A DNA stretch of 64,000 nt from Sphyrna mokarran. Its lineage: Eukaryota. Positions 1 to 64,000 of the stretch are shown here, in pieces. The stretch is taken from NCBI GenBank assembly GCA_024679065.1, contig JAGIQG010000004.1, forward strand, positions 62,930,001 to 62,994,000, in the 5' to 3' direction. The notes under the pieces were generated by a model. The model had not been told where the DNA came from, ran no database searches, and was given only the letters and a program-made list of their open reading frames with translations. A program made the translations under genes and the position numbers. Positions within the stretch are counted from its first letter, which is position 1; the number at the start of each line of letters is the position of its first letter.

Positions 1-857
1 GAAACATAATATTAGTGAGGTACAAATATACAATCTTTGAATTACGAGTTTTAGGAGCTTTTCCATCCTAAGCCTCATTTAGGATTAGGTTTGACTTTCT
101 ATTCGAACTCACATCATTTAGTGGAGAATTCAAATGCCAATATTGAAAACGTTTCAATGTCATTTCCTGTCACATTAAGTCTGTATAAAATCGCTCTTAG
201 CAATTAGGTCAACATCGGTGATTGAGCACATTCCTTTTCCAGTTTCTTTTGCGCAATCAATTTTCTCTACATCGATTGTTTTATTCGTCGCAATCTGCAG
301 TAATCATGTCTCCATGTTTTTTAACTTCTTTGATCCAAACTTTTTAATGTGGATTTGCTCCAAACTCTGCACCTACTTTTGATGCAACTGTGTTCAATAA
401 ATCCCCTGGCTTCGATTTATACCTGCACAAGGTTTCATCACTTAGTCCGTGAAGGCGAATTATTCCCTCTTTAGCCTCACTCTCATCGCCTACCACCTCT
501 TTCACTATCCCTGCCACCTCTGACCCCCGCCCCGCCACCCAGCACTCCTCCCCACAACCCATTCGCGTTCCAGCCTTTCCTTTTATCTGGATTACCGTTG
601 TTTGACCAAGACAATATATTCATCGATAAAATCTGATACAACTCTTATAGTTCAGGCAAATATCATTCAATCCATAAAGCTGCACCAAATCTTCAAAAGC
701 GTATCCCACCTCGGCGCTCCTTTCTATTCTACCCGCATAACGGTGCATTTATCATAACTAACCCAACTAGCTTGCACATCCAAGAAGACACTGTGGACAG
801 CTGGTAATCCAGTGTAAGTGTCACTATGCTAGTAATGTAAAGAACACCAGGCTAATT

Positions 858-2260
858 TGCAAGTTTGCAGACGATACTTGCTAATCAGCAAGTATGCAGA
901 CGATACAAAGATTCCTGGACTTGCGGATAGAGAGGAGCATTGTCAGACGATGCAGCAGGACATAGATAGGCTGGTAGCTTGGGCAGATAGATGGCAGATG
1001 GAATTCAATCCTGATAAATGTGAGGTGATGCATTTCGGGAGATAGAATGTAGGGGGGAGGTATATGATAAAGGATAGACCTGTTAAGAGCATAGAAACGT
1101 GGAGGGACCTGGGGGTGCAGGTGAACAAGTCTCTGAAGATGGCAGAGCAAGTGGAGAAGGTTGTGAAGAAAGCATGTAGTATGCTAGCCGTTATAGGAAG
1201 GGGTATAGAGTACAAGAGCAGGCCTTTAATGTTGCAGTTGTATAAAATGCTGGTTAGACCTCATTTGGAATACTGCGCCCAGTTCTGGTCGCCATACTAC
1301 TGGAAGGACGTGGAGACTCTGGAGAGAGTGCAGAGGAGGTTTACCAGGATGCTGCCTGATATGGAAGGTCTGAGTTACGAGGAGAGGTTAGGCAAATTGG
1401 GACTGTTTTCCTTAGAAAGACGTCGACTTAGAGGAGATGTAATAGAGGTGTACAAGATAATGCGGGGTATAGATAGAGTAAATAGGGTTAAGCTTTTTCC
1501 TAGGATGGACCCAAATAGCATGAGGGGTCACGGGCTTAGGGTGAGGGGGGTAAGGTATAATTTGGATGCTCGAGGGAGTTTTTTCACACAGAGGGTGGTG
1601 GGGATGTGGAATGTGCTGCCAAGTAAAGTGGTGGAGGTAGGTACTCTGGAGTTATTTAAGAAATACTTAGATGGGCACATGAACAGAATAGGAATGGAGG
1701 GGTATAGAAAACTGATTTAAAATAGGGATCATGAGCATTGAGAGTCCCTGGGAAGTGTGTCAATAGATGATGATATTGATGTACTTGTTTTTATCCTACA
1801 GGTGCTTTGGTCCACCTTGTTGTCTAACAAGGGGCATACATGTGATGCCTCGTGAGAGGCCTGCTCTCGGATTTTTTTTCGAGAGTATCCTAGTGCTTCA
1901 CGTCATTAGTGTATGCTTGACCTGGACCATTTGATGGGCAGCACGACATCTCAGTGACTATCGCTGTGCTGTGCAGATACATGGATTTAGACCTGTGTCT
2001 GTGTGAGTTTGCGCATTCTCCCCGTGCTTGTGTGGGTTTTCTCCGGGTGCTCCAGTTTCCTGCCACATCCCGGGGATGTGCTGTTAGGCTAATTGGCAAA
2101 ACAAATTCTCCCTAAATTGTCTCAAATTTGGATTTTAATCCATAGATCTATAAACATAGACAGGGATCGCGGATAGAGATAGTAACATCCGGGTGGCGGC
2201 ACAGGCTCGTTAGGCCGAAGGGCCTGTTTCCCATGCTGTTTTGTTCTTTGTTCTTTATTC
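858..2260 (+). mobile_element. 5'-truncated CR1 LINE, family B (long 3'UTR with V-SINE core, (TTCTTTG)n tail)
   Basis: RT motif KYADD and CR1 C-terminus (RPHLEYC, LERRRLRGD) to the stop at 1720, then a ~540-nt 3'UTR and tail. Confidence 0.9.
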
Positions 2261-2274
2261 TAATTTTCTTGGGA

Positions 2275-2615
2275 TCATGGATTCAAATCGTATCTTCCTC
2301 CTACCCCACCTACCACTACCATCACTGCCACCGCCACAACCTTCACAGCCCCTGAAACTCAAGTGCAATAAATAAATCTAGAATATTAGGATAGTGACCA
2401 TGAAATCATCATTTATTTTTGTTAAGCTGGCTAACGAGTACTTTTAGGGTTAGAAATCTTCCATCTTTAGCTGGCCTGACCTCAATGTCTGTCCAGATCT
2501 ACAGCAATGTGGTTGAACATTGACTGACCACTGAAAATTCCGGAGCAAATGATTCACTTTAAGTGTAATTTAGGAATGGCAACAAATATCAGATAGCTAT
2601 GTTGTGTGAAAAAAT
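2275..2615 (+). mobile_element. Old SINE remnant (Deu-SINE/SacSINE1-like)
   Basis: gtgaccatgaaa...agcaatgtggttga...aatttaggaatggcaacaaat. Related segments recur in reverse near 9130-9260, 18380-18590, 29190-29430 and 41290-41620. Confidence 0.45.
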
Positions 2616-2759
2616 AAAGAAAAATATGTTTATTCAATTATGATAATTTCAAGTTCTTGGAATTATCAACAGCATTGCAAACTCTACGGAGCATGGATTT
2701 CTCCAATTTGATTGTTTTTATTGAATAAAATAAAACCTCATAGTTTAGAAATGACATTT

Positions 2760-5080
2760 TAGCATGCTTTGCAAGTAGGCTAACTAGCAGGAGTCTGAGA
2801 GTTGTCTTGTATGTATCTTTTAGCCTGCGTGTGGGATCACTCACTACATCCTGATTTACAGGGATCAGTGCTGGAACCTCAAACTTTATAATTTATTAAA
2901 ATAATGTGGATGAAATTTCTGAAGACACGGTTGCTAATTTTATTGACAATACAGAGACAGAACATAGAACATAGAACATATAGAAAGGAAATTAAATTGT
3001 GAAGAAGATCTGAGGGTACAAAATGACATTGACAACTTAAATACAGAGACAAAATTTGGCAAGTGGATAATAGTGCGGGTAATCTTGAAATTGGCCGTTT
3101 TCAGAGGAAGAATAAAAAACTATATTATCCAAATCATGAGAGATTGCTGAGCCCTGAGGTGCAGAGGGACCTGGACATCCTAGCACATAAAATAGAACAT
3201 TACAGCACAGAACAGGCCCTTCGGCCTTCAATGTTGTGCCGACCAATATAAAAAGCAATGCCCCTCCAAGCTAAACCATTCCCTTCTCTTCCATATACTT
3301 ATCAACTAACCTCTTAAATGCCACCAAACTTGGCGCATCTACAACCGCTGCAGGCAGGGCATTCCACTCCCGAACCAGCCTTTGGGTAAAGAACCGGCCT
3401 CTGATATCCGTCCTATAACTATCACCCCTTAATTTAAAGCTGTGTCCCCTCGTGCTAGCTTTCTCCATCCTAGGAAAAAGGCTATCACTGTCCACCCTAT
3501 CTAAACCTCTAAATCATCTTATATGTTTCGATTAGGTCCCCTCTTAGCCGCCTCCTTTCTAACGAAAACAACCTCAAATCCCTCAGCCTCTCTTCATAAG
3601 ACCTGCCCTCCATAACAGGCAACATTCTGGTAAACCTCCTCTGTACCCTCTCCAATGCCTCCACATCTTTCTTATAATGTGGGGACCAGAAATGCACACA
3701 ATACTCCAAGTGCGGCCGCACTAGAGTTTTGTACAGTTGCAACATGACGTTGCGGCTCCGAAATTCAATCCCTCTACCAATAAAAGCCAAGGCTCCATAT
3801 GCCTTCCTAACAACCTTCTCGACCTGACTGCCTACTTGCAGGGATCTATGCACATACACACCAAGATCCCTCTGTTCATCTAGACTACTAAGAATCCTAC
3901 CATTTGCCCTATACTCTACACATTTATTATTTCTGCCATAGTGCATTACCTCACACGTTTCCACATTAAACTCCATTTGCCACCTCTCGGCCCAGCTCTG
4001 CAACTTGTCCAAGTCCCTCTGCAAACTATAACACCCCTCTTCAATATCTACCACTCCACCGACTTTAGTGTCATCTGCAAATTTACTAATCCATCCTTCA
4101 ATACCCTCATCCAGATCATTTATAAAAATTACAAACAGCAGGGGCCCCAAAACAGATCCCTGAGGTACACCACTTGTCACGAAACTCCACGATGAATATC
4201 TCCCATCAACCACCACCCTCTGTCTTCTATCTGCTAGCCAATTCCTAATCCAATTGGCTAAATCACCCTCTATCCCATACATCGGCATTTTCTGCAGAAG
4301 TCTTCCATGGGCCACCTTATCAAACGCCTTACTAAAGTCCATATATACCACATCAACCGCATTACCCCCATCCACCTCTTTGGTCACTTTTTCAAAAAAC
4401 TCAATGAGGTTAGTAAGGCACGACCTACCCTTCAGAAAACCATGCTGACTATCCCCAATCAATTCATTTCTCTCTAAATAACTATAAATCCTATCCATAA
4501 TAATTCTCTCCAATACCTTGCCCACAACAGAAGTAAGACTCACTGGCCTATAATTCCCTGGAAGGTCTCTCTTCCCCTTCTTAAACAATGGGACCACATT
4601 CGCTATCCTCCAGTCCTCCGGAACCACACCCGGAACCAACGAGGACCTGAAGATCAGAGCCAGAGGCTCTGCAATCTCCTCTCTTGCCTCCAGAGAATCC
4701 TAGGGTAAATCCCGTCCGGCCCAGGGGACTTATCCAACTTCAAACCCTCGAGAATATCTAGCACATCCTCCCTATCTACTTCGATACCTTCCAGTTTGCT
4801 ACCCTGTACCTCAGTGCTCTCTATAACTACATTTACATCACCCTGCATGAATACCGAAGAGAAATATTTATTCAGTACCTCTCCAATCTCCTCAGGCTCC
4901 ACGCACAACTTCCCACTGCTCTCTATGACTAGCCCCATGATTGACAAAAGGCTAATGTACAGGTAGACCAAGCATTCTTTTATTCAATTACGGCACATGG
5001 GTGTTGCTGGCTTGGCCAGCTTTGAATGCTGATCCTAATTGTCCTTCAAAAGATGGCGGTGAGGTGTCTTCATGCATCTG
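2760..5080 (+). repeat. Local duplication copy 1 (interrupted by the CR1 at 3186-4935)
   Basis: 2760-3185 plus 4936-5080 is colinear with, and highly similar to, 7405-7948. Confidence 0.85.
3186..4935 (-). mobile_element. 5'-truncated CR1 LINE, family A (HER1-like)
   Basis: RT ORF 3509-4639 ([21 protein letters not shown]), C-terminal ORF 3271-3495 and tail. Confidence 0.95.
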
Positions 5081-5187
5081 TTTCATCTCTGAGGTATGTA
5101 GGAACGCTCATAGTGTTGTTAGAGAGGTATTTCACGATTTTAATCCAGCGATAGCAAAGGAACGGCAATACATTATCAAATCGGAAT

Positions 5188-6239
5188 CATAGAACATAGA
5201 ACATTACAGCACAGAACAGGCCCTTCGGCCTTCGATGTTGCGCCGACCAATATAAAAAGCAATGACCCTCCAAACTAAACCATTCCCTTCTCTTCCATAT
5301 ACTTATCAACTAACCTCTTAAACGCCACCAAACTTGGCGCATCTACACTGCTGCAGGCAGGGCATTCCACTCCCGAACCACCCTTTGGGTAAAGAACCTA
5401 CCTCTGATATCCGTCCTATAACTATCACCCCTTAATTTAAAGCTGTGTCTCCTCGTGCTAGCTTTCTCCATCCTAGGAAAAAGGCTTTCACTGTCCACCC
5501 TATCTAAACCTCTAATCATCTTATATGTTTCGATAAGGTCCCCTCTTAGCCGCCTCCTTTCTAACAAAAACACCCTCAAATCCCTCAGCCTCTCTTCATA
5601 AGACCTGCCCTCCATACCAGGCAACATCCTGGTAAACCTCCTCTGTACCCTCTCCAATGCCTCCACATGTTTCTTATAATGTGGGGACCAGAACTGCACA
5701 CAATACTCCAAGTGCGGCCGCACTAGAGTTTTGTACAGTTGCAATATGATGCTGCGGCTCCTAAATTCAATCCCCCTACCAATAAAAGCTAAGACTCCAT
5801 ATGCCTTCTTAACAACTTTATCCACTTGACTGCCTACTTTCAGGATCTATTGACACATACACCAAGATCCTTCTGTTCCTCAACACTATTAAGAGCCCTA
5901 CCATTAGCACTATACTCTACACATTTATTGTTCCTGCCAAAGTGCATTACCTCACACTTTTCCACATTAAACTCCATTTGCCACCTCTCGGACCAGCTCT
6001 GCACTTGTCCAAGTCACTCTGTAAACTATAACACCCCTCTTCACTATCTACCACTCCACCGACTTTAGTGTCATCTGCAAATTTACTAATCCATCCTTAA
6101 TACCCTCATCCAGATCATTTATAAAAATTACAAACAGCAGGGGCCCCAAAACAGACCCCTGAGGTACACCACTTGTCACCGAACTCCACGATGAATATCT
6201 CCCATCAACCACCACCCTCTGTCTTCTATCTGCTAGCCA
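5188..6239 (-). mobile_element. 5'-truncated CR1 LINE, family A
   Basis: ORF 5343-5825 is near-identical to the C-terminus of 56368-59136; (AGAACAT)n tail at 5188. Confidence 0.95.
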
Positions 6240-7400
6240 GATAAACTTGGAGGGGAATTTTCAGATGGTGGTGTCCCAGGTATCTGCTGCTCTTGCCCTT
6301 CACGATGGTATTGGTCTTGGGTTTGCATGACGTGGCCTAAGAAAACCTGATGAGTTCCTGCAGTGTATCTTATAGATGGAACAAATGCTGGCACTGTTCA
6401 TCGATGCTAGAATCTTTGTGGAAGGTGCATCAATCAAGCAGGCTGCTTTTTTTCTGGATGGCAGTAGAACTTCTTGAATGTTGTTAGAGTTACAATCATC
6501 CAAGCAAGTAGGGAATATTCCATTACGTTTTTGGTTTACTTGCAGATGGTGAAACGGTTTTGGGGGGATTAAATATTGAGTTACTAGCTGCAGGATTCCT
6601 ACCAGTTGACTTGTTCTGTCAATCATAATATTTATAAGTCTATTTCAGTTCAGATTCTGGTCAATTGTCATCAGCATATTGTTAACCCAGAATTCAGCGA
6701 TTGTAATGCCATTAAATGTCAAGGAAGAATGGTTAAATCCTCACGTGTTGGAGATGGACATTTCCTCACACCTATGTGATACAAATGTTACTTGCTAGTT
6801 GTCAGTCCATGCCTGGATATTGTCCATTCGGACATGAACTGTTTCAGTATCTGAGGAATCATGAATGGTGCTAAATATTGTGCAGTCATTTCTCAGCAAT
6901 TCTATCCTAATGCGGAAAGATGATTATTGATGAAACAGCTGAAGATGATTCAGACTCACACACTGCGCTCATAAACTGCTGTGATGATATCATACAACTC
7001 AGATAATTGAACCCCAATAACCATCTTCCCTGCTGCTAGATATTAATGCAATCAGTGGATAGTGTTTTCCCATGAATCCCATTTACTCCTATTTTGCTAG
7101 GACTCTTTGATTTCATACTCGGTCAAATGCTGCCTTGATGTTAAGGACAGTCACACTCCCCTCACATTCAACTCTTTTTTGTATGTTTCATCTAAGACCT
7201 TAATAAAGTCACAAATTGAGTGACCCTTAGAAATCCAAACTGAGTGTCCATGAGCAGGTCATTGTTGCGTAAGTGCTGCTTAATAGCACCTTGATTGACT
7301 ATTTCTATTATTTTGCTAATAATTGAAAGTAAACTGTTGAGATGGTATTTTGTTGTATTGTATATGTTCTGTTTCTTACAGGCAAGACACACTTTGGCAA
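6240..7400 (-). mobile_element. Old degenerate non-LTR retrotransposon, RT region (CR1/L2 group, distinct family)
   Basis: The minus strand reads VTVLNIKAAFDRV near 7120-7160 and QFGF near 7240, with many stops. Confidence 0.7.
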
Positions 7401-7404
7401 TTTT

Positions 7405-7948
7405 GAACATGCTTTGCAGGTAGGCTAAATAGCAGGAGTCTGAGAGTTGTCTTGTATGTTTCTTTTAGCTAGCGAGTGGGGTAACTCGCTGTATCCTGAT
7501 TTACAGGGATCAGTGCTGGAACCTCAAACTTTATAATTTATTAAAATAACGTGAATGAAATTTCTGAAGACATGATTGTTAATTTTATTGACAACACAAA
7601 GATGGAAAGGAAAATAAATCATAAAGAAGATCTGAAGGAACAAAATGACATCAATAACTTAAATGCAGAGACAAACTTTGGCAAGGGGATAATAGTGCTG
7701 GTAATCTTGAAATTGTCCATTTTCAGAGGAAGAAAAAATTGTATTATCCAAATCTTGAGAGATTGCTGAGCCCCCGAGGTGCAGAGGGACCTGGACATCC
7801 TAGCGCATGATTGACAAAAGGCTAATGTACATATAGAGCAAGCATTCTTTTATTCAATTACGGCACATGGGTGTTGTTGGCTTGGCCAGCATTGAATGCT
7901 GATCCTAATTGTCCTGCAAAAGATGGCTGTGAAATGTCTTCATGCATC
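7405..7948 (+). repeat. Local duplication copy 2 (empty-site version)
   Basis: Matches 2760-3185 joined directly to 4936-5080. Confidence 0.85.
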
Positions 7949-8238
7949 GCTGTGCTGGATACATGGATTTGGGCTCATGTCTGTGAGGGTTTGCGCATTC
8001 TCCCTGTGCTTGCGTGCGTTTCCTCCAGGTGCTCCAATTTCCTCCCACATCCCAACGACGTGCTCTTAGGCCAATTGGCAGAACAAATTCTCCCTAAGTT
8101 GTCTCAAATTTGGTTTCAATCCATAGATCTATAAACACAGATAGGGATCACGGGTAGAAGTGGGAACATCTAGGTGGCCGCGCGGGCTCTTTGGACCAAA
8201 AGGCCTGTTCCCTGTGCTGTTTTATTCTTTGTTCTTTG
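7949..8238 (+). mobile_element. 3'-end-only copy of CR1 family B
   Basis: Matches 1960-2260, including the V-SINE-like core and tail. Confidence 0.85.
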
Positions 8239-8239
8239 A

Positions 8240-9120
8240 ATTACTTAATTTGCTATCATTTACTGGATATGCTTTCTGGCGTGCGAATTGTCCGTACTGC
8301 ATTTTTACCTCTGGGCGTTAACGTATAATTTTTATGTATGCCAAATATTGCTCTTGCATTGCCCTCCTACATTCTTCATTGAACCAGGATTTATCCACTT
8401 GCTGGGTGATAATGGAAAATTAGGGATATGGCAGATTGTGAGGTTACAGATTGTGGTTGAGCACAGTTATGCTTTTGCTGATGGCCCACAGTGCTCTATG
8501 GATGTCCAATTTTGAGTTGTTAGATCTAGTCAAAATCTATCCCACTTAACATGATGGTAACATCACATGTTGGAAGATATGCTCAAACTGAAGATGGGAC
8601 TTCATCTCCAAGAGGACTCCATAATGGTCACTCCGGCTGAAAATGTCATTGATACATGTATCTGCGGCAAACAGGTTGGTGAAAATGAGGCCAAGTATAT
8701 TTTTCCCTCGTGTTAGCTCCCTCAACACCTGCTGCACTCCCAGTCGGACAGCTATGTCCTTTATGACAGACCAGCTCAGTCTATGGTGGTATCATTGAGT
8801 TACACTTGGTGGTTGTCAATGAAGTCGCCTATCGAGAGTAGATGCTGTGCCCTTGCCCCACTCCCTTGCTTTCTCCAACTGGTGTTCAACTTGGAGGAGT
8901 ACTGATTCATCATTTGTTGCAGAATGATGTATGGTAATCATCAAGTGGTTTCCTTACTCATGCTTGATCTGGAGCCAAGAGACTTCTGGGAGTCCAGAGT
9001 CTATGTTAATGATTCCCAGTGCAACTCAATCACAAATATATATTGCTGTGCCGCCACCTCTGCTGAGTCTGTTATGCCAATGAGACACAAAATACTCAGG
9101 AATTGTGTTGGTGTTTTCTT
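8240..9120 (-). mobile_element. Old non-LTR element, endonuclease region
   Basis: Minus-strand TRGKNILGLIFTN...SRSDH, the APE C-terminal motifs. Confidence 0.65.
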
Positions 9121-9265
9121 TATAGTAATTGTAATGGCTTGCTAAGTCATTTCAGAGGCATTTAAATGTTAAGCCCATTGTGGTGTGTCTGGACTCATAC
9201 ATATGGACCAGACTAGGATGGCAGGTTTCATTTCCTAATGGATAATAGTAAATCCAATAGTAAAT

Positions 9266-12200
9266 TGGTCCAGAGAGGAAACCCGATACTCTACACAGGT
9301 AGAGTATCCCACCCTCCCCCTCCTCTAACCTAATAATATAAGTGTGTGGGAAGTTTTTTTTTCTCTCTCCTTAAAGTAAATTAAAGTATCAGGGATGGCA
9401 GTGCAGGCAGTCCGTTGCAACTTCTGTAGTATGTATGAGGTGAGGGATGCCAGTAGTGTTCATGCTGATTATACCTGCGGGAAGTGTGCCCATTTGCAGC
9501 TCCTTGAGGATCGTGTTAAGGAGCTGGAGCTGGAATTAGAGGAACTCAGGATAATCCGAGAGGTTGAGGAGGATATTGGCAGGACTGACAAAGAGATAGT
9601 CACTCCTAAAAATGATTCGTGGGTAACTGTTAGGAGGAGGGGTAAGAAGCAATCGGGTAGACAATCCCCTGGGGCTGTTCCCCTCTGAAACAAATTTTCT
9701 GCTTGGATGCTACAGTTGAGGAAGAATCAACTGGAGAGGACCAAAGGGAGCAGGTCTCTGGGGGTGAGCCTGCTGAGAATGCTCAGGTGGGTAGGGAAAA
9801 CAAGAGATTGGGCCTAGTAATTGGAGACTCCATAGTTAGAGGGACAGATAGGAGAGTAAGTAGTAATAAAAGTGACTCAGGGCTGGTGTGTTGCCTCCCA
9901 GGTGCTGGAGTCCAGGATGTCACAGATAGGGTTTTTAGGATTCTTAAGGGAGAGGGGAGTCAACCCCAAGTCATAGTTCATGAAGAGACACATGATATAG
10001 GTAGGAAAAGGGAAGGGGATATTAAACAGAAATTTATGGAGTTGGGGTGGAAGCTTAGGGCCAAAACTCGCAGAGTGGTTATCTCTGGACTCTTGCCTGT
10101 GCCAAGGGATAGTTTGGAGAAGAATAGAGAGAGGGAATGTTTGAACTCGTGGCTGCGGGGATGGTGCAGGAGGGAGGAGTTCAGGTTCCTGAACAATTGG
10201 GACTCATTCTGGGATAGGTGGGACCTCTACAAGAGAGATGGTCTACACCTGAACCAGAGGGGAACTAATATCTTGGGGGGAAAATTTGCAAAGGCTATGC
10301 AGGGGGCTTTAAACTGATTCGGGGGGGGTGGGATCCTGAATAGTTGGGGTGCTAAGAGGGATGAGAGTAAGGGGGTCATAGAAGAAAGCCGTAAAACACA
10401 GCAGCATACGGGTGGGGTAGGGCATGGTTGAAATGCGTATACTTTAATGCAAGGAGTATTCGCAATAAGGGGGAGGAACTTGCAGCTTGGACCAGTACCT
10501 GGAACTTTGATGTTGTGGCCATTTCAGAGACTTGGGTAGAGCAGGACAAGAATGGATGTTGCAGGTTCCAGGGTTCAAATGCTTTAGTCGGAGTAGAGAA
10601 GGAGGTAGAAGGGGGGGAGGAGTGGCATTATTGGTCAAAGACTGTATCACAGTGACAGAGAAGAAGTTTGATGAGGACTTTTCTTTGAGGTAGTATGGGC
10701 TGAGATTAGAAACAGGAAAGGAGAGGTCACCCTGTTGGGAGTCTTTTATAGACCTCCTAAAAGTTCTAGAGAGGTAGAGGAAAGGAGTGCAAAGTCAATT
10801 CTGGTCAGGAGTGAAAGTAATAGGGTAATTGTAATGGGGGACTTTAACTTTACTAATATTGATTGGAATAGCTATAGCTCTAGCTCGTTAGAGGGATCAG
10901 TTTTCGTACAAAGTGTGCAGGAGGGTTTTTTGACTCAGTATGTAGATAGGCCAACTAGAGGTGAGGCTACATTGGATTTGGTGCTGGGCAATGAGCCAGA
11001 CCAGGTGTTAGGCCTGGAGGTTAGTGAACATTTTGGTGATAGTGACCACAATTCGGTTACGTTCACCTTAGTGATGGATAGGGATAGGCATGAAGCTGGG
11101 GGCAGTAGTTATAGCTGGGGGAAGGTAATTATGAGGCCATCAGGAGAGAATTAGGGTGCATAGATTGGACTAGGAAGCTACAGGGACTGGGAACATCTGG
11201 AATGTGGAGCTTATTCAAGGAGCAGCTGCTGTGGGTCCTTGATAAGTATGTCCCTGTCAGGCAAGGAGGAAATGGTCGAGTAAGAGAACCTTGGTGTACG
11301 AAAAAAGTTGATTTGCTGGTTAAAAAGGAAAAGGAGGCTTATGTCAGGATGAGGCTTGAAGGCTCGGTTAGTGCAATGGATAGCTATAGATTAGCCAGGA
11401 GGGAGCTAAAGAGTGAATTGAGGAGAGCTAAGAGAGGACATGAGAAGACTTTGGCTGATAGGATTAAGGAGAATCCTAAAGCTTTCCTTAGATATGTTAA
11501 GAATAGAAGATTGGTTAGGACAAGATTAGGGCCAGTCATAGACAGCAGTGGGAAGTTGTGCGTGGAGCCTGAGGAGATTGGAGAGGTACTGAATAAATAT
11601 TTCTCTTCGGTATTCACGCAGGGTGATGTAATGTAGTTATGGAGAACACTGAGGTACAGGGTAGCAAACTGGAAGGTATCGAAGTAGATAGGGAGGATGT
11701 GCTAGATATTCTCGAGGGTTTGAAGTTGGATAAGTCCCCTGGGCCGGACGGGATTTACCCTAGGATTCTCTGGGAGGCAAGAGAGAGATTGCAGAGCCTC
11801 TGGCTCTGATCTTCAGGCCGTCGTTTGTTACGGGTGTGGTTCCCAGAGGACTGGAGGATAGCAAATGTGGTCCCATTGTTCAAGAAGGGGAAGAGAGACC
11901 TTCCAGGGAATTATAGGCCAGTGAGTCTTACTTCTGTTGTGGGCAAAGTATTGGAGAGAATTATTAGGGATAGGATTTATAGTTATTTAGAGAGAAATGA
12001 ATTGATTGGGGATAGTCAGCATGGTTTTGTGAAGGGTAGGTCGTGCCTTACTAACCTCATTGAGTTTTTTGAAAAAGTGACTAGGGAGGTGGATGGGGGT
12101 AAGGCGGTTGATGTGGTATATATGGACTTTAGTAAGGCGTTCGATAAGGTGTCCCATGGAAGACTTCTGCAAAAAATGCAGATGTATGGGATAGAGGGTG

Positions 12201-13289
12201 ATTTAGCTAATTGGGTTAGGAATTGGCTAGCAGATAGAAGACAGAGGGTGGTGGTTGATGGGAGATATTCATCTTGGAGTTCGGTGACAATTGGTGTACC
12301 TCAGGGGTCTGTTTTGGGGCCCCTGCTGTTTGTAATTTTTATAAATGATCTGGATGAGGGTATTGAAGGATGGATTAGTAAATTTGCAGATGACACTAAA
12401 GTCGTGGAGTGGTAGATAGTGAAGAGGGGTGTTATAGTTTGCAGAGGGACTTGGACAAGTTGCAGAGCTGGGCCGAGAGGTGGCAAATGGAGTTTAATGT
12501 TGAAAAGTGTGAGGTAATGCACTATGGCAGAAATAATAAATGTGTAGAGTATAGGGCAAATGGTAGGATTCTTAGTAGTCTCGATGAACAGAGGGATCTT
12601 GGTGTGTATGTGCATAGATCCCTGAAAGTAGGCAGTCAAGTCGAGAAGGTTGTTAAGAAGGCATATGGAGTCTTAGCTTTTATTGGTAGGGGGATTGAAT
12701 TTCGGAGCCGCAACGTCATGTTGCAACTGTACAAAACTCTAGTGCGGCGCACTTGGAGTATTGTGTGCAGTTCTGGTCCCCACATTATAAGAAAGATGTG
12801 GAGGCATTGGAGAGGTTACAGAGGAGGTTTACCAGGATGTTGCCTGGTATGGAGGGCAGGTCTTATGAAGAGAGGCTGAGGGATTTGAGGTTGTTTTTCG
12901 TTAGAAAGGAGGCGGCTAAGAGGGGACCTAATCGAAACATATAAGATGATTAGAGGTTTAGATAGGTGGACAGTGATAGCCTTTTTCCTAGGATGGAGAA
13001 AGCTAGCACGAGGGGACACAGCTTTAAATTAAGGGGTGATAGTTATAGGATGGATATCAGAGGCAGGTTCTTTACCCAAAGGGTGGTTCTGGAGTGGAAT
13101 GCCCTGCCTGCAGCGGTTGTAGATGCGCCAAGTTTGGTGGCGTTTAAGAGGTTAGTTGATAAGTATACGGAAGAGAAGGGAATGGTTTAGTTTGGAGGGG
13201 CATTGCTTTTTATATTGGTCAGCGCGACATCGAAGGTCGAAGGGCCTGTTCTGTGCTGTAATGTTCTATGTTCTATGTTCTATGTTCTA
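9266..13289 (+). mobile_element. Near full-length CR1 LINE, family A (ORF1 + frameshifted ORF2 + (TTCTATG)n tail)
   Basis: ORF1 9395-10317 and ORF2 fragments 10428-13190 are near-identical to 56368-59136; the element is inserted into an old SINE. Confidence 0.95.
9395..10317 (+). pseudogene. CR1 ORF1: Cys4 zinc finger/leucine zipper plus SGNH/GDSL esterase-like domain, with one in-frame TGA at 9686-9688
   Basis: CNFC...CGKC, LEDRVKELELELEEL, VIGDSIVR and DGLHLN; ORFs 9395-9688 and 9703-10317. Confidence 0.85.
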
Positions 13290-13369
13290 AATCAGATTTT
13301 TTACAGCAATTTAAAATCATTTCATGATTAGCATTAAACTTTTAATTCCAGATTTATGTTTTAATTGAG

Positions 13370-16300
13370 CAGATGAATGCATAGCTTGAGAGCTGGTGCA
13401 AGGGGCAGGGATTTAGATTTTGAGATCATTGGGATGTCTTCTTGGGAAAGACTGACCTGTTCAAGAAGGGCAATTACAAATGAACTGCAGGGTTACTAAT
13501 ATCCTGATGGATAAATTTGCTAAAGCTGCTCAGGAGGGAATAAGCTACTTTGGCAGGGAGGTGGGACCAAAGAAGAAGGAACACAGAAGAGAACGTTGAT
13601 GATAGCACAAAAGTTAAACACGACATGTTAACTACTAAAGGCAGTGTCAGTAACCCTAGTGCTAGACAGATCAGTCAAATGCAAGTCAGGAAGCAAGGGA
13701 ACTCCAGATTAAACTTCATTTATTTCAATGCAAGTGGTCTGACAGGCAAGGCAGGTGAACTTAGGGCATGGATGGGTACATGGGACTGGGATATTATATC
13801 AACTACTGAAACATGGCTGAGGGAAGAGCAGGACTGGCAGCTTCATGTTCTAGTGTACAGATGCGATTGGAATGATAGAACAAGAGGTAATAGAGGATGC
13901 GGATTGCACTTTTGATTAAGAAAACACGATGGCAGTTTTGAAAGAGGATAAATCCAAGGCTTTGTGCACTGACTGTATATGGATGGAACTAAGAAATAAA
14001 ATGGGGAAAATTACTTTGATGGGGTCATAACATAGGTCCTTAAATAGTCGGTGTGAAATTGAGGACCAACTAAGTAATAAGACTATGGGAACTCAAAAAA
14101 GGTGGTAAAAATAGGGTATTTTGCCTTTCCAAACATTGACTGGGATAGCAGTAGTATTAGGGGTTTGGATGGATAGAAATCTATTGAGTCTATTCAGGAA
14201 GAATTTTTCACACAACATTTGAATGGCCCGACTAGAGAGGGGGGCAAAACTTGATCTCCTCTTGGAAAATAACGAATGGCAGATGACACAAGTGTTTGTG
14301 AAGGATCACTTTGGGACCAGGAGAGCAAAAAGGGGACACAAGATTGTTTTTTTAAGGCAAAGGAAAATCCAAACAACTGCTACAAATGCATAAAGGCCAA
14401 AAGAGTAACTGGGGGAGAGAAGAATCACTTACGGATCATCACGGTTATCTATGCATGGATCCACAAGAGATATGTGAGATCTTAAATTTTTCATCTGTAT
14501 TCATTGTTGAGAAAAGCATGGAAATTTAAGGAACCTGGGCAAATAAATAGTGATGTCTTGAGGAGTGTTCATTTACCAGAGAAGGAGATGCTGGTAGTCT
14601 TAAAGTACATCATAGAACATAGAACATAGAACATTACAGCACAGAACAGGCCCTTCGGCCTTCGATGTTGTGCCAACCAAAATAAAAAGCAATGCCCCTC
14701 CAAACTAAACCATTCCCTTCTCATCCATATACTTATCAACTAACCTCTTAAACGCCACCAAACTTGGCGCATCTACAACAGCTGCAGGCAGGGCATTCCA
14801 CTCCCTAAATCACTCTTTGAGTAAAGAACCTACCTCTGATATCCGTCCTATAACTCATACCCCTTAATTTAAAGCTGTGTCCCCTCGTGCTAGCTTTCTC
14901 CATCCTAGGAAAAAGGCTATCACTGTCCACCCTATCTAAACCTCTAATCATCTTATATGCTTCAATAAGATCCCTCTTAGCCGCCTCCTTTCTAACGAAA
15001 ACAACCTCAAATCCTTCAACCTCTCTTCATAGGACCTGCCTCCATACCAGGCAACATCCTGGTAAACCTCCTCTGTACCCTCTCCAATGCCTCCACATCT
15101 TTCTTATAATGTGGGGACCAGAACTGCACACAATACTCCAAGTGCGGCCGCACTAGAGTTTTGTACAGTTGCAACAAGATGCTGCGGCTCCTAAATTCAA
15201 TCCCCCTACCAATAAAAGCTAAGACTCCATATGCCTTCTTAACAACTTTATCCACTTGACTGCCTACTTTCAGGGATCTATTGACACATACACCAAGATC
15301 CTTTTGTTCCTCAACACTATTAAGAGCCCTACCATTAGCCCTATACTCTACACATTTATTATTCCTGCCAAAGTGCATTACCTCACGCTTTTCCACATTA
15401 AACTCCATTGCCACCTCTCAGCCCAGCTCTGCAACTTGTCCAAGTCTCTCTGCAAACTATAACACCCCTCTTCACTATCTACCACTCCACGACTTTAGTG
15501 TCATCTGCAAATTTACTAATCCATCCTTCAATACCCTCATCCAGATCATTTATAAAAATTACAAACAGCAGGGGCCCCAAAACAGACCCCTGAGGTACAC
15601 CACTTGTCACCGAACTCCACGATGAATATCTCCATCAACCACCACCCTCTGTCTTCTATCTGCCAGCCAATTCCTAATCCAATTAGCTAAATCACCCTCT
15701 ATTCCACACCTCTGCATTTTCTGTAGAAGTCTTCCATGGGCCACCTTATCAAACGCCTTACTAAAGTCCATATATACTACATCAACTGCCTTACCCCCAT
15801 CCACCTCTTTGGTCACTTTCTCAAAAAACTCAATGAGGTTAGTAAGGCATGACCTACCCTTCAGGGTAGATTAATTCCCAGAATCTGATGAAGTGTATCC
15901 CAGGATGCTGTGGGAGTCAAGGGAAGAAATTTCGGGTCCTCTAGCAGAGATATTTGAATGATTGATAGTCACAGGTAAGGTACTTGAAGACTGGAAGGTA
16001 GCAAATGTTGTGCCTTTGTTTAAAAAGGACTGCTGTGAAAAGTCTAGGAACTACAGGCCAAGGAGCCTCACACCTGTAGTGGGTAAGTTATAAGCATTTT
16101 GAAAGACAGCATTGATTAAGGATAATCAATCCTGTCTTGTGGTTTTGTGAGTGGAAAATCATGCCTCACAAATTTGATTGAGGTTTTTGAAGGGGTAACC
16201 AAAAAAGTAGATGAGGACAGTGCAAGCTTATGTTCTCTACATGGACTTTAGCAAGGTCTTTGACAAGGTACAACATGGTGGGTGATTGCATAAAGTTAAA

Positions 16301-17380
16301 TCTCATGGGATCCATGATGATGTAGCCAAATGGATATAAAATTGGCTTGATGACAGAAGCCAGAAGGTCATTGCAGAGGGTTGTTTTTCAAACTGGAGGC
16401 CTGTCACCAGTGGTGTGCCTCAGAGTTTGATGTTGGGCCCACTGTTATTTGTCATTTCTATTAATGATTTGGATGAGAATTTAGTAGGCATAGCTAGTAA
16501 GTTTCAGATGACACCAAGATTGGTGGCATAATGGGTAGTGAAGAAGGTTATCTAGGATTGCAGTGGGTTCTTGATCAATTGGGCAGTGGGTTGATGAATG
16601 GATGATGGAGATTCATTTCGATAAATGTGAGGTGATGCATTTTGTTAGATTTAGCCAGGGCAGACTTATTCAGTTAATGATAGGGTGTTGGGGAGAGTTA
16701 TAGTCCAAAGAGATGTAGAGGTACTAGATCCTTGAATGGAGAGTCACAGTTGGATGTAGTGGTGAAGAAGGCATTTGGCATGCTTGGTTTCATTGGACAG
16801 AACGTTGAATATAGGTGTTGGGATGTCTTGTTGAAATTGTGCAAGACATTGGGAAGACCACACTTGAAATAATGTGTACAGTTCTCTTCACCCTAGTAAA
16901 GAAAGAATATTATTAAACTAGAAAGAGTGCAAAAAAGATTTACTAGGATGCTACCGGGACTTGATGGTTTGAGTTAGAAAGAGAGGCTGGATAAACTGGG
17001 ATTTCTTTTTCCTCTCTGGAATGTAGAAGTCTTACGATGTGCTTATCTAACTCTATAAAATAATGAGCGGCATAGATCAGCTAGATAGTAAATACCTTTG
17101 CCTAAAGGCAGTGGAATCTAAAAGTAGATGACATATGTTTAAGGTGCTGGGTGAGAGAAACAGAAGGACCCAGAGCATGGTGAGAGTTTGGAATGAGCTG
17201 CCAGAGATAGTAGGAGAGGTGAGTGCAATTTTATCTTATAAAGACAGTTAGACGGATATAGAGTGATAGGGCCAAACACAGTCAATTGGGATTAGCTTAA
17301 GGATTTTTAAAAAGGGTGGCATGGACAAGTTGGGTCGGAGGGTCTGTTTCCATGCTGTAAACCTGTATGACTCTATAACT
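13370..17380 (+). mobile_element. Older degenerate CR1 (ORF1 end to 3' tail), split by a younger CR1 at 14611-15863
   Basis: IYFNAS...TETW at 13716-13820, RT motifs at 16100-16520 and tail near 17360. Confidence 0.8.
14611..15863 (-). mobile_element. 5'-truncated CR1 LINE, family A
   Basis: RT fragments 15016-15414 and 15607-15816; (AGAACAT)n tail. Confidence 0.92.
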
Positions 17381-17629
17381 CTATTGAATTTCAATTCCAC
17401 CAAGTGCCATGGTGGGGTTACCCTTGGACTCCGGATTTCAAATCCAACAAAAAACAGCAAAAGTCTATTGCCCCCTTCCGCATCCTAGCCCCTGACACCC
17501 CACCCAAATATTATCTTTAGAAAAGCAATAAATTGTTATTGTTTATTGTGAGGGGAATTGATCATAGATGTGGGCCTCATGCTTCAGTCCTACAAGGCAT
17601 GAGTGTGATCAGATTTAGAGTATTATACA

Positions 17630-18315
17630 AAGAAAGAACAAAGAACAAAACAGCACGGGAAACAGGCCCTTCGGCCCAATAAGTCCATGCCATCACCTTG
17701 ATGCTCCCACTTCTACCCGTCTATGTTTATAGATCTATGCATTGAAACTAAATTTTAGAGAATTTAGGGAGAATTTGTTCTGCCAATCAGCCTAAGAGCA
17801 CATCTTTGGGATGTGGGAGTATATAACAATTGCTTTCATATTTAAGGAAATACATATATACGTTAGGAGCAGTTCAGAGAAGGTTTACTAGATTAATACC
17901 AGAGGTGAGCAAGATGTTTTTGGAGGAAAGATTGGATAGGTTAGGTTCATATTTGCTGGAGTTAAGAAGACTAAGAGATGTCTTGATTAAAATCTTGAAA
18001 ATCCTTATAGTTTTGACAGGGTGAATGTAGAAAGCATAAAGAACAAAGAACAAAACAGCACAGGAAACAGGCCCTTTGGCTCAACGAGCCCGCGCTGCCA
18101 CCTCGATGTTCCCCCTCTACCCGTGATCCCTGTCATCCCTGTCTATGTTTATAGATCATGCATTAGAACCAAATTTGAGACAATTTAGGGAGAATTTGTT
18201 CTGCCAATCAGCCTAAGAGCACATCTTTGGGATGTGGGAGGAAACCAGAGCACCCAGAGAAAACCCACACAAGCACGGGGAGAATATGCAAACTCCCACA
18301 GATACAGGCCCAAAT
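17630..18315 (-). mobile_element. Two 3'-end-only CR1 family B copies (17630-17820, 18037-18315) inside a + strand CR1 remnant
   Basis: (CAAAGAA)n tails followed by the family B 3'UTR sequence. Confidence 0.8.
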
Positions 18316-18699
18316 CATTTTTCAGAGAAGTCAGATAATGACTCATTGTTAAAAAAAAGTAAGGGCACAACCTCTTAAGATAGTGGCTGTTGTAGTTGAA
18401 TACAAACGAGTCATCTGAGAGGGCATTGAATTGTTAAGCATTTTAGGATGTGTCCGGAGTCATATGTATTCCAGATCAGATAAGGATAGTAGGTTTCCTT
18501 TCCCAATGGACAATAGTAAATCAGATGTTTTTTTTTCTAACCACAATTGAGAATTTTTCATGATTAGCATTAGACTTCCAATTCCAAATTTATTTGTACA
18601 CACTTGTACACACACTGTAATGTGCCTAACACTTAAGTGCCCTTGGAAATGACGTAACAAGCCATTCAGTTGTACTTTGGATGCTGCCACACATCAGGG

Positions 18700-21600
18700 A
18701 GGGGGAGAGGTACCAGGCCGCTGTGTGTCAGGGGGCAGTCACTCCCGTTAGACTAACTACCTTCATTGGATTCGACCAGAGGTCAGAAACAGGAGGGTTT
18801 GGTTGTGAGTAAGGTGGGTAGAGAGATCCAAGAATCAGGATTGCAGAAGCCTCAGCCCTTGTCCTTGTCCAATAGGTCTGAGTTTCTTGCTCCCTATGTG
18901 AACGAGAGTGGGATATGTAGGGCGGATGTGCAGTATGATCACAGCACCATGGTATTGGAAGCAATACAATTTGAGTCATGTAGAAGGAAAATGTAATTGT
19001 AAGCATGTATAGTATGGTTAGGGGCACAGGCACGCTTCTCTGTGACCAGGATGGAAAGTCTCATGGGTTGCATGAGACTTTGTGTGAAGGTTAGGGAATA
19101 TCTCATCAGGGTTGCAGAGGACTGTGGAATGGGAGGATAAAGATTCTGTTGTCATGGCCCACGGGTCCAAATTAAAAACTGGAAGGAAAAAAGATAATCT
19201 CCACATGATTACCTGAGCCACGAGCTAATTGACACAGAATCAATAAGATTAAAAAGCTAAATGTGTGGCTGAAAGGTTGGTATGCAGCAAATTATTTTCA
19301 ATTCATAGGACATTAACACTAGTACGGAAAAAGGAGAATTCTGTTCAGATGGAATTATTTCACCTGAATCATGCTGGGCAATTCCATAACTCAGGCTGTG
19401 ATAGGGCTTTCAACTAAGAAGCGGGGCAGGTTGAGTTGGATGGAAAATTTGAAAATCAAAATTAAAGGAAGAGGTAGTAGTGCAGGCTTGTGATTGTTAC
19501 CAGAAAGTAAAAGGAAGAGGCAATTCGTGTGACTGTCATTTTTTGACAAGGCATTAAACAGAGTAGGGATATTCAACAATAGAACAATCTTAAAGGTTTT
19601 GTATCTGAGTGTATGAGTATACAGAACAAAATTAATGACTTAACAGTGTTAATTGAGGCAAAGGGATATGATTTGTAACGATTACTGATACATGACTAAA
19701 AGAGACCAAGTCTGGGAGCTGCATAGCTTTGTATTTGAAGGAAGAGATCAGTGCTGTAGTGAGAAATTATATTGGCATTGGGAGATCAAGCCATGGAATC
19801 AGTCCGGATATAAATAAGAAATAGCAATGGAAATAAGTTTCTGGTGAAAGTAATCTATAGGTGCCCACAAAACGGTTCTGCAGTGGGGCAAAGTGTAAAC
19901 CAAGAAATTTTGGGAGCTTGAAAGAAAGATATCATGGTTGATTTTAATTTGCACATATTCTGGACTAATCAAATTGGGAGGTGTAGCCTCGAGGGAGAGT
20001 TCATTGAATGTATTAGACATTGGTTCTTGCAGCAATATGTCGTGGAAACAATGAGGGAGCAGACTACACTGAACCACTATTGTATATCCCCCTACCCCCC
20101 ACCACCACCACCCCTCTTGCAATCCCTCTTGCTTTCTGGAATAAATTTTAATTTTAAGGAATTAAACATCTCCCTAAAAACGGCCATAGTTTAAGGCAGT
20201 TCCTTTAAGCTGCATTTAATTAATTAATTACCACGTAGTGAAGGATGTTCTGGGGAAAAGTGATCATGGTATGATGGAATTCAAAATTCAATTTGAGTGC
20301 GAAATATTGGAGTCCCGCATTCACATTCTGGAGTTAAATAAATGTAATTACGTAGGCACGAGGACAGACTTAACCTAGTGGGCTACACAGGAAGGCTAAA
20401 ATTAGGGCAGTTGATGTCCAGTGATAGTTTTGTAAAGGAAGTATTCAGTTACTGCTAACTGACATATTTTCCAGAGAGGAAGAAATTTTGTAAGAGGGTG
20501 AAGGCTGGGGTTTGGGATGGCATCCACGGCTAAGCAAGGGCATTTATGACAGCAGAAAGGCAAAAAGGCTAAGGTATACCTTATTGCAATGACTGGTAGC
20601 AGGCTGGAAGATTTGGAAACTTTTAAAGAAAACAAAAGATTACTAAACAAAATAATAAAAAGAACAAAAGTAATTTGTGAAGGAAAACTAGCGCAAAATG
20701 AAAAAAAGAAGATAGCAAAATCTCCATAAGTATACAGAAGGAAAGAGACAAACTGTTGAATGTAGATGCATTATATAGCTGGACTTCAGAAAGACTTTTG
20801 AAAAGTGCTGGACAGGAAGTTATTACAAATGATAAGATTACAAGGACTGAGGGATAATTTATCAGCTTGAATAGATGATTGGCTAACTGACAGAATGAAG
20901 AGATTTGGGATAAATGGGTATTTCTGTTTGGCAAGATGAGTCCAATTGAATGCCTTAAGGGTTGGGTCTTTACATGCTTACTATTCACGATCCATATTAA
21001 TGAATTGGATACAAGGATAGAAGGTACTATAGCCAAATTTATAGCTTATTCTAAACTAGTTTGGATAGTAAGTTGCAATGAGGAAATCAGAAAGTTGCAA
21101 GTGGATATAGATAGTTTAGATGTGTTGACCAAAATATAGCAGATGAAGCTTAATGTGGATTAATGTGACATAATCCATTTTAGTTCAAAAACTGAAAAGG
21201 TAACTTGTTTGCTAAATGGGTAGAAAATATTAGCTGCTTCAGTGCAGAGAGATCTGGGAATCACAGAAAACTGGTTTGCAGGTACAGTAGGTAATAAGGA
21301 AAATAAAATGAATTTTGCCATTTATATTTTAAAAAGTAGAGTATAAAAATAAGAAACTATTTCTTCAACTAGACAATACATTGGTGACACAATATCTGGA
21401 GTATTATGTATAGATTTGGTTCCCTCCTTTGAGGAATGATGTTGTGCCATTGGAGGCAGCTCAAGTGAGTGCATTCACTTTATTCCAAAAACGAGGGATT
21501 TATCATATGAGTTGAGACTGAACAGTTTAGACTTATACAATCTAGTGTTTCAAAGAATGAGAGGAGATTTAATTGAGGATTATAAGGTGATTAAAGATTG

Positions 21601-21960
21601 AGACAAAGGAGCCATCGAGTGGATACTTCCTCTTGTGAGGCCATCATGACCAAGAGTTCATGGTTTTAGGATAAAGGCTAACAGACTTAAAATAGAGATT
21701 AGGAGAAATTACATCCTTCGAAGGATTGTGAATCTATGCAATTTATTGCCCCAAAATGTGGTTGATGTCGAGTCACTGAGTCAATATAAGGAGGATATTG
21801 ACCTTTTATCTTTAATTAGCAGTGCGTTGAAGGGATGTGGAAAACAATAAAGCAAGTGGTGTTTAGGCGAAGATGTGATTAGTCATGATCATATTCGAAG
21901 GCAAAGCAGGCGCAAGGTGCTGAATTGTGTATTTCTGCTTACAGTTCTTATGATTTTATG
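18700..21960 (+). mobile_element. Old, heavily decayed near full-length CR1
   Basis: ORF1-like segment (LSNRSEFL), endonuclease-like segment 19590-20290, RT-like segment 20760-21200 and a CR1 3' end. Confidence 0.7.
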
Positions 21961-22329
21961 TCCTGACAAAACTGAAACTGCTGATGCAATCAAATGTTAT
22001 GTGCATATTCTGGATTGTCTAGTTTCAAAGTCAAAAATTGAATTCATATTTCTCCTAATTGTTCACACACTTCGAATTTAGTAGAATATGTAAAAAAAAA
22101 CTTGGAATGTGAATTTGCGATTCACTAAAGAACCAACTGCATGGGAATATGCTGAGAAAAATTGAGAGAGGCAACACAAGCTTTCATTTGTTGGTTTTTC
22201 TCTGTTTTCAAAGTGAGTGAGCAATAAAATCACACAAAATGACCTTCGGATGGCCTTCAGCATGAAATAAGCTTATAGTGTAAGGCCAAGTTGCGAATGG
22301 CACTGTACGTCGTGCAATCATCAGCAATC

Positions 22330-23990
22330 ATTCCAATTCTGATCATACGATGGAAGGAAGGTCATTGATGAAGCAGCTTGAAGATCGCTGGACCTAGGGC
22401 ATTACTCTGAGAAAAACCTGCTGTGTTGTCATGATTTATCTAAAAATAAAACTACAACTACCTTTCTTTGTGTCAAATATGACTTTAACTAATAGAAAGT
22501 TCTCCTGATTCCCATTGACTACAATTTAACCAGGGGTCCTTGACGGTGCTCTCGATCAAATGTGCTTTTGATGTAAAGGGTTGTCACTATCAGCTCACCT
22601 TTAAGTTGAGCTTTGTTGTCCATATTTGAAATAAGGCAATGACGCCTTAAGTTGAGTGTACCCAGAAGAACTCAAACTGAGCATCCGAGAGCAAGTTGTT
22701 CCTGAGCAAGCATCGCTTGATTGCATAACACTCAACCACTTGCATCACTTTTCTCGTGACTGAGAGTTAACAGTTGGGACAGTGCTTGGTAAGACTGGAT
22801 ATGTTTTGCTTTCCATGTACCATAAATATCTGAGCAATTGTGCACACTGCTGGAGATGCCTGTGCTGTATTGGGACAGCTTGATTAGGGCCATATAATTT
22901 TGGAGTATAAATCTTCGGGATCATCTGTCTGGGTCCATAGATGTTGCTGTATCATGTGAATTTAGTCATTCATTGGTTTCAGATGAAGTGAACTGAATTG
23001 GTTGAAGATTAGTATCTGTGATGCTGCAGAAGGCCAAGGTGGATTTCTACTCCGTGCTGTTGGCTGAAGATTGTTTCAAATGCATCAAACATTTATTTCG
23101 AACTGAGGTGTTGCCGTTCAGCATTCCCCCATCTCCCATCCTGGCCCCCACCCCCCTCACTAAATCTTCCCCTACCATTGAATTGTTTAATTGTCTATCA
23201 CCATTCATGAATCAACTTGACATCACTGCATAGCTTCATCCAAACTCATGGTTGTGGGATAGCTGGGCTCTATGTATTACATGCTGCTTCCGGTTATTGG
23301 CATGCAAGCAATCTTGTATGGTAGCATCATTTGTTTGACAGTTCGGTTTTAGATATGCCTGCTGCAGCGTCTGACATTCCCTTATTGCACTGATCATTAA
23401 ATCATAGTTAATTCCCTAGTTGATGGAATGATAGGGAAGGGCAATGCAGTGCTATTCCATTGCCAATTGTAGGTGTGCAAAACTCTGCTGCTGCTGAAAA
23501 TCATGATGTGGAGATGCTGGCGTAGGACTAGGATAAGTACAGTAAAAAGTTTCACAACACCAGGTTAAAGTCCAACAAGTTTATTTGTAGCGAAGGCCAC
23601 TAATTTTCAGAACTGGTTGTTCCTGAAGGTCCACAGTGCCTCATAGATATACAGATTTGAATTACTAAATCATTTCAAAGTCTTTCCAATTTCTCACAAA
23701 AAGAGTATCACACAATGTATGGAAGATATCCAAAATATAATGGGTGGACTTAATCACCACAAGGATTATGTGAAGGTTACTCTTATACTGTAACTGGCAG
23801 ATACAAGAGCAAAAGAAAATGGGTGATGACGAATGCTGGGACGTTTCTTCCTCATGCCTTTTGCCTTACCATTTGCTGAAAACCCTGTGTAGAAAGGGTG
23901 CCCTTCAGCACTTGTCAACACAATGATTATTTGAGATGGGGCCAATTCTATGATAGACTTTGAAGACCCCACCTACAAAATGTTCTGTTT
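22330..23990 (-). mobile_element. Old non-LTR element of the same family as 6240-9120
   Basis: Shares sequence with 6920-7400 and 8300-8850. Confidence 0.6.
23501..23622. mobile_element. Penelope-derived short repeat (pLTR-like)
   Basis: cacaacaccaggttaaagtccaacaagtttatt; related copies at 37805-37940, 39400-39500 and 51666-51888. Confidence 0.6.
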
Positions 23991-24069
23991 CCACCATTAT
24001 TTAATTAATTATTGAGATCTCTGGTTAGGCTAGCATTTATTGCTCACAGCTAACTTTTATGTTTGCTTT

Positions 24070-26258
24070 AACATTAACTTTACTGATGGAAAGGGGTAGG
24101 TATATACTGCAGGGCAAGAGTTATAGCTGGGATAAAGGAAATTGTGATGCAATTACATGAAATTTAGGATGCATAGGATGTGGAAGGAAACTGCAGATAA
24201 TGGGCAAAATACAAATGTGGAGATTTCTCAAGGAACAGCTACTGTGTGTCTTTGATAAGTACGTATCTGTCAGGCAGGTGGTTGAGCGAGGGAACCATGG
24301 TTCACTAAAGAAGTTGAATCTCTAGTGAAGGACAGTTATGTAATAATAAGACATGAAGGCGCTTGAGAGTTACAAGTTAGCATGGAGGATCTAAAGAGAG
24401 AGCTAAGAAGACGCAAAAGGTGACATGAGAAGTCTTTGGCAGATAGGATCAACAAAAAAACCCTAAAACTTTCTATAGGTATGTCAAGAGTAAAAGAATG
24501 ACTAGGGTAAGATTAGGGCCAGTCAAAGACAGTAGTGGAAAGTTGTGCATGGATTCCAAAGAGATAGGAGAGGTACTATATGAATACTTTTTTTCAGTAT
24601 TCACACAGGAAAAAAAAGACAATGTCGTCGAAGAGAATACTGAGATACAGGCTATTAGACTATTTAGTATTGAGGTTCATAAAGAGGAGGTGTTAGCAAT
24701 TCTGGTAAATGTGAAAATAGGTAAGTCCCCTGGGCCAGATGGGATTTATCCTAGGATTCTCTGGAAAGCTAGGGAGGAGATTGCAGAGCGTTTGGCTTTG
24801 ATCTTTATGTCATCATTGTCTACAGGAATAATGCCAGAAGACTGGAAAATAGCAAATGTTGTCTCCTAGTTCAAGAAGGAGAGTAGAGACAACCCTGTTA
24901 ATTATAGACAAGTGAACCTTTGTTGTGAGCAAAGTTTTGGAAAACATTATAAGAGATAATCATTTAGGAAAGAATAATTTGATTAGGGATAGTCAATACG
25001 GTTTTTTGAAGTTAGGTCATGCCTCACAAAACTTATTCAGTTATTTGAGAAAGGTATCAAAGAAGTGAATGAGGGTAAATTAGTTGATGCAGTGTATATG
25101 GATATCAGTAAAGCATTTGATAAGGTTCCCACGGTAGGCTATTGCAGAAAATATGAAAGCATGGGATTGATGGTGATTTACTGATTTGGGTCAGAAATTG
25201 ACTAGCTGTAAGAAGACAGAGGGTTGTGGTTGTTGGGAAATGTTCATCCTGGAGTTCAGTTACTAGTGGTGTACTGCAAGGAACTGTTTTGGAGCCACTG
25301 TTATTAGTCATTTTTATAAATGAGCTGGTTGAGGGCATAGGAATATGGATTAGTTAGTTTGCAGATGACACCAAAGTCGGTGGAGTTGTGGACTATGCAG
25401 AAGACTGTTGCAGGCTACAGAGAGACATAGATAAGCTGCAGAGCTGGACTGGGTGGTGGCAAATGGAGTTTAATGCAAAAAGGCGTGAGACAATTCACTT
25501 TGGGAGCAGTAAAGGAACACAAAGTACCAGGCTAACGGTAAGATACTTGGTAGTGTGGATGCACAGAGATATTGCGGTGTCCATGTGCATAGATCCATGA
25601 AAGTTGACACCCAGGTTGATAGGGTTGTTAAGAAGGTGTATGGTGTGTTAGCTTTTATTGGTAGAGCAATTGAGTTTTGGAACAATGAATTAATGTTGTA
25701 GCTGTACAAACACTGGTGCAGCTGCACTTGGAGTTTTGCGTACAGTTCTGTTCGCTACATTATAAGAAGGATGTAGAAGCATTGGAAAGGGTGCAGGGAA
25801 GATTTAATAGCACATTGCCTGGCATGATGGGAATGTCTTATGAAGAATGGCTGAGGGACTTGAGGTTGTTTTCGTTAGAGAGCAGGAGATTAAGGGGTGA
25901 CTTGATAGAGGCACAGCAAGATGATCAGAAGATTAGGTAAGGTGGACAGTAAGAGTCTTTTTCCTCAGATGATGATGGCTAGCATAAGGAGATATACCTT
26001 TAAATTAAGGGATGGTATATATAGGCCAAATGTCAGAGGTAGGTTCTTTACTCAGAGACTAGTAAGGGCATAGAATGCCCTGCCTGCAACAGTAGTGGAC
26101 TCGCCAACATTAGGGGCATTTAAATAGTCATTGGATAAATGTATGGATGACATTATAATTGTGTAGATTAGATGGGCTTTAGATTAGCTTCACAGATCGG
26201 CACAATATTGAGGGTCAAAGGGCCTGTACTGCGCTGTAATGTTGTATTTCTATGTTCT
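24070..26258 (+). mobile_element. 5'-truncated degenerate CR1 (family A-related)
   Basis: KSPGPDGIYPRIL, FADD region and ttctatgttct tail. Confidence 0.9.
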
Positions 26259-26504
26259 AAGTGATCTTCAGAAGGTAGTAATGGGCTCTGATCTTGAGCC
26301 ACTGCAGTCCATATATGACTGTATACCCATAGTGCAGTTAGGAACAGAATTTCAAGATTTTGATCTAGTGAAAAAATGCCAATATAGTTCCAAATCAAGA
26401 TGATGAATGTCTCTAAATGGAAATTCGAGGCAGTGGTAGTTTCATGTCATCACTGACATTATCCATCTGAATAGTGCATTGGAAGATGCTGTCTAAGGAA
26501 CTAA

Positions 26505-27340
26505 AGAATGAACAAAGAACATTATAGCACAGGAATAGACACTTCACCCATCCCCCCACCTCAAGCCTGCACTGGCCATACTGCCTGACTTAACTAAAAC
26601 CCCCTATGCTTCCAGGGACCATATCCCACTATTTCCATCTCATTTGTGTATTTGGAAAGATGTCCCTTAAAAGCCACTATCGTATCCAGTTCCACTACCT
26701 CTCCCGGCAATGAGTTCCAGGCACCCACCACTCTCCATGTAAAAAATCTGTCTCGTTCATCTCTTTTAAAACTTGCTCCTTGCACCTTAAGACTATAGAA
26801 CATAGAGCATAGAACATTACTTCACAGTACAGGCCCTTCGGACCTCGATGTTGCGCTGACCAATAGAACCAATTTTATGACCCTCTAACCTAAGCTATTC
26901 CAATGTTGTCCATAAGCCTATCCACTGACCATTCAAACGCCCTTAAACTTGGTGAGTCCACAACTGCTGCAGGCAGGGCATTCCACCCCCTTACTACCCT
27001 CTGAGTAAAGAACCCACTTCTAACATCCATCCGATAACTACCATCCCTTAATTTAAAGCTATGACCCCTCGTGTTAACCATCACCACCCGAGGAAAAAGG
27101 CTCAGTATTCATTCAAGATCTCCGCCATTCCCTCGGGCTCTAAGCACAGTTCCCCTCCTCTGTCCTTAAGAGGTCCGATTTTTCCTCTAACCACTTTTTT
27201 ATTCCTAACATGGGAGTAAAAAGCCTTTGGATTTTCCTTAATCCTATCTGCCAAATCATTTCATGCCCCCTTTTTGCCCTTGTAACTCCTCGTTTAAGCT
27301 CCCTCCTACTCTTTCTATATTCCTCCAACACTGTCTCAAG
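26505..27340 (-). mobile_element. Cluster of three CR1 fragments
   Basis: ORFs 26594-26803 and 26890-27087 (FFTQRVV) and 27140-27400. Confidence 0.8.
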
Positions 27341-28340
27341 TTGAACCTTATTTGGGGAATCCAGAGTTATTAAGGATTTTGGAACTAAATTTGGTGACAC
27401 ATGTGCTGGAGGAACTACCAGTTAATCAATGAGATCAAACTCTATTGTCCAAGCCCTTTAAATGTCTGCTCTATTAGCATCAACATATGGGAAGCAAATG
27501 TCCAATTGCAACCAAACTGACTATTTGTCAAAAACAATTGTGTCAAGGCATTCCAATCAACAAGCACAGTCACCAAAACAGAAAGGTGAGAGAGATGGTA
27601 CGGGAAGGCAGCTGCTCTAAAACAACAAACCACCATCTCTACCGGATGACAACTGATAACTTCTATGTGGGAAAGCCAATAAGCCTACAACAGGGCTCGT
27701 ATGACATTTTAGTCAACATTGACATCTCATTTAAACTAGCAATCTGCAGGACAATCCATCCCCGACATGAGGAACTGTTAATGCTTGATAGTGAACTGTG
27801 TAGAACGTTTAGAAACTTTAAATTCAGTCCACTGCAAAGTTTCCAAGTTGCATTAAGTAATCCTACTCAGATTCAAAAGCAAAGGCCTCTGCATCAAAAA
27901 AAATGTCCTCTCTGTCTTTGACTGAGCGAATTGCTGCAATGCATCGTGTATATGATGCACACTACTGTATTTCAGAGAAGGAGCGAATGAATATTTGTGG
28001 AAGGGGTGCCAGTAACTTGGGGTTCTTTATCCTGGATGATGACAAGTTTTTTGCAATATTGCTGGAGCTATATGCATCCAGGTAAGTGCAAAATCTTCTA
28101 TCAGAATCTTAAATTATGCTTTGTAGATGATAGACAGGCTTTGGGATTCTGAAGCTGAATTATCTTTGGCTGGATTCCTAGCTTCAAATCTGTCATTACA
28201 GCCATATTGTACAGCTGGCTAGTCCAGTTAAGTTTCTGGTCACCCTTAACTCCACAGCAGTCACCAAAACTGAAACTGTTGTTTCAGTTTTGGCACTTAA
28301 CCATGATTCATTCGTACCTGTTTGATATAACTTAGTGGGT

Positions 28341-29190
28341 TGTGAGACGCTAATGCGCCTTCAAGAAATACAAGTTTTCAAACATGTTCTCTGCAATTTG
28401 TAGCAGATCCTTTGATTTCATTGTGGGACCAGCTGCCTGTTCTACAGTTCTTTTGTTGCTACTAAATGGTTTAAATGGGATTTTGTTTATTTTTACTCTG
28501 GGCCTCAGGCACTTTCTGTGTTCTTTTTGTGATCCTGAATTGTTGCAGAAAGACTGTTTTGCAGGTCAGGTGACAGGAGTTGTTTTAGTTTTAGTTTTGG
28601 GCTGCTGGCTGCTTTTTAGTTTAGAAAGTACTTCAACATCAGACTAAAAATCATTGTTTCTTCTTTTCTCTCTCTACTATTGTAAATTCTGTGGGTGAGC
28701 TGGAAGCAGGTTTTTTTTTTTGCCTTCCTGGAGTGAGAATTCTGTTTCTTGCAATGGTTCATTGGCTAAAAGCTAGAGTAGTAGCATTATCTCTACTTCA
28801 AGGACTGTCGGAAGTTACAAGACTGGGAAGTCAGAGTTTCAATTTTCAACTAAAGGACTGAGTTCTAGCATCATGTAAGCATTCGTATTTTCTGGCTAAC
28901 CATGTGGCAAGGAATGTTTCTTAAGGAGATTTGTTTGGAGGAATGTTTCATATATTTGTCAATGATTATACAATACCATGTTTTTTTTTCTTGTTTGTGA
29001 CTAGTAAAAGTAATTGCTATATGTTAACTGTATCCTTAAATGACTGTCATTTGATAAAAGTTTACCAGTGTGTCAGATGAATCATTTCTGAAATGGGACA
29101 TCTCATGCTTACTCTAGCCAAATTCACATTGTAACACTTATGATCCAGGCGGACTTCACAAAACATTTTGGAGTTTCTGACCAGGATTGT
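28341..29190. mobile_element. Possible solo LTR
   Basis: ~850-bp block starting TGTGA, T-rich, with AGTAAA near the 3' end and no LINE/SINE similarity. The terminal CA and a TSD were not resolved. Confidence 0.3.
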
Positions 29191-29984
29191 TAGGCCATTA
29201 CAGATTTGAGAGGGCATTACACAGGATATTTAGGAGTCAACAACATTGCTCTGGGTTTGTACTTACATTCAAGCCAGACCAGGTACAGATGGCAGATTTC
29301 CTTCTCTACAGGACTTTATTATACAAGGTGGGTGATCATGCTATTATCAAAACAAGATTTTTAATTCTAAATATATATTTGATTTGAAATTCCAAGCTGC
29401 CGCGGTGGAATTCAAATGATGATGCAGCCAGGCAGAGTTGACACCGGCTGAGTAGCCATCCCTCCTAAATGATCACCACCTGAGATCTTTGGGGAACTCA
29501 CATTAATAGAACGAACTAGATCACTCAGGTATCTCTGACACTGTTGCCACATTCTCGAGACAGCCCCAGCAGCTGCTCTCTTCCTTTCTGTTGACATCAC
29601 TTAAGTGTGATTTTTAGTTTATAGAACTTTATTTAATATCATTCTGGTTGATCATTTGAATGCAAATTATATGAATTAACGACATTCAGTTTGTTTATGT
29701 TGCAGTTGATCTATTGTGAACCAAAAACAGTATGTATGTGGCAACATATTTTTGAGCCCATTGTTCAATCACATGGATTTTATAGAGCTGACTTCAGGTT
29801 AGCAAGTCCAGCTAATTTCCCCTTTGCATTCTATTTCTGCTCGATTACTGATGTTAATATTTAACAAGGAAATAGTTGTTTTTACAGATATGAGTAATCT
29901 ACAGGACTTATCATTTACAGCCAAGTATTGAATAAACTAGCTTTCTCTCACAGGGAGCATGTTAATTCAACTCTATGGTCAAAA

Positions 29985-30292
29985 TTATAGAACCCCTACA
30001 GACAGAAGGAGACCATTCTGCCTATCGAGTCTGTACCAACCATAATCCCACCCAGTCCTATTCCTGTAAATCCACATTGATACCAGGGTCAATTTAGCAT
30101 TGCCAATCCGTCTAATACGTACTTCGTTGGACTGTGGGAGGAAACCAGGACACCTGGAGGAAACTGGAAGATTAGGAACACGAGGAGAATGTGCAAACTT
30201 CATATAGATAGTGAACGAAGACCGAAATTGAACCTGGGGGTCCCTGGCTCTGTGAGGCAGCAGTGCTAACCACTGTACCATGTGCCGCCCCA
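29985..30292 (-). mobile_element. HE1/V-SINE
   Basis: tRNA-like head (ggggcggcacatggtacagtggttagcactgctgcctcacag on the minus strand), V core and CR1-type tail. Confidence 0.9.
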
Positions 30293-31159
30293 ACTGGCCT
30301 AATCACTAGCGCCAGTTTGCTGAACACTGACGGACTTGAGGCATTGCTGCTAAACTGTTTAACTGGCCTTCTGTGGCAATCGTAATGTCACAGCTGATGG
30401 GGCTTTATTGCAGAACTCGCACATACATATATTTTGTTTGCACAGTTGCTACCAGATATATCATGCATTCTAAGTGATTTATTGCATTTCAAGTCTAACC
30501 TCTCGCATAAAACATAATTTCAGTTTGAATTTATCAATTGTGCCAATCGTTAATTTCGACTTTGTATTTCCTCCCTCCAAATTAATAAGGTTTATTAAAA
30601 AAGCAACTCTTAATGAAACAACTTACTGTTAAACATAATATTGAAAGGGAAATGTACAATCAAATCAGTGTTGTTTGCGTCCATATTTGGTACTAACGCA
30701 GGAGAACTCAAAGTGATAGCCTGTTAAACTTCCGCGGCCTATCCTCAACGTAACTCGAATTTAAACCAGATACAGGGGAATAATTTTTGAAACTGATGCT
30801 CTACTTTCATATTAGCGTTAAGGGTAGTCATCAGTTCTAGCGATAGCTTTTATAAAACGACGAAACAAAGATTACGGAACAATGTAGTTGAACTGTGCTG
30901 ATTCTAATTGCTCCTGCCTTACATGTGTGGTCCCCAGGAGATTCTACCTTTTACACTGAAACTGAGCTTTACCATTCACGGATAAGTTGCCTGAAATTCG
31001 AAGTAGGTGTGGCTGCAGTGTTGAGAACAAAAGCGCTTCAAAACATGTTGGTCAGTAATGCTCTCATATTTCGAAATGTGACGATCTACTGAACATTTCC
31101 ACCGATTTTCCGTTGATCTCAACTCCAGTAAAGAGATCCGTATTCTGAAGTTAAAGTTG

Positions 31160-31442
31160 ATTTATTAGTGCCAAGAAGGCTTATATTAACACTACAGTGA
31201 AGTTACTATGAAAATTCCTAATCGCCACGCTCAATGTTTGTTCGGGTACACTGAGGGAGAATTTACCATAGCCAATGTACCTAACTGGCACATCTTTCGG
31301 ACTTTGAGAGAAAACCGGAACATCAGGAACAAACCCACGCAGACATTGGAAGAACTTTCCGTCTCCACATAGACAGGGATCCAAACCAGGAATCGACCGC
31401 TCCCTGGCATGGCGAGGCGTTAACCATTGTACCACTGTGTCA
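31160..31442 (-). mobile_element. HE1/V-SINE variant with a different 3' tail, ~400 bp upstream of the Ig-receptor ATG
   Basis: V core (aaaccggaacatcaggaacaaacccacgcagac) plus tRNA head. The same tail occurs near 38020-38085. Confidence 0.75.
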
Positions 31443-31843
31443 GGTAATTGTAAGTTAATCCCATATTTACCAGTTTCCCAAATTTGTTTCTGAGACAAAT
31501 AAGCCTGATGGGTAAGACATTTACTACCAATGGACTCTTCCTTAGACCAAAAATGAATGGGTTCTTTAGAATCAATTACTCTAAAAACACTGGCAAAATG
31601 CAATATATCAACCGTCTTAGCATGTGAAGAAAATTGAATGCTTTGTTAGCACATGTAGAATTTTACTAAGCTCAATTTTAGTACGTAAATGCAGCCTTCT
31701 CATTTGTCTGCACACCAGGTTACAACTCTTGAAGCCATGTGATTCCTAACGTCACAACTAAATTTGAGATTATATTGGAGACACAGGCTCGGTGCTCACC
31801 CACTCAGGCTCGCGCTGTGCTCTACCGATTTACGTCAATAGAC

Positions 31844-31898
31844 ATGTTAAAGACTCTGTCACTCTGGGGCATTTGTTTCCTGGGAATTTGGTGTCCAG
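31844..31898 (+). CDS. Exon 1, signal peptide MLKTLSLWGICFLGIWCP
   Basis: gacATGtta start, 18 hydrophobic codons plus 1 nt, donor CCAG|GTAGAA. Phase 1 matches the acceptor at 32223. Confidence 0.85.
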
Positions 31899-34800
31899 GT
31901 AGAATGTTATATTTGTTATTGATGATTAAACCACCCTGAACAATAACTGATAACGGAGGCGAGTTGATGTTCTGTCGAGTACAGTTTTCTGCTATTTAAA
32001 TTTGACTAAATGTTTTAGTGTTATGTCTTATTTGACAAAGGTAACTATGTATAAGAAAGGCAACATTAATTATATTAATGGAAAAACACATTTATAAAAA
32101 GGAGATCATTCTGATAGGTACAGTGAATTACTAATATATTAATAGTCTGGTCTCGCAATGGCATTTATAGCCATGCCGATTACTTCTGAGTATCAACGAT
32201 TTATTCCGACTTTTGTTGATAGTTTTTACATGCAGTTTGGACACGGTGACACGAAAGAAGGTGCTGAGAGGTACAAACGTTACGTTCGGATGTCCTTTTT
32301 CTTTTCACCTCGATATTTCGAACATAATCGCTTACTGGTGGAAAGATGGTAATAAAACATTTCTTCAAGAAGACGGCAGAAAAGCTTTCAGTATAAAAAG
32401 AGCCGGCGCCTACCTCCATCTTCTGAATGTAACTGTTCCGGATTCTGGAACTTATTTTTGTGTAGTGAAGCATCAACGTCGAACAATTGGAGAAATAATT
32501 TCTGCGCGACTTTTTGTATATGGTAAGTGTTACTGCAATTAAGAAGAAAACTTTAGTTGCTGCAGGTATTCCAATTGTGTTTTATGAAGGCGCTTAAACA
32601 ATAAATAAGTGAACAAAATAATACAGCTCTCTAGCAAAAGGTGAAGTCTGGTGGCGATTTCAATCTGAAAGTCACACCTCAGGCGAGAAGCAAAGGCCTT
32701 CATGAATAATCTCAACTGGAATTAAGCCCGCGCTGTTAACGAAGCTCTGTATCATAAACCAGCCGTTTAGCCAACTGAGCCATCTGAACCCAAAGATGTC
32801 ACCTAAACAGCGACTTGAACCCTAGACCATCGGCTTAAAAATCTGATATTCTACTGACTGAGCAACCCAGGTAGCTTTCTAATACACTAACTGGAGCAAC
32901 AAGCGCTTGCGAATTTGGACGACAACTAGCACCAGCATATCTGAAAACAAGCGGATCACCTACATCTCCTCTGTTTGGTGCGTGGTTTATAATGGAAAAT
33001 TAATGCAAGGCTGGAAGTTAATGTGCATTTTCCGGGTCTGCCTCTACGTCAGTGTAAATAATTCCACCTAATGTTATATATTTTACATATCCAAAGATGT
33101 GCGGGTTAGGTTGATTGGCCATACTAACAATTGTCCCTTAGTGTCCTGAGATGAGTAGGTTAGAAGGATTAGCAGTTAAGTATGTAGGGATACGGAGGTA
33201 GAGCCTGGGTGGGATTGTGGTCGGTGCAGACTCAATGGGCCAAACGGCCTGTTTATGCACTGTAGGGTTTCTATGATTTTATGAAATCATTTAATTAAGT
33301 ACAAGAACCACATTCCTTTTTTTCTGATTATATGTTTATTTAAAATCCATTACATATTTAAAGGTTCATTTATTTTTGAAAGAAGTAGAGTCCCAAATCC
33401 TCTCATTGAGCCAGGACGCTTCTAAATTTTGCGAAACTGGTTGAAACACCAACTGAGTAACTGGGGAGATTCACGCGCTAACACACGTGTACCTGTCCAG
33501 AAAGTTGTCCGAATATTATCCTTTTTTATCCAAAAGGAAAATGAATGCCCTTAATGCTCGAATAGAACGTGACCTGTAGTATTTTTATAACTGAAGTCCA
33601 GGATGCCAATTCGACTACATTAACCAAGTTAAAAGGATGCCCATTGTAAACGAGTTCTTTTAAATATAAAATGAGTGTATAATTATATAAGGAAGGAAAC
33701 TGAGAACAATATACCTGGATCAGTGACGAACAAAGTAGACTGGAGGCCATTTACAATCAACAATGACATGGTCCAACTTCTACGAGTGAATATAGGTACT
33801 AAGGAACGCAAGAAGAGAAAGTAGTTAAATAATTTATATTCCCCTTTTTATTTACTTTTTGTTTGTTTTGAATCTAGTTGCCCCCGTACCCCTGAAGGTT
33901 GTCTCCATGCCATTCGAAGAGACTGCATCTGCATTTCTAAGACTCCAGTGTCGAACTGCTGAGTTTCACCCCAAGGACTTTAACCTCACCTGGCATAAAA
34001 ATGGCACCGAAATTACAACAGGATTTATAACTGAACAACAGGAAACGGCAAAAGGACTGTATGAAGTTATTAGTTCCTTGGAAGAGGCACTGCCAATTGA
34101 GCAGGGCACAGTTTACACGTGTCAAATCCACCACGTTTCTATCTCCGGTCCAGCAAATGGCAGCTATACTGTCGGCAACGTAGGTAAGACTAATTCATAA
34201 GTGGTATATATATATATAACTTAATCCAGCAGCAGTTGGGTTGTCACTGCACATGTTGAACAAAGAAAAAGTAAGTAGGTTACTGCAATTTACTCCCATT
34301 CTATTGTGGCAGTTCCGAATTCTCAAGTCGTTCAGAAATGACAACGTAGCCCACGGGGTGGATTCACTATCCAAGCCGAATTAAGAGAACATTTTTAGGA
34401 CAGAAAAATGTGCATAGATTGATGAAAACGACAGATAAATGTGAAGGAGATCTTAGAAGAATACATTAAGAAATAAACACTGAAGCAGATGTGACACGAA
34501 TCTGTCAGATCTATAGTAACAGTTGATATTTTGTAGTAGCAGGAATGACAGTTTATACATCGGAGGCAGAGCCAAATTAAGTTAATTGAACAAAAATCTG
34601 TTTAGTATGTTGTTTCTCAAATACTTAGCAATGAAAGGGGATTGAGTGTAAAGAAATACTGAAGGGAATTAGCGTTCAAAATCAGTGCTGAGATGTTGAG
34701 CGTATGCCCACCTGTTGGATAGACTATACATAGAAATGGCCTCTATATTTCGGAAAAGTACCTTAAAAAGAATATAAGGAACGAACAACCCATTTTAAAA

Positions 34801-37800
34801 ATATGTTTACTACGATCCACTTTTCAGATATAACGGGAAACAAGTCGTGGAATTAACGGTGTTTTGTATCTAACTGGGATGTTGAAAACATTCAAGGAGA
34901 ATGGTCAGTTAAAAGGAACAAAGAGCAAAACAGCACGGGAAACAGGCCCTTCGGACTAATGAGCCCACGCCGTCACCCCGACGTTCCCACATCTACCCGT
35001 GGTCCCTGTCTATGTTTATAGATCGATGGATTCAAAACCAAATTGGAGACAATTTAAGGAGAATTTGTTTTGCCAATTACAGCACATCCCAGGGATGTGG
35101 GAGGAAACCGGAGCACCCGGAGAAAACCCATGCAAGCACGGGGAGAATGCGCAAACTCCCACAGACACAGGCCCAAATCCATGTATCTGCATAGGACAGC
35201 AATAGTCACTGAGCTGTCATGTTACTCATCAAATGGTCCAGGTCAAGCATACACTAACGACGTGAAGCACTAGGATACTCTCGAAAAAAGAATCCAAGAG
35301 CAGCCCTCTCACGACCCATCGCGTGTATGCCCCTTATTAGACAACGAGGTGGACCAAAGCATCTGTAGGATAAAAACAAATACATCAATATCATCATCTA
35401 TTTACACACTTCCCAGAGACTCCCAAGGGTCATGATCCCTATTTTAAATCAGTTTTCTATACCCCTCCATTCCCATTCTGTCATGTGCCCATCTAAGCAT
35501 TTCTTAAATAACTCCAGAGTGCCTGTTTTCACCACTTTACTTGGCAGCGCATTCCATACCCCTACCACCTTCTGTGTGAAAAAACTCTCTCTAGCATCCA
35601 AATTACACCTTTACCCCCTCACTCTAAGCCCGTGACCCCTCGTGCTATTTGTGTCCATCCTAGGAAAAAGCTTAACCCTGTTTATCTATACTCCTCATAA
35701 TCTTGTACACCTCTATTGATCTCCTCTAAGTCTACATCTTTCTAAGGAAACAGTTTCAATTTGCCTAACCTCTCCTCGTAACTCAGGCCTTCCATACCAG
35801 GCAGCATCCTGGTAAACCTCATCTGCACTCTCTCCAGTGTCTCCATGTCCTTCCGATAGTAAGGCGACCAGAACTGGACGCAGTATTCCAAATGAGGTCT
35901 AACCAATGTTTCTACAACAGCAACATTAAAAGCCAGCTCTTGTACTCTATACCCCTTCCTATAAAGGCTAGCATACCAAATGCTTTCTTCACAACCTTCT
36001 CCAACTGCTCTGCCACCTTCAGAAACTTGTGCACCTGCACCCCCAGCTCCCTCTGTGTTTCTATACTCTTAATAGTAAGTCTACCCTTTATCCTATACCT
36101 CCCCCCTACCTTCTTTCTCCCGAAATGCATCAGGATTGAATTCCATCTGCCATCTATCTGCCCAAGCTACCAGCCTATCTATGTCCTGCTGCATCGCCTG
36201 ACAATGCTCTTCACTATCCGCAAGTCCAGCCATCTTTGTATCATCTGCAAATTTGTTGATCACTCCACTTACTCCCTCTTCCAAGTCATTTATATATATT
36301 ACAAATAGAAGAGGTTCCAGTACCGAGTCCTGCGGCACACCACTAGTGACCGACCTCCAGCTAGAAAAATACCCTTCCGCTGTTACTCTCTGTCCCCTAT
36401 TACTAAGCCAGTTACTTATGCGTCAGCGCATATTCTTCCTAAACATATTCATCGTGCATATTATATAAATTAGCTATGTTAGTCTCTGATCACTTATAAA
36501 GTTTTTCTGTCCTCATGATATCGAAGGATATTTAAGTTATGTCCTTCAGTCTTATTGATAGCACCATTAAATATAAGAGGCAGAGACAAACTGTAACAAA
36601 GTTTTGAAGACTTATTGAAAAATAAAAATTAAGTAAGAAAATGGGGAATGAATCAAGACAGATGATTGGTGGGGGGTGGGGGGAGAGCGGGATGGAGTAG
36701 CATTTTAGTGACAGCAATCACAACATGGAACAATTTAGGCTGGTTATGGACAAGGAAATAAACAAGCTACAAAAAAAAAGTCTTTGGATGGGGAGAATGG
36801 ATTTTAGTAAAATGAAACATAATTTACCCGAGTTATACTGGGAACAGTTACTAATGGGGAAATCTACAAAATATGCAGTTGGGTGCATTCAAAAAGGAAA
36901 CGAGGAAGGTGCAAGTCTACATACTCCCTCTAAGGTAATGTGTGTTAACAAAAAGCCCAGAAACCCATGGGATAAAATGAGAATGAAAAGTAAGGTTTTT
37001 AAAAAGTGCAAGTGGAACAAATCAATAGAGATATTAGTGAGGTATAGAAAGTGAGGGTGGAGCTTAAGAAAGCAATTAGGGGATATCATAGAAATCATTC
37101 AATACAGAAAGAAGCCATTTGACCTATTGAGTCTGCACCGACCACAATCCCATGCAAACCCTACCTCCATACCCATACATATTTTACCCTCTAACCTATG
37201 CATCTATGGTCAATTTAGCCTGGCCAATCAACTTAACTAGCACATCTTTGAACTGTGGGAGGAAACCCACCCCAACATGAGGAAAATGTGTAAACTCTAC
37301 ACAGACAGTGACCCAGTTGGGAATTGAACTCAGGTCCCTGAAGCTGTGAAGCAGCAGTGCTAATCACTGTGCTACTGTGCCACCCCACTATATGAGAAAG
37401 ATCTGATGGGGCAAAAAAGGAAAATCCCAAGATATTCTATAAATATATGAATAGGAAGAAGATAGTTGGGAAAGGGTAAGAACCATTAGGGACCAAGGAG
37501 GCAATCTGTGGGTGGTACCAGAAGACAATGGTAAAGTGTTGAATGAATATTTCATTTGTCTTCACCCAAGAAAATGAGGACAAATATGTGGAATTCAGGG
37601 AGAAAATTGACAAATTTAAGGGCAAATTGACATAGAGAGCAAATTGACATAGGGAGGACAAGGTGTTGGAAGTATCAGCAGCTTTAAAAAATAAGTAAAT
37701 CTCTAGGCCCGGATGCACTGTGTTCTAGACTGCTGTGGGAGGGAAGAGAAGATTGCAGAAGCTCTGATCCAAATTTTTACTTCCTATCTGACCATGAGGA

Positions 37801-40800
37801 GAGTCATAATGTGGAGGTGCTGGTGTTAGATTGGGGTAGAAGGCTCACAATACCAGGTTAAAGTCCAACAGTTTCATTTGGTAGCAAAAGGCACTAGCTT
37901 CCAGAATGCTGTTCGTTCATCAGGTCAGTGGGAGTTCTGGGATAAGCAAGAGGCTGTGGTTGGTAGGGACTCGGTCGGCTGAATAGCCTCCTTCTGCATT
38001 ATAGGATTTTTAAGTTGGTTTATTAGTGTCACAAGTAGGCTTAACTCTGCAATGGAGTTACCATGAAAATCCCCTAGTTGTCACACTTGATTCAAAGTAC
38101 AGCAGTGTCAATAGCTGTAAGGTTAGAAAGATCCTGAATGAATACTTTGCGTCCGTATTCACAAAGAAGAGGGGCTTATTGATAGGTCCTGTCTCTAAGG
38201 GAGCTGTAGACCAGTTGAGGGAAATATCCATACTGAGGGAGGAAGTGTTAGAGCTTGGGTAGCATTAAAACTGATAAATCTCTGGGGCATTTATCCCAAG
38301 CTGCTTAGGTAGGTACAAGGTGAAATTGCTGGGCCCCTGGAGAGAGTGCAGAGGAGGTGTACCAGGATGCTGCCTGGTATGGAAGGTCTGAGTTACAAGG
38401 GGAGGTTAGGCAAATTGGGGCTATTTTTCTTAGAAAGATGTGGACTTAGAGAAGATCTAATCGAGGTGTACAAGATTATGAGGGGTATAGATAGAGTAAA
38501 CAGGATTAAGTTTTTTCCTAGGATGGACTCAAATAGCATGAGGGGTCATGGGCTTAGGGTGAAGCGGGGTAAGGTGTAATTTGGATGCTGGAGGGAGTTT
38601 TTTCACACAGAGGGTAGTGGGAGTATGGAACGCACTGCCAAGTAAAGTGGTGGAGGCAGGCACTCTGGAGTTTTTAAGAGATATTTAGATAGGCACATGA
38701 ACAGAATGGGAATGGAGGGGTATAGAAAACTGATTTAAAATAGGGATCATGTGTGTAAATTGTCGATGATATTGATGTATTTGTTTTATCCTACCGGTAC
38801 TTTAGTCCACCTTGTAGTCTAATAAGGGGCATACATACAATGGGTTGTGAGAGGGCTGCTCTTGGATTTTTTTTGAGAGTGTCCTAGTGTTTCACATCGT
38901 TAGTGTGCGCTTGACCTGGACCATTTGATGGGCAACATGACAGCTCAGTGACTATCGTTGTGCTGTACAGATACATGGATTTGGGCCTGTGTCTGTGGGA
39001 GTTTGCGCATTCTCCCCATGTTTGCGTGGGTTTTCTCTGGGTGCCCCGGTTTCCTCCCACATTCCAAAAATGTGCTGTTCCCCCTAAATTGTCTTAGATT
39101 TGGTTTCAATGCATAGATCTATAAACATAGACAGGGATCATGGGTAGAAGTGGGAACATCGAGGTGGTGGCATGGGCTCGTTGGGCCGAAGGGCCTGTTT
39201 CCTGTGCTGTTTTGCTCTTTGTTCTTCTTTGTTCTTTGAAAACAATTCAGATCTTTACCATTTGGAGTTAAGAAGTCTGCCCAGATAAGTGTCAGTGCAT
39301 ATTTTTCTGAAACATATTCATCATACATATTATGTTAATTGGCTATGTTAGTGTCCAGTCACTTATAAAGTCTTTCTGTTCTCATGACATCAAGGGTGAA
39401 TTCCCACTTACACGATGAAGAAGCAGCGCTGTGAAAACTAGGGGTTTTTGTTACCAAATAAACCTATTGCACTTTAACCTGGTATTGTGAGACTTATTAC
39501 ATAGGGGATGTGCCAGATGACTGGAGAACACCTAGTATGGTTCTGCTATTTCACAAGAATTGTAGAGATAAACCAGGGAACTACAGACCAGTGAGTTTCA
39601 CATCAGTGCTAGGGAAGCCATAACATAAACATCTGAAGGAGGGCATCTACCTCTATTTGGAGAGGCGAAGCTTGATCAGGAATAGTCAGTATGGCTTCAG
39701 AGGGAGGTCATGTTTAACAAATTTGATTAAATTTTTTGAGGAGGTGACCAGGTATCTAGATGAGGATAGTGCAGCTCATGTGTTTTATATGGTTTTCAGC
39801 AAAGCCTTTGACAAGTTCCCACAGGGGAGATGAGTAAAGAATGTAAATTCACATGTGATAAAGGGTAATTTGATAAGGTGGATTCAATAATGGCTCAGTT
39901 GTTGGAGACGGCTGATGGCTGCTTCAATGATTCAAAGCCAACATCCAGTGGTGTACCACAGGGATCTGTGTTGGGTCTCCTATTATTTGTTATTTATATA
40001 AATGACTTTGATAATTATGTTGAGGGGTAGGATTAGTAAGTTCCGCATGACACACAGATTGGATGGATGGGTATCAATGAGGAGAAGTGTGTTAGGCTGC
40101 AAGATGATATAGATGGAATGGTCAAATGGGCAGATAAGTGGCAGATGGCATTTAATTCTGAAAAATATGAGGCGATAACTTTGAAAGGAATAATTAGACA
40201 TCAAAATATTCAATCAATGATCAGACACTAGAAAATTTTGTGATACAAAAGGATTTTGGCATTTGTGTCCATGATCTCTGAAAGTGGAAGGGTATATTGA
40301 AGTGTGGTCAAAAAGGCATATGGGACACTTGCCTTTATCAATCGAGGCACAGATTACAAAAGCAGAGAAGCTATATTGGATTTGTAGGACTTTAGTGAGG
40401 CCCCAGCTAGAGCTCTGTCTGCAGTTCTGGTCACCGCATTATCAGAAGGATGTGACTGCACTGCAGGGAGGCAGAGGTGATTCACCAGGTTGCCTGGGAT
40501 GAAAAATATTACGTTATGAAGAGGTTGTGTAGGCTTGGGTTGTTTTCTTCAGAGCAGAAGACTGAAGGATGACCTGATCAAGGTACCCAAGATTATGATG
40601 GACAAAGACAGAGCGGATATGGAGCAGCTGTTCCCCTTAGTTGAAGTGTCAATCATGAGAGGACATAGGTTCAAGGTGAGGGGCAGGAGATTTTAGAAAA
40701 AGAAAAATCTTTTTTTACGTAGAGTATGGAATGCACTGCCTGAGAGGGTGATGAAGACAGATTGCTTCATATCGTTTAAAACGTACCTAGATGAGTACTT

Positions 40801-42383
40801 GGTATATCATAACATTCAGAGTTATGGGCCAGCTGCTGGCAGATTTGATTAGGTGGGAGTTCAGGTGTTTCTAATGTGTTGGTGAGGTCTTTATAGGCTG
40901 AAGGGCCTCTTCTGTGCTGTATGAGTCGACACAGTTGTGGCACAGTGATTAGTACTGCAGCCTAACAGCACCATGGATCCAGGTTCAATTTTAGCCTTGG
41001 GTGACTTTCTAAATGGAATTTGCACATTCTCCACATGTCTGCATGGGTTTGTTCCACTTTCCTCACACAGTTTAAAAAAAAATGTGCAGGTTAAGTAGAT
41101 TGTCTGTTAGTGTCAAAGGAATTTTCTGGGTAAATCTCTGGGGATACGGGGATAGGACCTAAGAGGGATTGTTGTCAGTGCAGGCTTGATGGACTGAATG
41201 GCATTCTTGAACTTCTATGATAATGTCCTTAAACTGTAAAATAAAATTTAAAAAATTGAAGAGATGTTTGTATTTCTTGTCTCTCTTTAATTGCCCTTGA
41301 GTTACTGATTGACTTGGTAGCCAACTCAGAAGATGGATAATAATCAATCAATCACATTGCTTTGGGATTGGAGTGACATATAAACCAGATGAGGTGGAGA
41401 TGGAAGATTTTGCTCCATGAAGGACATGATTGAACCAAATGGATGTTTATGATAATCAATGATAGGTGTGGTTGCCAGCAATGTGATTAGTTTTCTGTTA
41501 TTAATTGAATTGTATTCAAATTTTACCAACTAGCCATAATGAAATGTGAAACCATGTCCTCAAAACATTAACTTGGACTCTGGAGCACTGGTCTTGAGAT
41601 ATTATGGCCACACCACCAGGTGCTTGCTTGCTAAATTTTACTGCTATGCAAAACATAAGATACATGTTGAAAGTAGCAGGTAGATAAGTTCTGTTTCTGG
41701 TCTCAATAATCATAAATATTATCATAATCCATGGATAACGAGGAGAGACTAAATCGGCTAGGTTTGTACTCTTTGGAGTTTAGAAGGCTGAGAGGGGATG
41801 TTGTAGAGATGTATAAGATAATAAAGGGGATGGATAAGATAGAGGTTGAGACACTCTTCCCGCTTAGCAAAGATAACAGGACTAGAGGGCACAGCCTCAA
41901 GATTGGGGCGGCGGGGGTTGGGGTTTGTGGTTCAGATCAGAGTTGAGGAGGAATTTCTTCATGCATCGGATGGTGCTTCTTTGGAATTCTCTGCCTGATG
42001 AAGTGGTGAAGGCTTCCTCACTGAATATGTTCAAGTCAAGAGTGGATAGGGTTTTTGATTGACAAGAGAATTAAGGGTTAAGGGGAGAAAGCAGGAAAGT
42101 GGCACAGAACCACTACAGATCAGCCATGATCTTATTGAATGGTGGGGCAGACTCAAGGGGCTGGATGGCCTACTCCTGCTCCTATTTCTTATGTTCTTAT
42201 GTTCTTATCATTGTTTAGTTTCTGACTTTGAGTTGTGAATCATTGATTATCTTATCTTTTGCAGATTACCACTTTGTATTTCCTATCCACCTGATTTACC
42301 GATCCACACTGGGGTTATTAGTACTTCTTGTACTAATAGTGATCAGCTTTGAACACATTGCATCAGAAAGGGCCCATTGGTAA
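31844..42383 (+). CDS. Spliced Ig-superfamily type I membrane receptor, leader-V-C1-TM(Arg)-short tail, 259 aa; join(31844..31898,32223..32522,33878..34183,42265..42383)
   Basis: Four exons with GT-AG boundaries, all introns phase 1 as typical of IgSF domain-per-exon genes. 55+300+306+119=780 nt, an open frame of 259 aa plus TAA. Six N-glycosylation sequons (NVT, NKT, NVT, NLT, NGT, NGS). Confidence 0.85.
32223..32522 (+). CDS. Exon 2, Ig V-like domain (VFTCSLDTVT...NVTFGC...YWWKDG...DSGTYFC...ARLFVY)
   Basis: Acceptor cttttgttgatag|TT and donor TATG|GTAAGT. B-strand Cys, C-strand Trp and D-x-G-x-Y-x-C motif are present; the G strand is in the same exon. Confidence 0.92.
32625..32791 (-). 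mobile_element. tRNA-derived SINE (non-HE1 type)
   Basis: The minus strand begins gggttcagatggctcagttggctaaacgg (A-box-like), followed by a B-box-like segment and a short body. Confidence 0.55.
32800..32872 (-). pseudogene. Degenerate tRNA-Lys(UUU) copy in the V-C1 intron
   Basis: The reverse complement aligns without gaps to the vertebrate tRNA-Lys-TTT sequence (GCCCGGATAGCTCAGTCGG...GGTTCAAGTCCCTGTTCGGGCG), about 57/73 identities by hand; stems are disrupted. Confidence 0.8.
33088..33285 (+). mobile_element. 3' half of an HE1 SINE
   Basis: ccaaagatgtgcgggttagg...ttctatgattttatga. Confidence 0.8.
33878..34183 (+). CDS. Exon 3, Ig C1-set domain (LRLQCRTAEFHPKDFNLTWHKNG...GLYEVISSL...VYTCQIHHVS)
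   Basis: Long polypyrimidine tract with ctag| acceptor, donor GTAG|GTAAGA. C1 hallmarks L-x-C-x4-F-x-P-x4-L-x-W, Y-x3-S-x-L and Y-x-C-x-I-x-H; 56 residues between the two Cys. Confidence 0.93.
34913..36415 (-). mobile_element. 5'-truncated CR1 family B
   Basis: KFADD ORF 36093-36338; 3'UTR matches 1721-2260. Confidence 0.9.
36690..37800 (+). mobile_element. Old CR1 fragment with a nested HE1 SINE (37087-37387, minus)
   Basis: CR1 ORF2 linker region (ENPKIFYKY) on both sides of the SINE. Confidence 0.7.
38338..39238 (+). mobile_element. 5'-truncated CR1 family B
   Basis: ORF 38346-38579 plus family B 3'UTR and tail. Confidence 0.9.
39500..40925 (+). mobile_element. Degenerate CR1 (RT to 3' end)
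   Basis: [15 protein letters not shown] and GVPQGSVLG motifs. Confidence 0.85.
40929..41220 (+). mobile_element. HE1/V-SINE
   Basis: gtggcacagtgattagtactgc head, V core and tail. Confidence 0.8.
41730..42208 (+). mobile_element. CR1 3' fragment ending ~55 bp before the TM exon acceptor
   Basis: LYSLEFRRLRGD; (TTCTTATG)n tail. Confidence 0.85.
42265..42383 (+). CDS. Exon 4, transmembrane segment and short tail DYHFVFPIHLIYRSTLGLLVLLVLIVISFEHIASERAHW*
   Basis: Unique island between LINEs with acceptor cttatcttttgcag|. Phase-1 reading gives a hydrophobic helix with Arg (CGA 42300-42302). It ends TGG TAA, overlapping a possible donor TG|GTAAGA. Confidence 0.8.
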
Positions 42384-42431
42384 GAGAATTTTAAGACAGG
42401 TTTATAACATTCAGCAACATTTGTTGACATA

Positions 42432-43510
42432 CAAAGAACAAAACAGCACAGGAAACAGGCCCTTCGGCCCAACAAGCCCGCGCCGCGACCCCAATGTTCC
42501 CATCTCTACCCGTGATCCCTGTCTATGTTTATAGATCTATGGATTAAAAACCAAATTTGAGACAGTTTAGGGAGAATTTGTTTTGCCAATTAGACTAAGG
42601 ACATATCTTTGGGATGTGGGAGGAAACCTGAGCCCCCAGAGAAAACGCATGCAAGCACGGGGAGAATGCACAAACTTCCACAGACACACGCCCAAATCCA
42701 TGTATCTGCACAGCACAGCGATAGTCACTGAGCTGTCGTGTTGCCCGTCAAATGGTCCAGATCAAGCGTACACTAACGACGTGAAGCACTAGGATACTCT
42801 CCAGAAGAATCCAAGAGCAGCCCTCTCACGACCCATCGCGTGAACACCCCTTGTTAGACAACAAGGTGGACCAAAGCACCTGTAGGATTAAAAACAAGTA
42901 CATCAATATCATTGTCTATTTACACACTTCCCAGGGACTCCCCAGGCTTATGATCCCTATTTAAATCAGTTTTCTGTACCCCTTCATTCCCATTCTGTTC
43001 ATGTGCCATCTAAGTATTTCTTAAATAACTCCAGAGTACCTGCATCCACCATTTTACTTGTCAGCGCATTCCATATCCCCACCACCCTCTATGTGAAAAA
43101 TCTCCCTCTAGCATCCAAATTATACCTTACCCCCCTCACCCTAAGCCCGTGACCCCTCATGCTATTTCAGTCCATCCTAGGAAAAAGCTTAACCCTGTTT
43201 ATCTATACCCCTCATAATCTTGTACACCTCCATTAGATCTCCTCTAAGTCTACATCTTTCTAAGGAAAACAGTCCCAATTTGCCTAACCTTTCCTTGTAT
43301 CTCAGACCTTCTATACCAGGCAGCATCCTGGTAAACCTCCTCTGCACTCTCTCCATAGTCTCCACGTCCTTCCATTAGTAAGGTGACCTGAAGTGGATGC
43401 AGTATTCCAAATGAGGTCTAACCAACATTTTATACAACTGCAACATTAAAGGCCAGGTCTTGTACTCTGTACCCCTTCCTATAAAGGCTAGCATACCATA
43501 TGCTTTCTTC
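42432..43510 (-). mobile_element. 5'-truncated CR1 family B, ~50 bp after the receptor stop codon
   Basis: Family B tail, 3'UTR and RT C-terminus. Confidence 0.9.
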
Positions 43511-43624
43511 ATATTTCACAGAAGGAAGAATTGACATTGGCTCATCAATGTTGGAGATCATTGAATCAAAATTGCTATTCCCTATCACTGCTGCCAAAAT
43601 GTTTCACCTTGTACTCTATACAGA

Positions 43625-44540
43625 TAGAACATAGAACCGTAGAACAGTACAGCATAGTTCAGGGCATTCGGCCCTCAATGTTGTACTGAGCTATGTCCAA
43701 ACCCAAGATCAAGCTATCCCATTCTCTCTAATCCTGGAGTGCTCCATGTGTCTATCCAATAACTGTGTGAAAGTTCATAAAGTCTCCGACTCCATTATCG
43801 CAACAAGTAGTGCATTTCACATCCCAACCATTCGCTCAGTAAAGAATCTACCTCAGACATTCCTCCTACATCTCCCACCATGAACCTTATTGTTATGCCC
43901 CCTAGTAATGCAAAGAAATACTTTCTGCATGTCCACATTATCTATCCCCGTCATCATCTTACAAACCTCTATTAAGTCACCTCTTATCTTCCTCTGCTCT
44001 AAAGAGAAAAGCCCTAGCTCCTTCAACTGTTCCTCATAAGACCTCCAAACCAGGCAGCATCCTGGTAAGCCTCCTTTGCACTGTCTCCATTGCTTCCATA
44101 TCCTTCGTATAGTGAAGTGACCAGAACTGAGCACTATATTCCAAATATGGTCTCACCAACGTCCAGTATAGTTGCAGCACAATCCCACGGCTCTTAAACC
44201 ATTGATAAACGCTAACACACCATAAGCCTTCTTCACAGGTCTACCTACTTAAGTGATAACCTTCAGAAATCTGTGGTGTGAACCCCAAGATCCTCTGTTC
44301 CTCCACTTTCCTCAGAACCCTGCCATTAATCCACATTCAAGTTTGTCCTACCGAAATGAATCACCTTGCATCTGTCAGGTTAAAATCCATCTGCCACTTT
44401 TTGGCCCAGCTCTGCATCCTATCAATGTCTCTTTGCAGCCTGCAACAGCCTTCCACCTCATCCACTACTCCACCCGTCTTGGAGTCATCAGCAAATTTAC
44501 TAACCACCCTTCAGCCCCCTCTTCCAAGTCATTGATAAAA
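43625..44540 (-). mobile_element. 5'-truncated CR1
   Basis: ORF 43853-44134 (LFSLEQRKIRGDL) and tail. Confidence 0.85.
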
Positions 44541-45134
44541 TTCCCTATATTAATGCATTTTGTTACGTGCTAGCCTGTCTAATCCTATACAAGTTAATTT
44601 CTGTTATTGTAACTGTTTGTCGTTCCTTGGTATTAACTGCATTCTTTTAAAATATGTCTCTGTATTCCAAATTCCAAGCCATCAATTTTCCAGTCTGTAG
44701 AACTAGTATTTATCATGAATTTCACTCCCTGTCCTTAAACTACTATTTAGTCCAAGTGGACCCAAGACCTTCCTATTCCAGAAGTGTCAATTTTATCAAT
44801 AAACCTTTCACTGGCACTTTTAAACTGCCTTCTTAAAGGCAACAAGTGTCATACTCCATTCATCAATTTCTTCTGTGACTTCATTAAAAAATCAGTTACG
44901 TTATTCAACTATAATCTGCCTTGTACAAATTTGTGCTGGTTTGACATAATTATCTGCAACACCCTACTTCTCCTCTTCCAACTCCTCCCTCCCTCCATCA
45001 GTAGCTGTTGATTATCTGCCATGATTACTGTTTCCTAAAACATACCCACTATTAATGGTAAATAAATTAGCCAGTAATTTCCAGGACTATGTTTTCTTTT
45101 TAAAATAAGGATACTGCATTTCCCATTCACTTGT

Positions 45135-46500
45135 CATAGAACATGGAACATTACAGTACAGTACAGGCCCTTCAGCCCTCGATATTGCATTGACCGGTGG
45201 AATGAATCTAGTGACCCTCTAACCTAATCTACTCCAATGTTATCCATATGCCTATCCACTGACCATTTGAATGCCCTTAAACTTGGTGAGTCCACAACTG
45301 CTGCAGGCCAGGCATTCCGTGCCCTTACTACCCTCTGAGTAAAGAACTTACCTCTGACATCCATCCTATAATTACCACCCTTCAATTTAAAGCTATGTAC
45401 CCTTGTGTTAGCCATCACAGTCTGAGGAAAAAGGCTCTCACTGTCCAACCTATCTAACCTTCTAATCATCCTGTATGCCTCAATTAGGTCACCTCTTAAC
45501 CTTCTTCTCTCTAACGAAAATAACCTCAAGTCCATCAGAATTTCCTCATAAGACCTTCCCTCTACACCAGGCAACATCCTGGTAAACCTCCTCTGCATTC
45601 TTCCTAGTGCTTCCACATCTTTCTTATAATGCGGTGACCAGAATTGTACACAACACTCCAAGTGCAGCTGCACCAGAGTTTTGCACGGTTGCAATATGAC
45701 CTCAAGGCTCCGAAATTCAATCCCTCTACCAAGAAAAGCTAATATACTGTACGCCTTCTTAACAACTTTCTCAACCTGGGTGCCAACTTTCAGGGATCAC
45801 CGACATCTCTCTGCTCCTCGACACTACCAAGAGTCCTTCCATTAGCCCTATATTCTGTACTCCTGTTATTCTTACTAAAGTGAATCACCTCACACTTTTC
45901 CGCATTAAACTCCATTTGCCTCCTCTCACCCAGCTCTGTAGCTTATCTATGCTCCTCTGCAAACTGTAACATCCATCCTTACTGTCTACAACTCCTCCAA
46001 CTTTGGTGTCATCAGCAAATTTTCTAACCCATCCTTCATCTAGGTCATTTATAAAAATGACAAACAGCAATGGCCCCAAAACAGATCCCTGAGGCACACC
46101 ACTTGTAACTGAACTCCAGGTTGAATATTTCCCATCAACCACCGCTTTCTGTCTTCTATCACCTAGCCAATTCCTGATCCAAACTGCTAAATCACCCTCA
46201 ATCCCATGGTAGGTTTCTGCAGTAGCCTACCATGGGGAATCTTATCAAATGCTTTGCTAAAATCCATATACACTACGTCAACTTACCCTTGTTCACCTCT
46301 TTGGTCGCCTTTTCAAAGAACTCGATAAGGTTTGCAAGGCATGACTTACCCTTCACAAAACTGTGTTGATTATCCCTAATCAATTTATTTCTTTCTAGAT
46401 GATTATAAATCCTGTCTTCTGGCACCTCCACCATACCTAGAGAAGATTTGAAGATTAGGACAAGCAATCCAATAATCTCCTCCTTTTCTTCCTTTAGCAA
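45135..46500 (-). mobile_element. 5'-truncated CR1 (family A-related)
   Basis: ORFs 45224-45694, 45885-46142 (FADD) and 46273-46500. Confidence 0.9.
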
Positions 46501-47149
46501 TTGAGATGCAACACATTGGGAGTAGGCGATTTAAATCTTGGCAAATTTTCCAGTATCTCCTCCCTGTTGATTTTTTACTCTCGATTGTTTCTACTTTCTC
46601 TGCTTCTGACGAGTCCTCCTAGTCAGTTTTTTTTTTAAATATTTCATGTAATACTGGAATTTATGACAAGATTAATTAATGGCTAAAATAAATAAATTTG
46701 GCAAAAATAGGGATGTGTCAAGCCACAGCATGTGAGAACTAATAGATGCCAGTGTTATCCACAGAAAGCACGTCTGCAGTAATTGACAGCTGCTTGAGAA
46801 GCTTCAGCTCAGATTCATCAACCTGGAGGCTGAGTTATGGACAATGTGATAGGCCAGGGAAGGAGGTAGTTACATGCATGAATTGTTGTAGAGGACCTTA
46901 GAATATAATCACCTGGTTTGAAAAATGGTCATTGGCTGTTGAAGAGGGGGTAATTGTAGCTGAGGTGGTAAGGGGACCCACAGGGTCTAACTGCAGGAGT
47001 GGCTGCCTCTACAATTATCCATCAGGTTTGACGTTCTTTCAGATTGTTTGGATGAAAGTGCGGGCTTAAGGATGCATGAGCTTATTGAACACGGCAATGT
47101 GATACGTTAAGACATTTAAGCGGGGCGAACACAATAGAACAGAACAGTA

Positions 47150-47420
47150 TGTGGTGGCATAATGCTAGGGGCCCATGCTCGATTCCCAGCTTGGGTCCCC
47201 ATCTGTGTGGAGTCTGCATGTTCTGCCTGTATGTGTGCAGGTTTCCTCCAGGTGCTCCAGTTTCCTCCCACAGTCCAAAGATGTGCTGGTTAGGTTGACT
47301 GGACATGCTAAATTGTCCCTTGGTGTCAGGGGGACTAATTAGGATGAATTTGTGGGGTTTATGTGTATAGGCTGGGGTGGCCTATCCCTGAATTGCCTCA
47401 TTCTGCATGGTAGAGAATCT
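47150..47420 (+). mobile_element. HE1/V-SINE inside an old CR1 ORF1 remnant (about 46715-48350)
   Basis: V core; the flanks read VVWDSVVR...CCLP (esterase remnant). Confidence 0.7.
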
Positions 47421-48392
47421 AAAACAAAACAAAATAGATTAGAACATAGAATAAAATCCCTGCAGTGCAGAAAGTGACCATCCTACCATCATGCCTACAT
47501 TGACAGCAATCCTGCCTAGCTTTATACCCGTAACCCCACTTTTTACCCTGCTAATCCCCCTCACACAAAGGAGCCAATCACTATGGCCGATCATTCTAAA
47601 TTGCACATCTTTAGAAGAATTTAATGGTAGTATGGGATAGTGTAGTGAGGGAAATTGAAACTATCGTCTGTAGTAAGAACGGTGAATACAGCCTGCTGTG
47701 TTGCCTGCCTGTGCCAGAGTTTGAGACATCTGCTTCCAACTGGAGCAGGAGGGTGGGTCCGATTCTCTTAGTATATGTATATACTGATGAGAAAGGTAGA
47801 ATAGGAAAAAAAGATTCTGCATAGATATTTTGAAGACAAAGACTCTAAAGTAAGCAAAAATACTTTATGGAGTGTTACTTTAGCCATGTGCAACTTGGCA
47901 TAGGGTACATAATATTAGGCAGATGAACACATGGCTCAAAAAACTGGTGTGGGTGAAATGGGCTTCAGTTCGTAGGACAGTGGGATCGGTATTGGGGAAA
48001 TTGGAATTTATACTGCTGGGAATGGCCTAAATCTGAACTGTGGTGGAACCAGAGATCTTGAAACTACTTAACTAGTCAAATAAAGAGGGGTTTGAAGTAA
48101 ATAGAGAAGGGGGTGGTTCTGGAAAGATGACATGTACACTTCCAAAATAAATGGATATATAAGTATTACAACTCATCTATTTAGGTAAAGATTGACAAAG
48201 TATGACAGGAAGTGATAGAGTGTACAAACATAAAATAAATAGCCGCAAATTGATTCAAATAGAGAAAAATGGTAAAAGGGAAAAAATGGTTCTTTACTTC
48301 AATGCACATAGTATTTGGCACAGATTTCAGGAAATAATGGCAAATATTGAGGTTAATTTGATTTGATATGATTTATCGTTATCACATGTATT

Positions 48393-49442
48393 AGAACAAA
48401 GATAAAAGAGCAAAACAGCACAGGATACAGGCCCTTCGGCCCAATGAGCCCGTGCCGCCACCCCAATGTTCCCACTTCTACCCACGATCCCTGTCCATGT
48501 TTATAGATCTATGGATTAAAAACCAAATTTGAGACAATTTAGGGAGAATTTATTTTGCCAATTATCCTAAAAGCGCATCTTTGGGATGTGGGAGGAAACC
48601 TGAGCACCCAGAGAAAACCCACGCAAGCATGGGGAGAATGTGCAAACTCCCACAGACACACGCCCAAATCCATGTATCTGCACAGCACAGCGATAGTCAC
48701 TGAGCTGTTGTGTTGCCCATCAAATGGTCCAGGTCAAGCATACATGACGACATGAAGCATTAGGATACTCTCGAAAAAAAATCCAAGAGCAGCCCTCTCA
48801 TGGCCCATCGCGTATATGCCCCTCATTAGACAACAAGGTGGACCAAAGCACCTGTAGGATAAAAACAAGTACATCAATATCATCATCTATTTACACACTT
48901 CCCAGGGACTCCCAAGGCTCATGATCCCTATTTTAAATCAGTTTTCTGTACCCCTCTATTCCCATTCTGTTCATGTGCCCATCTAAGTATTTCTTAAATA
49001 ACTCCAGAGTGCCTGCCTTCACCACTTTACTTGGCAGTGCATTCCATACCCCCACCACCCTCTGTGTGAAAAACTCTCTCTAGCATCCAAATTTACCTTA
49101 CCCCCCTCACCCTAAGCCCTTGACCCCTCATGCTATTTGAGTCCAAGCTAGGAAAAAGCTTAACCCTGTTTACTCTATTTATACCCCTCATAATCTTGTA
49201 CACCTCTATTAGATCTCCTCTAAGTCTACGTCTTTCTAAGGAAAACAATCCCAAATTGCCTAACCTCTTCTCGTAACTCAGACCTTCCATACCAGGCAGC
49301 ATCCTGGTAAACCTCCTCTGCACTCTCTCCAGAGTTTCCACGTCCTTCCGTTAGTAAGGTGACTAGAACTGGACGCAGTATTCCAAATGAGGTCTAACCA
49401 ACATTTTATACAACTGCAATATTAAAGGCCAGCTCTTGTGTA
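48393..49442 (-). mobile_element. 5'-truncated CR1 family B
   Basis: ORF 49093-49341 plus family B 3'UTR and tail. Confidence 0.9.
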
Positions 49443-50167
49443 AGTATACAATAAAAGAGTATTGTTTCATAAATGTCACATAGACAGAGTATACTGTACA
49501 TAGAGAAGAAAGGAGAGAATGCAGAATGTTATAGTAACATCTAGCGTATAGAGAAAGCAACTTAAAATGAGGTAGGTGCATTAAGACGTCTGTTGGCAGC
49601 AGGTAAAATGTTGCTCTTCAGGCGGTTGGTATGTAACCTCAAATGTTTCCTCAATGGAAGAAGGTGGAAGAAAATATGCCCAGGGTGCATGGGGTCCTTG
49701 ATTATGCCGGCTTCTTTGTGGATATGATCTTATAAGCATTACTTGAATGATTACAAGGAGTTGAAGCTGGAAACTAAATATTCAGGGCATATGACTTTAC
49801 TTGTCTTCATGAAGTGTTATTAGTACAAGGTGGATTAATTATGATGGCAAAGAAATGATCTTGAATTAGAAGATGTAGAGTCCATATGGGGTGTTGGAAA
49901 GAAACAAAAGAAGAATGCAATGGTGGAAGTAATCTATAGACTCCTTAGCAGTAATAAATGTAGAATAGGACATGGAGATAATGAGGCAGTGTATTAATAA
50001 AGTGTGACTCTAATCTTCATGTGGATTTGGTAAATCAAATTGGCAGAGAAAGACATGAGGAAGAATTCATAAATTGTATTCAGGACAGTCTCCTAGAACC
50101 ATATGTTGTGGACCTAAACCGGGGTAAAACAAATTTGGATTCTTTAACGTGAAATGGGACAATCTAA

Positions 50168-50507
50168 GGCAACACGGTAGCACAATGGTTAGCATTGCTG
50201 CTTCACAGCTCCAAGGATCCGGGTTTGACTTTCAGCTTGGGTCACTGTCTGTGTGAAGTTTGCACATGCTCTTCATGTCTCCAGTCATTCTGGTTTCCTC
50301 CCACAGTCCAAAGATGTGCGGGTTAGGCTGATTGATTGACCATCCTAAAATTGTCCTTAGTGTTCTGAGATGTGTAGTTAGAGGGATTAGTGGGTAAATA
50401 TGTAGGAATGTGGGGATAGTTCCTGGGTGGGATTGTGGTCAGTGCAGACTTGATGGGCCAAATGACCTTTCTCTGTACTGTAAGGATTTTATGATTCTAT
50501 GATTCTA
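50168..50507 (+). mobile_element. HE1/V-SINE
   Basis: ggcaacacggtagcacaatggttagcattgctgc head; (ATTCTATG)n tail. Confidence 0.9.
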
Positions 50508-50734
50508 TAATATTCCTGAACAAAGTGTAACAAATGTGGTAGAATTGTTTGAGCGCCAAGAATGTGAGTAAGAAATAACTGTGCTGAACTTAATTACCGA
50601 AGCAGTGGGTGTAGAATTGATTGGATTGGGCTGGGGAAAGAGTCCTGCAGAAAAAAAAAAATGATTGCTCTGTTGATGAAAATACCTCATGACTCAAAAC
50701 AAAGATATATACTAATGAGGAAGAAGGGCTCTAA

Positions 50735-51315
50735 GAAATATAGAAAGTAGGAGCAGGAGTAGACTGCTCGGCCTTTGAACCTGCTTCGCCTTTCATTTTG
50801 ATCATGGCTGATCATCAATACCTTGATTTCCCCTACCACCTCCACCCCCCACCAATATCCCTTTAGCCTAGAGATTTACCTAATTTCTCCATGAAATCAA
50901 ACAAATTTTGGCCCCAACTATATTCTGTGGTTATGAATTACACATTCACCATCCTGAGTGAAGAAATTTTTCTTCATCTAAATCCTAAAATGTTTAGCCC
51001 TTATTCTCAACCTATGACCCCAAGTTCTGAACTTCCCCACCATTGGGAACATTCTTTCTGAATCTACCCTTCTCGATTTGCTAGAATTTTATAAGTTTCT
51101 ATGAGCTCCCCTCTCATTGTTCTAAACTCCATTGAATATAATCCAAACCAACTTAGTTATTGCTCATAAGACAGACCTGCCATCCCAGAAATCAAATTAA
51201 ACCTTTGCTGTACTCACTCTATAGCAAAGACATCAATCTGCAGATAAGGAGGTCAAAACTATGCACAACAGTCCAGCCATAGCCTTATCAATGCCCTGTA
51301 CAATTGCAGCAAAAA
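50735..51315 (-). mobile_element. CR1 3' fragment
   Basis: Tail and C-terminal region similar to 60338-60950. Confidence 0.75.
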
Positions 51316-51524
51316 GAGGAGGGCAAATCCACCATCGTTAATGAGGGAAGTTAAGAATAGTGTTAGACTGTGTGGGGGAAAAGCATATTATCTCACAAAG
51401 ATTAAATGATGAAAGAAAGGATTGAGAAAGTTTTAGAAGCTGATAAGAAAAGGTGAAGGTAAGTTATGAAGGTAAACTGGCAAGAAGAATAAAATGGATA
51501 ATAAAAGCTTTGTTGAATGTATAA

Positions 51525-52935
51525 ATTATATGGTGGATGTGGTTTACATTGAATTCAGCAAGGCATTTGATAAGGTCCCCGATGCAAGACTTCTTGAAAA
51601 GGGGAGAGGTTATGGGATCCAAGGGGCTGTTGCCTTGTGGATCCAGAACTGGCTTGCCTGCAGAAAGAAGTCTGACAACATCAGGTTTAAGTCTAACCGA
51701 TTTATTTGATAGTAAACACACACGCTTTCAAGGTTCCTCTCTTTGTCAGGTGAATGAATGACTCTTCATTTACATAACGAAGAGGCGAAACTCGAAAGTT
51801 GTAAGTTTACTCTCAAATAATTCAGTTGGACTTAAACCTGGTGTTGTCAGATTACTTATAGTGTTTACCTCAGTCAGCATCTCCACATCTTGCCTGCAGA
51901 AGGCAGAGAGTGGTTGTGGATGGGTCTTTTTCTGCATGGAGATCGGTCACCAGTGGAGTGCCCCAGGGATCTGTTCTAGGACCCTTGCTGTTTATCATTT
52001 TCATAAATGACCTGGATGAGGAAATGGAGGGATGGGTTTTTAGTTTGCCAATGACACGAAGATTGGTAGTGTTGTGAGTAGTCTGGAGAGGTGTCAGAAG
52101 TTGCAGTGAGACATAGATAGGATGCAAGACTGGACAGAAAAGTAGCAGATGGACTTCAACGAGGATAAATGTGTAGTAGTCCATTCTGGCAGGTCCAATG
52201 GGATGTAGGGGTACAATACCAAGGGTAGGACTCTTAGTAGTGTTGAGGAGCAGAAGACCTTGGGATCCGGGTCCAAAGGACTCTTAAATCAGCCTCACGG
52301 GTAGAGGATGTGGTCAAGAAAGCGTATGGTGTGCTAGCCTTCATTAATCGAGGGATTGAGTTTGGGAGTCAGGAGGTAATGTTGCAACTTTATAAGAACT
52401 TTGTCAGACCCCACTTGGAGTATTGTGCACAGTTCTGGTTGCCTCACTACAAGAAGGATGTGGAAGCTATTGAGAGAGTGCAGAGGAGATTTCAAGGATG
52501 TTGCCTGGATTGGGAGGCATGCCTTTGGAAGATAGGTTGAGGGAGCTAGGTCTCATCTCCCTGGAGAGATGAAGATTGAGAGGCGACCTGATAGAAGTTT
52601 ATAAAATGTTGAGACGTATAGATAGGGTGGATACTCAGAGGCTATTTCCCAGGGCTGAAATGGTCACTACAAGAGGACATAGGTTTAAGGTGCTGGGGAG
52701 CAGGTACAGAGGAAACATCAGGATAAGTTTTCACACAGAGGGTGGTGAGTGAGTGGAATCAGCTGCCATCAGTGGTAGTAGAGGCGAACTCGCTGTGGTG
52801 TTTTAAGAGACTTTTGGATAAGTACATAGGACTTTATGGGATTGAGAGTTATAGATAGATCTAGTAGGTATGGATATGATTGGCGCAACTTCTGGGCCAA
52901 AGTGTCTAGTTGTGCTGTATTGTTCTGTGTTCTAT
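51525..52935 (+). mobile_element. 5'-truncated CR1 carrying a Penelope-derived hairpin insertion
   Basis: [24 protein letters not shown] and tail. Confidence 0.88.
51666..51888. mobile_element. Palindromic Penelope-derived insertion with 13-bp TSD
   Basis: Inverted arms (tctgacaacatcaggtttaagtctaac / gttggacttaaacctggtgttgtcaga); cttgcctgcagaa is duplicated at 51653-51665 and 51889-51901. Confidence 0.75.
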
Positions 52936-54951
52936 GAAAGAGAGAGATCAAAGTGAACAGAGAGCCTGGGGAGAATGAGACCATGGAAAAGATAATGGGG
53001 AATCAGGAAGTGGCAGAAGGGTTAATCCAATGTTTTGCATTAGTCATCAAAGAGGAAGGCACTAATTCCAAAAATAATGAAGGGCAAAAGTGGAAGAGGA
53101 AATAAATACAATAATTGACACTAGTGAAAAAGTACTGGGTAACTAATGGGGCTAAAGGTTGATTAGCCCCTGGACCTGATGGATTGCATCCAAGGATACT
53201 AAAGAAAATAACGACAGAGATACTCAATGCAGACTTCCAAAAGTCTTGAAATTCAGAAAAATTGCCAGAGGATTGGGAAAAAGCAAAACCTATACTCAAA
53301 ATTGGAGACAGAAAAATAGGCATCCTTAAACCATTTAGCTTGATATCTGTTGTTTGGGAAATGGCAGAGTGTACAATTGTAATGCATTTAATAACATATA
53401 ACATAATCAAGCAAAGTCAACACAACACTGTGAAGGGAAGATCATGCCTGAGAAAGTATTAGAATTGTTTGACTTAGAAGCAAGCAGAACAAATAAAGGG
53501 GAACGAGTAGATGCAATACATTTGGATTTCCAATAATTTTAAAATAGACATGCAATAGATTCCGCTGGTTGTAAGAAAACAGTCTGAAGTTAGGAAGCAA
53601 ACAGGTCCAGCAGCAGTCACCCAGTTTAGGACAATTATGCAAAAGTGAAGGTGACACTCGAATTTTGGAAAGAAACACCTGCTACCTTCTGTATTCTATC
53701 AAAGTGACTCTGAAACAAATGCTGACAGTGAACTCATTCAAAAAACTCAACAATTAATTAGACACAATGATCCAGTATATCGTTACATAATCAGCAACAG
53801 ATAGAACATGTTGAAAGACTTTGTAAAATACAATTGCATGGCAAATCTTACAAAAACATCCTTTGAAAGGGAGGATTGGAATAGATTAACATTTTTCCTA
53901 ACATGGCAAATGTGAAATATCAAAACAATATCTGTTATGCTTCAGAATAGAGTGATTTTTTATTTTGTTTCACAATACAGAGAAGTGAATGATGGTTTGG
54001 AATACACATGGAAAATGCAACTTTAACTAGAGTCCATTTTTAATTAATGTTACAGATCACTGAATTCAACAATGAATGTTTGACCAGAACATGACTTATC
54101 ACAAATAAACTGGATTCTTTAAAGGGTGGAATTTGCATTCAACGTTCACCAGCCAAACCAACACGAAGTTTACTTCTGAAAATAAAACAGATTGGATGCT
54201 TGAATCACATTCTGTAGTTAGCACTCCTTAGAGAGAAAAAAAACATTTAATAAGGATATGCCATGATACATCTGGCAATGCAAGGTGAAAAAAGTAGAAT
54301 GCTTGTGAAAAAATGAAGGGAAGTGCAAGCATTATTCTAGGTCAACTGTCTAGCCAGTTGACTTTCAAATTAAAGCATGCTCTTGTTTTAAAATAACAGT
54401 TCCACTTTCAGGTTTCTGTATTTGTTTACCCAATCGATCAAGCATCAAAATCGATTTCACTTATTTCACATTATATCACAGTTAGATCCATTATTTGGGA
54501 AAGGGAAATGTCTATTCACTAAAAGCCTCACAAGAAAATTGGCTGCAATTCTCCCAAAAGTGATAAATTGGCAGGAGAACTATTCTAAATCCCAACTGTT
54601 TTCTCAATTCAGCTCCTCACTCAAATCTCCACACTCTGCGCTGCAGAGGGCCCAGTTGTGAATAATATTAAATGCCTGGGAGTGGGACCAAAGAGCCTGA
54701 TATCAGCAGGATGATCGGGGACTTGCACATGTGCATATCACTGAGACATGGTGGAAAAGACCTCGCAGCATTCATATCACTGCCATCCAAAGCCCACACA
54801 TGTTGCTGACTGTGCTGCAGCCCCCCACACCCACTCCCCAATAACAGATATTGCTAGCCTGCACTACCACCCACTGTCCTCCATATACACATACACATAC
54901 ATTGCTGGCATCCACAAACTTCTAAATACAGACATCACTGGCCCTCATAAT

Positions 54952-54953
<2 letters not shown>

Positions 54954-55029
<76 letters not shown>
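54954..55029 (+). repeat. (CA)38 microsatellite
   Basis: Perfect dinucleotide run. Confidence 0.98.
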
Positions 55030-55030
<1 letters not shown>

Positions 55031-55505
55031 CATGCCTCATTGCTACTCCCTCCCCCTATCTCTCTCCACACACAGACATGGCTGCTCGCTCACCTCATGC
55101 TCCCATGGATCCACATATCCAGAATGCAATCCCTCCATCGCTTAAACAAATCGTTCTCACTGCTGTCTTGCAGAGATCTAACATTGTGATGAAATGCACA
55201 ACCCCAGCTTGTGATTATTCCCTCTCTTGAATAAGAGCCTTGAGTATTGCACTCCGTGGACACAGCAGCTAATCGATTAGGAGTCCTGTGTATAGCAACC
55301 CGCCTGGACAGCCTATTGAATGGTAGCCAATTAGTACCCTGAGGAATGAATGACACTCAATTGAATGAAGCCTTCAAAATCTCTCACAAACATTTGTTGC
55401 CACTGGGTCCTTGACTGGCTATATTCACTGCACGTGCATTCCTCTAATAAGCCAGAGCTGTATATTAGCTGCAGGAATGGACGCACAGCCAGTCACACCA
55501 CAAAG

Positions 55506-55720
55506 ATGGATGCTCGTAAACCAGCTCCCAGATATTTGGAGGCAGACCAGCAGCACCTACTAGATGCCGTGGAGGAGAGGCGTGACTGTCTGTTCCCTGG
55601 CCAGAGCCCCAACCCAAGGGGTGTTTCTGCCATGGCATTGTGGGAAGAGGTAGCAGAATTGGTGAATGCCAGGAACCTGACGTTATGTTCTGACTGGCAG
55701 TGCTGCAAAAATATGTACAT
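55506..55720 (+). pseudogene. Harbinger Myb/SANT-like DNA-binding protein, N-terminal part; continues at about 55940-56023, 59230-59330 and 59420-60335
   Basis: KPAPRYLEADQQHLLDAVEERRDCLFP...LWEEVAELVNA...QCCK (MSANTD/NAIF1-like). Confidence 0.8.
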
Positions 55721-56044
55721 CAGCGAGAGTGAGCGGTCATCCCTCTTGGAACCGTGCATATGTTTAGCACAGATATCCAATCCTTCTTAGGCAACTAAAG
55801 GCCATGCAACAAGTTACCCTTTCCCCAGGAACGAAATCTAACTGCTTAATGAGCACCCTTCAGCACAATACCTGAGTCACATACTTGCATTGCCACCATG
55901 CACCGCAATATGTTAATATTTGCTATCCACCTTATGATCGCCAGGAAAGAAAATCCACAACACGTGGGAGATGACACAGATTGATGATGGTGTGCCTGAC
56001 CTGCAGCAGCTGAGCAGTATGAATATGAACAGTATGAATGAGCA

Positions 56045-59000
56045 GGATAGTTTAGAGAAGAACAGAGAGAGGGAATGTTTGAACTCGTGGCTGCGGGGAT
56101 GGTGCAGGAGGGAGGGGTTCAGGTTCCTGAACAATTGGGACTCATTCTGGGATAGGTGGGACCTCTACAAGAGAGATGGTCTACACCTGAACCAGAGGGG
56201 AACTAATATCTTGGGGGGAAAATTTGCTAAGGCTATGCAGGGGGCTTTAAACTGATTCGGGGGGGGGTGGGATCCTAAGTAGTTGGGGTGCTAAGAGGGA
56301 TGAGAGTAAGGGGGTCATAGAGGAAAGCTGTAAAACACAGCAGCGTACGGGTGGGGTAGGGCATGGTTTGAAATGCGTATACTTTAATGCAAGGAGTATT
56401 CGCAATAAGGGGGAGGAACTTGCAGCTTGGACCAGTACCTGGAACTTCGATGTTGTGGCCATTTCAGAGACTTGGGTAGAGCAGGGACAAGAATGGATGT
56501 TGCAGGTTCCGGGGTTCAAATGCTTCAGTCGGAGTAGAGAAGGAGGTAGAAGGGGGGGAGGAGTGGCATTATTAGTCAAAGACTGTATCACAGTGACAGA
56601 AAAGAAGTTTGATGAGGACTTGTCTGTTGAGGTAGTATGGGCTGAGATTAGAAACAGGAGAGGAGAGGTCACCCTGTTGGGAGTCTTTTATAGACCTCCT
56701 AAAAGTTCTAGAGAAGTTGAGGAAAGGATTGCAAAGTCAATTCTGGTCAGGAGTGAAAGTAATAGGGTAATTGTTATGTGGGACTTTAACTTTACTAATA
56801 TTGATTGGAATAGCTATAGCTCTAGCTCGTTAGAGGGGTCAGTTTTCGTACAAAGTGTGCAGGAAGGTTTTTTCACTCAGTATGTAGATAGGCCAACTAG
56901 AGGTGAGGCTACATTGGATTTGGTGCTGGGCAATGAGCCAGACCAGGTGTTAGGCTTGGAAGTTGGTGAACATTTTGGTGATAGTGACCACAATTCGGTT
57001 ACGTTCACCTTAGTGATGGATAGGGATAGGCATGAAGCTGGGGGCAGTAGTTATAGCTGGGGGAAGGGTAATTATGAGGCCATCAGGAGAGAATTAGGGT
57101 GCATAGATTGGACTAGGAAACTACAGGGACTGGGAACATCTGGAATGTGGAGCTTATTCAAGGAGCAGCTGCTGCGAGTCCTTGATAAGTATGTCCCTGT
57201 CAGGCAAGGAGGAAATGGTCGAGTAAGAGAACCTTGGTGTACGAAAAAAGTTGATTTGCTGGTTAAAAGGAAAAAGGAGGCTTATGTCAGGATGAGGATT
57301 GAAGGCTCGGTTAGTGCAATGGATAGCTATAGATTAGCCAGGAGGGAGCTAAAGAGTGAATTGAGGAGAGCTAAGAGAGGACACGAGACGACTTTGGCTG
57401 ATAGGATTAAGGAGAATCCTAAAGCTTTCTTTAGATATGTTAAGAATAGAAGATTGGTTAGGACAAGATTAGGGCCAGTCACAGACAGCAGTGGGAAGTT
57501 GTGCGTGGAGCCTGAAGAGATTGGAGAGGCACTGAATAAATATTTATCTTCGGTATTCACGCAGGGTGATGTAAATGTAGTTATGGAGAACACTGAGGTA
57601 CAGGGTTGCAAACTGGGAAGTATTGAAGTAGATAGGGAGGAGGTGCTAGAAATTCTCGAGGGTTTGAAGTTGGATAAGTCCCCTGGGCCGGACGGGATTT
57701 ACCCTAGGATTCTCTGGGCGGCAAGAGAGGAGATTGCAGAGCCTCTGGCTCTGATCTTCAGGTCCTCGTTGGTTACAGGGGTGGTTCCGGAGGACTGGAG
57801 GATAGCGAATGTGGTCCCATTGTTTAAGAAGGGGAAGAGAGACCTTCCAGGGAATTATAGGCCAGTGAGTCTTACTTCTGTTGTGGGCAAAGTATTGGAG
57901 AGAATTAGTAGGGATAGGATTTATAGTTATTTAGAGAGAAATGAATTGATTGGGGATAGTCAGCATAGTTTTGTGAAGGGTAGGTCGTGCCTTACTAACC
58001 TCATTGAGTTTTTTGAAAAAGTGACTAAAGAGGTGGATGGGGGTAAGGTGGTTGATGTGGTATATATGGACTTTAGTAAGGCGTTTGATAAGGTGGCCCA
58101 TGGAAGACTTCTGCAGAAAATGCAGATGTATGGGATTGAGGGTGATTTAGCTAAGTGGATTAGGAATTGGCTAGCAGATAGAAGACAGAGGGTGGTGGTT
58201 GATGGGAGATATTCATCGTGGAGTTTGGTGACAAGTGGTGTACCTCAGGGGTCTGTTTTGGGGCCCCTGCTGTTTGTAATTTTTATAAATGATCTGGATG
58301 AGGGTAGTGAAGGGTGGATTAGTAAATTTGCAGATGACACTAAAGTCGGTGGAGTGGTAGATAGTGAAGAGGGGTGTTATAGTTTGCAGAGGGACTTGGA
58401 CAAGTTGCAGAGCTGGGCCGAGAGGTGGCAAATGGAGTTTAATGTGGAAAAGTGTGAGGTAATGCACTATGGCAGAAATAATAAATGTGTAGAGTATAGG
58501 GCTAATGGTAGGATTCTTAGTAGTCTTGATGAACAGAGGGATCTTGGTGTGTATGTGCATAGATCCCTGAAAGTAGGCAGTCAAGTCGAAAAGGTTGTTA
58601 AGAAGGCATATGGAGTCTTAGCTTTTATTGGTAGGGGGATTGAATTTCGGAGCCGCAACGTCATATTGCAACTGTACAAAACTCTAGTGCGGCCGCACTT
58701 GGAGTATTGTGTGCAGTTCTGGTCCCCGCATTATAAGAAAGATGTGGAGGCATTAGAGAGGGTACAGAGGAGGTTTACCAGGATGTTGCCTGGTATGGAG
58801 GGCAGGTCTTATGAAGAGAGGCTGAGGGATTTGAGGTTGTTTTCGTTAGAAAGGAGGCGGCTAAGAGGGGACCTTATTGAAACATATAAGATGATTAGAG
58901 GTTTAGATAGGGTGGACAGTGATAGCCTTTTTCCTAGGATGGAGAAAGCTAGCACGAGGGGACACAGCTTTAAATTAAGGGGTGATAGTTATAGGACGGA

Positions 59001-59229
59001 TATCAGAGGTAGGTTCTTTACCCAAAGGGTGGTTCGGGAGTGGAATGCCCTGCCTGCAGCAGTTGTAGATGCTCCAAGTTTGGTGGCGTTTAAGAGGTTA
59101 GTTGATAAGTATATGGAAGAGAAGGGAATGGTTTAGTTTGGAGGGTCATTGCTTTTTATATTGGTCGGCGCAACATCGAAGGCCGAAGGGCCTGTTCTGT
59201 GCTGTAATGTTCTATGTTCTATGTTCTAT
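56045..59229 (+). mobile_element. Young CR1 family A, 5'-truncated within ORF1, with uninterrupted ORF2
   Basis: ORF1 C-terminus to 56255, ORF2 56368-59136 and (TTCTATG)n tail. Confidence 0.97.
56368..59136 (+). CDS. CR1 ORF2: APE endonuclease plus reverse transcriptase, 922 aa (true start uncertain)
   Basis: YFNARS, ISETW, DFN, SDH; [21 protein letters not shown]; no stops or frameshifts. Confidence 0.95.
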   Translation: MKCVYFNARSIRNKGEELAAWTSTWNFDVVAISETWVEQGQEWMLQVPGFKCFSRSREGGRRGGGVALLVKDCITVTEKKFDEDLSVEVVWAEIRNRRGEVTLLGVFYRPPKSSREVEERIAKSILVRSESNRVIVMWDFNFTNIDWNSYSSSSLEGSVFVQSVQEGFFTQYVDRPTRGEATLDLVLGNEPDQVLGLEVGEHFGDSDHNSVTFTLVMDRDRHEAGGSSYSWGKGNYEAIRRELGCIDWTRKLQGLGTSGMWSLFKEQLLRVLDKYVPVRQGGNGRVREPWCTKKVDLLVKRKKEAYVRMRIEGSVSAMDSYRLARRELKSELRRAKRGHETTLADRIKENPKAFFRYVKNRRLVRTRLGPVTDSSGKLCVEPEEIGEALNKYLSSVFTQGDVNVVMENTEVQGCKLGSIEVDREEVLEILEGLKLDKSPGPDGIYPRILWAAREEIAEPLALIFRSSLVTGVVPEDWRIANVVPLFKKGKRDLPGNYRPVSLTSVVGKVLERISRDRIYSYLERNELIGDSQHSFVKGRSCLTNLIEFFEKVTKEVDGGKVVDVVYMDFSKAFDKVAHGRLLQKMQMYGIEGDLAKWIRNWLADRRQRVVVDGRYSSWSLVTSGVPQGSVLGPLLFVIFINDLDEGSEGWISKFADDTKVGGVVDSEEGCYSLQRDLDKLQSWAERWQMEFNVEKCEVMHYGRNNKCVEYRANGRILSSLDEQRDLGVYVHRSLKVGSQVEKVVKKAYGVLAFIGRGIEFRSRNVILQLYKTLVRPHLEYCVQFWSPHYKKDVEALERVQRRFTRMLPGMEGRSYEERLRDLRLFSLERRRLRGDLIETYKMIRGLDRVDSDSLFPRMEKASTRGHSFKLRGDSYRTDIRGRFFTQRVVREWNALPAAVVDAPSLVAFKRLVDKYMEEKGMV

Positions 59230-60337
59230 GAAGGACCATGCCATCAATCTGGCAGGGGGGAGATGGGCCACTGAAATGGTCACTGACAGTCAGGTCAGCA
59301 TACAGCATGCAAGTGAGCGGAAGTGCACCCACATCCTTGGTTCTCCGATGTTGCATGGGATGTTTTCCTTCCCTCCCCCTAATCTGTGTTCTGTTTTACA
59401 AGTCTGGACCTAGACAGATCCGGCCCTTCAGGTGTTGCCACCACCCCTGCTGTCCCAGATCAAACTATGCATCGCGCCATGGATGACACTTCAGAGGGAT
59501 GCACTGAGGAACTCTCCAAGAGCAGTATCACTGAAACATAACCAGCAACTACCATACAACCCACAACACAGAGATCACCACCATAGTGGGTGCTTTTAGT
59601 GCTGAGGTTTCTGGGTCACAATCTGGCGAGCCGATCACAGTCACCTGATCAGCATCAGATGGAGGGGGACACATCTGAGGGCTCAGGCACACAGAGGTTT
59701 GTCAGAGACTAGGATTCAGCTACCCCCAAGCCAGTAGTTAGGCCTCTGAGTTTGTTCCTCCCATGGTTGGTGGAAATACATTAAGAAACCTGGGGAGCTG
59801 TGGAAGGGCTGTCAGTAACCATGCTGTGACCGCAAGGCTATTTAGAGGAGTCAAACAGAGTGCTGTTGCAGGAAGTGGTGTCGACATAGATGAGATCCAA
59901 GCCAACACTGCAAGAATGGTGACCGCAATGGAAAGTCTGGCTCAGGGGTCTGTCCTCATGGGTGCCAGGGTCTAGGCCATCCTGGGGAGACATTAAGGCC
60001 AGGAACGAGTGTGTTTCCAACATCCAGGAGGTGTATAGTTCAATGGCCATGGGTTTTTGGGGCATGTGGGAGAGATTGCTGGCCATGGCTGGAAACCTCG
60101 CTGACATTCTAGAGACAAAGCATGCCATGGCTGTGAGCTCAACAACTTAGCCCAGGCTCAAAGGACTATTGCATAGGGGCTCCAGATCTTAGCTTGCTCA
60201 CAGAATACTCGACTGGAGGGGCTCTAAAGCTTGGCTGAGATTCAGAGGGTCAGGGCTGAGGAATCACACAAGATGGGCAGACATATCTGGGCCTCCAGGA
60301 CAGGCAGAGCCAGGTGATGCCAAAGTTTCTGCAGCCC

Positions 60338-62220
60338 ATAGAAGATAAGAACATAAGAAATAGGAGCAGGAGCAGACCATCTAGTCTTTCGAGCCTGCCC
60401 TGCTATTCAATATGATCATGGCTGATCTGATAGCAGTTCAGTTCCACCTACCCGCCTGCTCCCCAGAACCCTTAATTCCCTTATTGATCAGAAATCTATC
60501 TACCTGTGACTTAAACATATTCAACAAGCCTCTACTGCTTCAATGGGCAGAGAATTCTAGAGATTCATTACTAGCTGAGAAAAGAAGTTTCTCCTCAACC
60601 CTTTTCTAAACTGACTCCCCCTTATTTTGAGGTGGTGTCTTTTAGTTCTTGTTTCCTTCCTAAGTGAAAAGAAACTGTTTGCCTCTACGCTATCTAGCCC
60701 CTTCATTATCTTATATGTCTCTATAAGACCACCCCTCAGCCTTCTAAACTCCAATGAATACAGGCCCAATCTAATCACTCTCTCCTCATAAGCTAACAGC
60801 CTCATCTCTGGTATCCACCTAGTGAACTTTCTCTGTACTCCCTCCAAGGCCAATATATCCTTTTGCAAATAAGGAAACCAAAATTGCGCACGATACTCTA
60901 GTTGCAGCCTCACCAGTATATTGTACAATTGCAGCAAGACCTTCCTGATTTTATATTCCACCCCCCTGGTGATAAAGGCCAACATCCCATTTGCCTTTTG
61001 ATCACCTGTTGTACCTGCAAACTGAGTTTTTGCGATTCATGCACAAGGACACCCAGGTCCTCTGCACAATAGCATGTTGCAATTTTTCACCATTTAAATA
61101 ATAATCCATTTTACTATTATTCCTTCCAAAGTGGATAACCTCACACTTGCCAACGTTATACTCTATCTGCCAGATCCTCACCCACTCACTCAGCCTATCC
61201 AAATCTCTCTGCAGACTTTCTGCATCCTCTGTGCAATTTGCTTTCCTACTCATCTTTGTGTCATCACAAACTTTGTTACCCTACACTCGGTCCCCTCCTC
61301 CAGATCGTCTATTTATATATAGGTAAACAGTTGAGGCCCCAGCACTGATCCCTTTGGCACACCACTAGTCACCAACTGCCAATCAGAAAAACACCTATTT
61401 ATTCCAACTCTCTGCTTCATGTTAGATCGCCAATCCTCAATCCACACTAATACTTTACCCCCAGCTCCATGTACCTTAATCTTCTGCAGCAACTTTTTGT
61501 GAGGCACCTTATCAAACACATTCTGGAAATCAAAAAACACCACATTCACCGTTTCCCCTCTGTGAACCACACTCGTTACATCTTCATAAAAATCATTAAA
61601 TTCGTCAAACACGACGTTCCCTTCATGAATCCATGCTGAGTCTGCTTAATCAAACCATTCTTTTCCCGGTGTCCTGCTATTTCTTCTTTAATGATGGATT
61701 CCAGCATTTTCCCACTACGGAGTTAAGCTAACCAGCCTGTAGTTACCTGTCTTTTGTCTACTTCCTTTTTTAAACAGCGGTGTAACATTAGCTGTTTTCC
61801 AATCAGCCAGTACTTCCCCAGAGTCCAGCACATTTTGATAAATAACTACTAATGCATATGCTATTACTTCTGTCATTTCTTTCAGTACCCTGGGATGCAA
61901 TATATCTGGGCCAGGGGACTTGTCTATCTTTAGTCCCATCAGTCTACCAAGCACTACGCCTTTACTAATAGTAATCAGTTTAAGGACTTCACCTCCTACA
62001 GTCCCAAGACCGTCAATGTTCAGTAAGCTATTTGTGTCCTCTACCGTGAAGACTGACACAAAAAACTTACTTAAGGTCTCGGCCATTTCCTTGTTTCTCA
62101 TTATTGAATCCCCCTTTTTGTCTTCTAAGGGCCCAACATTTACTTTAGCCACTCTTTCCCTTTTTAAATATTTGTAAAAACTTTTACTATCAGTTTTTAT
62201 ATTTTGTGCTAGTTTAGTTT
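60338..62220 (-). mobile_element. 5'-truncated CR1 (third family) nested in the Harbinger relic
   Basis: ORFs 60557-60985, 61002-61253, 61313-61612 and 61715-62152; (AAGAACAT)n tail. Confidence 0.9.
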
Positions 62221-62239
62221 AATGATTCCACATCAAAGG

Positions 62240-62622
62240 CTTCCATATCCTTCCTGTAATGAGGAGACCAGAACTAAGCACATATTCCAAGTGGGGTCTG
62301 ACCAGGTTCTTCTCCAGCTGCAGCATTATCTCTCAACTCTGAAACTCAATTCCTCAATTAATGAAGGCCAGTACACCATATGCCTTCTTAATCACATCCT
62401 CTACTTGCAAAGCTGATTTGAGAGTACTATGAATCCAGAGCCCAAGATCCTTCTGATCTTCCACACTGCTAAGAGTCTTACCCTTAGCACTATATTTCTT
62501 CATCCCATTTGACCTGTCAAAATGAACAACCTCACACTTATCCGGGTTGAAATCCATCTGCCACTTCTTTGCCCAGTCTTGCACGCTTTCTATGTCACAT
62601 TGCAATCCTGACATCCCTTCAA
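62240..62622 (-). mobile_element. CR1 internal fragment
   Basis: ORF 62354-62614 (WQMDFNPDKCEV). Confidence 0.85.
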
Positions 62623-62629
62623 ACTATCC

Positions 62630-63410
62630 ACAATGATGGATGAATTTGAAGCCCGGAGCCCAGGTCTCCTGCTGTGCATGGCACATCTCGAAGTTAATAA
62701 ACTGCCCTATCTGGGCATATAGAGCATTTATGATCTGCCGCACACCTCGCTGCTCAGAGGTCTGGAAGATCCCAGTTAGGTGACTACTAGGAGCATGGAA
62801 TGATCCAGAGGCATAGAAATTGAGGGCTGCCGTTACCTTTATCTCCACAGGAAGTGAGTGGCCACTGCTCCCCCAAGGTGCCAGGTATAAAGAACAAAGA
62901 ACAAAGAAAATTACAGCATAGAAACAGGCCCTTTGATCCTCTAAGCCTGCAATGACCATGCTTTCTGACTTAACTAAAACCCTTTACACTTCCGGGGACC
63001 ATATCCTCTATTCCCCTCTCTTTCATGTACTTGTCAAGGCACTCCTTAAAAGTCACTACCGTATCCACTTCCACTACCTGTCACAGCAAAAAGCTCACAC
63101 TCTCTGTGTAAAAAAATCTGCCTCATACATCTCTTTTAAAATTTGCCCCCCACACCTTAAACCTATGCTTCCTACTAATTGACTCTTCCATCGTGGGAAA
63201 AAAAACTTCTGACTTTCCAGACTATACATGCCTCTCATGATCTTGTAGACTTCTATCAGGTCTCCCCTCAACCTTCATTGCTCCAGTGAGAACAAACCAC
63301 AGGTATGAGAGCGCCTCACAAATCTTGGACAAGCTCAGCTCGCAATGCCACATGTCTTCCAAGCGGCTCTTAAGAGAATTGAGGAACCTGTACCTCCTTA
63401 GCCTCGGCAC
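62630..63410 (-). pseudogene. Harbinger (HARBI1-like) transposase N-terminal remnant, split by a CR1 3' end at 62889-63299
   Basis: GHSLPVEIKVTAALNFYASGSF...GIFQTS...IINALY; caggtat is duplicated at 62882-62888 and 63300-63306. Confidence 0.85.
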
Positions 63411-64000
63411 ACTCCACCTTCTGTGTACCCTCTCAGGAGCCTGCTCACCAACCTCCTGGCCCTCAGCAGCAGCCCCCTGCCCTCTTCCCTTATGGTCTGG
63501 TGGTGGTTACTCTCGCAGTGGTCTCTCCACACCTGCCACTACCTCTTCCCCCTTCTGCTGTTACAAGTATGGCCAGCTCCAGATCAAACATACTGAGATC
63601 CACCTGCACAATAAGGTTTGGAAAGAGCATAGAATGACAGAGCACATGGACCAGTTTCCCCACTTCTGGGAGATGGCAACCCAAAACAATCCATGGTGCC
63701 ATGTGTGACCCGTTTAGGGTTGTGGGAGTTTCTCTTCACTACAAATACTAACACAGATTATGCAAGTCAGTGTGTAGACATGGATAATGTGCACCCTTGA
63801 GCCATTGTTATTTATGCAACTTCAGCATCTGTTACAGTATGTGTTGTTGGTCTCGAAACATCGAAAAACTACAGCAAAAACAGGCCCTTTATTCCACAAG
63901 TTGCACCAATTATGTCCCTACCTTCTAGGCATACCTATAATCTTCTATGTTACTAAGTTCCAAGTACTTAATCAAAAGTCTCTTAAAAGATCCTATCGAA

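What the first reader, a model, noticed from the sequence alone, without database searches (positions are those of the whole stretch)
31844..42383. Non-rearranging V-C1-TM immune receptor with antigen-receptor-like architecture
Seen: an intact four-exon, all-phase-1 gene encoding leader, V-like domain, C1-set domain, TM and a ~10-aa tail. Known: C1-set domains are largely confined to Ig, TCR, MHC/B2M and a few relatives (tapasin, SIRP, B7-H6). Germline-joined V(J)-C1 genes, such as shark UrIg and amphibian VJ-C1 genes, are discussed as relics of the pre-RAG receptor. Inference: this has the layout of a single TCR chain or membrane-anchored light chain but is fixed in the germline. It fits no named family cleanly: SIRP has V-C1-C1, NKp30 has V only, tapasin has an extra N-domain and an ER-retention tail, and TCR needs RSS and a connecting-peptide Cys. 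It may belong to an uncharacterised cartilaginous-fish receptor family. Automated pipelines would probably mislabel it as SIRP-, B7-H6- or light-chain-like.
Basis: partly seen in the sequence, partly recalled or inferred. Interest (0 to 1): 0.85.

Follow-up and report, generated by a model that had tools for sequence, protein, structure and literature searches.

The report
Shark activating SIRP-like V-C1 receptor gene
This is an intact shark gene for a small cell-surface immune receptor of the switch-on type, one member of a large, unstudied family found across sharks, rays and chimaeras that resembles both mammalian SIRP receptors and a germline-fixed antibody light chain.

Summary
Four + strand exons (31844-31898, 32223-32522, 33878-34183, 42265-42383) have GT-AG borders, are all phase 1 and sum to 259 codons plus a stop. 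They encode a leader, a shortened V-like Ig domain, a C1-set domain (Pfam 3e-11), and a transmembrane segment with an Arg and a 10-residue tail.

All four exons match predicted proteins of other sharks. The nearest is Scyliorhinus torazame scyTo_0012035 (V 66/99, C1 84/101).

The gene belongs to a multigene family in which all 27 named representatives are chondrichthyan. Members carry either an Arg transmembrane segment with a short tail, or SIRP-alpha-like ITIM tails. This one is the activating type.

The orthologue's best solved relative is SIRP-alpha. The family profile matches an Ig light-chain V-C as well or better.

Earlier scan notes report similar genes elsewhere in this genome, including nearby on this piece. 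I found no paper on the family. Verdict: a new variant of a known kind, of moderate interest.

The parts
31844..31898 (+). Exon 1: start codon and signal peptide (18 codons + 1 nt, phase 1)
   Evidence: Sequence. 14 of 15 residues identical to the N-terminus of S. torazame P0159.
32223..32522 (+). Exon 2: shortened V-like Ig domain with the G (J-like) strand in the same exon; 3 N-glycosylation sequons
   Evidence: Pfam ig 3.2e-8, V-set 6.2e-6. 66/99 identical to P0159. Sister to P0159 in the V tree, 100/95*. No RSS motifs.
32486..32521 (+). Degenerate J-like G strand: the second Gly of the family's G-x-G-T-G is replaced
   Evidence: That Gly is conserved in at least 90% of 27 aligned family members (G109 of P0159). 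The window differs at that position.
33878..34183 (+). Exon 3: C1-set Ig domain; 3 N-glycosylation sequons
   Evidence: Pfam C1-set 3e-11. PDB hits: MHC-I alpha3 1.6e-11, UrIg2 7.6e-11, SIRP-alpha 2e-10. 84/101 identical to P0159. C1 tree.
34184..42264 (+). Intron 3, 8.1 kb, holding decayed retrotransposon pieces
   Evidence: ORFs with weak RVT_1 matches, both below Pfam's cut-off, at 36093-36335 (-) and 39878-40027 (+). No further family exon found by tblastn.
42265..42383 (+). Exon 4: stalk, transmembrane segment, 10-residue tail, stop TAA 42381-42383
   Evidence: Hydropathy scan. 20 of 36 residues identical to P0159 and aligned to four other homologues.
42300..42302 (+). Arg codon (CGA) near the outer end of the membrane segment
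   Evidence: Arg stands in the same alignment column in 11 of 11 rows: the window plus 10 Arg-type homologues from sharks, rays and a chimaera.
42379..42386 (+). Possible unused donor (TG|gtaaga) overlapping the stop codon
   Evidence: Sequence only. Orthologues in S. torazame and C. punctatum have tails about 35-40 residues longer. No matching downstream exon was found in the window.

Best explanation
The region holds an intact four-exon gene for a type I membrane glycoprotein. Its parts are a signal peptide, one shortened V-like Ig domain with its G strand germline-joined, one C1-set domain, a membrane segment with a conserved Arg, and a 10-residue tail with no tyrosine.

It is the orthologue, or a very close paralogue, of predicted and uncharacterised proteins in Scyliorhinus torazame and Chiloscyllium punctatum. 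It belongs to a multigene family of non-rearranging VJ-C1 receptors found in sharks, rays and chimaeras.

Family members come in two forms. One has an uncharged membrane segment and a long tail with ITIM-type tyrosines arranged as in SIRP-alpha. The other has the Arg membrane segment and a short tail. This gene is of the second, activating form.

Inferred mechanism (not shown):
- The V domain binds a ligand, probably shared with or similar to that of the inhibitory relatives.
- The membrane Arg pairs with an acidic residue of an ITAM-bearing adaptor dimer. The position near the outer leaflet suggests the FcR-gamma/CD3-zeta kind, with DAP12 as the alternative.
- The adaptor then sends an activating signal that the ITIM-bearing paralogues oppose.
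For: Gene model:
- Canonical splice sites, phase 1 throughout, 259 codons.
- All four exons are matched by homologues.

Domains:
- Pfam and solved-structure searches.

Orthology:
- V 66/99 and C1 84/101 identical to P0159.
- In separate V and C1 trees the window's exon is sister to P0159 (100/95* and 98/70).
- In both trees it sits inside the same starred 14-row subfamily, which holds both Arg-type and ITIM-type members from sharks and rays.

Paired family:
- 63 family proteins were retrieved at phmmer E <= 1e-25.
- ITIM-type tails and Arg-type membrane segments are visible in the sequences.
- Arg is in the same column in 11 of 11 Arg-type rows, including Callorhinchus.

Faster change in V than in C1, as expected of a ligand-binding domain:
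- End branch 0.28 against 0.11.
- Differences from P0159 are densest in the B-C and F-G stretches.

Taxonomic range:
- Of 30 representatives looked up, 27 carry names and all 27 are chondrichthyan.
- All 24 strong hits of the alignment search are chondrichthyan.

Closest solved relative of the orthologue:
- SIRP-alpha 1.2e-13 and SIRP-gamma 2.1e-12.
Against: - There is no transcript evidence. No RNA run was listed.
- Adaptor pairing and ligand binding are inferred by analogy only.
- In this gene the second Gly of the J-like G-x-G, conserved in at least 90% of the family, is lost.
- The tail is about 35-40 residues shorter than in the two nearest orthologues. The TAA aligns to a Tyr of the C. 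punctatum protein when read through. Some decay therefore cannot be excluded.
- My automatic labelling of tail types was rough. For example, P0008 was wrongly flagged Arg-type. Counts of the two forms across the family are therefore not given.
- The orthologues are computer-predicted proteins, not characterised ones.
- Genomic loci of the orthologues could not be fetched and no structure could be predicted.
Confidence: 0.72

Rival explanations
1. The family is simply the cartilaginous-fish SIRP family, co-orthologous to tetrapod SIRP-alpha/beta/gamma, which has one C1 domain instead of two. On this view the gene is a SIRP-beta equivalent.
For: - The best solved relatives of the orthologue P0159 are SIRP-alpha (1.2e-13) and SIRP-gamma (2.1e-12). 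The alignment runs unbroken from the V domain's F strand through the J-like strand into the C1 domain.
- The inhibitory paralogues carry paired tyrosine motifs spaced as in SIRP-alpha.
- NCBI's pipeline names many members SIRP-alpha-like or SIRP-beta-1-like.
Against: - The architecture is V-C1, not V-C1-C1, in the window. No second C1 exon was found by tblastn or by the Cys-Trp-Cys pattern scan.
- The same holds in the 27 aligned members.
- With the family profile, an Ig light-chain V-C stretch scores higher (68.6 and 64.6 bits) than SIRP-alpha d1-d2 (55.0).
- The membrane residue is Arg near the outer end. SIRP-beta, as I recall it, has a mid-membrane Lys.
- No non-chondrichthyan protein appeared among the strong hits.
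- Synteny with the tetrapod SIRP cluster could not be tested.
Confidence: 0.3
2. The family is a surviving non-rearranging sister of the antigen-receptor chains (like UrIg or PRARP). The protein would work as a dimeric, antigen-receptor-like chain rather than as an ordinary paired innate receptor.
For: - The family profile's best single V-C1 match among solved structures is an Ig light chain. UrIg2 is also among the top five chains.
- The family has a J-like G-x-G-T-G strand directly followed by a C1 domain.
- Published discussion treats VJ-C1 genes as possible remnants of the precursor (passages read in PMC10751288, and PMC12227049).
Against: - Score differences among IgL, SIRP-alpha and UrIg2 are modest.
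- This gene has lost the second Gly of the G-x-G bulge that V-V pairing uses.
- It has no membrane-proximal Cys. The only extra Cys lies at the end of the likely signal peptide.
- None of the 8 listed MHC notes of the scan (8 of 33) is on this piece (unverified notes).
Confidence: 0.12
3. The gene is a decaying or non-functional copy in a fast-turning-over receptor cluster.
For: - The tail is cut short by a stop that aligns to a Tyr in the C. punctatum protein.
- The J-like G-x-G is degenerate.
- Intron 3 is 8.1 kb long and full of retroelement debris.
- A repeat lies about 60 bp after the stop.
- There is no expression evidence.
Against: - All four exons are open and all six splice sites are canonical.
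- The canonical Cys pairs, Trp and D-x-G-x-Y-x-C are kept.
- The V end branch (0.28) is about the same as that of its S. torazame sister (0.24).
- Tails as short as 8 residues are normal in Arg-type relatives: Heptranchias P0160 and P0161, and Callorhinchus P0192.
Confidence: 0.1
4. The gene is a B7-family ligand (B7-H6/NCR3LG1-like) rather than a receptor.
For: - It has a V-C ectodomain.
- NCBI names several relatives NCR3LG1-like.
- B7-H6 is among the solved hits of P0159 at 8e-9.
Against: - B7-H6 scores weaker than SIRP-alpha (1.2e-13) for the same query.
- The family has a J-like G-x-G-T-G strand, which, as I recall, B7 V domains lack.
- A membrane Arg with a short tail, and ITIM-tailed paralogues, are receptor features.
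Confidence: 0.04

Closest known systems
SIRP family (SIRP-alpha, -beta, -gamma)
   Same: - Non-rearranging V domain with a J-like strand, followed directly by a C1-set domain.
- A paired family with ITIM-tailed inhibitory members and members that have a short tail and a charged membrane residue.
- SIRP-alpha is the best solved hit of the orthologue.
   Different: - One C1 domain, not two.
- The V domain is shortened between the C and D strands: 55 residues lie between the two Cys.
- Arg near the outer end of the membrane segment. SIRP-beta's Lys is recalled, not tested.
- Named family members were found only in cartilaginous fishes.
Ig light chain / TCR chain (V-J-C1)
   Same: - The order of V, J-like strand and C1.
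- The family profile's best single V-C1 stretch in the PDB is an Ig light chain.
- Phase-1 exon borders.
   Different: - No RSS and no separate J segment.
- The J motif is degenerate in this gene.
- It has its own membrane anchor.
- There is no connecting-peptide Cys.
NKp30 (NCR3)
   Same: A non-rearranging VJ-type domain, an Arg in the membrane segment and a short tail. These NKp30 features are recalled. NCR3 is called a nonrearranging MHC-linked VJ gene in PMC12227049 (passage).
   Different: - The window's gene has a C1 domain, which NKp30 lacks.
- NKp30 was not among the 60 best solved hits shown for the V exon, the orthologue or the family profile.
UrIg / UrIg2 of elasmobranchs
   Same: A non-rearranging V followed by C1, in cartilaginous fish. 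UrIg2 is a top solved hit for the C1 exon at 7.6e-11.
   Different: UrIg2 has ten Ig domains and forms disulfide-linked homodimers (PMC12227049, passages). The window's gene has two Ig domains. Its V-C1 stretch scores lower against the family profile than IgL or SIRP-alpha.
PRARP genes (Fu et al. 2019)
   Same: [quoted passage not shown]
   Different: Not compared.

Membership tests
SIRP | N-terminal V domain with a J-like G strand, encoded unsplit | tested here: inconclusive
   The V and G strand lie in one exon. The family has G-x-G-T-G in at least 90% of 27 members. This gene has lost the second Gly, and its V-set match only just reaches Pfam's cut-off.
SIRP | Two membrane-proximal C1-set domains (V-C1-C1) | tested here: not met
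   There is one C1 exon only. No second Ig exon was found between exon 3 and exon 4 or elsewhere in the window. The 27 aligned relatives also have a single C1.
SIRP | Closest sequence relatives are SIRPs | tested here: inconclusive
   For orthologue P0159, SIRP-alpha is first among solved chains at 1.2e-13. For the family profile, an Ig light-chain V-C stretch scores 68.6 bits against 55.0 for SIRP-alpha d1-d2.
SIRP | Binding of CD47, or synteny with the tetrapod SIRP cluster | not testable with these tools
Paired activating receptor (functional class) | Basic residue inside the membrane segment, conserved among relatives | tested here: met
   The Arg codon is at 42300-42302. Arg is in the same column in 11 of 11 rows.
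Paired activating receptor (functional class) | Short tail without tyrosine motifs, and close relatives with ITIM tails | tested here: met
   The tail is 10 residues with no Tyr. ITIM-tailed members such as P0006, P0162 and P0169 lie in the same starred 14-row subfamily.
Paired activating receptor (functional class) | Physical association with an ITAM adaptor | not testable with these tools
   This needs co-expression experiments.
Rearranging antigen receptor (IgL/TCR) | V and J as separate segments flanked by RSS | tested here: not met
   There is no CACAGTG/CACTGTG heptamer and no consensus nonamer in 31801-34300. The G strand is in the V exon.
NKp30 (NCR3) | A single V-type domain with no C domain | tested here: not met
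   A C1-set exon is present.
B7-H6 / B7 family | B7-type V and C domains as nearest relatives | tested here: not met
   B7-H6 scores 8e-9 against 1.2e-13 for SIRP-alpha with the same query. It is not among the 60 best shown for the family profile.
Tapasin / TAPBPR | Large N-terminal domain before the Ig domains | tested here: not met
   The leader exon splices directly to the Ig exon, and homologues start with the same leader. TAPBPR hits lie at 1.6e-8 over the Ig part only.
UrIg / UrIg2 | V followed by a long chain of C1-type domains, forming a disulfide-linked dimer | tested here: not met
   There are only two Ig exons, and no stalk Cys.
PRARP | Sequence relatedness to the chicken PRARP genes | not tested
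   No PRARP sequence or paper was available. The name was seen only in passages.

The most novel reading that the evidence does not exclude
The chondrichthyan VJ-C1-TM family is the closest living non-rearranging sister of the Ig light-chain and TCR V-C1 chains, and is not a SIRP offshoot. Its Arg-type members, such as this gene, would keep the ancestral way of signalling through a membrane charge paired with CD3-zeta/FcR-gamma-type adaptors. That would make them a working model of the receptor that the RAG transposon split.
Probability: 0.1. Interest if true: 0.85.

Novelty: new variant of a known kind. Interest (0 to 1): 0.55.

Why it matters
Non-rearranging VJ-C1 genes are the material for ideas on how antibodies and T-cell receptors arose. 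So far the discussion rests on SIRP, NKp30, PRARP and the shark UrIg genes.

The family described here spans the whole class and has many genes. It has clear switch-on and switch-off forms, and its V-C1 profile matches an Ig light chain at least as well as SIRP. No paper on it was found in the searched library.

This gene gives a clean, intact example of the activating form. It has orthologues in other sharks, and an Arg membrane module shared with chimaeras. This suggests the paired design predates the split between elasmobranchs and holocephalans.

In practical terms, it shows that the mixed database names (SIRP-like, NCR3LG1-like, Ig lambda-like, tapasin-related-like) refer to one family that deserves a single name and a proper phylogeny.

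Tried and rejected
- Other copies in the window. tblastn of the four exon translations found only the exons themselves. A weak match at 7120-7185 (E 0.071 for the window's V exon; E 1.4 for P0006) sits next to stop codons and was dropped as chance.
- More exons. A hydropathy scan of 34185-50000 and a Cys-Trp-Cys pattern scan of the whole window gave no further credible Ig or membrane exon. tblastn with eight family proteins found no exon for the longer tails of P0159 and P0017, and none for an ITIM tail.
- RNA evidence. The look-up of sequencing runs listed no run.
- Word-index searches. The C1 exon alone found nothing, a limit of the length window and word index.
- ESM Atlas. It gave only generic C1-set/SHPS1 clusters for the C1 exon and generic I-set/V-set/IL1RAP clusters for the V exon.
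- Papers. Six searches and passages in PMC12227049, PMC10751288, PMC11599192, PMC8455134, PMC4451681 and PMC3964593 gave no description of this family. A search for 'PRARP' alone returned unrelated uses of the acronym.
  - Flajnik 2012 (PMC3709836), Flajnik 2023 (PMC10530332) and Ohta & Flajnik 2015 (PMC4594805) are not held.
  - Fu 2019 was seen only as a reference.
  - Supplements were closed and not asked for. Those of the elephant-shark genome paper and the shark MHC paper might list such genes.
- Tree with SIRP, NKp30, IgL, TCR, tapasin and PRARP references.
- MHC linkage. This rests only on unverified scan notes. The 8 notes shown, of 33, are all on other pieces.

Full report
**What is there**

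The window is a repeat-rich stretch of a cartilaginous-fish genome. It has no N runs and many reverse-transcriptase ORFs.

On the + strand, four exons can be read directly from the sequence:
- 31844-31898: start codon and signal peptide.
- 32223-32522: an Ig domain.
- 33878-34183: an Ig domain.
- 42265-42383: stalk, membrane segment and tail, with TAA at 42381-42383.

All borders are GT-AG with good polypyrimidine tracts. All three introns are phase 1.

Pfam calls exon 3 a C1-set domain (3e-11, 44 bits against a cut-off of 21). Exon 2 is a generic Ig domain (ig 3.2e-8). It only just reaches the V-set cut-off (26.8 against 26), over its C-terminal half.

Only 55 residues lie between the two canonical Cys of exon 2 (positions 23 and 79). 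It is therefore a V-like domain shortened in the C'-C'' region.

The C1 exon's best solved relatives are MHC class I alpha3 (1.6e-11), UrIg2 (7.6e-11) and SIRP-alpha/gamma (2e-10 and 3.4e-10). The V exon alone finds only generic I-set and V-set domains.

Each Ig exon has three N-glycosylation sequons. There is no RSS heptamer or nonamer between 31801 and 34300, and the G strand is part of the V exon. The gene does not rearrange.

**Is the model real?**

An exhaustive HMMER search with the V exon found 405 proteins at E <= 0.001. Many are giant multi-Ig proteins that score by summing several stretches.

Among the best 150 listed, a set of small single-stretch hits at 33-68% identity turned out to be true relatives.

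tblastn of eight of these against the window hits all four exons and nothing else of note. For S. torazame P0159 the figures are:
- leader: 14/15 identical;
- V: E 1.7e-41;
- C1: E 6.6e-54;
- membrane exon: 20/36 identical.

The distant fourth exon, 8.1 kb downstream, is thus confirmed by homology. The long intron holds decayed retroelement pieces.

I could not test splicing in RNA. No run was listed.

**What family**

Pairwise, the window's V is 66/99 identical to P0159 and its C1 is 84/101 identical. P0159 is scyTo_0012035, named only 'hypothetical protein'.

I built separate maximum-likelihood trees of the V and the C1 parts. They had 48 and 47 rows after I dropped rows more than 97% identical to one already kept. 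Rows covering less than 70% of the exon had been left out earlier.
- The window's exon is sister to P0159 in both trees (100/95* and 98/70).
- The C. punctatum protein (P0151; P0017 is its shorter near-identical cluster member) joins them in the C1 tree (98/98*).
- Both trees place them in the same starred 14-row subfamily (100/99* and 100/98*).

That subfamily holds two kinds of member:
- Arg-type members: Heptranchias, and the rays Pristis, Hemitrygon and Mobula.
- Members with long tyrosine-motif tails: Heterodontus P0006 and P0162, and Stegostoma P0169 and P0170.

Other subfamilies also have both kinds. Examples are Arg-type P0075, P0080 and Callorhinchus P0192, beside ITIM-type P0101, P0115 and P0185.

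A phmmer screen of all proteins fetched gave 63 family proteins at E <= 1e-25.

Of 30 representatives whose names I looked up, 27 carry a name and all 27 are from cartilaginous fishes. The other three are unnamed short contigs.

A search with an alignment of 27 members returned 24 strong hits, all chondrichthyan. There was then a gap from 2.4e-66 to 6.7e-8. That search depends on shared words, so distant bony-vertebrate kin could be missed.

The names given by pipelines are a mixture: SIRP-alpha-like, SIRP-beta-1-like, NCR3LG1-like, Ig lambda-1 light chain-like, tapasin-related protein-like, one MHC class II beta-like, one CDON-like, and uncharacterized.

**The activating signature**

The membrane exon carries an Arg (codon 42300-42302) five or six residues into a 22-residue hydrophobic stretch.

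In an alignment of the window with ten Arg-type relatives, the Arg is in the same column in 11 of 11 rows. The relatives span sharks, rays and the chimaera Callorhinchus. An acidic or Asn residue followed by His closes the segment in 8 of 11 rows; the three ray proteins lack it.

Tails in this group are short and not conserved:
- 8 residues in Heptranchias and Callorhinchus;
- 10 residues in the window;
- about 18-19 in P0075 and P0080;
- about 40-50 in S. torazame and C. punctatum.

The inhibitory relatives have an uncharged segment and tails with repeated L-x-Y-A-x-L and x-V-Y-A motifs, spaced much as in SIRP-alpha.

A conserved membrane charge, a motif-free tail and ITIM-tailed sisters are the classical signature of a paired activating receptor. 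Which adaptor is used is inference. I favour the FcR-gamma/CD3-zeta type over DAP12 because the Arg lies near the outer leaflet. That rule is recalled from mammalian receptors and was not tested.

**Departures in this particular gene**

- The family's J-like strand reads G-x-G-T-G, and the second Gly is kept in at least 90% of 27 members. In the window it is replaced, and S. torazame has also lost the Thr.
- The window's stop codon aligns to a Tyr of the C. punctatum protein when the exon is read on. The short tail may therefore be a recent truncation.
- A possible donor overlaps the stop, but no matching downstream exon was found.
- The only extra Cys lies at the likely end of the signal peptide. 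There is no stalk Cys, unlike in S. torazame.
- None of this breaks the frame, and the V branch is no longer than that of its sister. I rate decay as unlikely but not excluded.

**Comparison with known families**

With orthologue P0159 as query, SIRP-alpha (1.2e-13) and SIRP-gamma (2.1e-12) lead the solved chains. They are ahead of Ig heavy chains, MHC class I, B7-H6 (8e-9) and TAPBPR (1.6e-8). The SIRP alignment runs continuously from the V domain's F strand into the C1 domain.

With the 27-member profile, the best single V-C1 stretches are:
- Ig light chains: 68.6 bits in 7t62_B and 64.6 bits in 2rcj_C;
- SIRP-alpha d1-d2: 55.0 bits;
- UrIg2 V-C1: 49.4 bits.

Whole-chain scores are inflated by extra C1 domains, so I use stretch scores.

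By sequence, the family is therefore about equally near SIRP and antigen-receptor light chains. It fails the SIRP architecture, having one C1 instead of two. I file it as SIRP-like in how it probably works, but not as a shown member of the SIRP family.

It is not any of the following:
- NKp30: it has a C1 domain.
- Tapasin: it has no N-terminal domain.
- UrIg: it has two Ig domains and a membrane anchor.
- A rearranging receptor: it has no RSS.

PRARP could not be compared.

**Context in this genome**

This comes from unverified scan notes only.
- Notes on the same piece report an intact 261-residue Arg-type gene about 75 kb upstream (s1-887407).
- They also report a V-C1-TM gene with a SIRP-alpha-like four-tyrosine tail about 400 kb upstream (s1-887063).
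- Further VJ-C1-ITIM genes are noted about 8.1-8.6 Mb upstream, and clusters on other pieces.

The scan has thus found this kind of gene before on other DNA of the same genome. Two notes on my own window (s1-886818, s1-886940) agree with what I tested.

In Heterodontus and Callorhinchus many members lie on one chromosome or scaffold and have neighbouring accession numbers. This fits tandem clusters.

**Limits**

There are therefore no orthologue loci, no dN/dS, no synteny, no fold and no fold search.
- No RNA run was listed.
- No reference sequences for SIRP, PRARP, NKp30, IgL or TCR were available for a joint tree.
- Key papers were not held and supplements were closed.

**Verdict**

The gene is best read as an intact activating-type member of a chondrichthyan-wide, SIRP-like and light-chain-like VJ-C1 paired-receptor family. 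That family is present in databases but, as far as my searches reach, not described in print.

It is a new variant of a known kind, of moderate interest (0.55).

Noticed in passing
window 56368-59136 (+): An uninterrupted 922-residue LINE ORF2 with an endonuclease domain (Exo_endo_phos 4.9e-18) and reverse transcriptase (RVT_1 2.1e-34). It is possibly a young, still-coding retrotransposon copy. Many decayed copies of similar sequence lie across the window on both strands, for example 3509-4639 (-) and 11825-12879 (+).
   Followed up: partly
window 42430-42534 (+), 39119-39328 (-), 38884-39116, 35012-35273, 42567-42792: A short repeated element occurs several times around the gene. Its translations recur as 'KEQNSTGNRPFGPTSP' and 'GECANSHRHRPKSMYL'. 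One copy starts about 60 bp after the gene's stop codon and so lies in or next to the 3' untranslated region.
   Followed up: no
window 54748-55230 (+): An ORF containing a long (CA/TH)n dinucleotide-type microsatellite, translated as a run of T-H repeats. It is probably a simple repeat, not a gene.
   Followed up: no
Family proteins P0028 and P0118: Some predicted isoforms in Heterodontus and Callorhinchus join the V domain directly to the membrane segment and ITIM tail, skipping the C1 domain. This would be an NKp30-like V-only layout arising from the same genes, if the models are right.
   Followed up: no
Family protein P0162 (Heterodontus): The cytoplasmic tail holds an exact internal duplication of a block of about 70 residues that carries the paired tyrosine motifs. 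This suggests recent exon duplication in an inhibitory member.
   Followed up: no

What the first reader, a model, noticed from the sequence alone, without database searches (positions are those of the whole stretch)
42265..42383. Hidden TM exon with an Arg and motif-free tail: activating-receptor signature
Seen: 8 kb downstream of C1, between two LINEs and absent from the ORF track, is an exon reading PIHLIY-R-STLGLLVLLVLIVISF-EHIASERAHW*, with no ITAM, ITIM or Tyr in the tail. Known: an Arg near the outer end of the TM is how NKp30, NKp46, GPVI and LILRA pair with the FcR-gamma/CD3-zeta adaptors, whereas DAP12 partners usually use a central Lys. Inference: this is an activating receptor that signals via FcR-gamma or CD3-zeta and may have ITIM-bearing inhibitory paralogs nearby.
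Basis: partly seen in the sequence, partly recalled or inferred. Interest (0 to 1): 0.75.

Follow-up and report, generated by a model that had tools for sequence, protein, structure and literature searches.

The report
Shark activating immune receptor membrane exon
This is the real membrane-anchor exon of a shark immune receptor gene whose buried arginine marks it as a probable 'on-switch' member of a large family of on/off receptor pairs in sharks, rays and chimaeras, although the end of its tail and its signalling partner remain unproven.

Summary
The exon is real. It is exon 4 of an open leader-V-C1-TM gene and matches annotated TM exons of catsharks, a bamboo shark and Heptranchias. The Arg (42300-42302) is kept in all of them and lies inside the predicted helix. 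The claimed stop is doubtful: its TAA lies inside a canonical donor (TG|GTAAGA, 42379/42380). Scyliorhinus and Chiloscyllium models continue past that point, and no matching next exon is in the window. The gene belongs to a chondrichthyan V-C1 family with two TM classes: Arg with short tail (median 18 aa) and neutral with long tail (median 96 aa; ITIM-like motifs in 20 of 35, against 3 of 19 Arg-type). Arg goes with a short tail in independent pairs (p 0.016); absence of ITIM does not reach significance there (p 0.125). No paralog lies in this window. Best reading: the activating member of a paired-receptor family, coupling to a zeta/FcR-gamma-type adaptor. Coupling is inferred, and one 2014 survey found no FcR-gamma in sharks. 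The mechanism is known; the family was not described in ten literature searches.

The parts
31844..31898 (+). Leader exon (ATG, 18 codons + 1 nt), phase-1 donor GTAGAA
   Evidence: 14 of 15 residues identical to the Scyliorhinus N-termini; splice sites and frame
32223..32522 (+). Exon for a short V-type Ig domain including its G strand (VJ in one exon). Cys-Cys spacing is 56 and the family's J-like GxG is absent in this copy
   Evidence: Pfam ig E 5.6e-8, V-set E 1.3e-5; boundaries; 66 of 98 identical to S. torazame, GxG in 44 of 54 homologs
33878..34183 (+). Exon for a C1-set Ig domain, phase-1 donor GTAAGA
   Evidence: Pfam C1-set E 5e-11, above cut-off; 84 of 101 identical to S. torazame
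42265..42379 (+). Stalk + transmembrane + first tail residues exon (115 nt, phase 1 in, phase 2 out if the donor is used)
   Evidence: tblastn to orthologs; frame open across the four exons, 258 aa, no stop; helix prediction
42300..42302 (+). Arg codon (CGA) near the outer end of the TM helix; only 16 uncharged residues follow before Glu
   Evidence: Arg in 11 of 12 rows of alignment A3
42351..42356 (+). Glu-His at +17/+18 from the Arg, the [D/E/N]H end typical of one Arg-type TM class
   Evidence: 10 of 19 Arg-type against 1 of 35 other homologs
42380..42385 (+).
   Evidence: orthologs continue at the matching codon
41740..42205 (+). CR1 LINE 3' remnant upstream of the exon (not part of the gene product)
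   Evidence: self-repeat coverage; translation resembles the C-terminus of the window's intact ORF2, judged by eye
42431..43510 (-). CR1 LINE 3' remnant starting about 50 bp after the exon
   Evidence: covered 7 times by other window copies; reverse-strand translation

Best explanation
The exon is the membrane anchor of an intact type I receptor (leader, V, C1, short stalk, TM, short tail) in a shark whose closest relatives found are catsharks. The receptor is an activating member of a chondrichthyan multigene family of paired V-C1 receptors. Shown: gene structure, conservation, the Arg in the helix, and the two TM/tail classes. Inferred: (1) the Arg, about four residues into the outer leaflet, pairs with the two Asp of a zeta- or FcR-gamma-type ITAM dimer, as for CD89, NKp30, NKp46 and TCR-alpha (PMC13107469); (2) ligand binding by the V domain then signals through the adaptor's ITAMs; (3) ITIM-tailed paralogs with similar ectodomains give the opposing signal. 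The tail probably ends shortly after this exon or continues into a short, poorly conserved exon outside the window; no ortholog model carries an ITAM.
For: Open four-exon frame with AG/GT sites. Arg in all orthologs: on the ectodomain tree the window gene groups with both catsharks (100/93) and C. punctatum (100/99), all Arg-type. AlphaFold puts the S. canicula ortholog's helix at 228-254 with Arg at 233, and the window exon's helix at 4-36 with Arg at 12. Only 16 uncharged residues follow the Arg, too few to cross a bilayer without it (helix length is general knowledge). Among 54 homologs, tails of 60 aa or more occur in 1 of 19 Arg-type and 24 of 35 others, and ITIM-like motifs in 3 of 19 and 20 of 35. 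In 9 independent pairs Arg goes with a short tail 7.0 to 0.2 (median p 0.016). The starred 15-row subfamily that holds the window gene has 9 Arg-type and 6 neutral members, 5 of the 6 with ITIM-like motifs. Arg-type and ITIM-type members both occur in Heterodontus (same 99.65-Mb contig length) and in the chimaera Callorhinchus milii. The anatomy matches the definition of paired receptors in PMC3533184 and the two-class pattern of the Xenopus FcR-like family, where the Arg-type TM was shown to need FcR-gamma (PMC2413239).
Against: No adaptor binding, expression or ligand was tested. PMC4016189 (2014) found no FcR-gamma homolog in the shark data then available; I could not re-test this. The Asn three residues before the Arg, invariant in the tetrapod NxxR class, is Leu here and present in only 2 of 19 Arg-type homologs. 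Absence of ITIM does not reach significance in independent pairs (5.8 to 0.7, p 0.125), nor does the [D/E/N]H end (p 0.125). Three Arg-type proteins have ITIM-like motifs: a Mustelus protein with an 80-aa tail, the C. punctatum RefSeq model of the direct ortholog (absent in its other model), and one motif next to the membrane. Eleven of 35 neutral members have tails under 60 aa, some probably truncated models. Within the window gene's own subfamily no single species in my sample has both types. The tails are computed gene models, and the tail exon of this gene was not found. The window's V lacks the family GxG.
Confidence: 0.72

Rival explanations
1. The protein is a B7-H6-like or other B7-like ligand. 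The Arg only sets the depth of the helix at the membrane surface and recruits no adaptor.
For: The best whole-ectodomain fold match is B7-H6 (Z 16.1, rmsd 3.2, 183 aligned, 25% identity), tied within about 1 Z with ICOS-L and PD-L2. Several homologs carry the automatic name 'NCR3 ligand 1-like'. Kyte-Doolittle windows differ on whether the Arg is inside: the 19-residue window excludes it, the 21- and 23-residue windows include it.
Against: Arg tracks short tails across independent lineages, and the alternative class has long ITIM-bearing tails. The Arg-type TMs mostly lack the cluster of basic residues after the helix that a plain anchor has, and many end in an acidic residue. A shared two-domain fold does not show function.
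Confidence: 0.1
2. It is an activating receptor, but the partner is DAP10/DAP12-like or another chain (for example a family member or a CD3-type dimer), not zeta/FcR-gamma.
For: The top full-length non-antibody sequence matches include SIRP-alpha and SIRP-gamma, and SIRP-beta signals through DAP12 (PMC3533184). NKG2D uses an Arg with DAP10 (PMC13107469). FcR-gamma was reported absent from sharks (PMC4016189).
Against: DAP10/DAP12 and CD3 partners use a centrally placed basic residue, whereas zeta/gamma partners use an Arg in the top half (PMC13107469). Here the Arg is fourth in a 20-residue hydrophobic run.
Confidence: 0.08
3. In this species the gene is decaying or yields mainly soluble V-C1 forms, and the TM exon is a conserved but rarely used relic between LINE insertions.
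For: A LINE starts about 50 bp after the exon, the homologous tail exon is not in the next 21.6 kb, and the V G-strand motif is lost. S. canicula RefSeq lists TM-less isoforms X2 and X3 and a second TM-less model.
Against: All four exons are open and in phase with canonical sites. The window's end branch is short (0.18 against a median of 0.32). The TM exon keeps 20-22 of 36 residues against three orthologs.
Confidence: 0.07
4. It is a mixed-signal receptor (Arg TM plus a tyrosine-motif tail supplied by an exon beyond the window).
For: The donor at 42380 is canonical. The C. punctatum RefSeq ortholog ends in a formal ITIM match, and a Mustelus paralog combines an Arg TM with an ITIM tail.
Against: The S. 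canicula tail has no Tyr, the S. torazame tail has one Tyr outside any motif, both Heptranchias proteins stop inside the exon, and the second C. punctatum model lacks the motif.
Confidence: 0.06

Closest known systems
FcR-gamma/zeta-coupled Arg-type activating receptors (CD89, LILRA, NKp46, GPVI, OSCAR: the NxxR-TM class; also NKp30) and Xenopus FcR-like TM1 receptors
   Same: Arg near the outer end of the TM, short tail, an acidic residue at the inner end and an Asp-Tyr near the start of the TM exon. PMC6557307 lists these as conserved features. Neutral-TM, ITIM-tailed counterparts exist (PMC2413239).
   Different: No Asn three residues before the Arg in this gene. The ectodomain is V + C1-set, whereas LRC receptors have only C2 domains (PMC4016189). 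The Arg sits in the same alignment column as the Gly of the family's neutral TMs, which fits origin within the family as well as import of a module. No sequence-level link to tetrapod TMs was found.
Signal regulatory proteins (SIRP-alpha/beta/gamma)
   Same: Paired family with V and C1-set domains and a joined VJ-type V (PMC11599192). SIRP-alpha and -gamma are the best full-length non-antibody PDB sequence matches after shark UrIg2 (E 2e-29 and 1.4e-25). RefSeq names many homologs 'SHPS-1-like'.
   Different: Two Ig domains rather than three (V-C1-C1; recalled). SIRP-beta couples to DAP12 (PMC3533184) through a central Lys (recalled). The scores gain from repeated C1 domains. Orthology and synteny were not tested.
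B7-H6 (NCR3LG1) and other B7/butyrophilin-like V-C ectodomains
   Same: Two-domain V-C ectodomain; top structural match (Z 16.1).
   Different: B7-H6 is known as a ligand of NKp30, not as one of many paired receptors. The match is tied with ICOS-L and PD-L2. No orthology test was run.
Shark non-rearranging antigen-receptor relatives UrIg/UrIg2 (VJ-C1 genes)
   Same: Single-exon VJ domain followed by C1, non-rearranging, in cartilaginous fish (PMC12227049, PMC10751288). UrIg2 ranks second in two PDB sequence searches.
   Different: UrIg2 has nine C1 domains and forms disulfide dimers. This family has one C1, a short V (Cys-Cys 54-60) and activating/inhibitory TM classes. The UrIg2 score is summed over several C1 domains.
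RefSeq/GenBank gene models of the orthologs (XP_038662036.1, GCB66622.1, XP_072403667.1, XP_067853503.1, XP_067853505.1)
   Same: Same leader-V-C1-TM layout and the same TM exon; the exon is already annotated in these species.
   Different: They carry automatic names (tapasin-related, NCR3LG1-like, uncharacterized) and no functional reading. No protein flagged as the window's own came up.

Membership tests
Paired activating/inhibitory Ig-superfamily receptors (definition in PMC3533184) | Related ectodomains shared by activating-type and inhibitory-type members | tested here: met
   Starred 15-row clade (100/100) holds 9 Arg-type and 6 neutral members; the Arg label needs 11 changes on the tree
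Paired activating/inhibitory Ig-superfamily receptors (definition in PMC3533184) | Activating member has Arg or Lys in the TM | tested here: met
   Arg at 42300 inside the predicted helix and conserved
Paired activating/inhibitory Ig-superfamily receptors (definition in PMC3533184) | Activating member has a short tail | tested here: inconclusive
   Ortholog tails are 8-47 aa, but this gene's tail end is unresolved because of the donor at 42380
Paired activating/inhibitory Ig-superfamily receptors (definition in PMC3533184) | Inhibitory members carry ITIMs | tested here: met
   20 of 35 non-Arg homologs have ITIM-like motifs, up to four in Heterodontus XP_067906072.1; motif matches only
Paired activating/inhibitory Ig-superfamily receptors (definition in PMC3533184) | Genes clustered on one chromosome | tested here: inconclusive
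   Within each species the members looked up share one longest-contig length, which shows a shared chromosome at most; no paralog in this window
Paired activating/inhibitory Ig-superfamily receptors (definition in PMC3533184) | Association with an ITAM adaptor and expression on immune cells | not testable with these tools
NxxR-type TM class (PMC2413239, PMC6557307) | Arg at the N-terminal end of the TM | tested here: met
NxxR-type TM class (PMC2413239, PMC6557307) | Asn three residues before the Arg | tested here: not met
   Leu in the window; Asn in 2 of 19 Arg-type homologs
NxxR-type TM class (PMC2413239, PMC6557307) | Acidic residue at the C-terminal end of the TM | tested here: met
   Glu at +17; [D/E/N]H in 10 of 19 Arg-type homologs
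NxxR-type TM class (PMC2413239, PMC6557307) | DYT consensus at the N-terminus of the TM exon | tested here: inconclusive
   DY followed by His at the exon start in the window, one Heptranchias protein and C. punctatum; catsharks differ. The paper's alignment figure is not held, so spacing was not compared
NxxR-type TM class (PMC2413239, PMC6557307) | TM and tail encoded by one exon | tested here: inconclusive
   Both Heptranchias proteins end within the length of this exon; catshark and bamboo shark models run on
SIRP family | V-C1-C1 ectodomain (recalled) | tested here: not met
   One V and one C1 exon only; the family profile finds no further Ig exon in the window
SIRP family | Activating member couples to DAP12 by a central Lys (DAP12 from PMC3533184; Lys recalled) | tested here: not met
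   No Lys in the TM; the basic residue is an Arg near the outer end
SIRP family | CD47 binding or orthology by synteny | not testable with these tools
   No vertebrate genome collection is on hand
B7-H6 (NCR3LG1) | V + C1 two-domain ectodomain | tested here: met
B7-H6 (NCR3LG1) | Closer to B7-H6 than to other B7-type folds | tested here: inconclusive
   Z 16.1 against 15.5 and 15.1 for ICOS-L and PD-L2 entries; B7-H6 not among the best 60 sequence hits
B7-H6 (NCR3LG1) | Binding to NKp30 | not testable with these tools
UrIg-type non-rearranging VJ-C1 genes | V and J-like G strand in one exon | tested here: met
   V exon 32223-32522 includes the G strand
UrIg-type non-rearranging VJ-C1 genes | J-like GxG motif | tested here: not met
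   Absent in the window copy, present in 44 of 54 homologs
UrIg-type non-rearranging VJ-C1 genes | Several C1 domains forming an Fc-like dimer | tested here: not met
   One C1 exon; UrIg2 has nine
UrIg-type non-rearranging VJ-C1 genes | Linkage to the MHC or to the IgH/TCR-alpha-delta complex | not testable with these tools
   No other host gene was identified in the window

The most novel reading that the evidence does not exclude
Cartilaginous fish keep a large cluster of germline-encoded VJ-C1 receptors, with the domain plan of a single antigen-receptor chain. Its activating members signal through a zeta-type dimer by an Arg placed like the zeta-contacting Arg of TCR-alpha. One Arg-x16-[D/E/N]H membrane cassette, as old as the shark-chimaera split, has been swapped among ectodomains again and again: the 11 proteins that carry it do not form one ectodomain clade (p-AU 1e-42). 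The family would be a living relative of the pre-RAG receptor with both signalling modes, and the cassette could be kin to the tetrapod NxxR TM.
Probability: 0.12. Interest if true: 0.85.

Novelty: new variant of a known kind. Interest (0 to 1): 0.52.

Why it matters
Innate activating/inhibitory receptor families are well charted in mammals, birds, frogs and bony fish, but PMC4016189 found no LRC- or FcR-like genes in sharks. A V-C1 paired family spanning sharks, rays and a chimaera would supply such a system for the oldest jawed vertebrates with adaptive immunity. It would date Arg-mediated coupling to zeta/gamma-type adaptors outside the TCR to the base of jawed vertebrates. It gives a direct test of which adaptor sharks use, and adds candidates to the search for non-rearranging VJ-C1 relatives of antigen receptors. 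The single exon is ordinary and already annotated in other sharks; the interest lies in the family.

Tried and rejected
Tail exon: ungapped scans with ortholog tails found nothing on the right strand and side above background. A scan of 1,564 AG sites from 42400 on gave a best score of 14.3, equal to the upstream background and below the 22-67 among the ortholog tails themselves. Poly(A) hexamers in the first 1.1 kb after the TAA all lie in repeats; the first in unique sequence is at 44798, so they decide nothing.

Paralogs in the window: tblastn with 54 family proteins and the family profile found only the four exons. Other hits came from LINE sequence inside one faulty gene model.

Links to tetrapod TMs: the TM exon found no PDB sequence at E up to 10, no Pfam family and no Atlas cluster above 0.79. 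A region search with the C. punctatum TM and tail returned only itself among 11 candidates, missing even known orthologs, so it is insensitive. With both Arg and the DH columns masked, Arg-type TMs from other subfamilies no longer resembled the window's class more than neutral ones (p 0.35; p 0.04 with only Arg masked). A shared cassette therefore rests on those three positions.

Names: rejected as TCR or Ig chain (V and G strand in one exon, one C1, no second basic residue) and as tapasin, SIRP or MHC class II, which are automatic names. Foldseek was swamped by antibody light chains. Rfam found nothing in the window. No complex prediction was run, because no adaptor sequence was on hand. The bacterial, phage and plasmid collections were not searched, as they do not bear on a shark gene.
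Full report
What the window is. The window is 42% G+C eukaryotic DNA, and about half of it repeats within itself, mostly as CR1-type LINE pieces. Its only recognisable host gene is an Ig-superfamily gene whose closest relatives are catshark proteins, so the source is a shark (inference).

Gene structure. Four exons on the + strand join in frame with AG/GT sites and no stop, giving 258 residues up to the donor after the TM exon: leader 31844-31898, V 32223-32522, C1 33878-34183 and TM 42265-42379. Pfam supports an Ig/V-type domain and a C1-set domain. Against the Scyliorhinus torazame protein GCB66622.1 the exons are 14/15, 66/98, 84/101 and 20/36 identical.

The observation. It is the most hydrophobic of 71 candidate phase-1 exons downstream of C1, and gene models of two catsharks, a bamboo shark and Heptranchias join C1 to the same exon. 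One part of the observation does not stand. The TAA read as the stop is bases 2-4 of a canonical donor, GTAAGA, identical to the C1 donor. At the matching codon the Scyliorhinus and Chiloscyllium models have Arg and then continue with a related sequence that has no counterpart in the window's downstream DNA. This suggests a phase-2 splice there (inference; I did not see their DNA). Both Heptranchias proteins stop just before this point. In this species the product could end at W-stop by read-through, at TG|A if the next exon starts with A, or after a further short exon. The next exon was not found in the remaining 21.6 kb.

The Arg. It is present in every ortholog and in 11 of 12 rows of alignment A3, a set I chose for this TM type. 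AlphaFold models place it inside the helix: residue 233 of helix 228-254 in the S. canicula ortholog, and residue 12 of helix 4-36 for the window exon alone (a short hydrophobic peptide tends to fold as one helix, so this is weak). Only 16 uncharged residues lie between the Arg and the next Glu, so the Arg must be a few residues inside the outer leaflet. Hydropathy windows of 21 and 23 residues include it; the best 19-residue window does not.

The family. A profile search gave 21 clusters at E up to 0.001 among 4,532 candidates, all from sharks, rays or Callorhinchus. The wider search gave 74 representatives at E up to 1e-30. I examined 68 of the new representatives, kept 57 with at least 35% identity over 150 residues to named shark proteins, and aligned 36 of them with 18 named proteins (A2, 54 rows). 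The 21 dropped were 14 without a usable TM and 7 partial or multi-domain models; those 7 all had neutral TMs, 6 with ITIM-like motifs. Named isoforms and fused or partial named models were also left out. Ten representatives looked up were all chondrichthyan; 26 rows remain unnamed. In a realignment of the region after C1, the Arg falls in the column that holds Gly in most neutral TMs. One Arg-type row (Leucoraja) was shifted by one residue by hand.

The two classes. Arg-type proteins (19) have a median tail of 18 residues against 96 for the other 35. Tails of 60 or more occur in 1 of 19 and 24 of 35, ITIM-like motifs in 3 of 19 and 20 of 35, and a [D/E/N]H at +17/+18 in 10 of 19 and 1 of 35. 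No ITAM was found in any of the 54 tails. These counts are not independent. On the ectodomain tree, 9 independent pairs give Arg with short tail 7.0 to 0.2 (median p 0.016), Arg without ITIM 5.8 to 0.7 (p 0.125) and Arg with the DH end 4.5 to 0.3 (p 0.125). The tree needs 11 changes of the Arg label, at least 9 on starred branches. The window gene groups with the two catshark proteins (100/93), then C. punctatum (100/99), inside a 15-row subfamily with 9 Arg-type and 6 neutral members. In that subfamily the neutral members come from Heterodontus and Stegostoma and the Arg-type ones from other species, so a matched pair in one species is not shown. Across the family, Heterodontus has both types on a contig of one length (99,651,266), and C. 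milii has both. The 11 proteins with Arg plus [D/E/N]H do not form one ectodomain clade (p-AU 1e-42; the group was defined by TM sequence after the tree had been seen). That fits exchange of TM exons or conversion of ectodomains, but repeated gain or loss is not excluded, and the resemblance vanishes when those three positions are masked. No paralog exon lies in this window.

Mechanism. Established knowledge: an Arg near the top of the TM pairs with the two Asp of zeta-zeta or gamma-gamma dimers (CD89, TCR-alpha; assumed for NKp30 and NKp46), while DAP12/CD3-type partners use a central Lys and NKG2D-DAP10 a central Arg (PMC13107469). Paired receptors combine charged-TM, short-tail members with ITIM members in gene clusters (PMC3533184). 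In Xenopus the NxxR-type TM needed FcR-gamma for full surface expression (PMC2413239). Inference: this gene encodes the activating type and uses a zeta/gamma-type adaptor (0.72). Against: nothing was assayed; PMC4016189 found no FcR-gamma in the shark data of 2014, so a zeta-like chain may be the partner; the Asn of NxxR is missing; and a few Arg-type members carry ITIM-like motifs, including one of two models of the C. punctatum ortholog.

Comparison. It works like the Arg-type FcR-gamma/zeta-coupled receptors, but fails the NxxR motif test (Leu at -3) while sharing the acidic inner end and an Asp-Tyr exon start noted in PMC6557307. It is not filed as SIRP (two domains, no TM Lys), although SIRP-alpha and -gamma are top non-antibody sequence matches. 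The ectodomain fold is closest to B7-H6, tied with ICOS-L and PD-L2. The V exon includes its G strand and 44 of 54 homologs have a J-like GxG, which this copy has lost. The family is thus VJ-C1 in plan, like UrIg, but with one C1.

Literature seen. Ten full-text searches (listings and abstract openings) showed no paper describing this family. Passages only were read for PMC10751288, PMC12227049, PMC6557307, PMC4536121, PMC13107469, PMC4016189, PMC11599192 and PMC3533184; passages plus section 6 for PMC2413239; term searches for PMC3964593. Supplement searches found none of my terms in PMC3964593 (1 file held, which may not include the immune-gene notes) or PMC12227049 (2 files). The B7-family paper PMC3709836 is not held. 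The library lacks most subscription papers and bioRxiv supplements, so an earlier description under names such as B7H6-like, SIRP-like or VJC1 is quite possible.

Verdict. A real, conserved TM exon with a buried Arg, in a gene that very probably encodes an activating member of a chondrichthyan V-C1 paired-receptor family. The mechanism is known; the family appears poorly described. New variant of a known kind, interest 0.52.

Noticed in passing
window 56251-59133 (+): Uninterrupted 961-codon CR1-type LINE ORF2 with endonuclease and reverse transcriptase domains. Near-identical broken copies lie at about 10.4-13.2 kb (+) and 3.5-4.7 kb (-), so the family looks young.
   Followed up: partly
window 9380-10314 (+): ORF1-like region of a CR1 element with a GDSL/SGNH esterase-like match (Pfam E 5.7e-7, below cut-off), broken across frames.
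   Followed up: partly
window 55500-55730 (+) and about 63250-63760 (-): By eye, a Myb/SANT-like fragment and a transposase-like remnant, as in Harbinger-type DNA transposons (recalled). Pfam found nothing at E 0.01 for the ORFs tried.
   Followed up: partly
window 31733-31843 (+): Sequence upstream of the ATG matches N-terminal extensions in S. torazame (68% over 19 residues) and Heterodontus gene models; probably conserved 5' UTR or promoter mis-annotated as coding there.
   Followed up: no
window 32223-32522 (+): The V domain is short (Cys-Cys 56; family 54-60) and this copy lacks the J-like GxG found in 44 of 54 homologs; several members of its subfamily have lost it too.
   Followed up: partly
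P0006-P0008 (S. canicula XP_038662038.1, XP_038662040.1, XP_038661943.1): TM-less isoforms and a second TM-less model of the ortholog suggest possible soluble V-C1 forms.
   Followed up: no
P0053 (Mustelus XP_078066431.1) and P0076 (Heptranchias XP_067853650.1): Intermediate TM types: Arg TM with an 80-residue ITIM-bearing tail, and Gln in place of Arg with the Asp-His end kept.
   Followed up: partly
P0097 (Chiloscyllium plagiosum XP_043563377.1) and P0096 (Leucoraja XP_055505064.1): Two family members do have a literal NxxR at the start of the TM, the motif described for tetrapod FcR-gamma-coupled receptors.
   Followed up: partly
P0048 (Heterodontus XP_067905015.1), residues about 48-134: The RefSeq model begins with LINE reverse-transcriptase sequence, an annotation artefact that hits many repeats in this window.
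   Followed up: yes
window 54954-55029: (CA)38 microsatellite.
   Followed up: no
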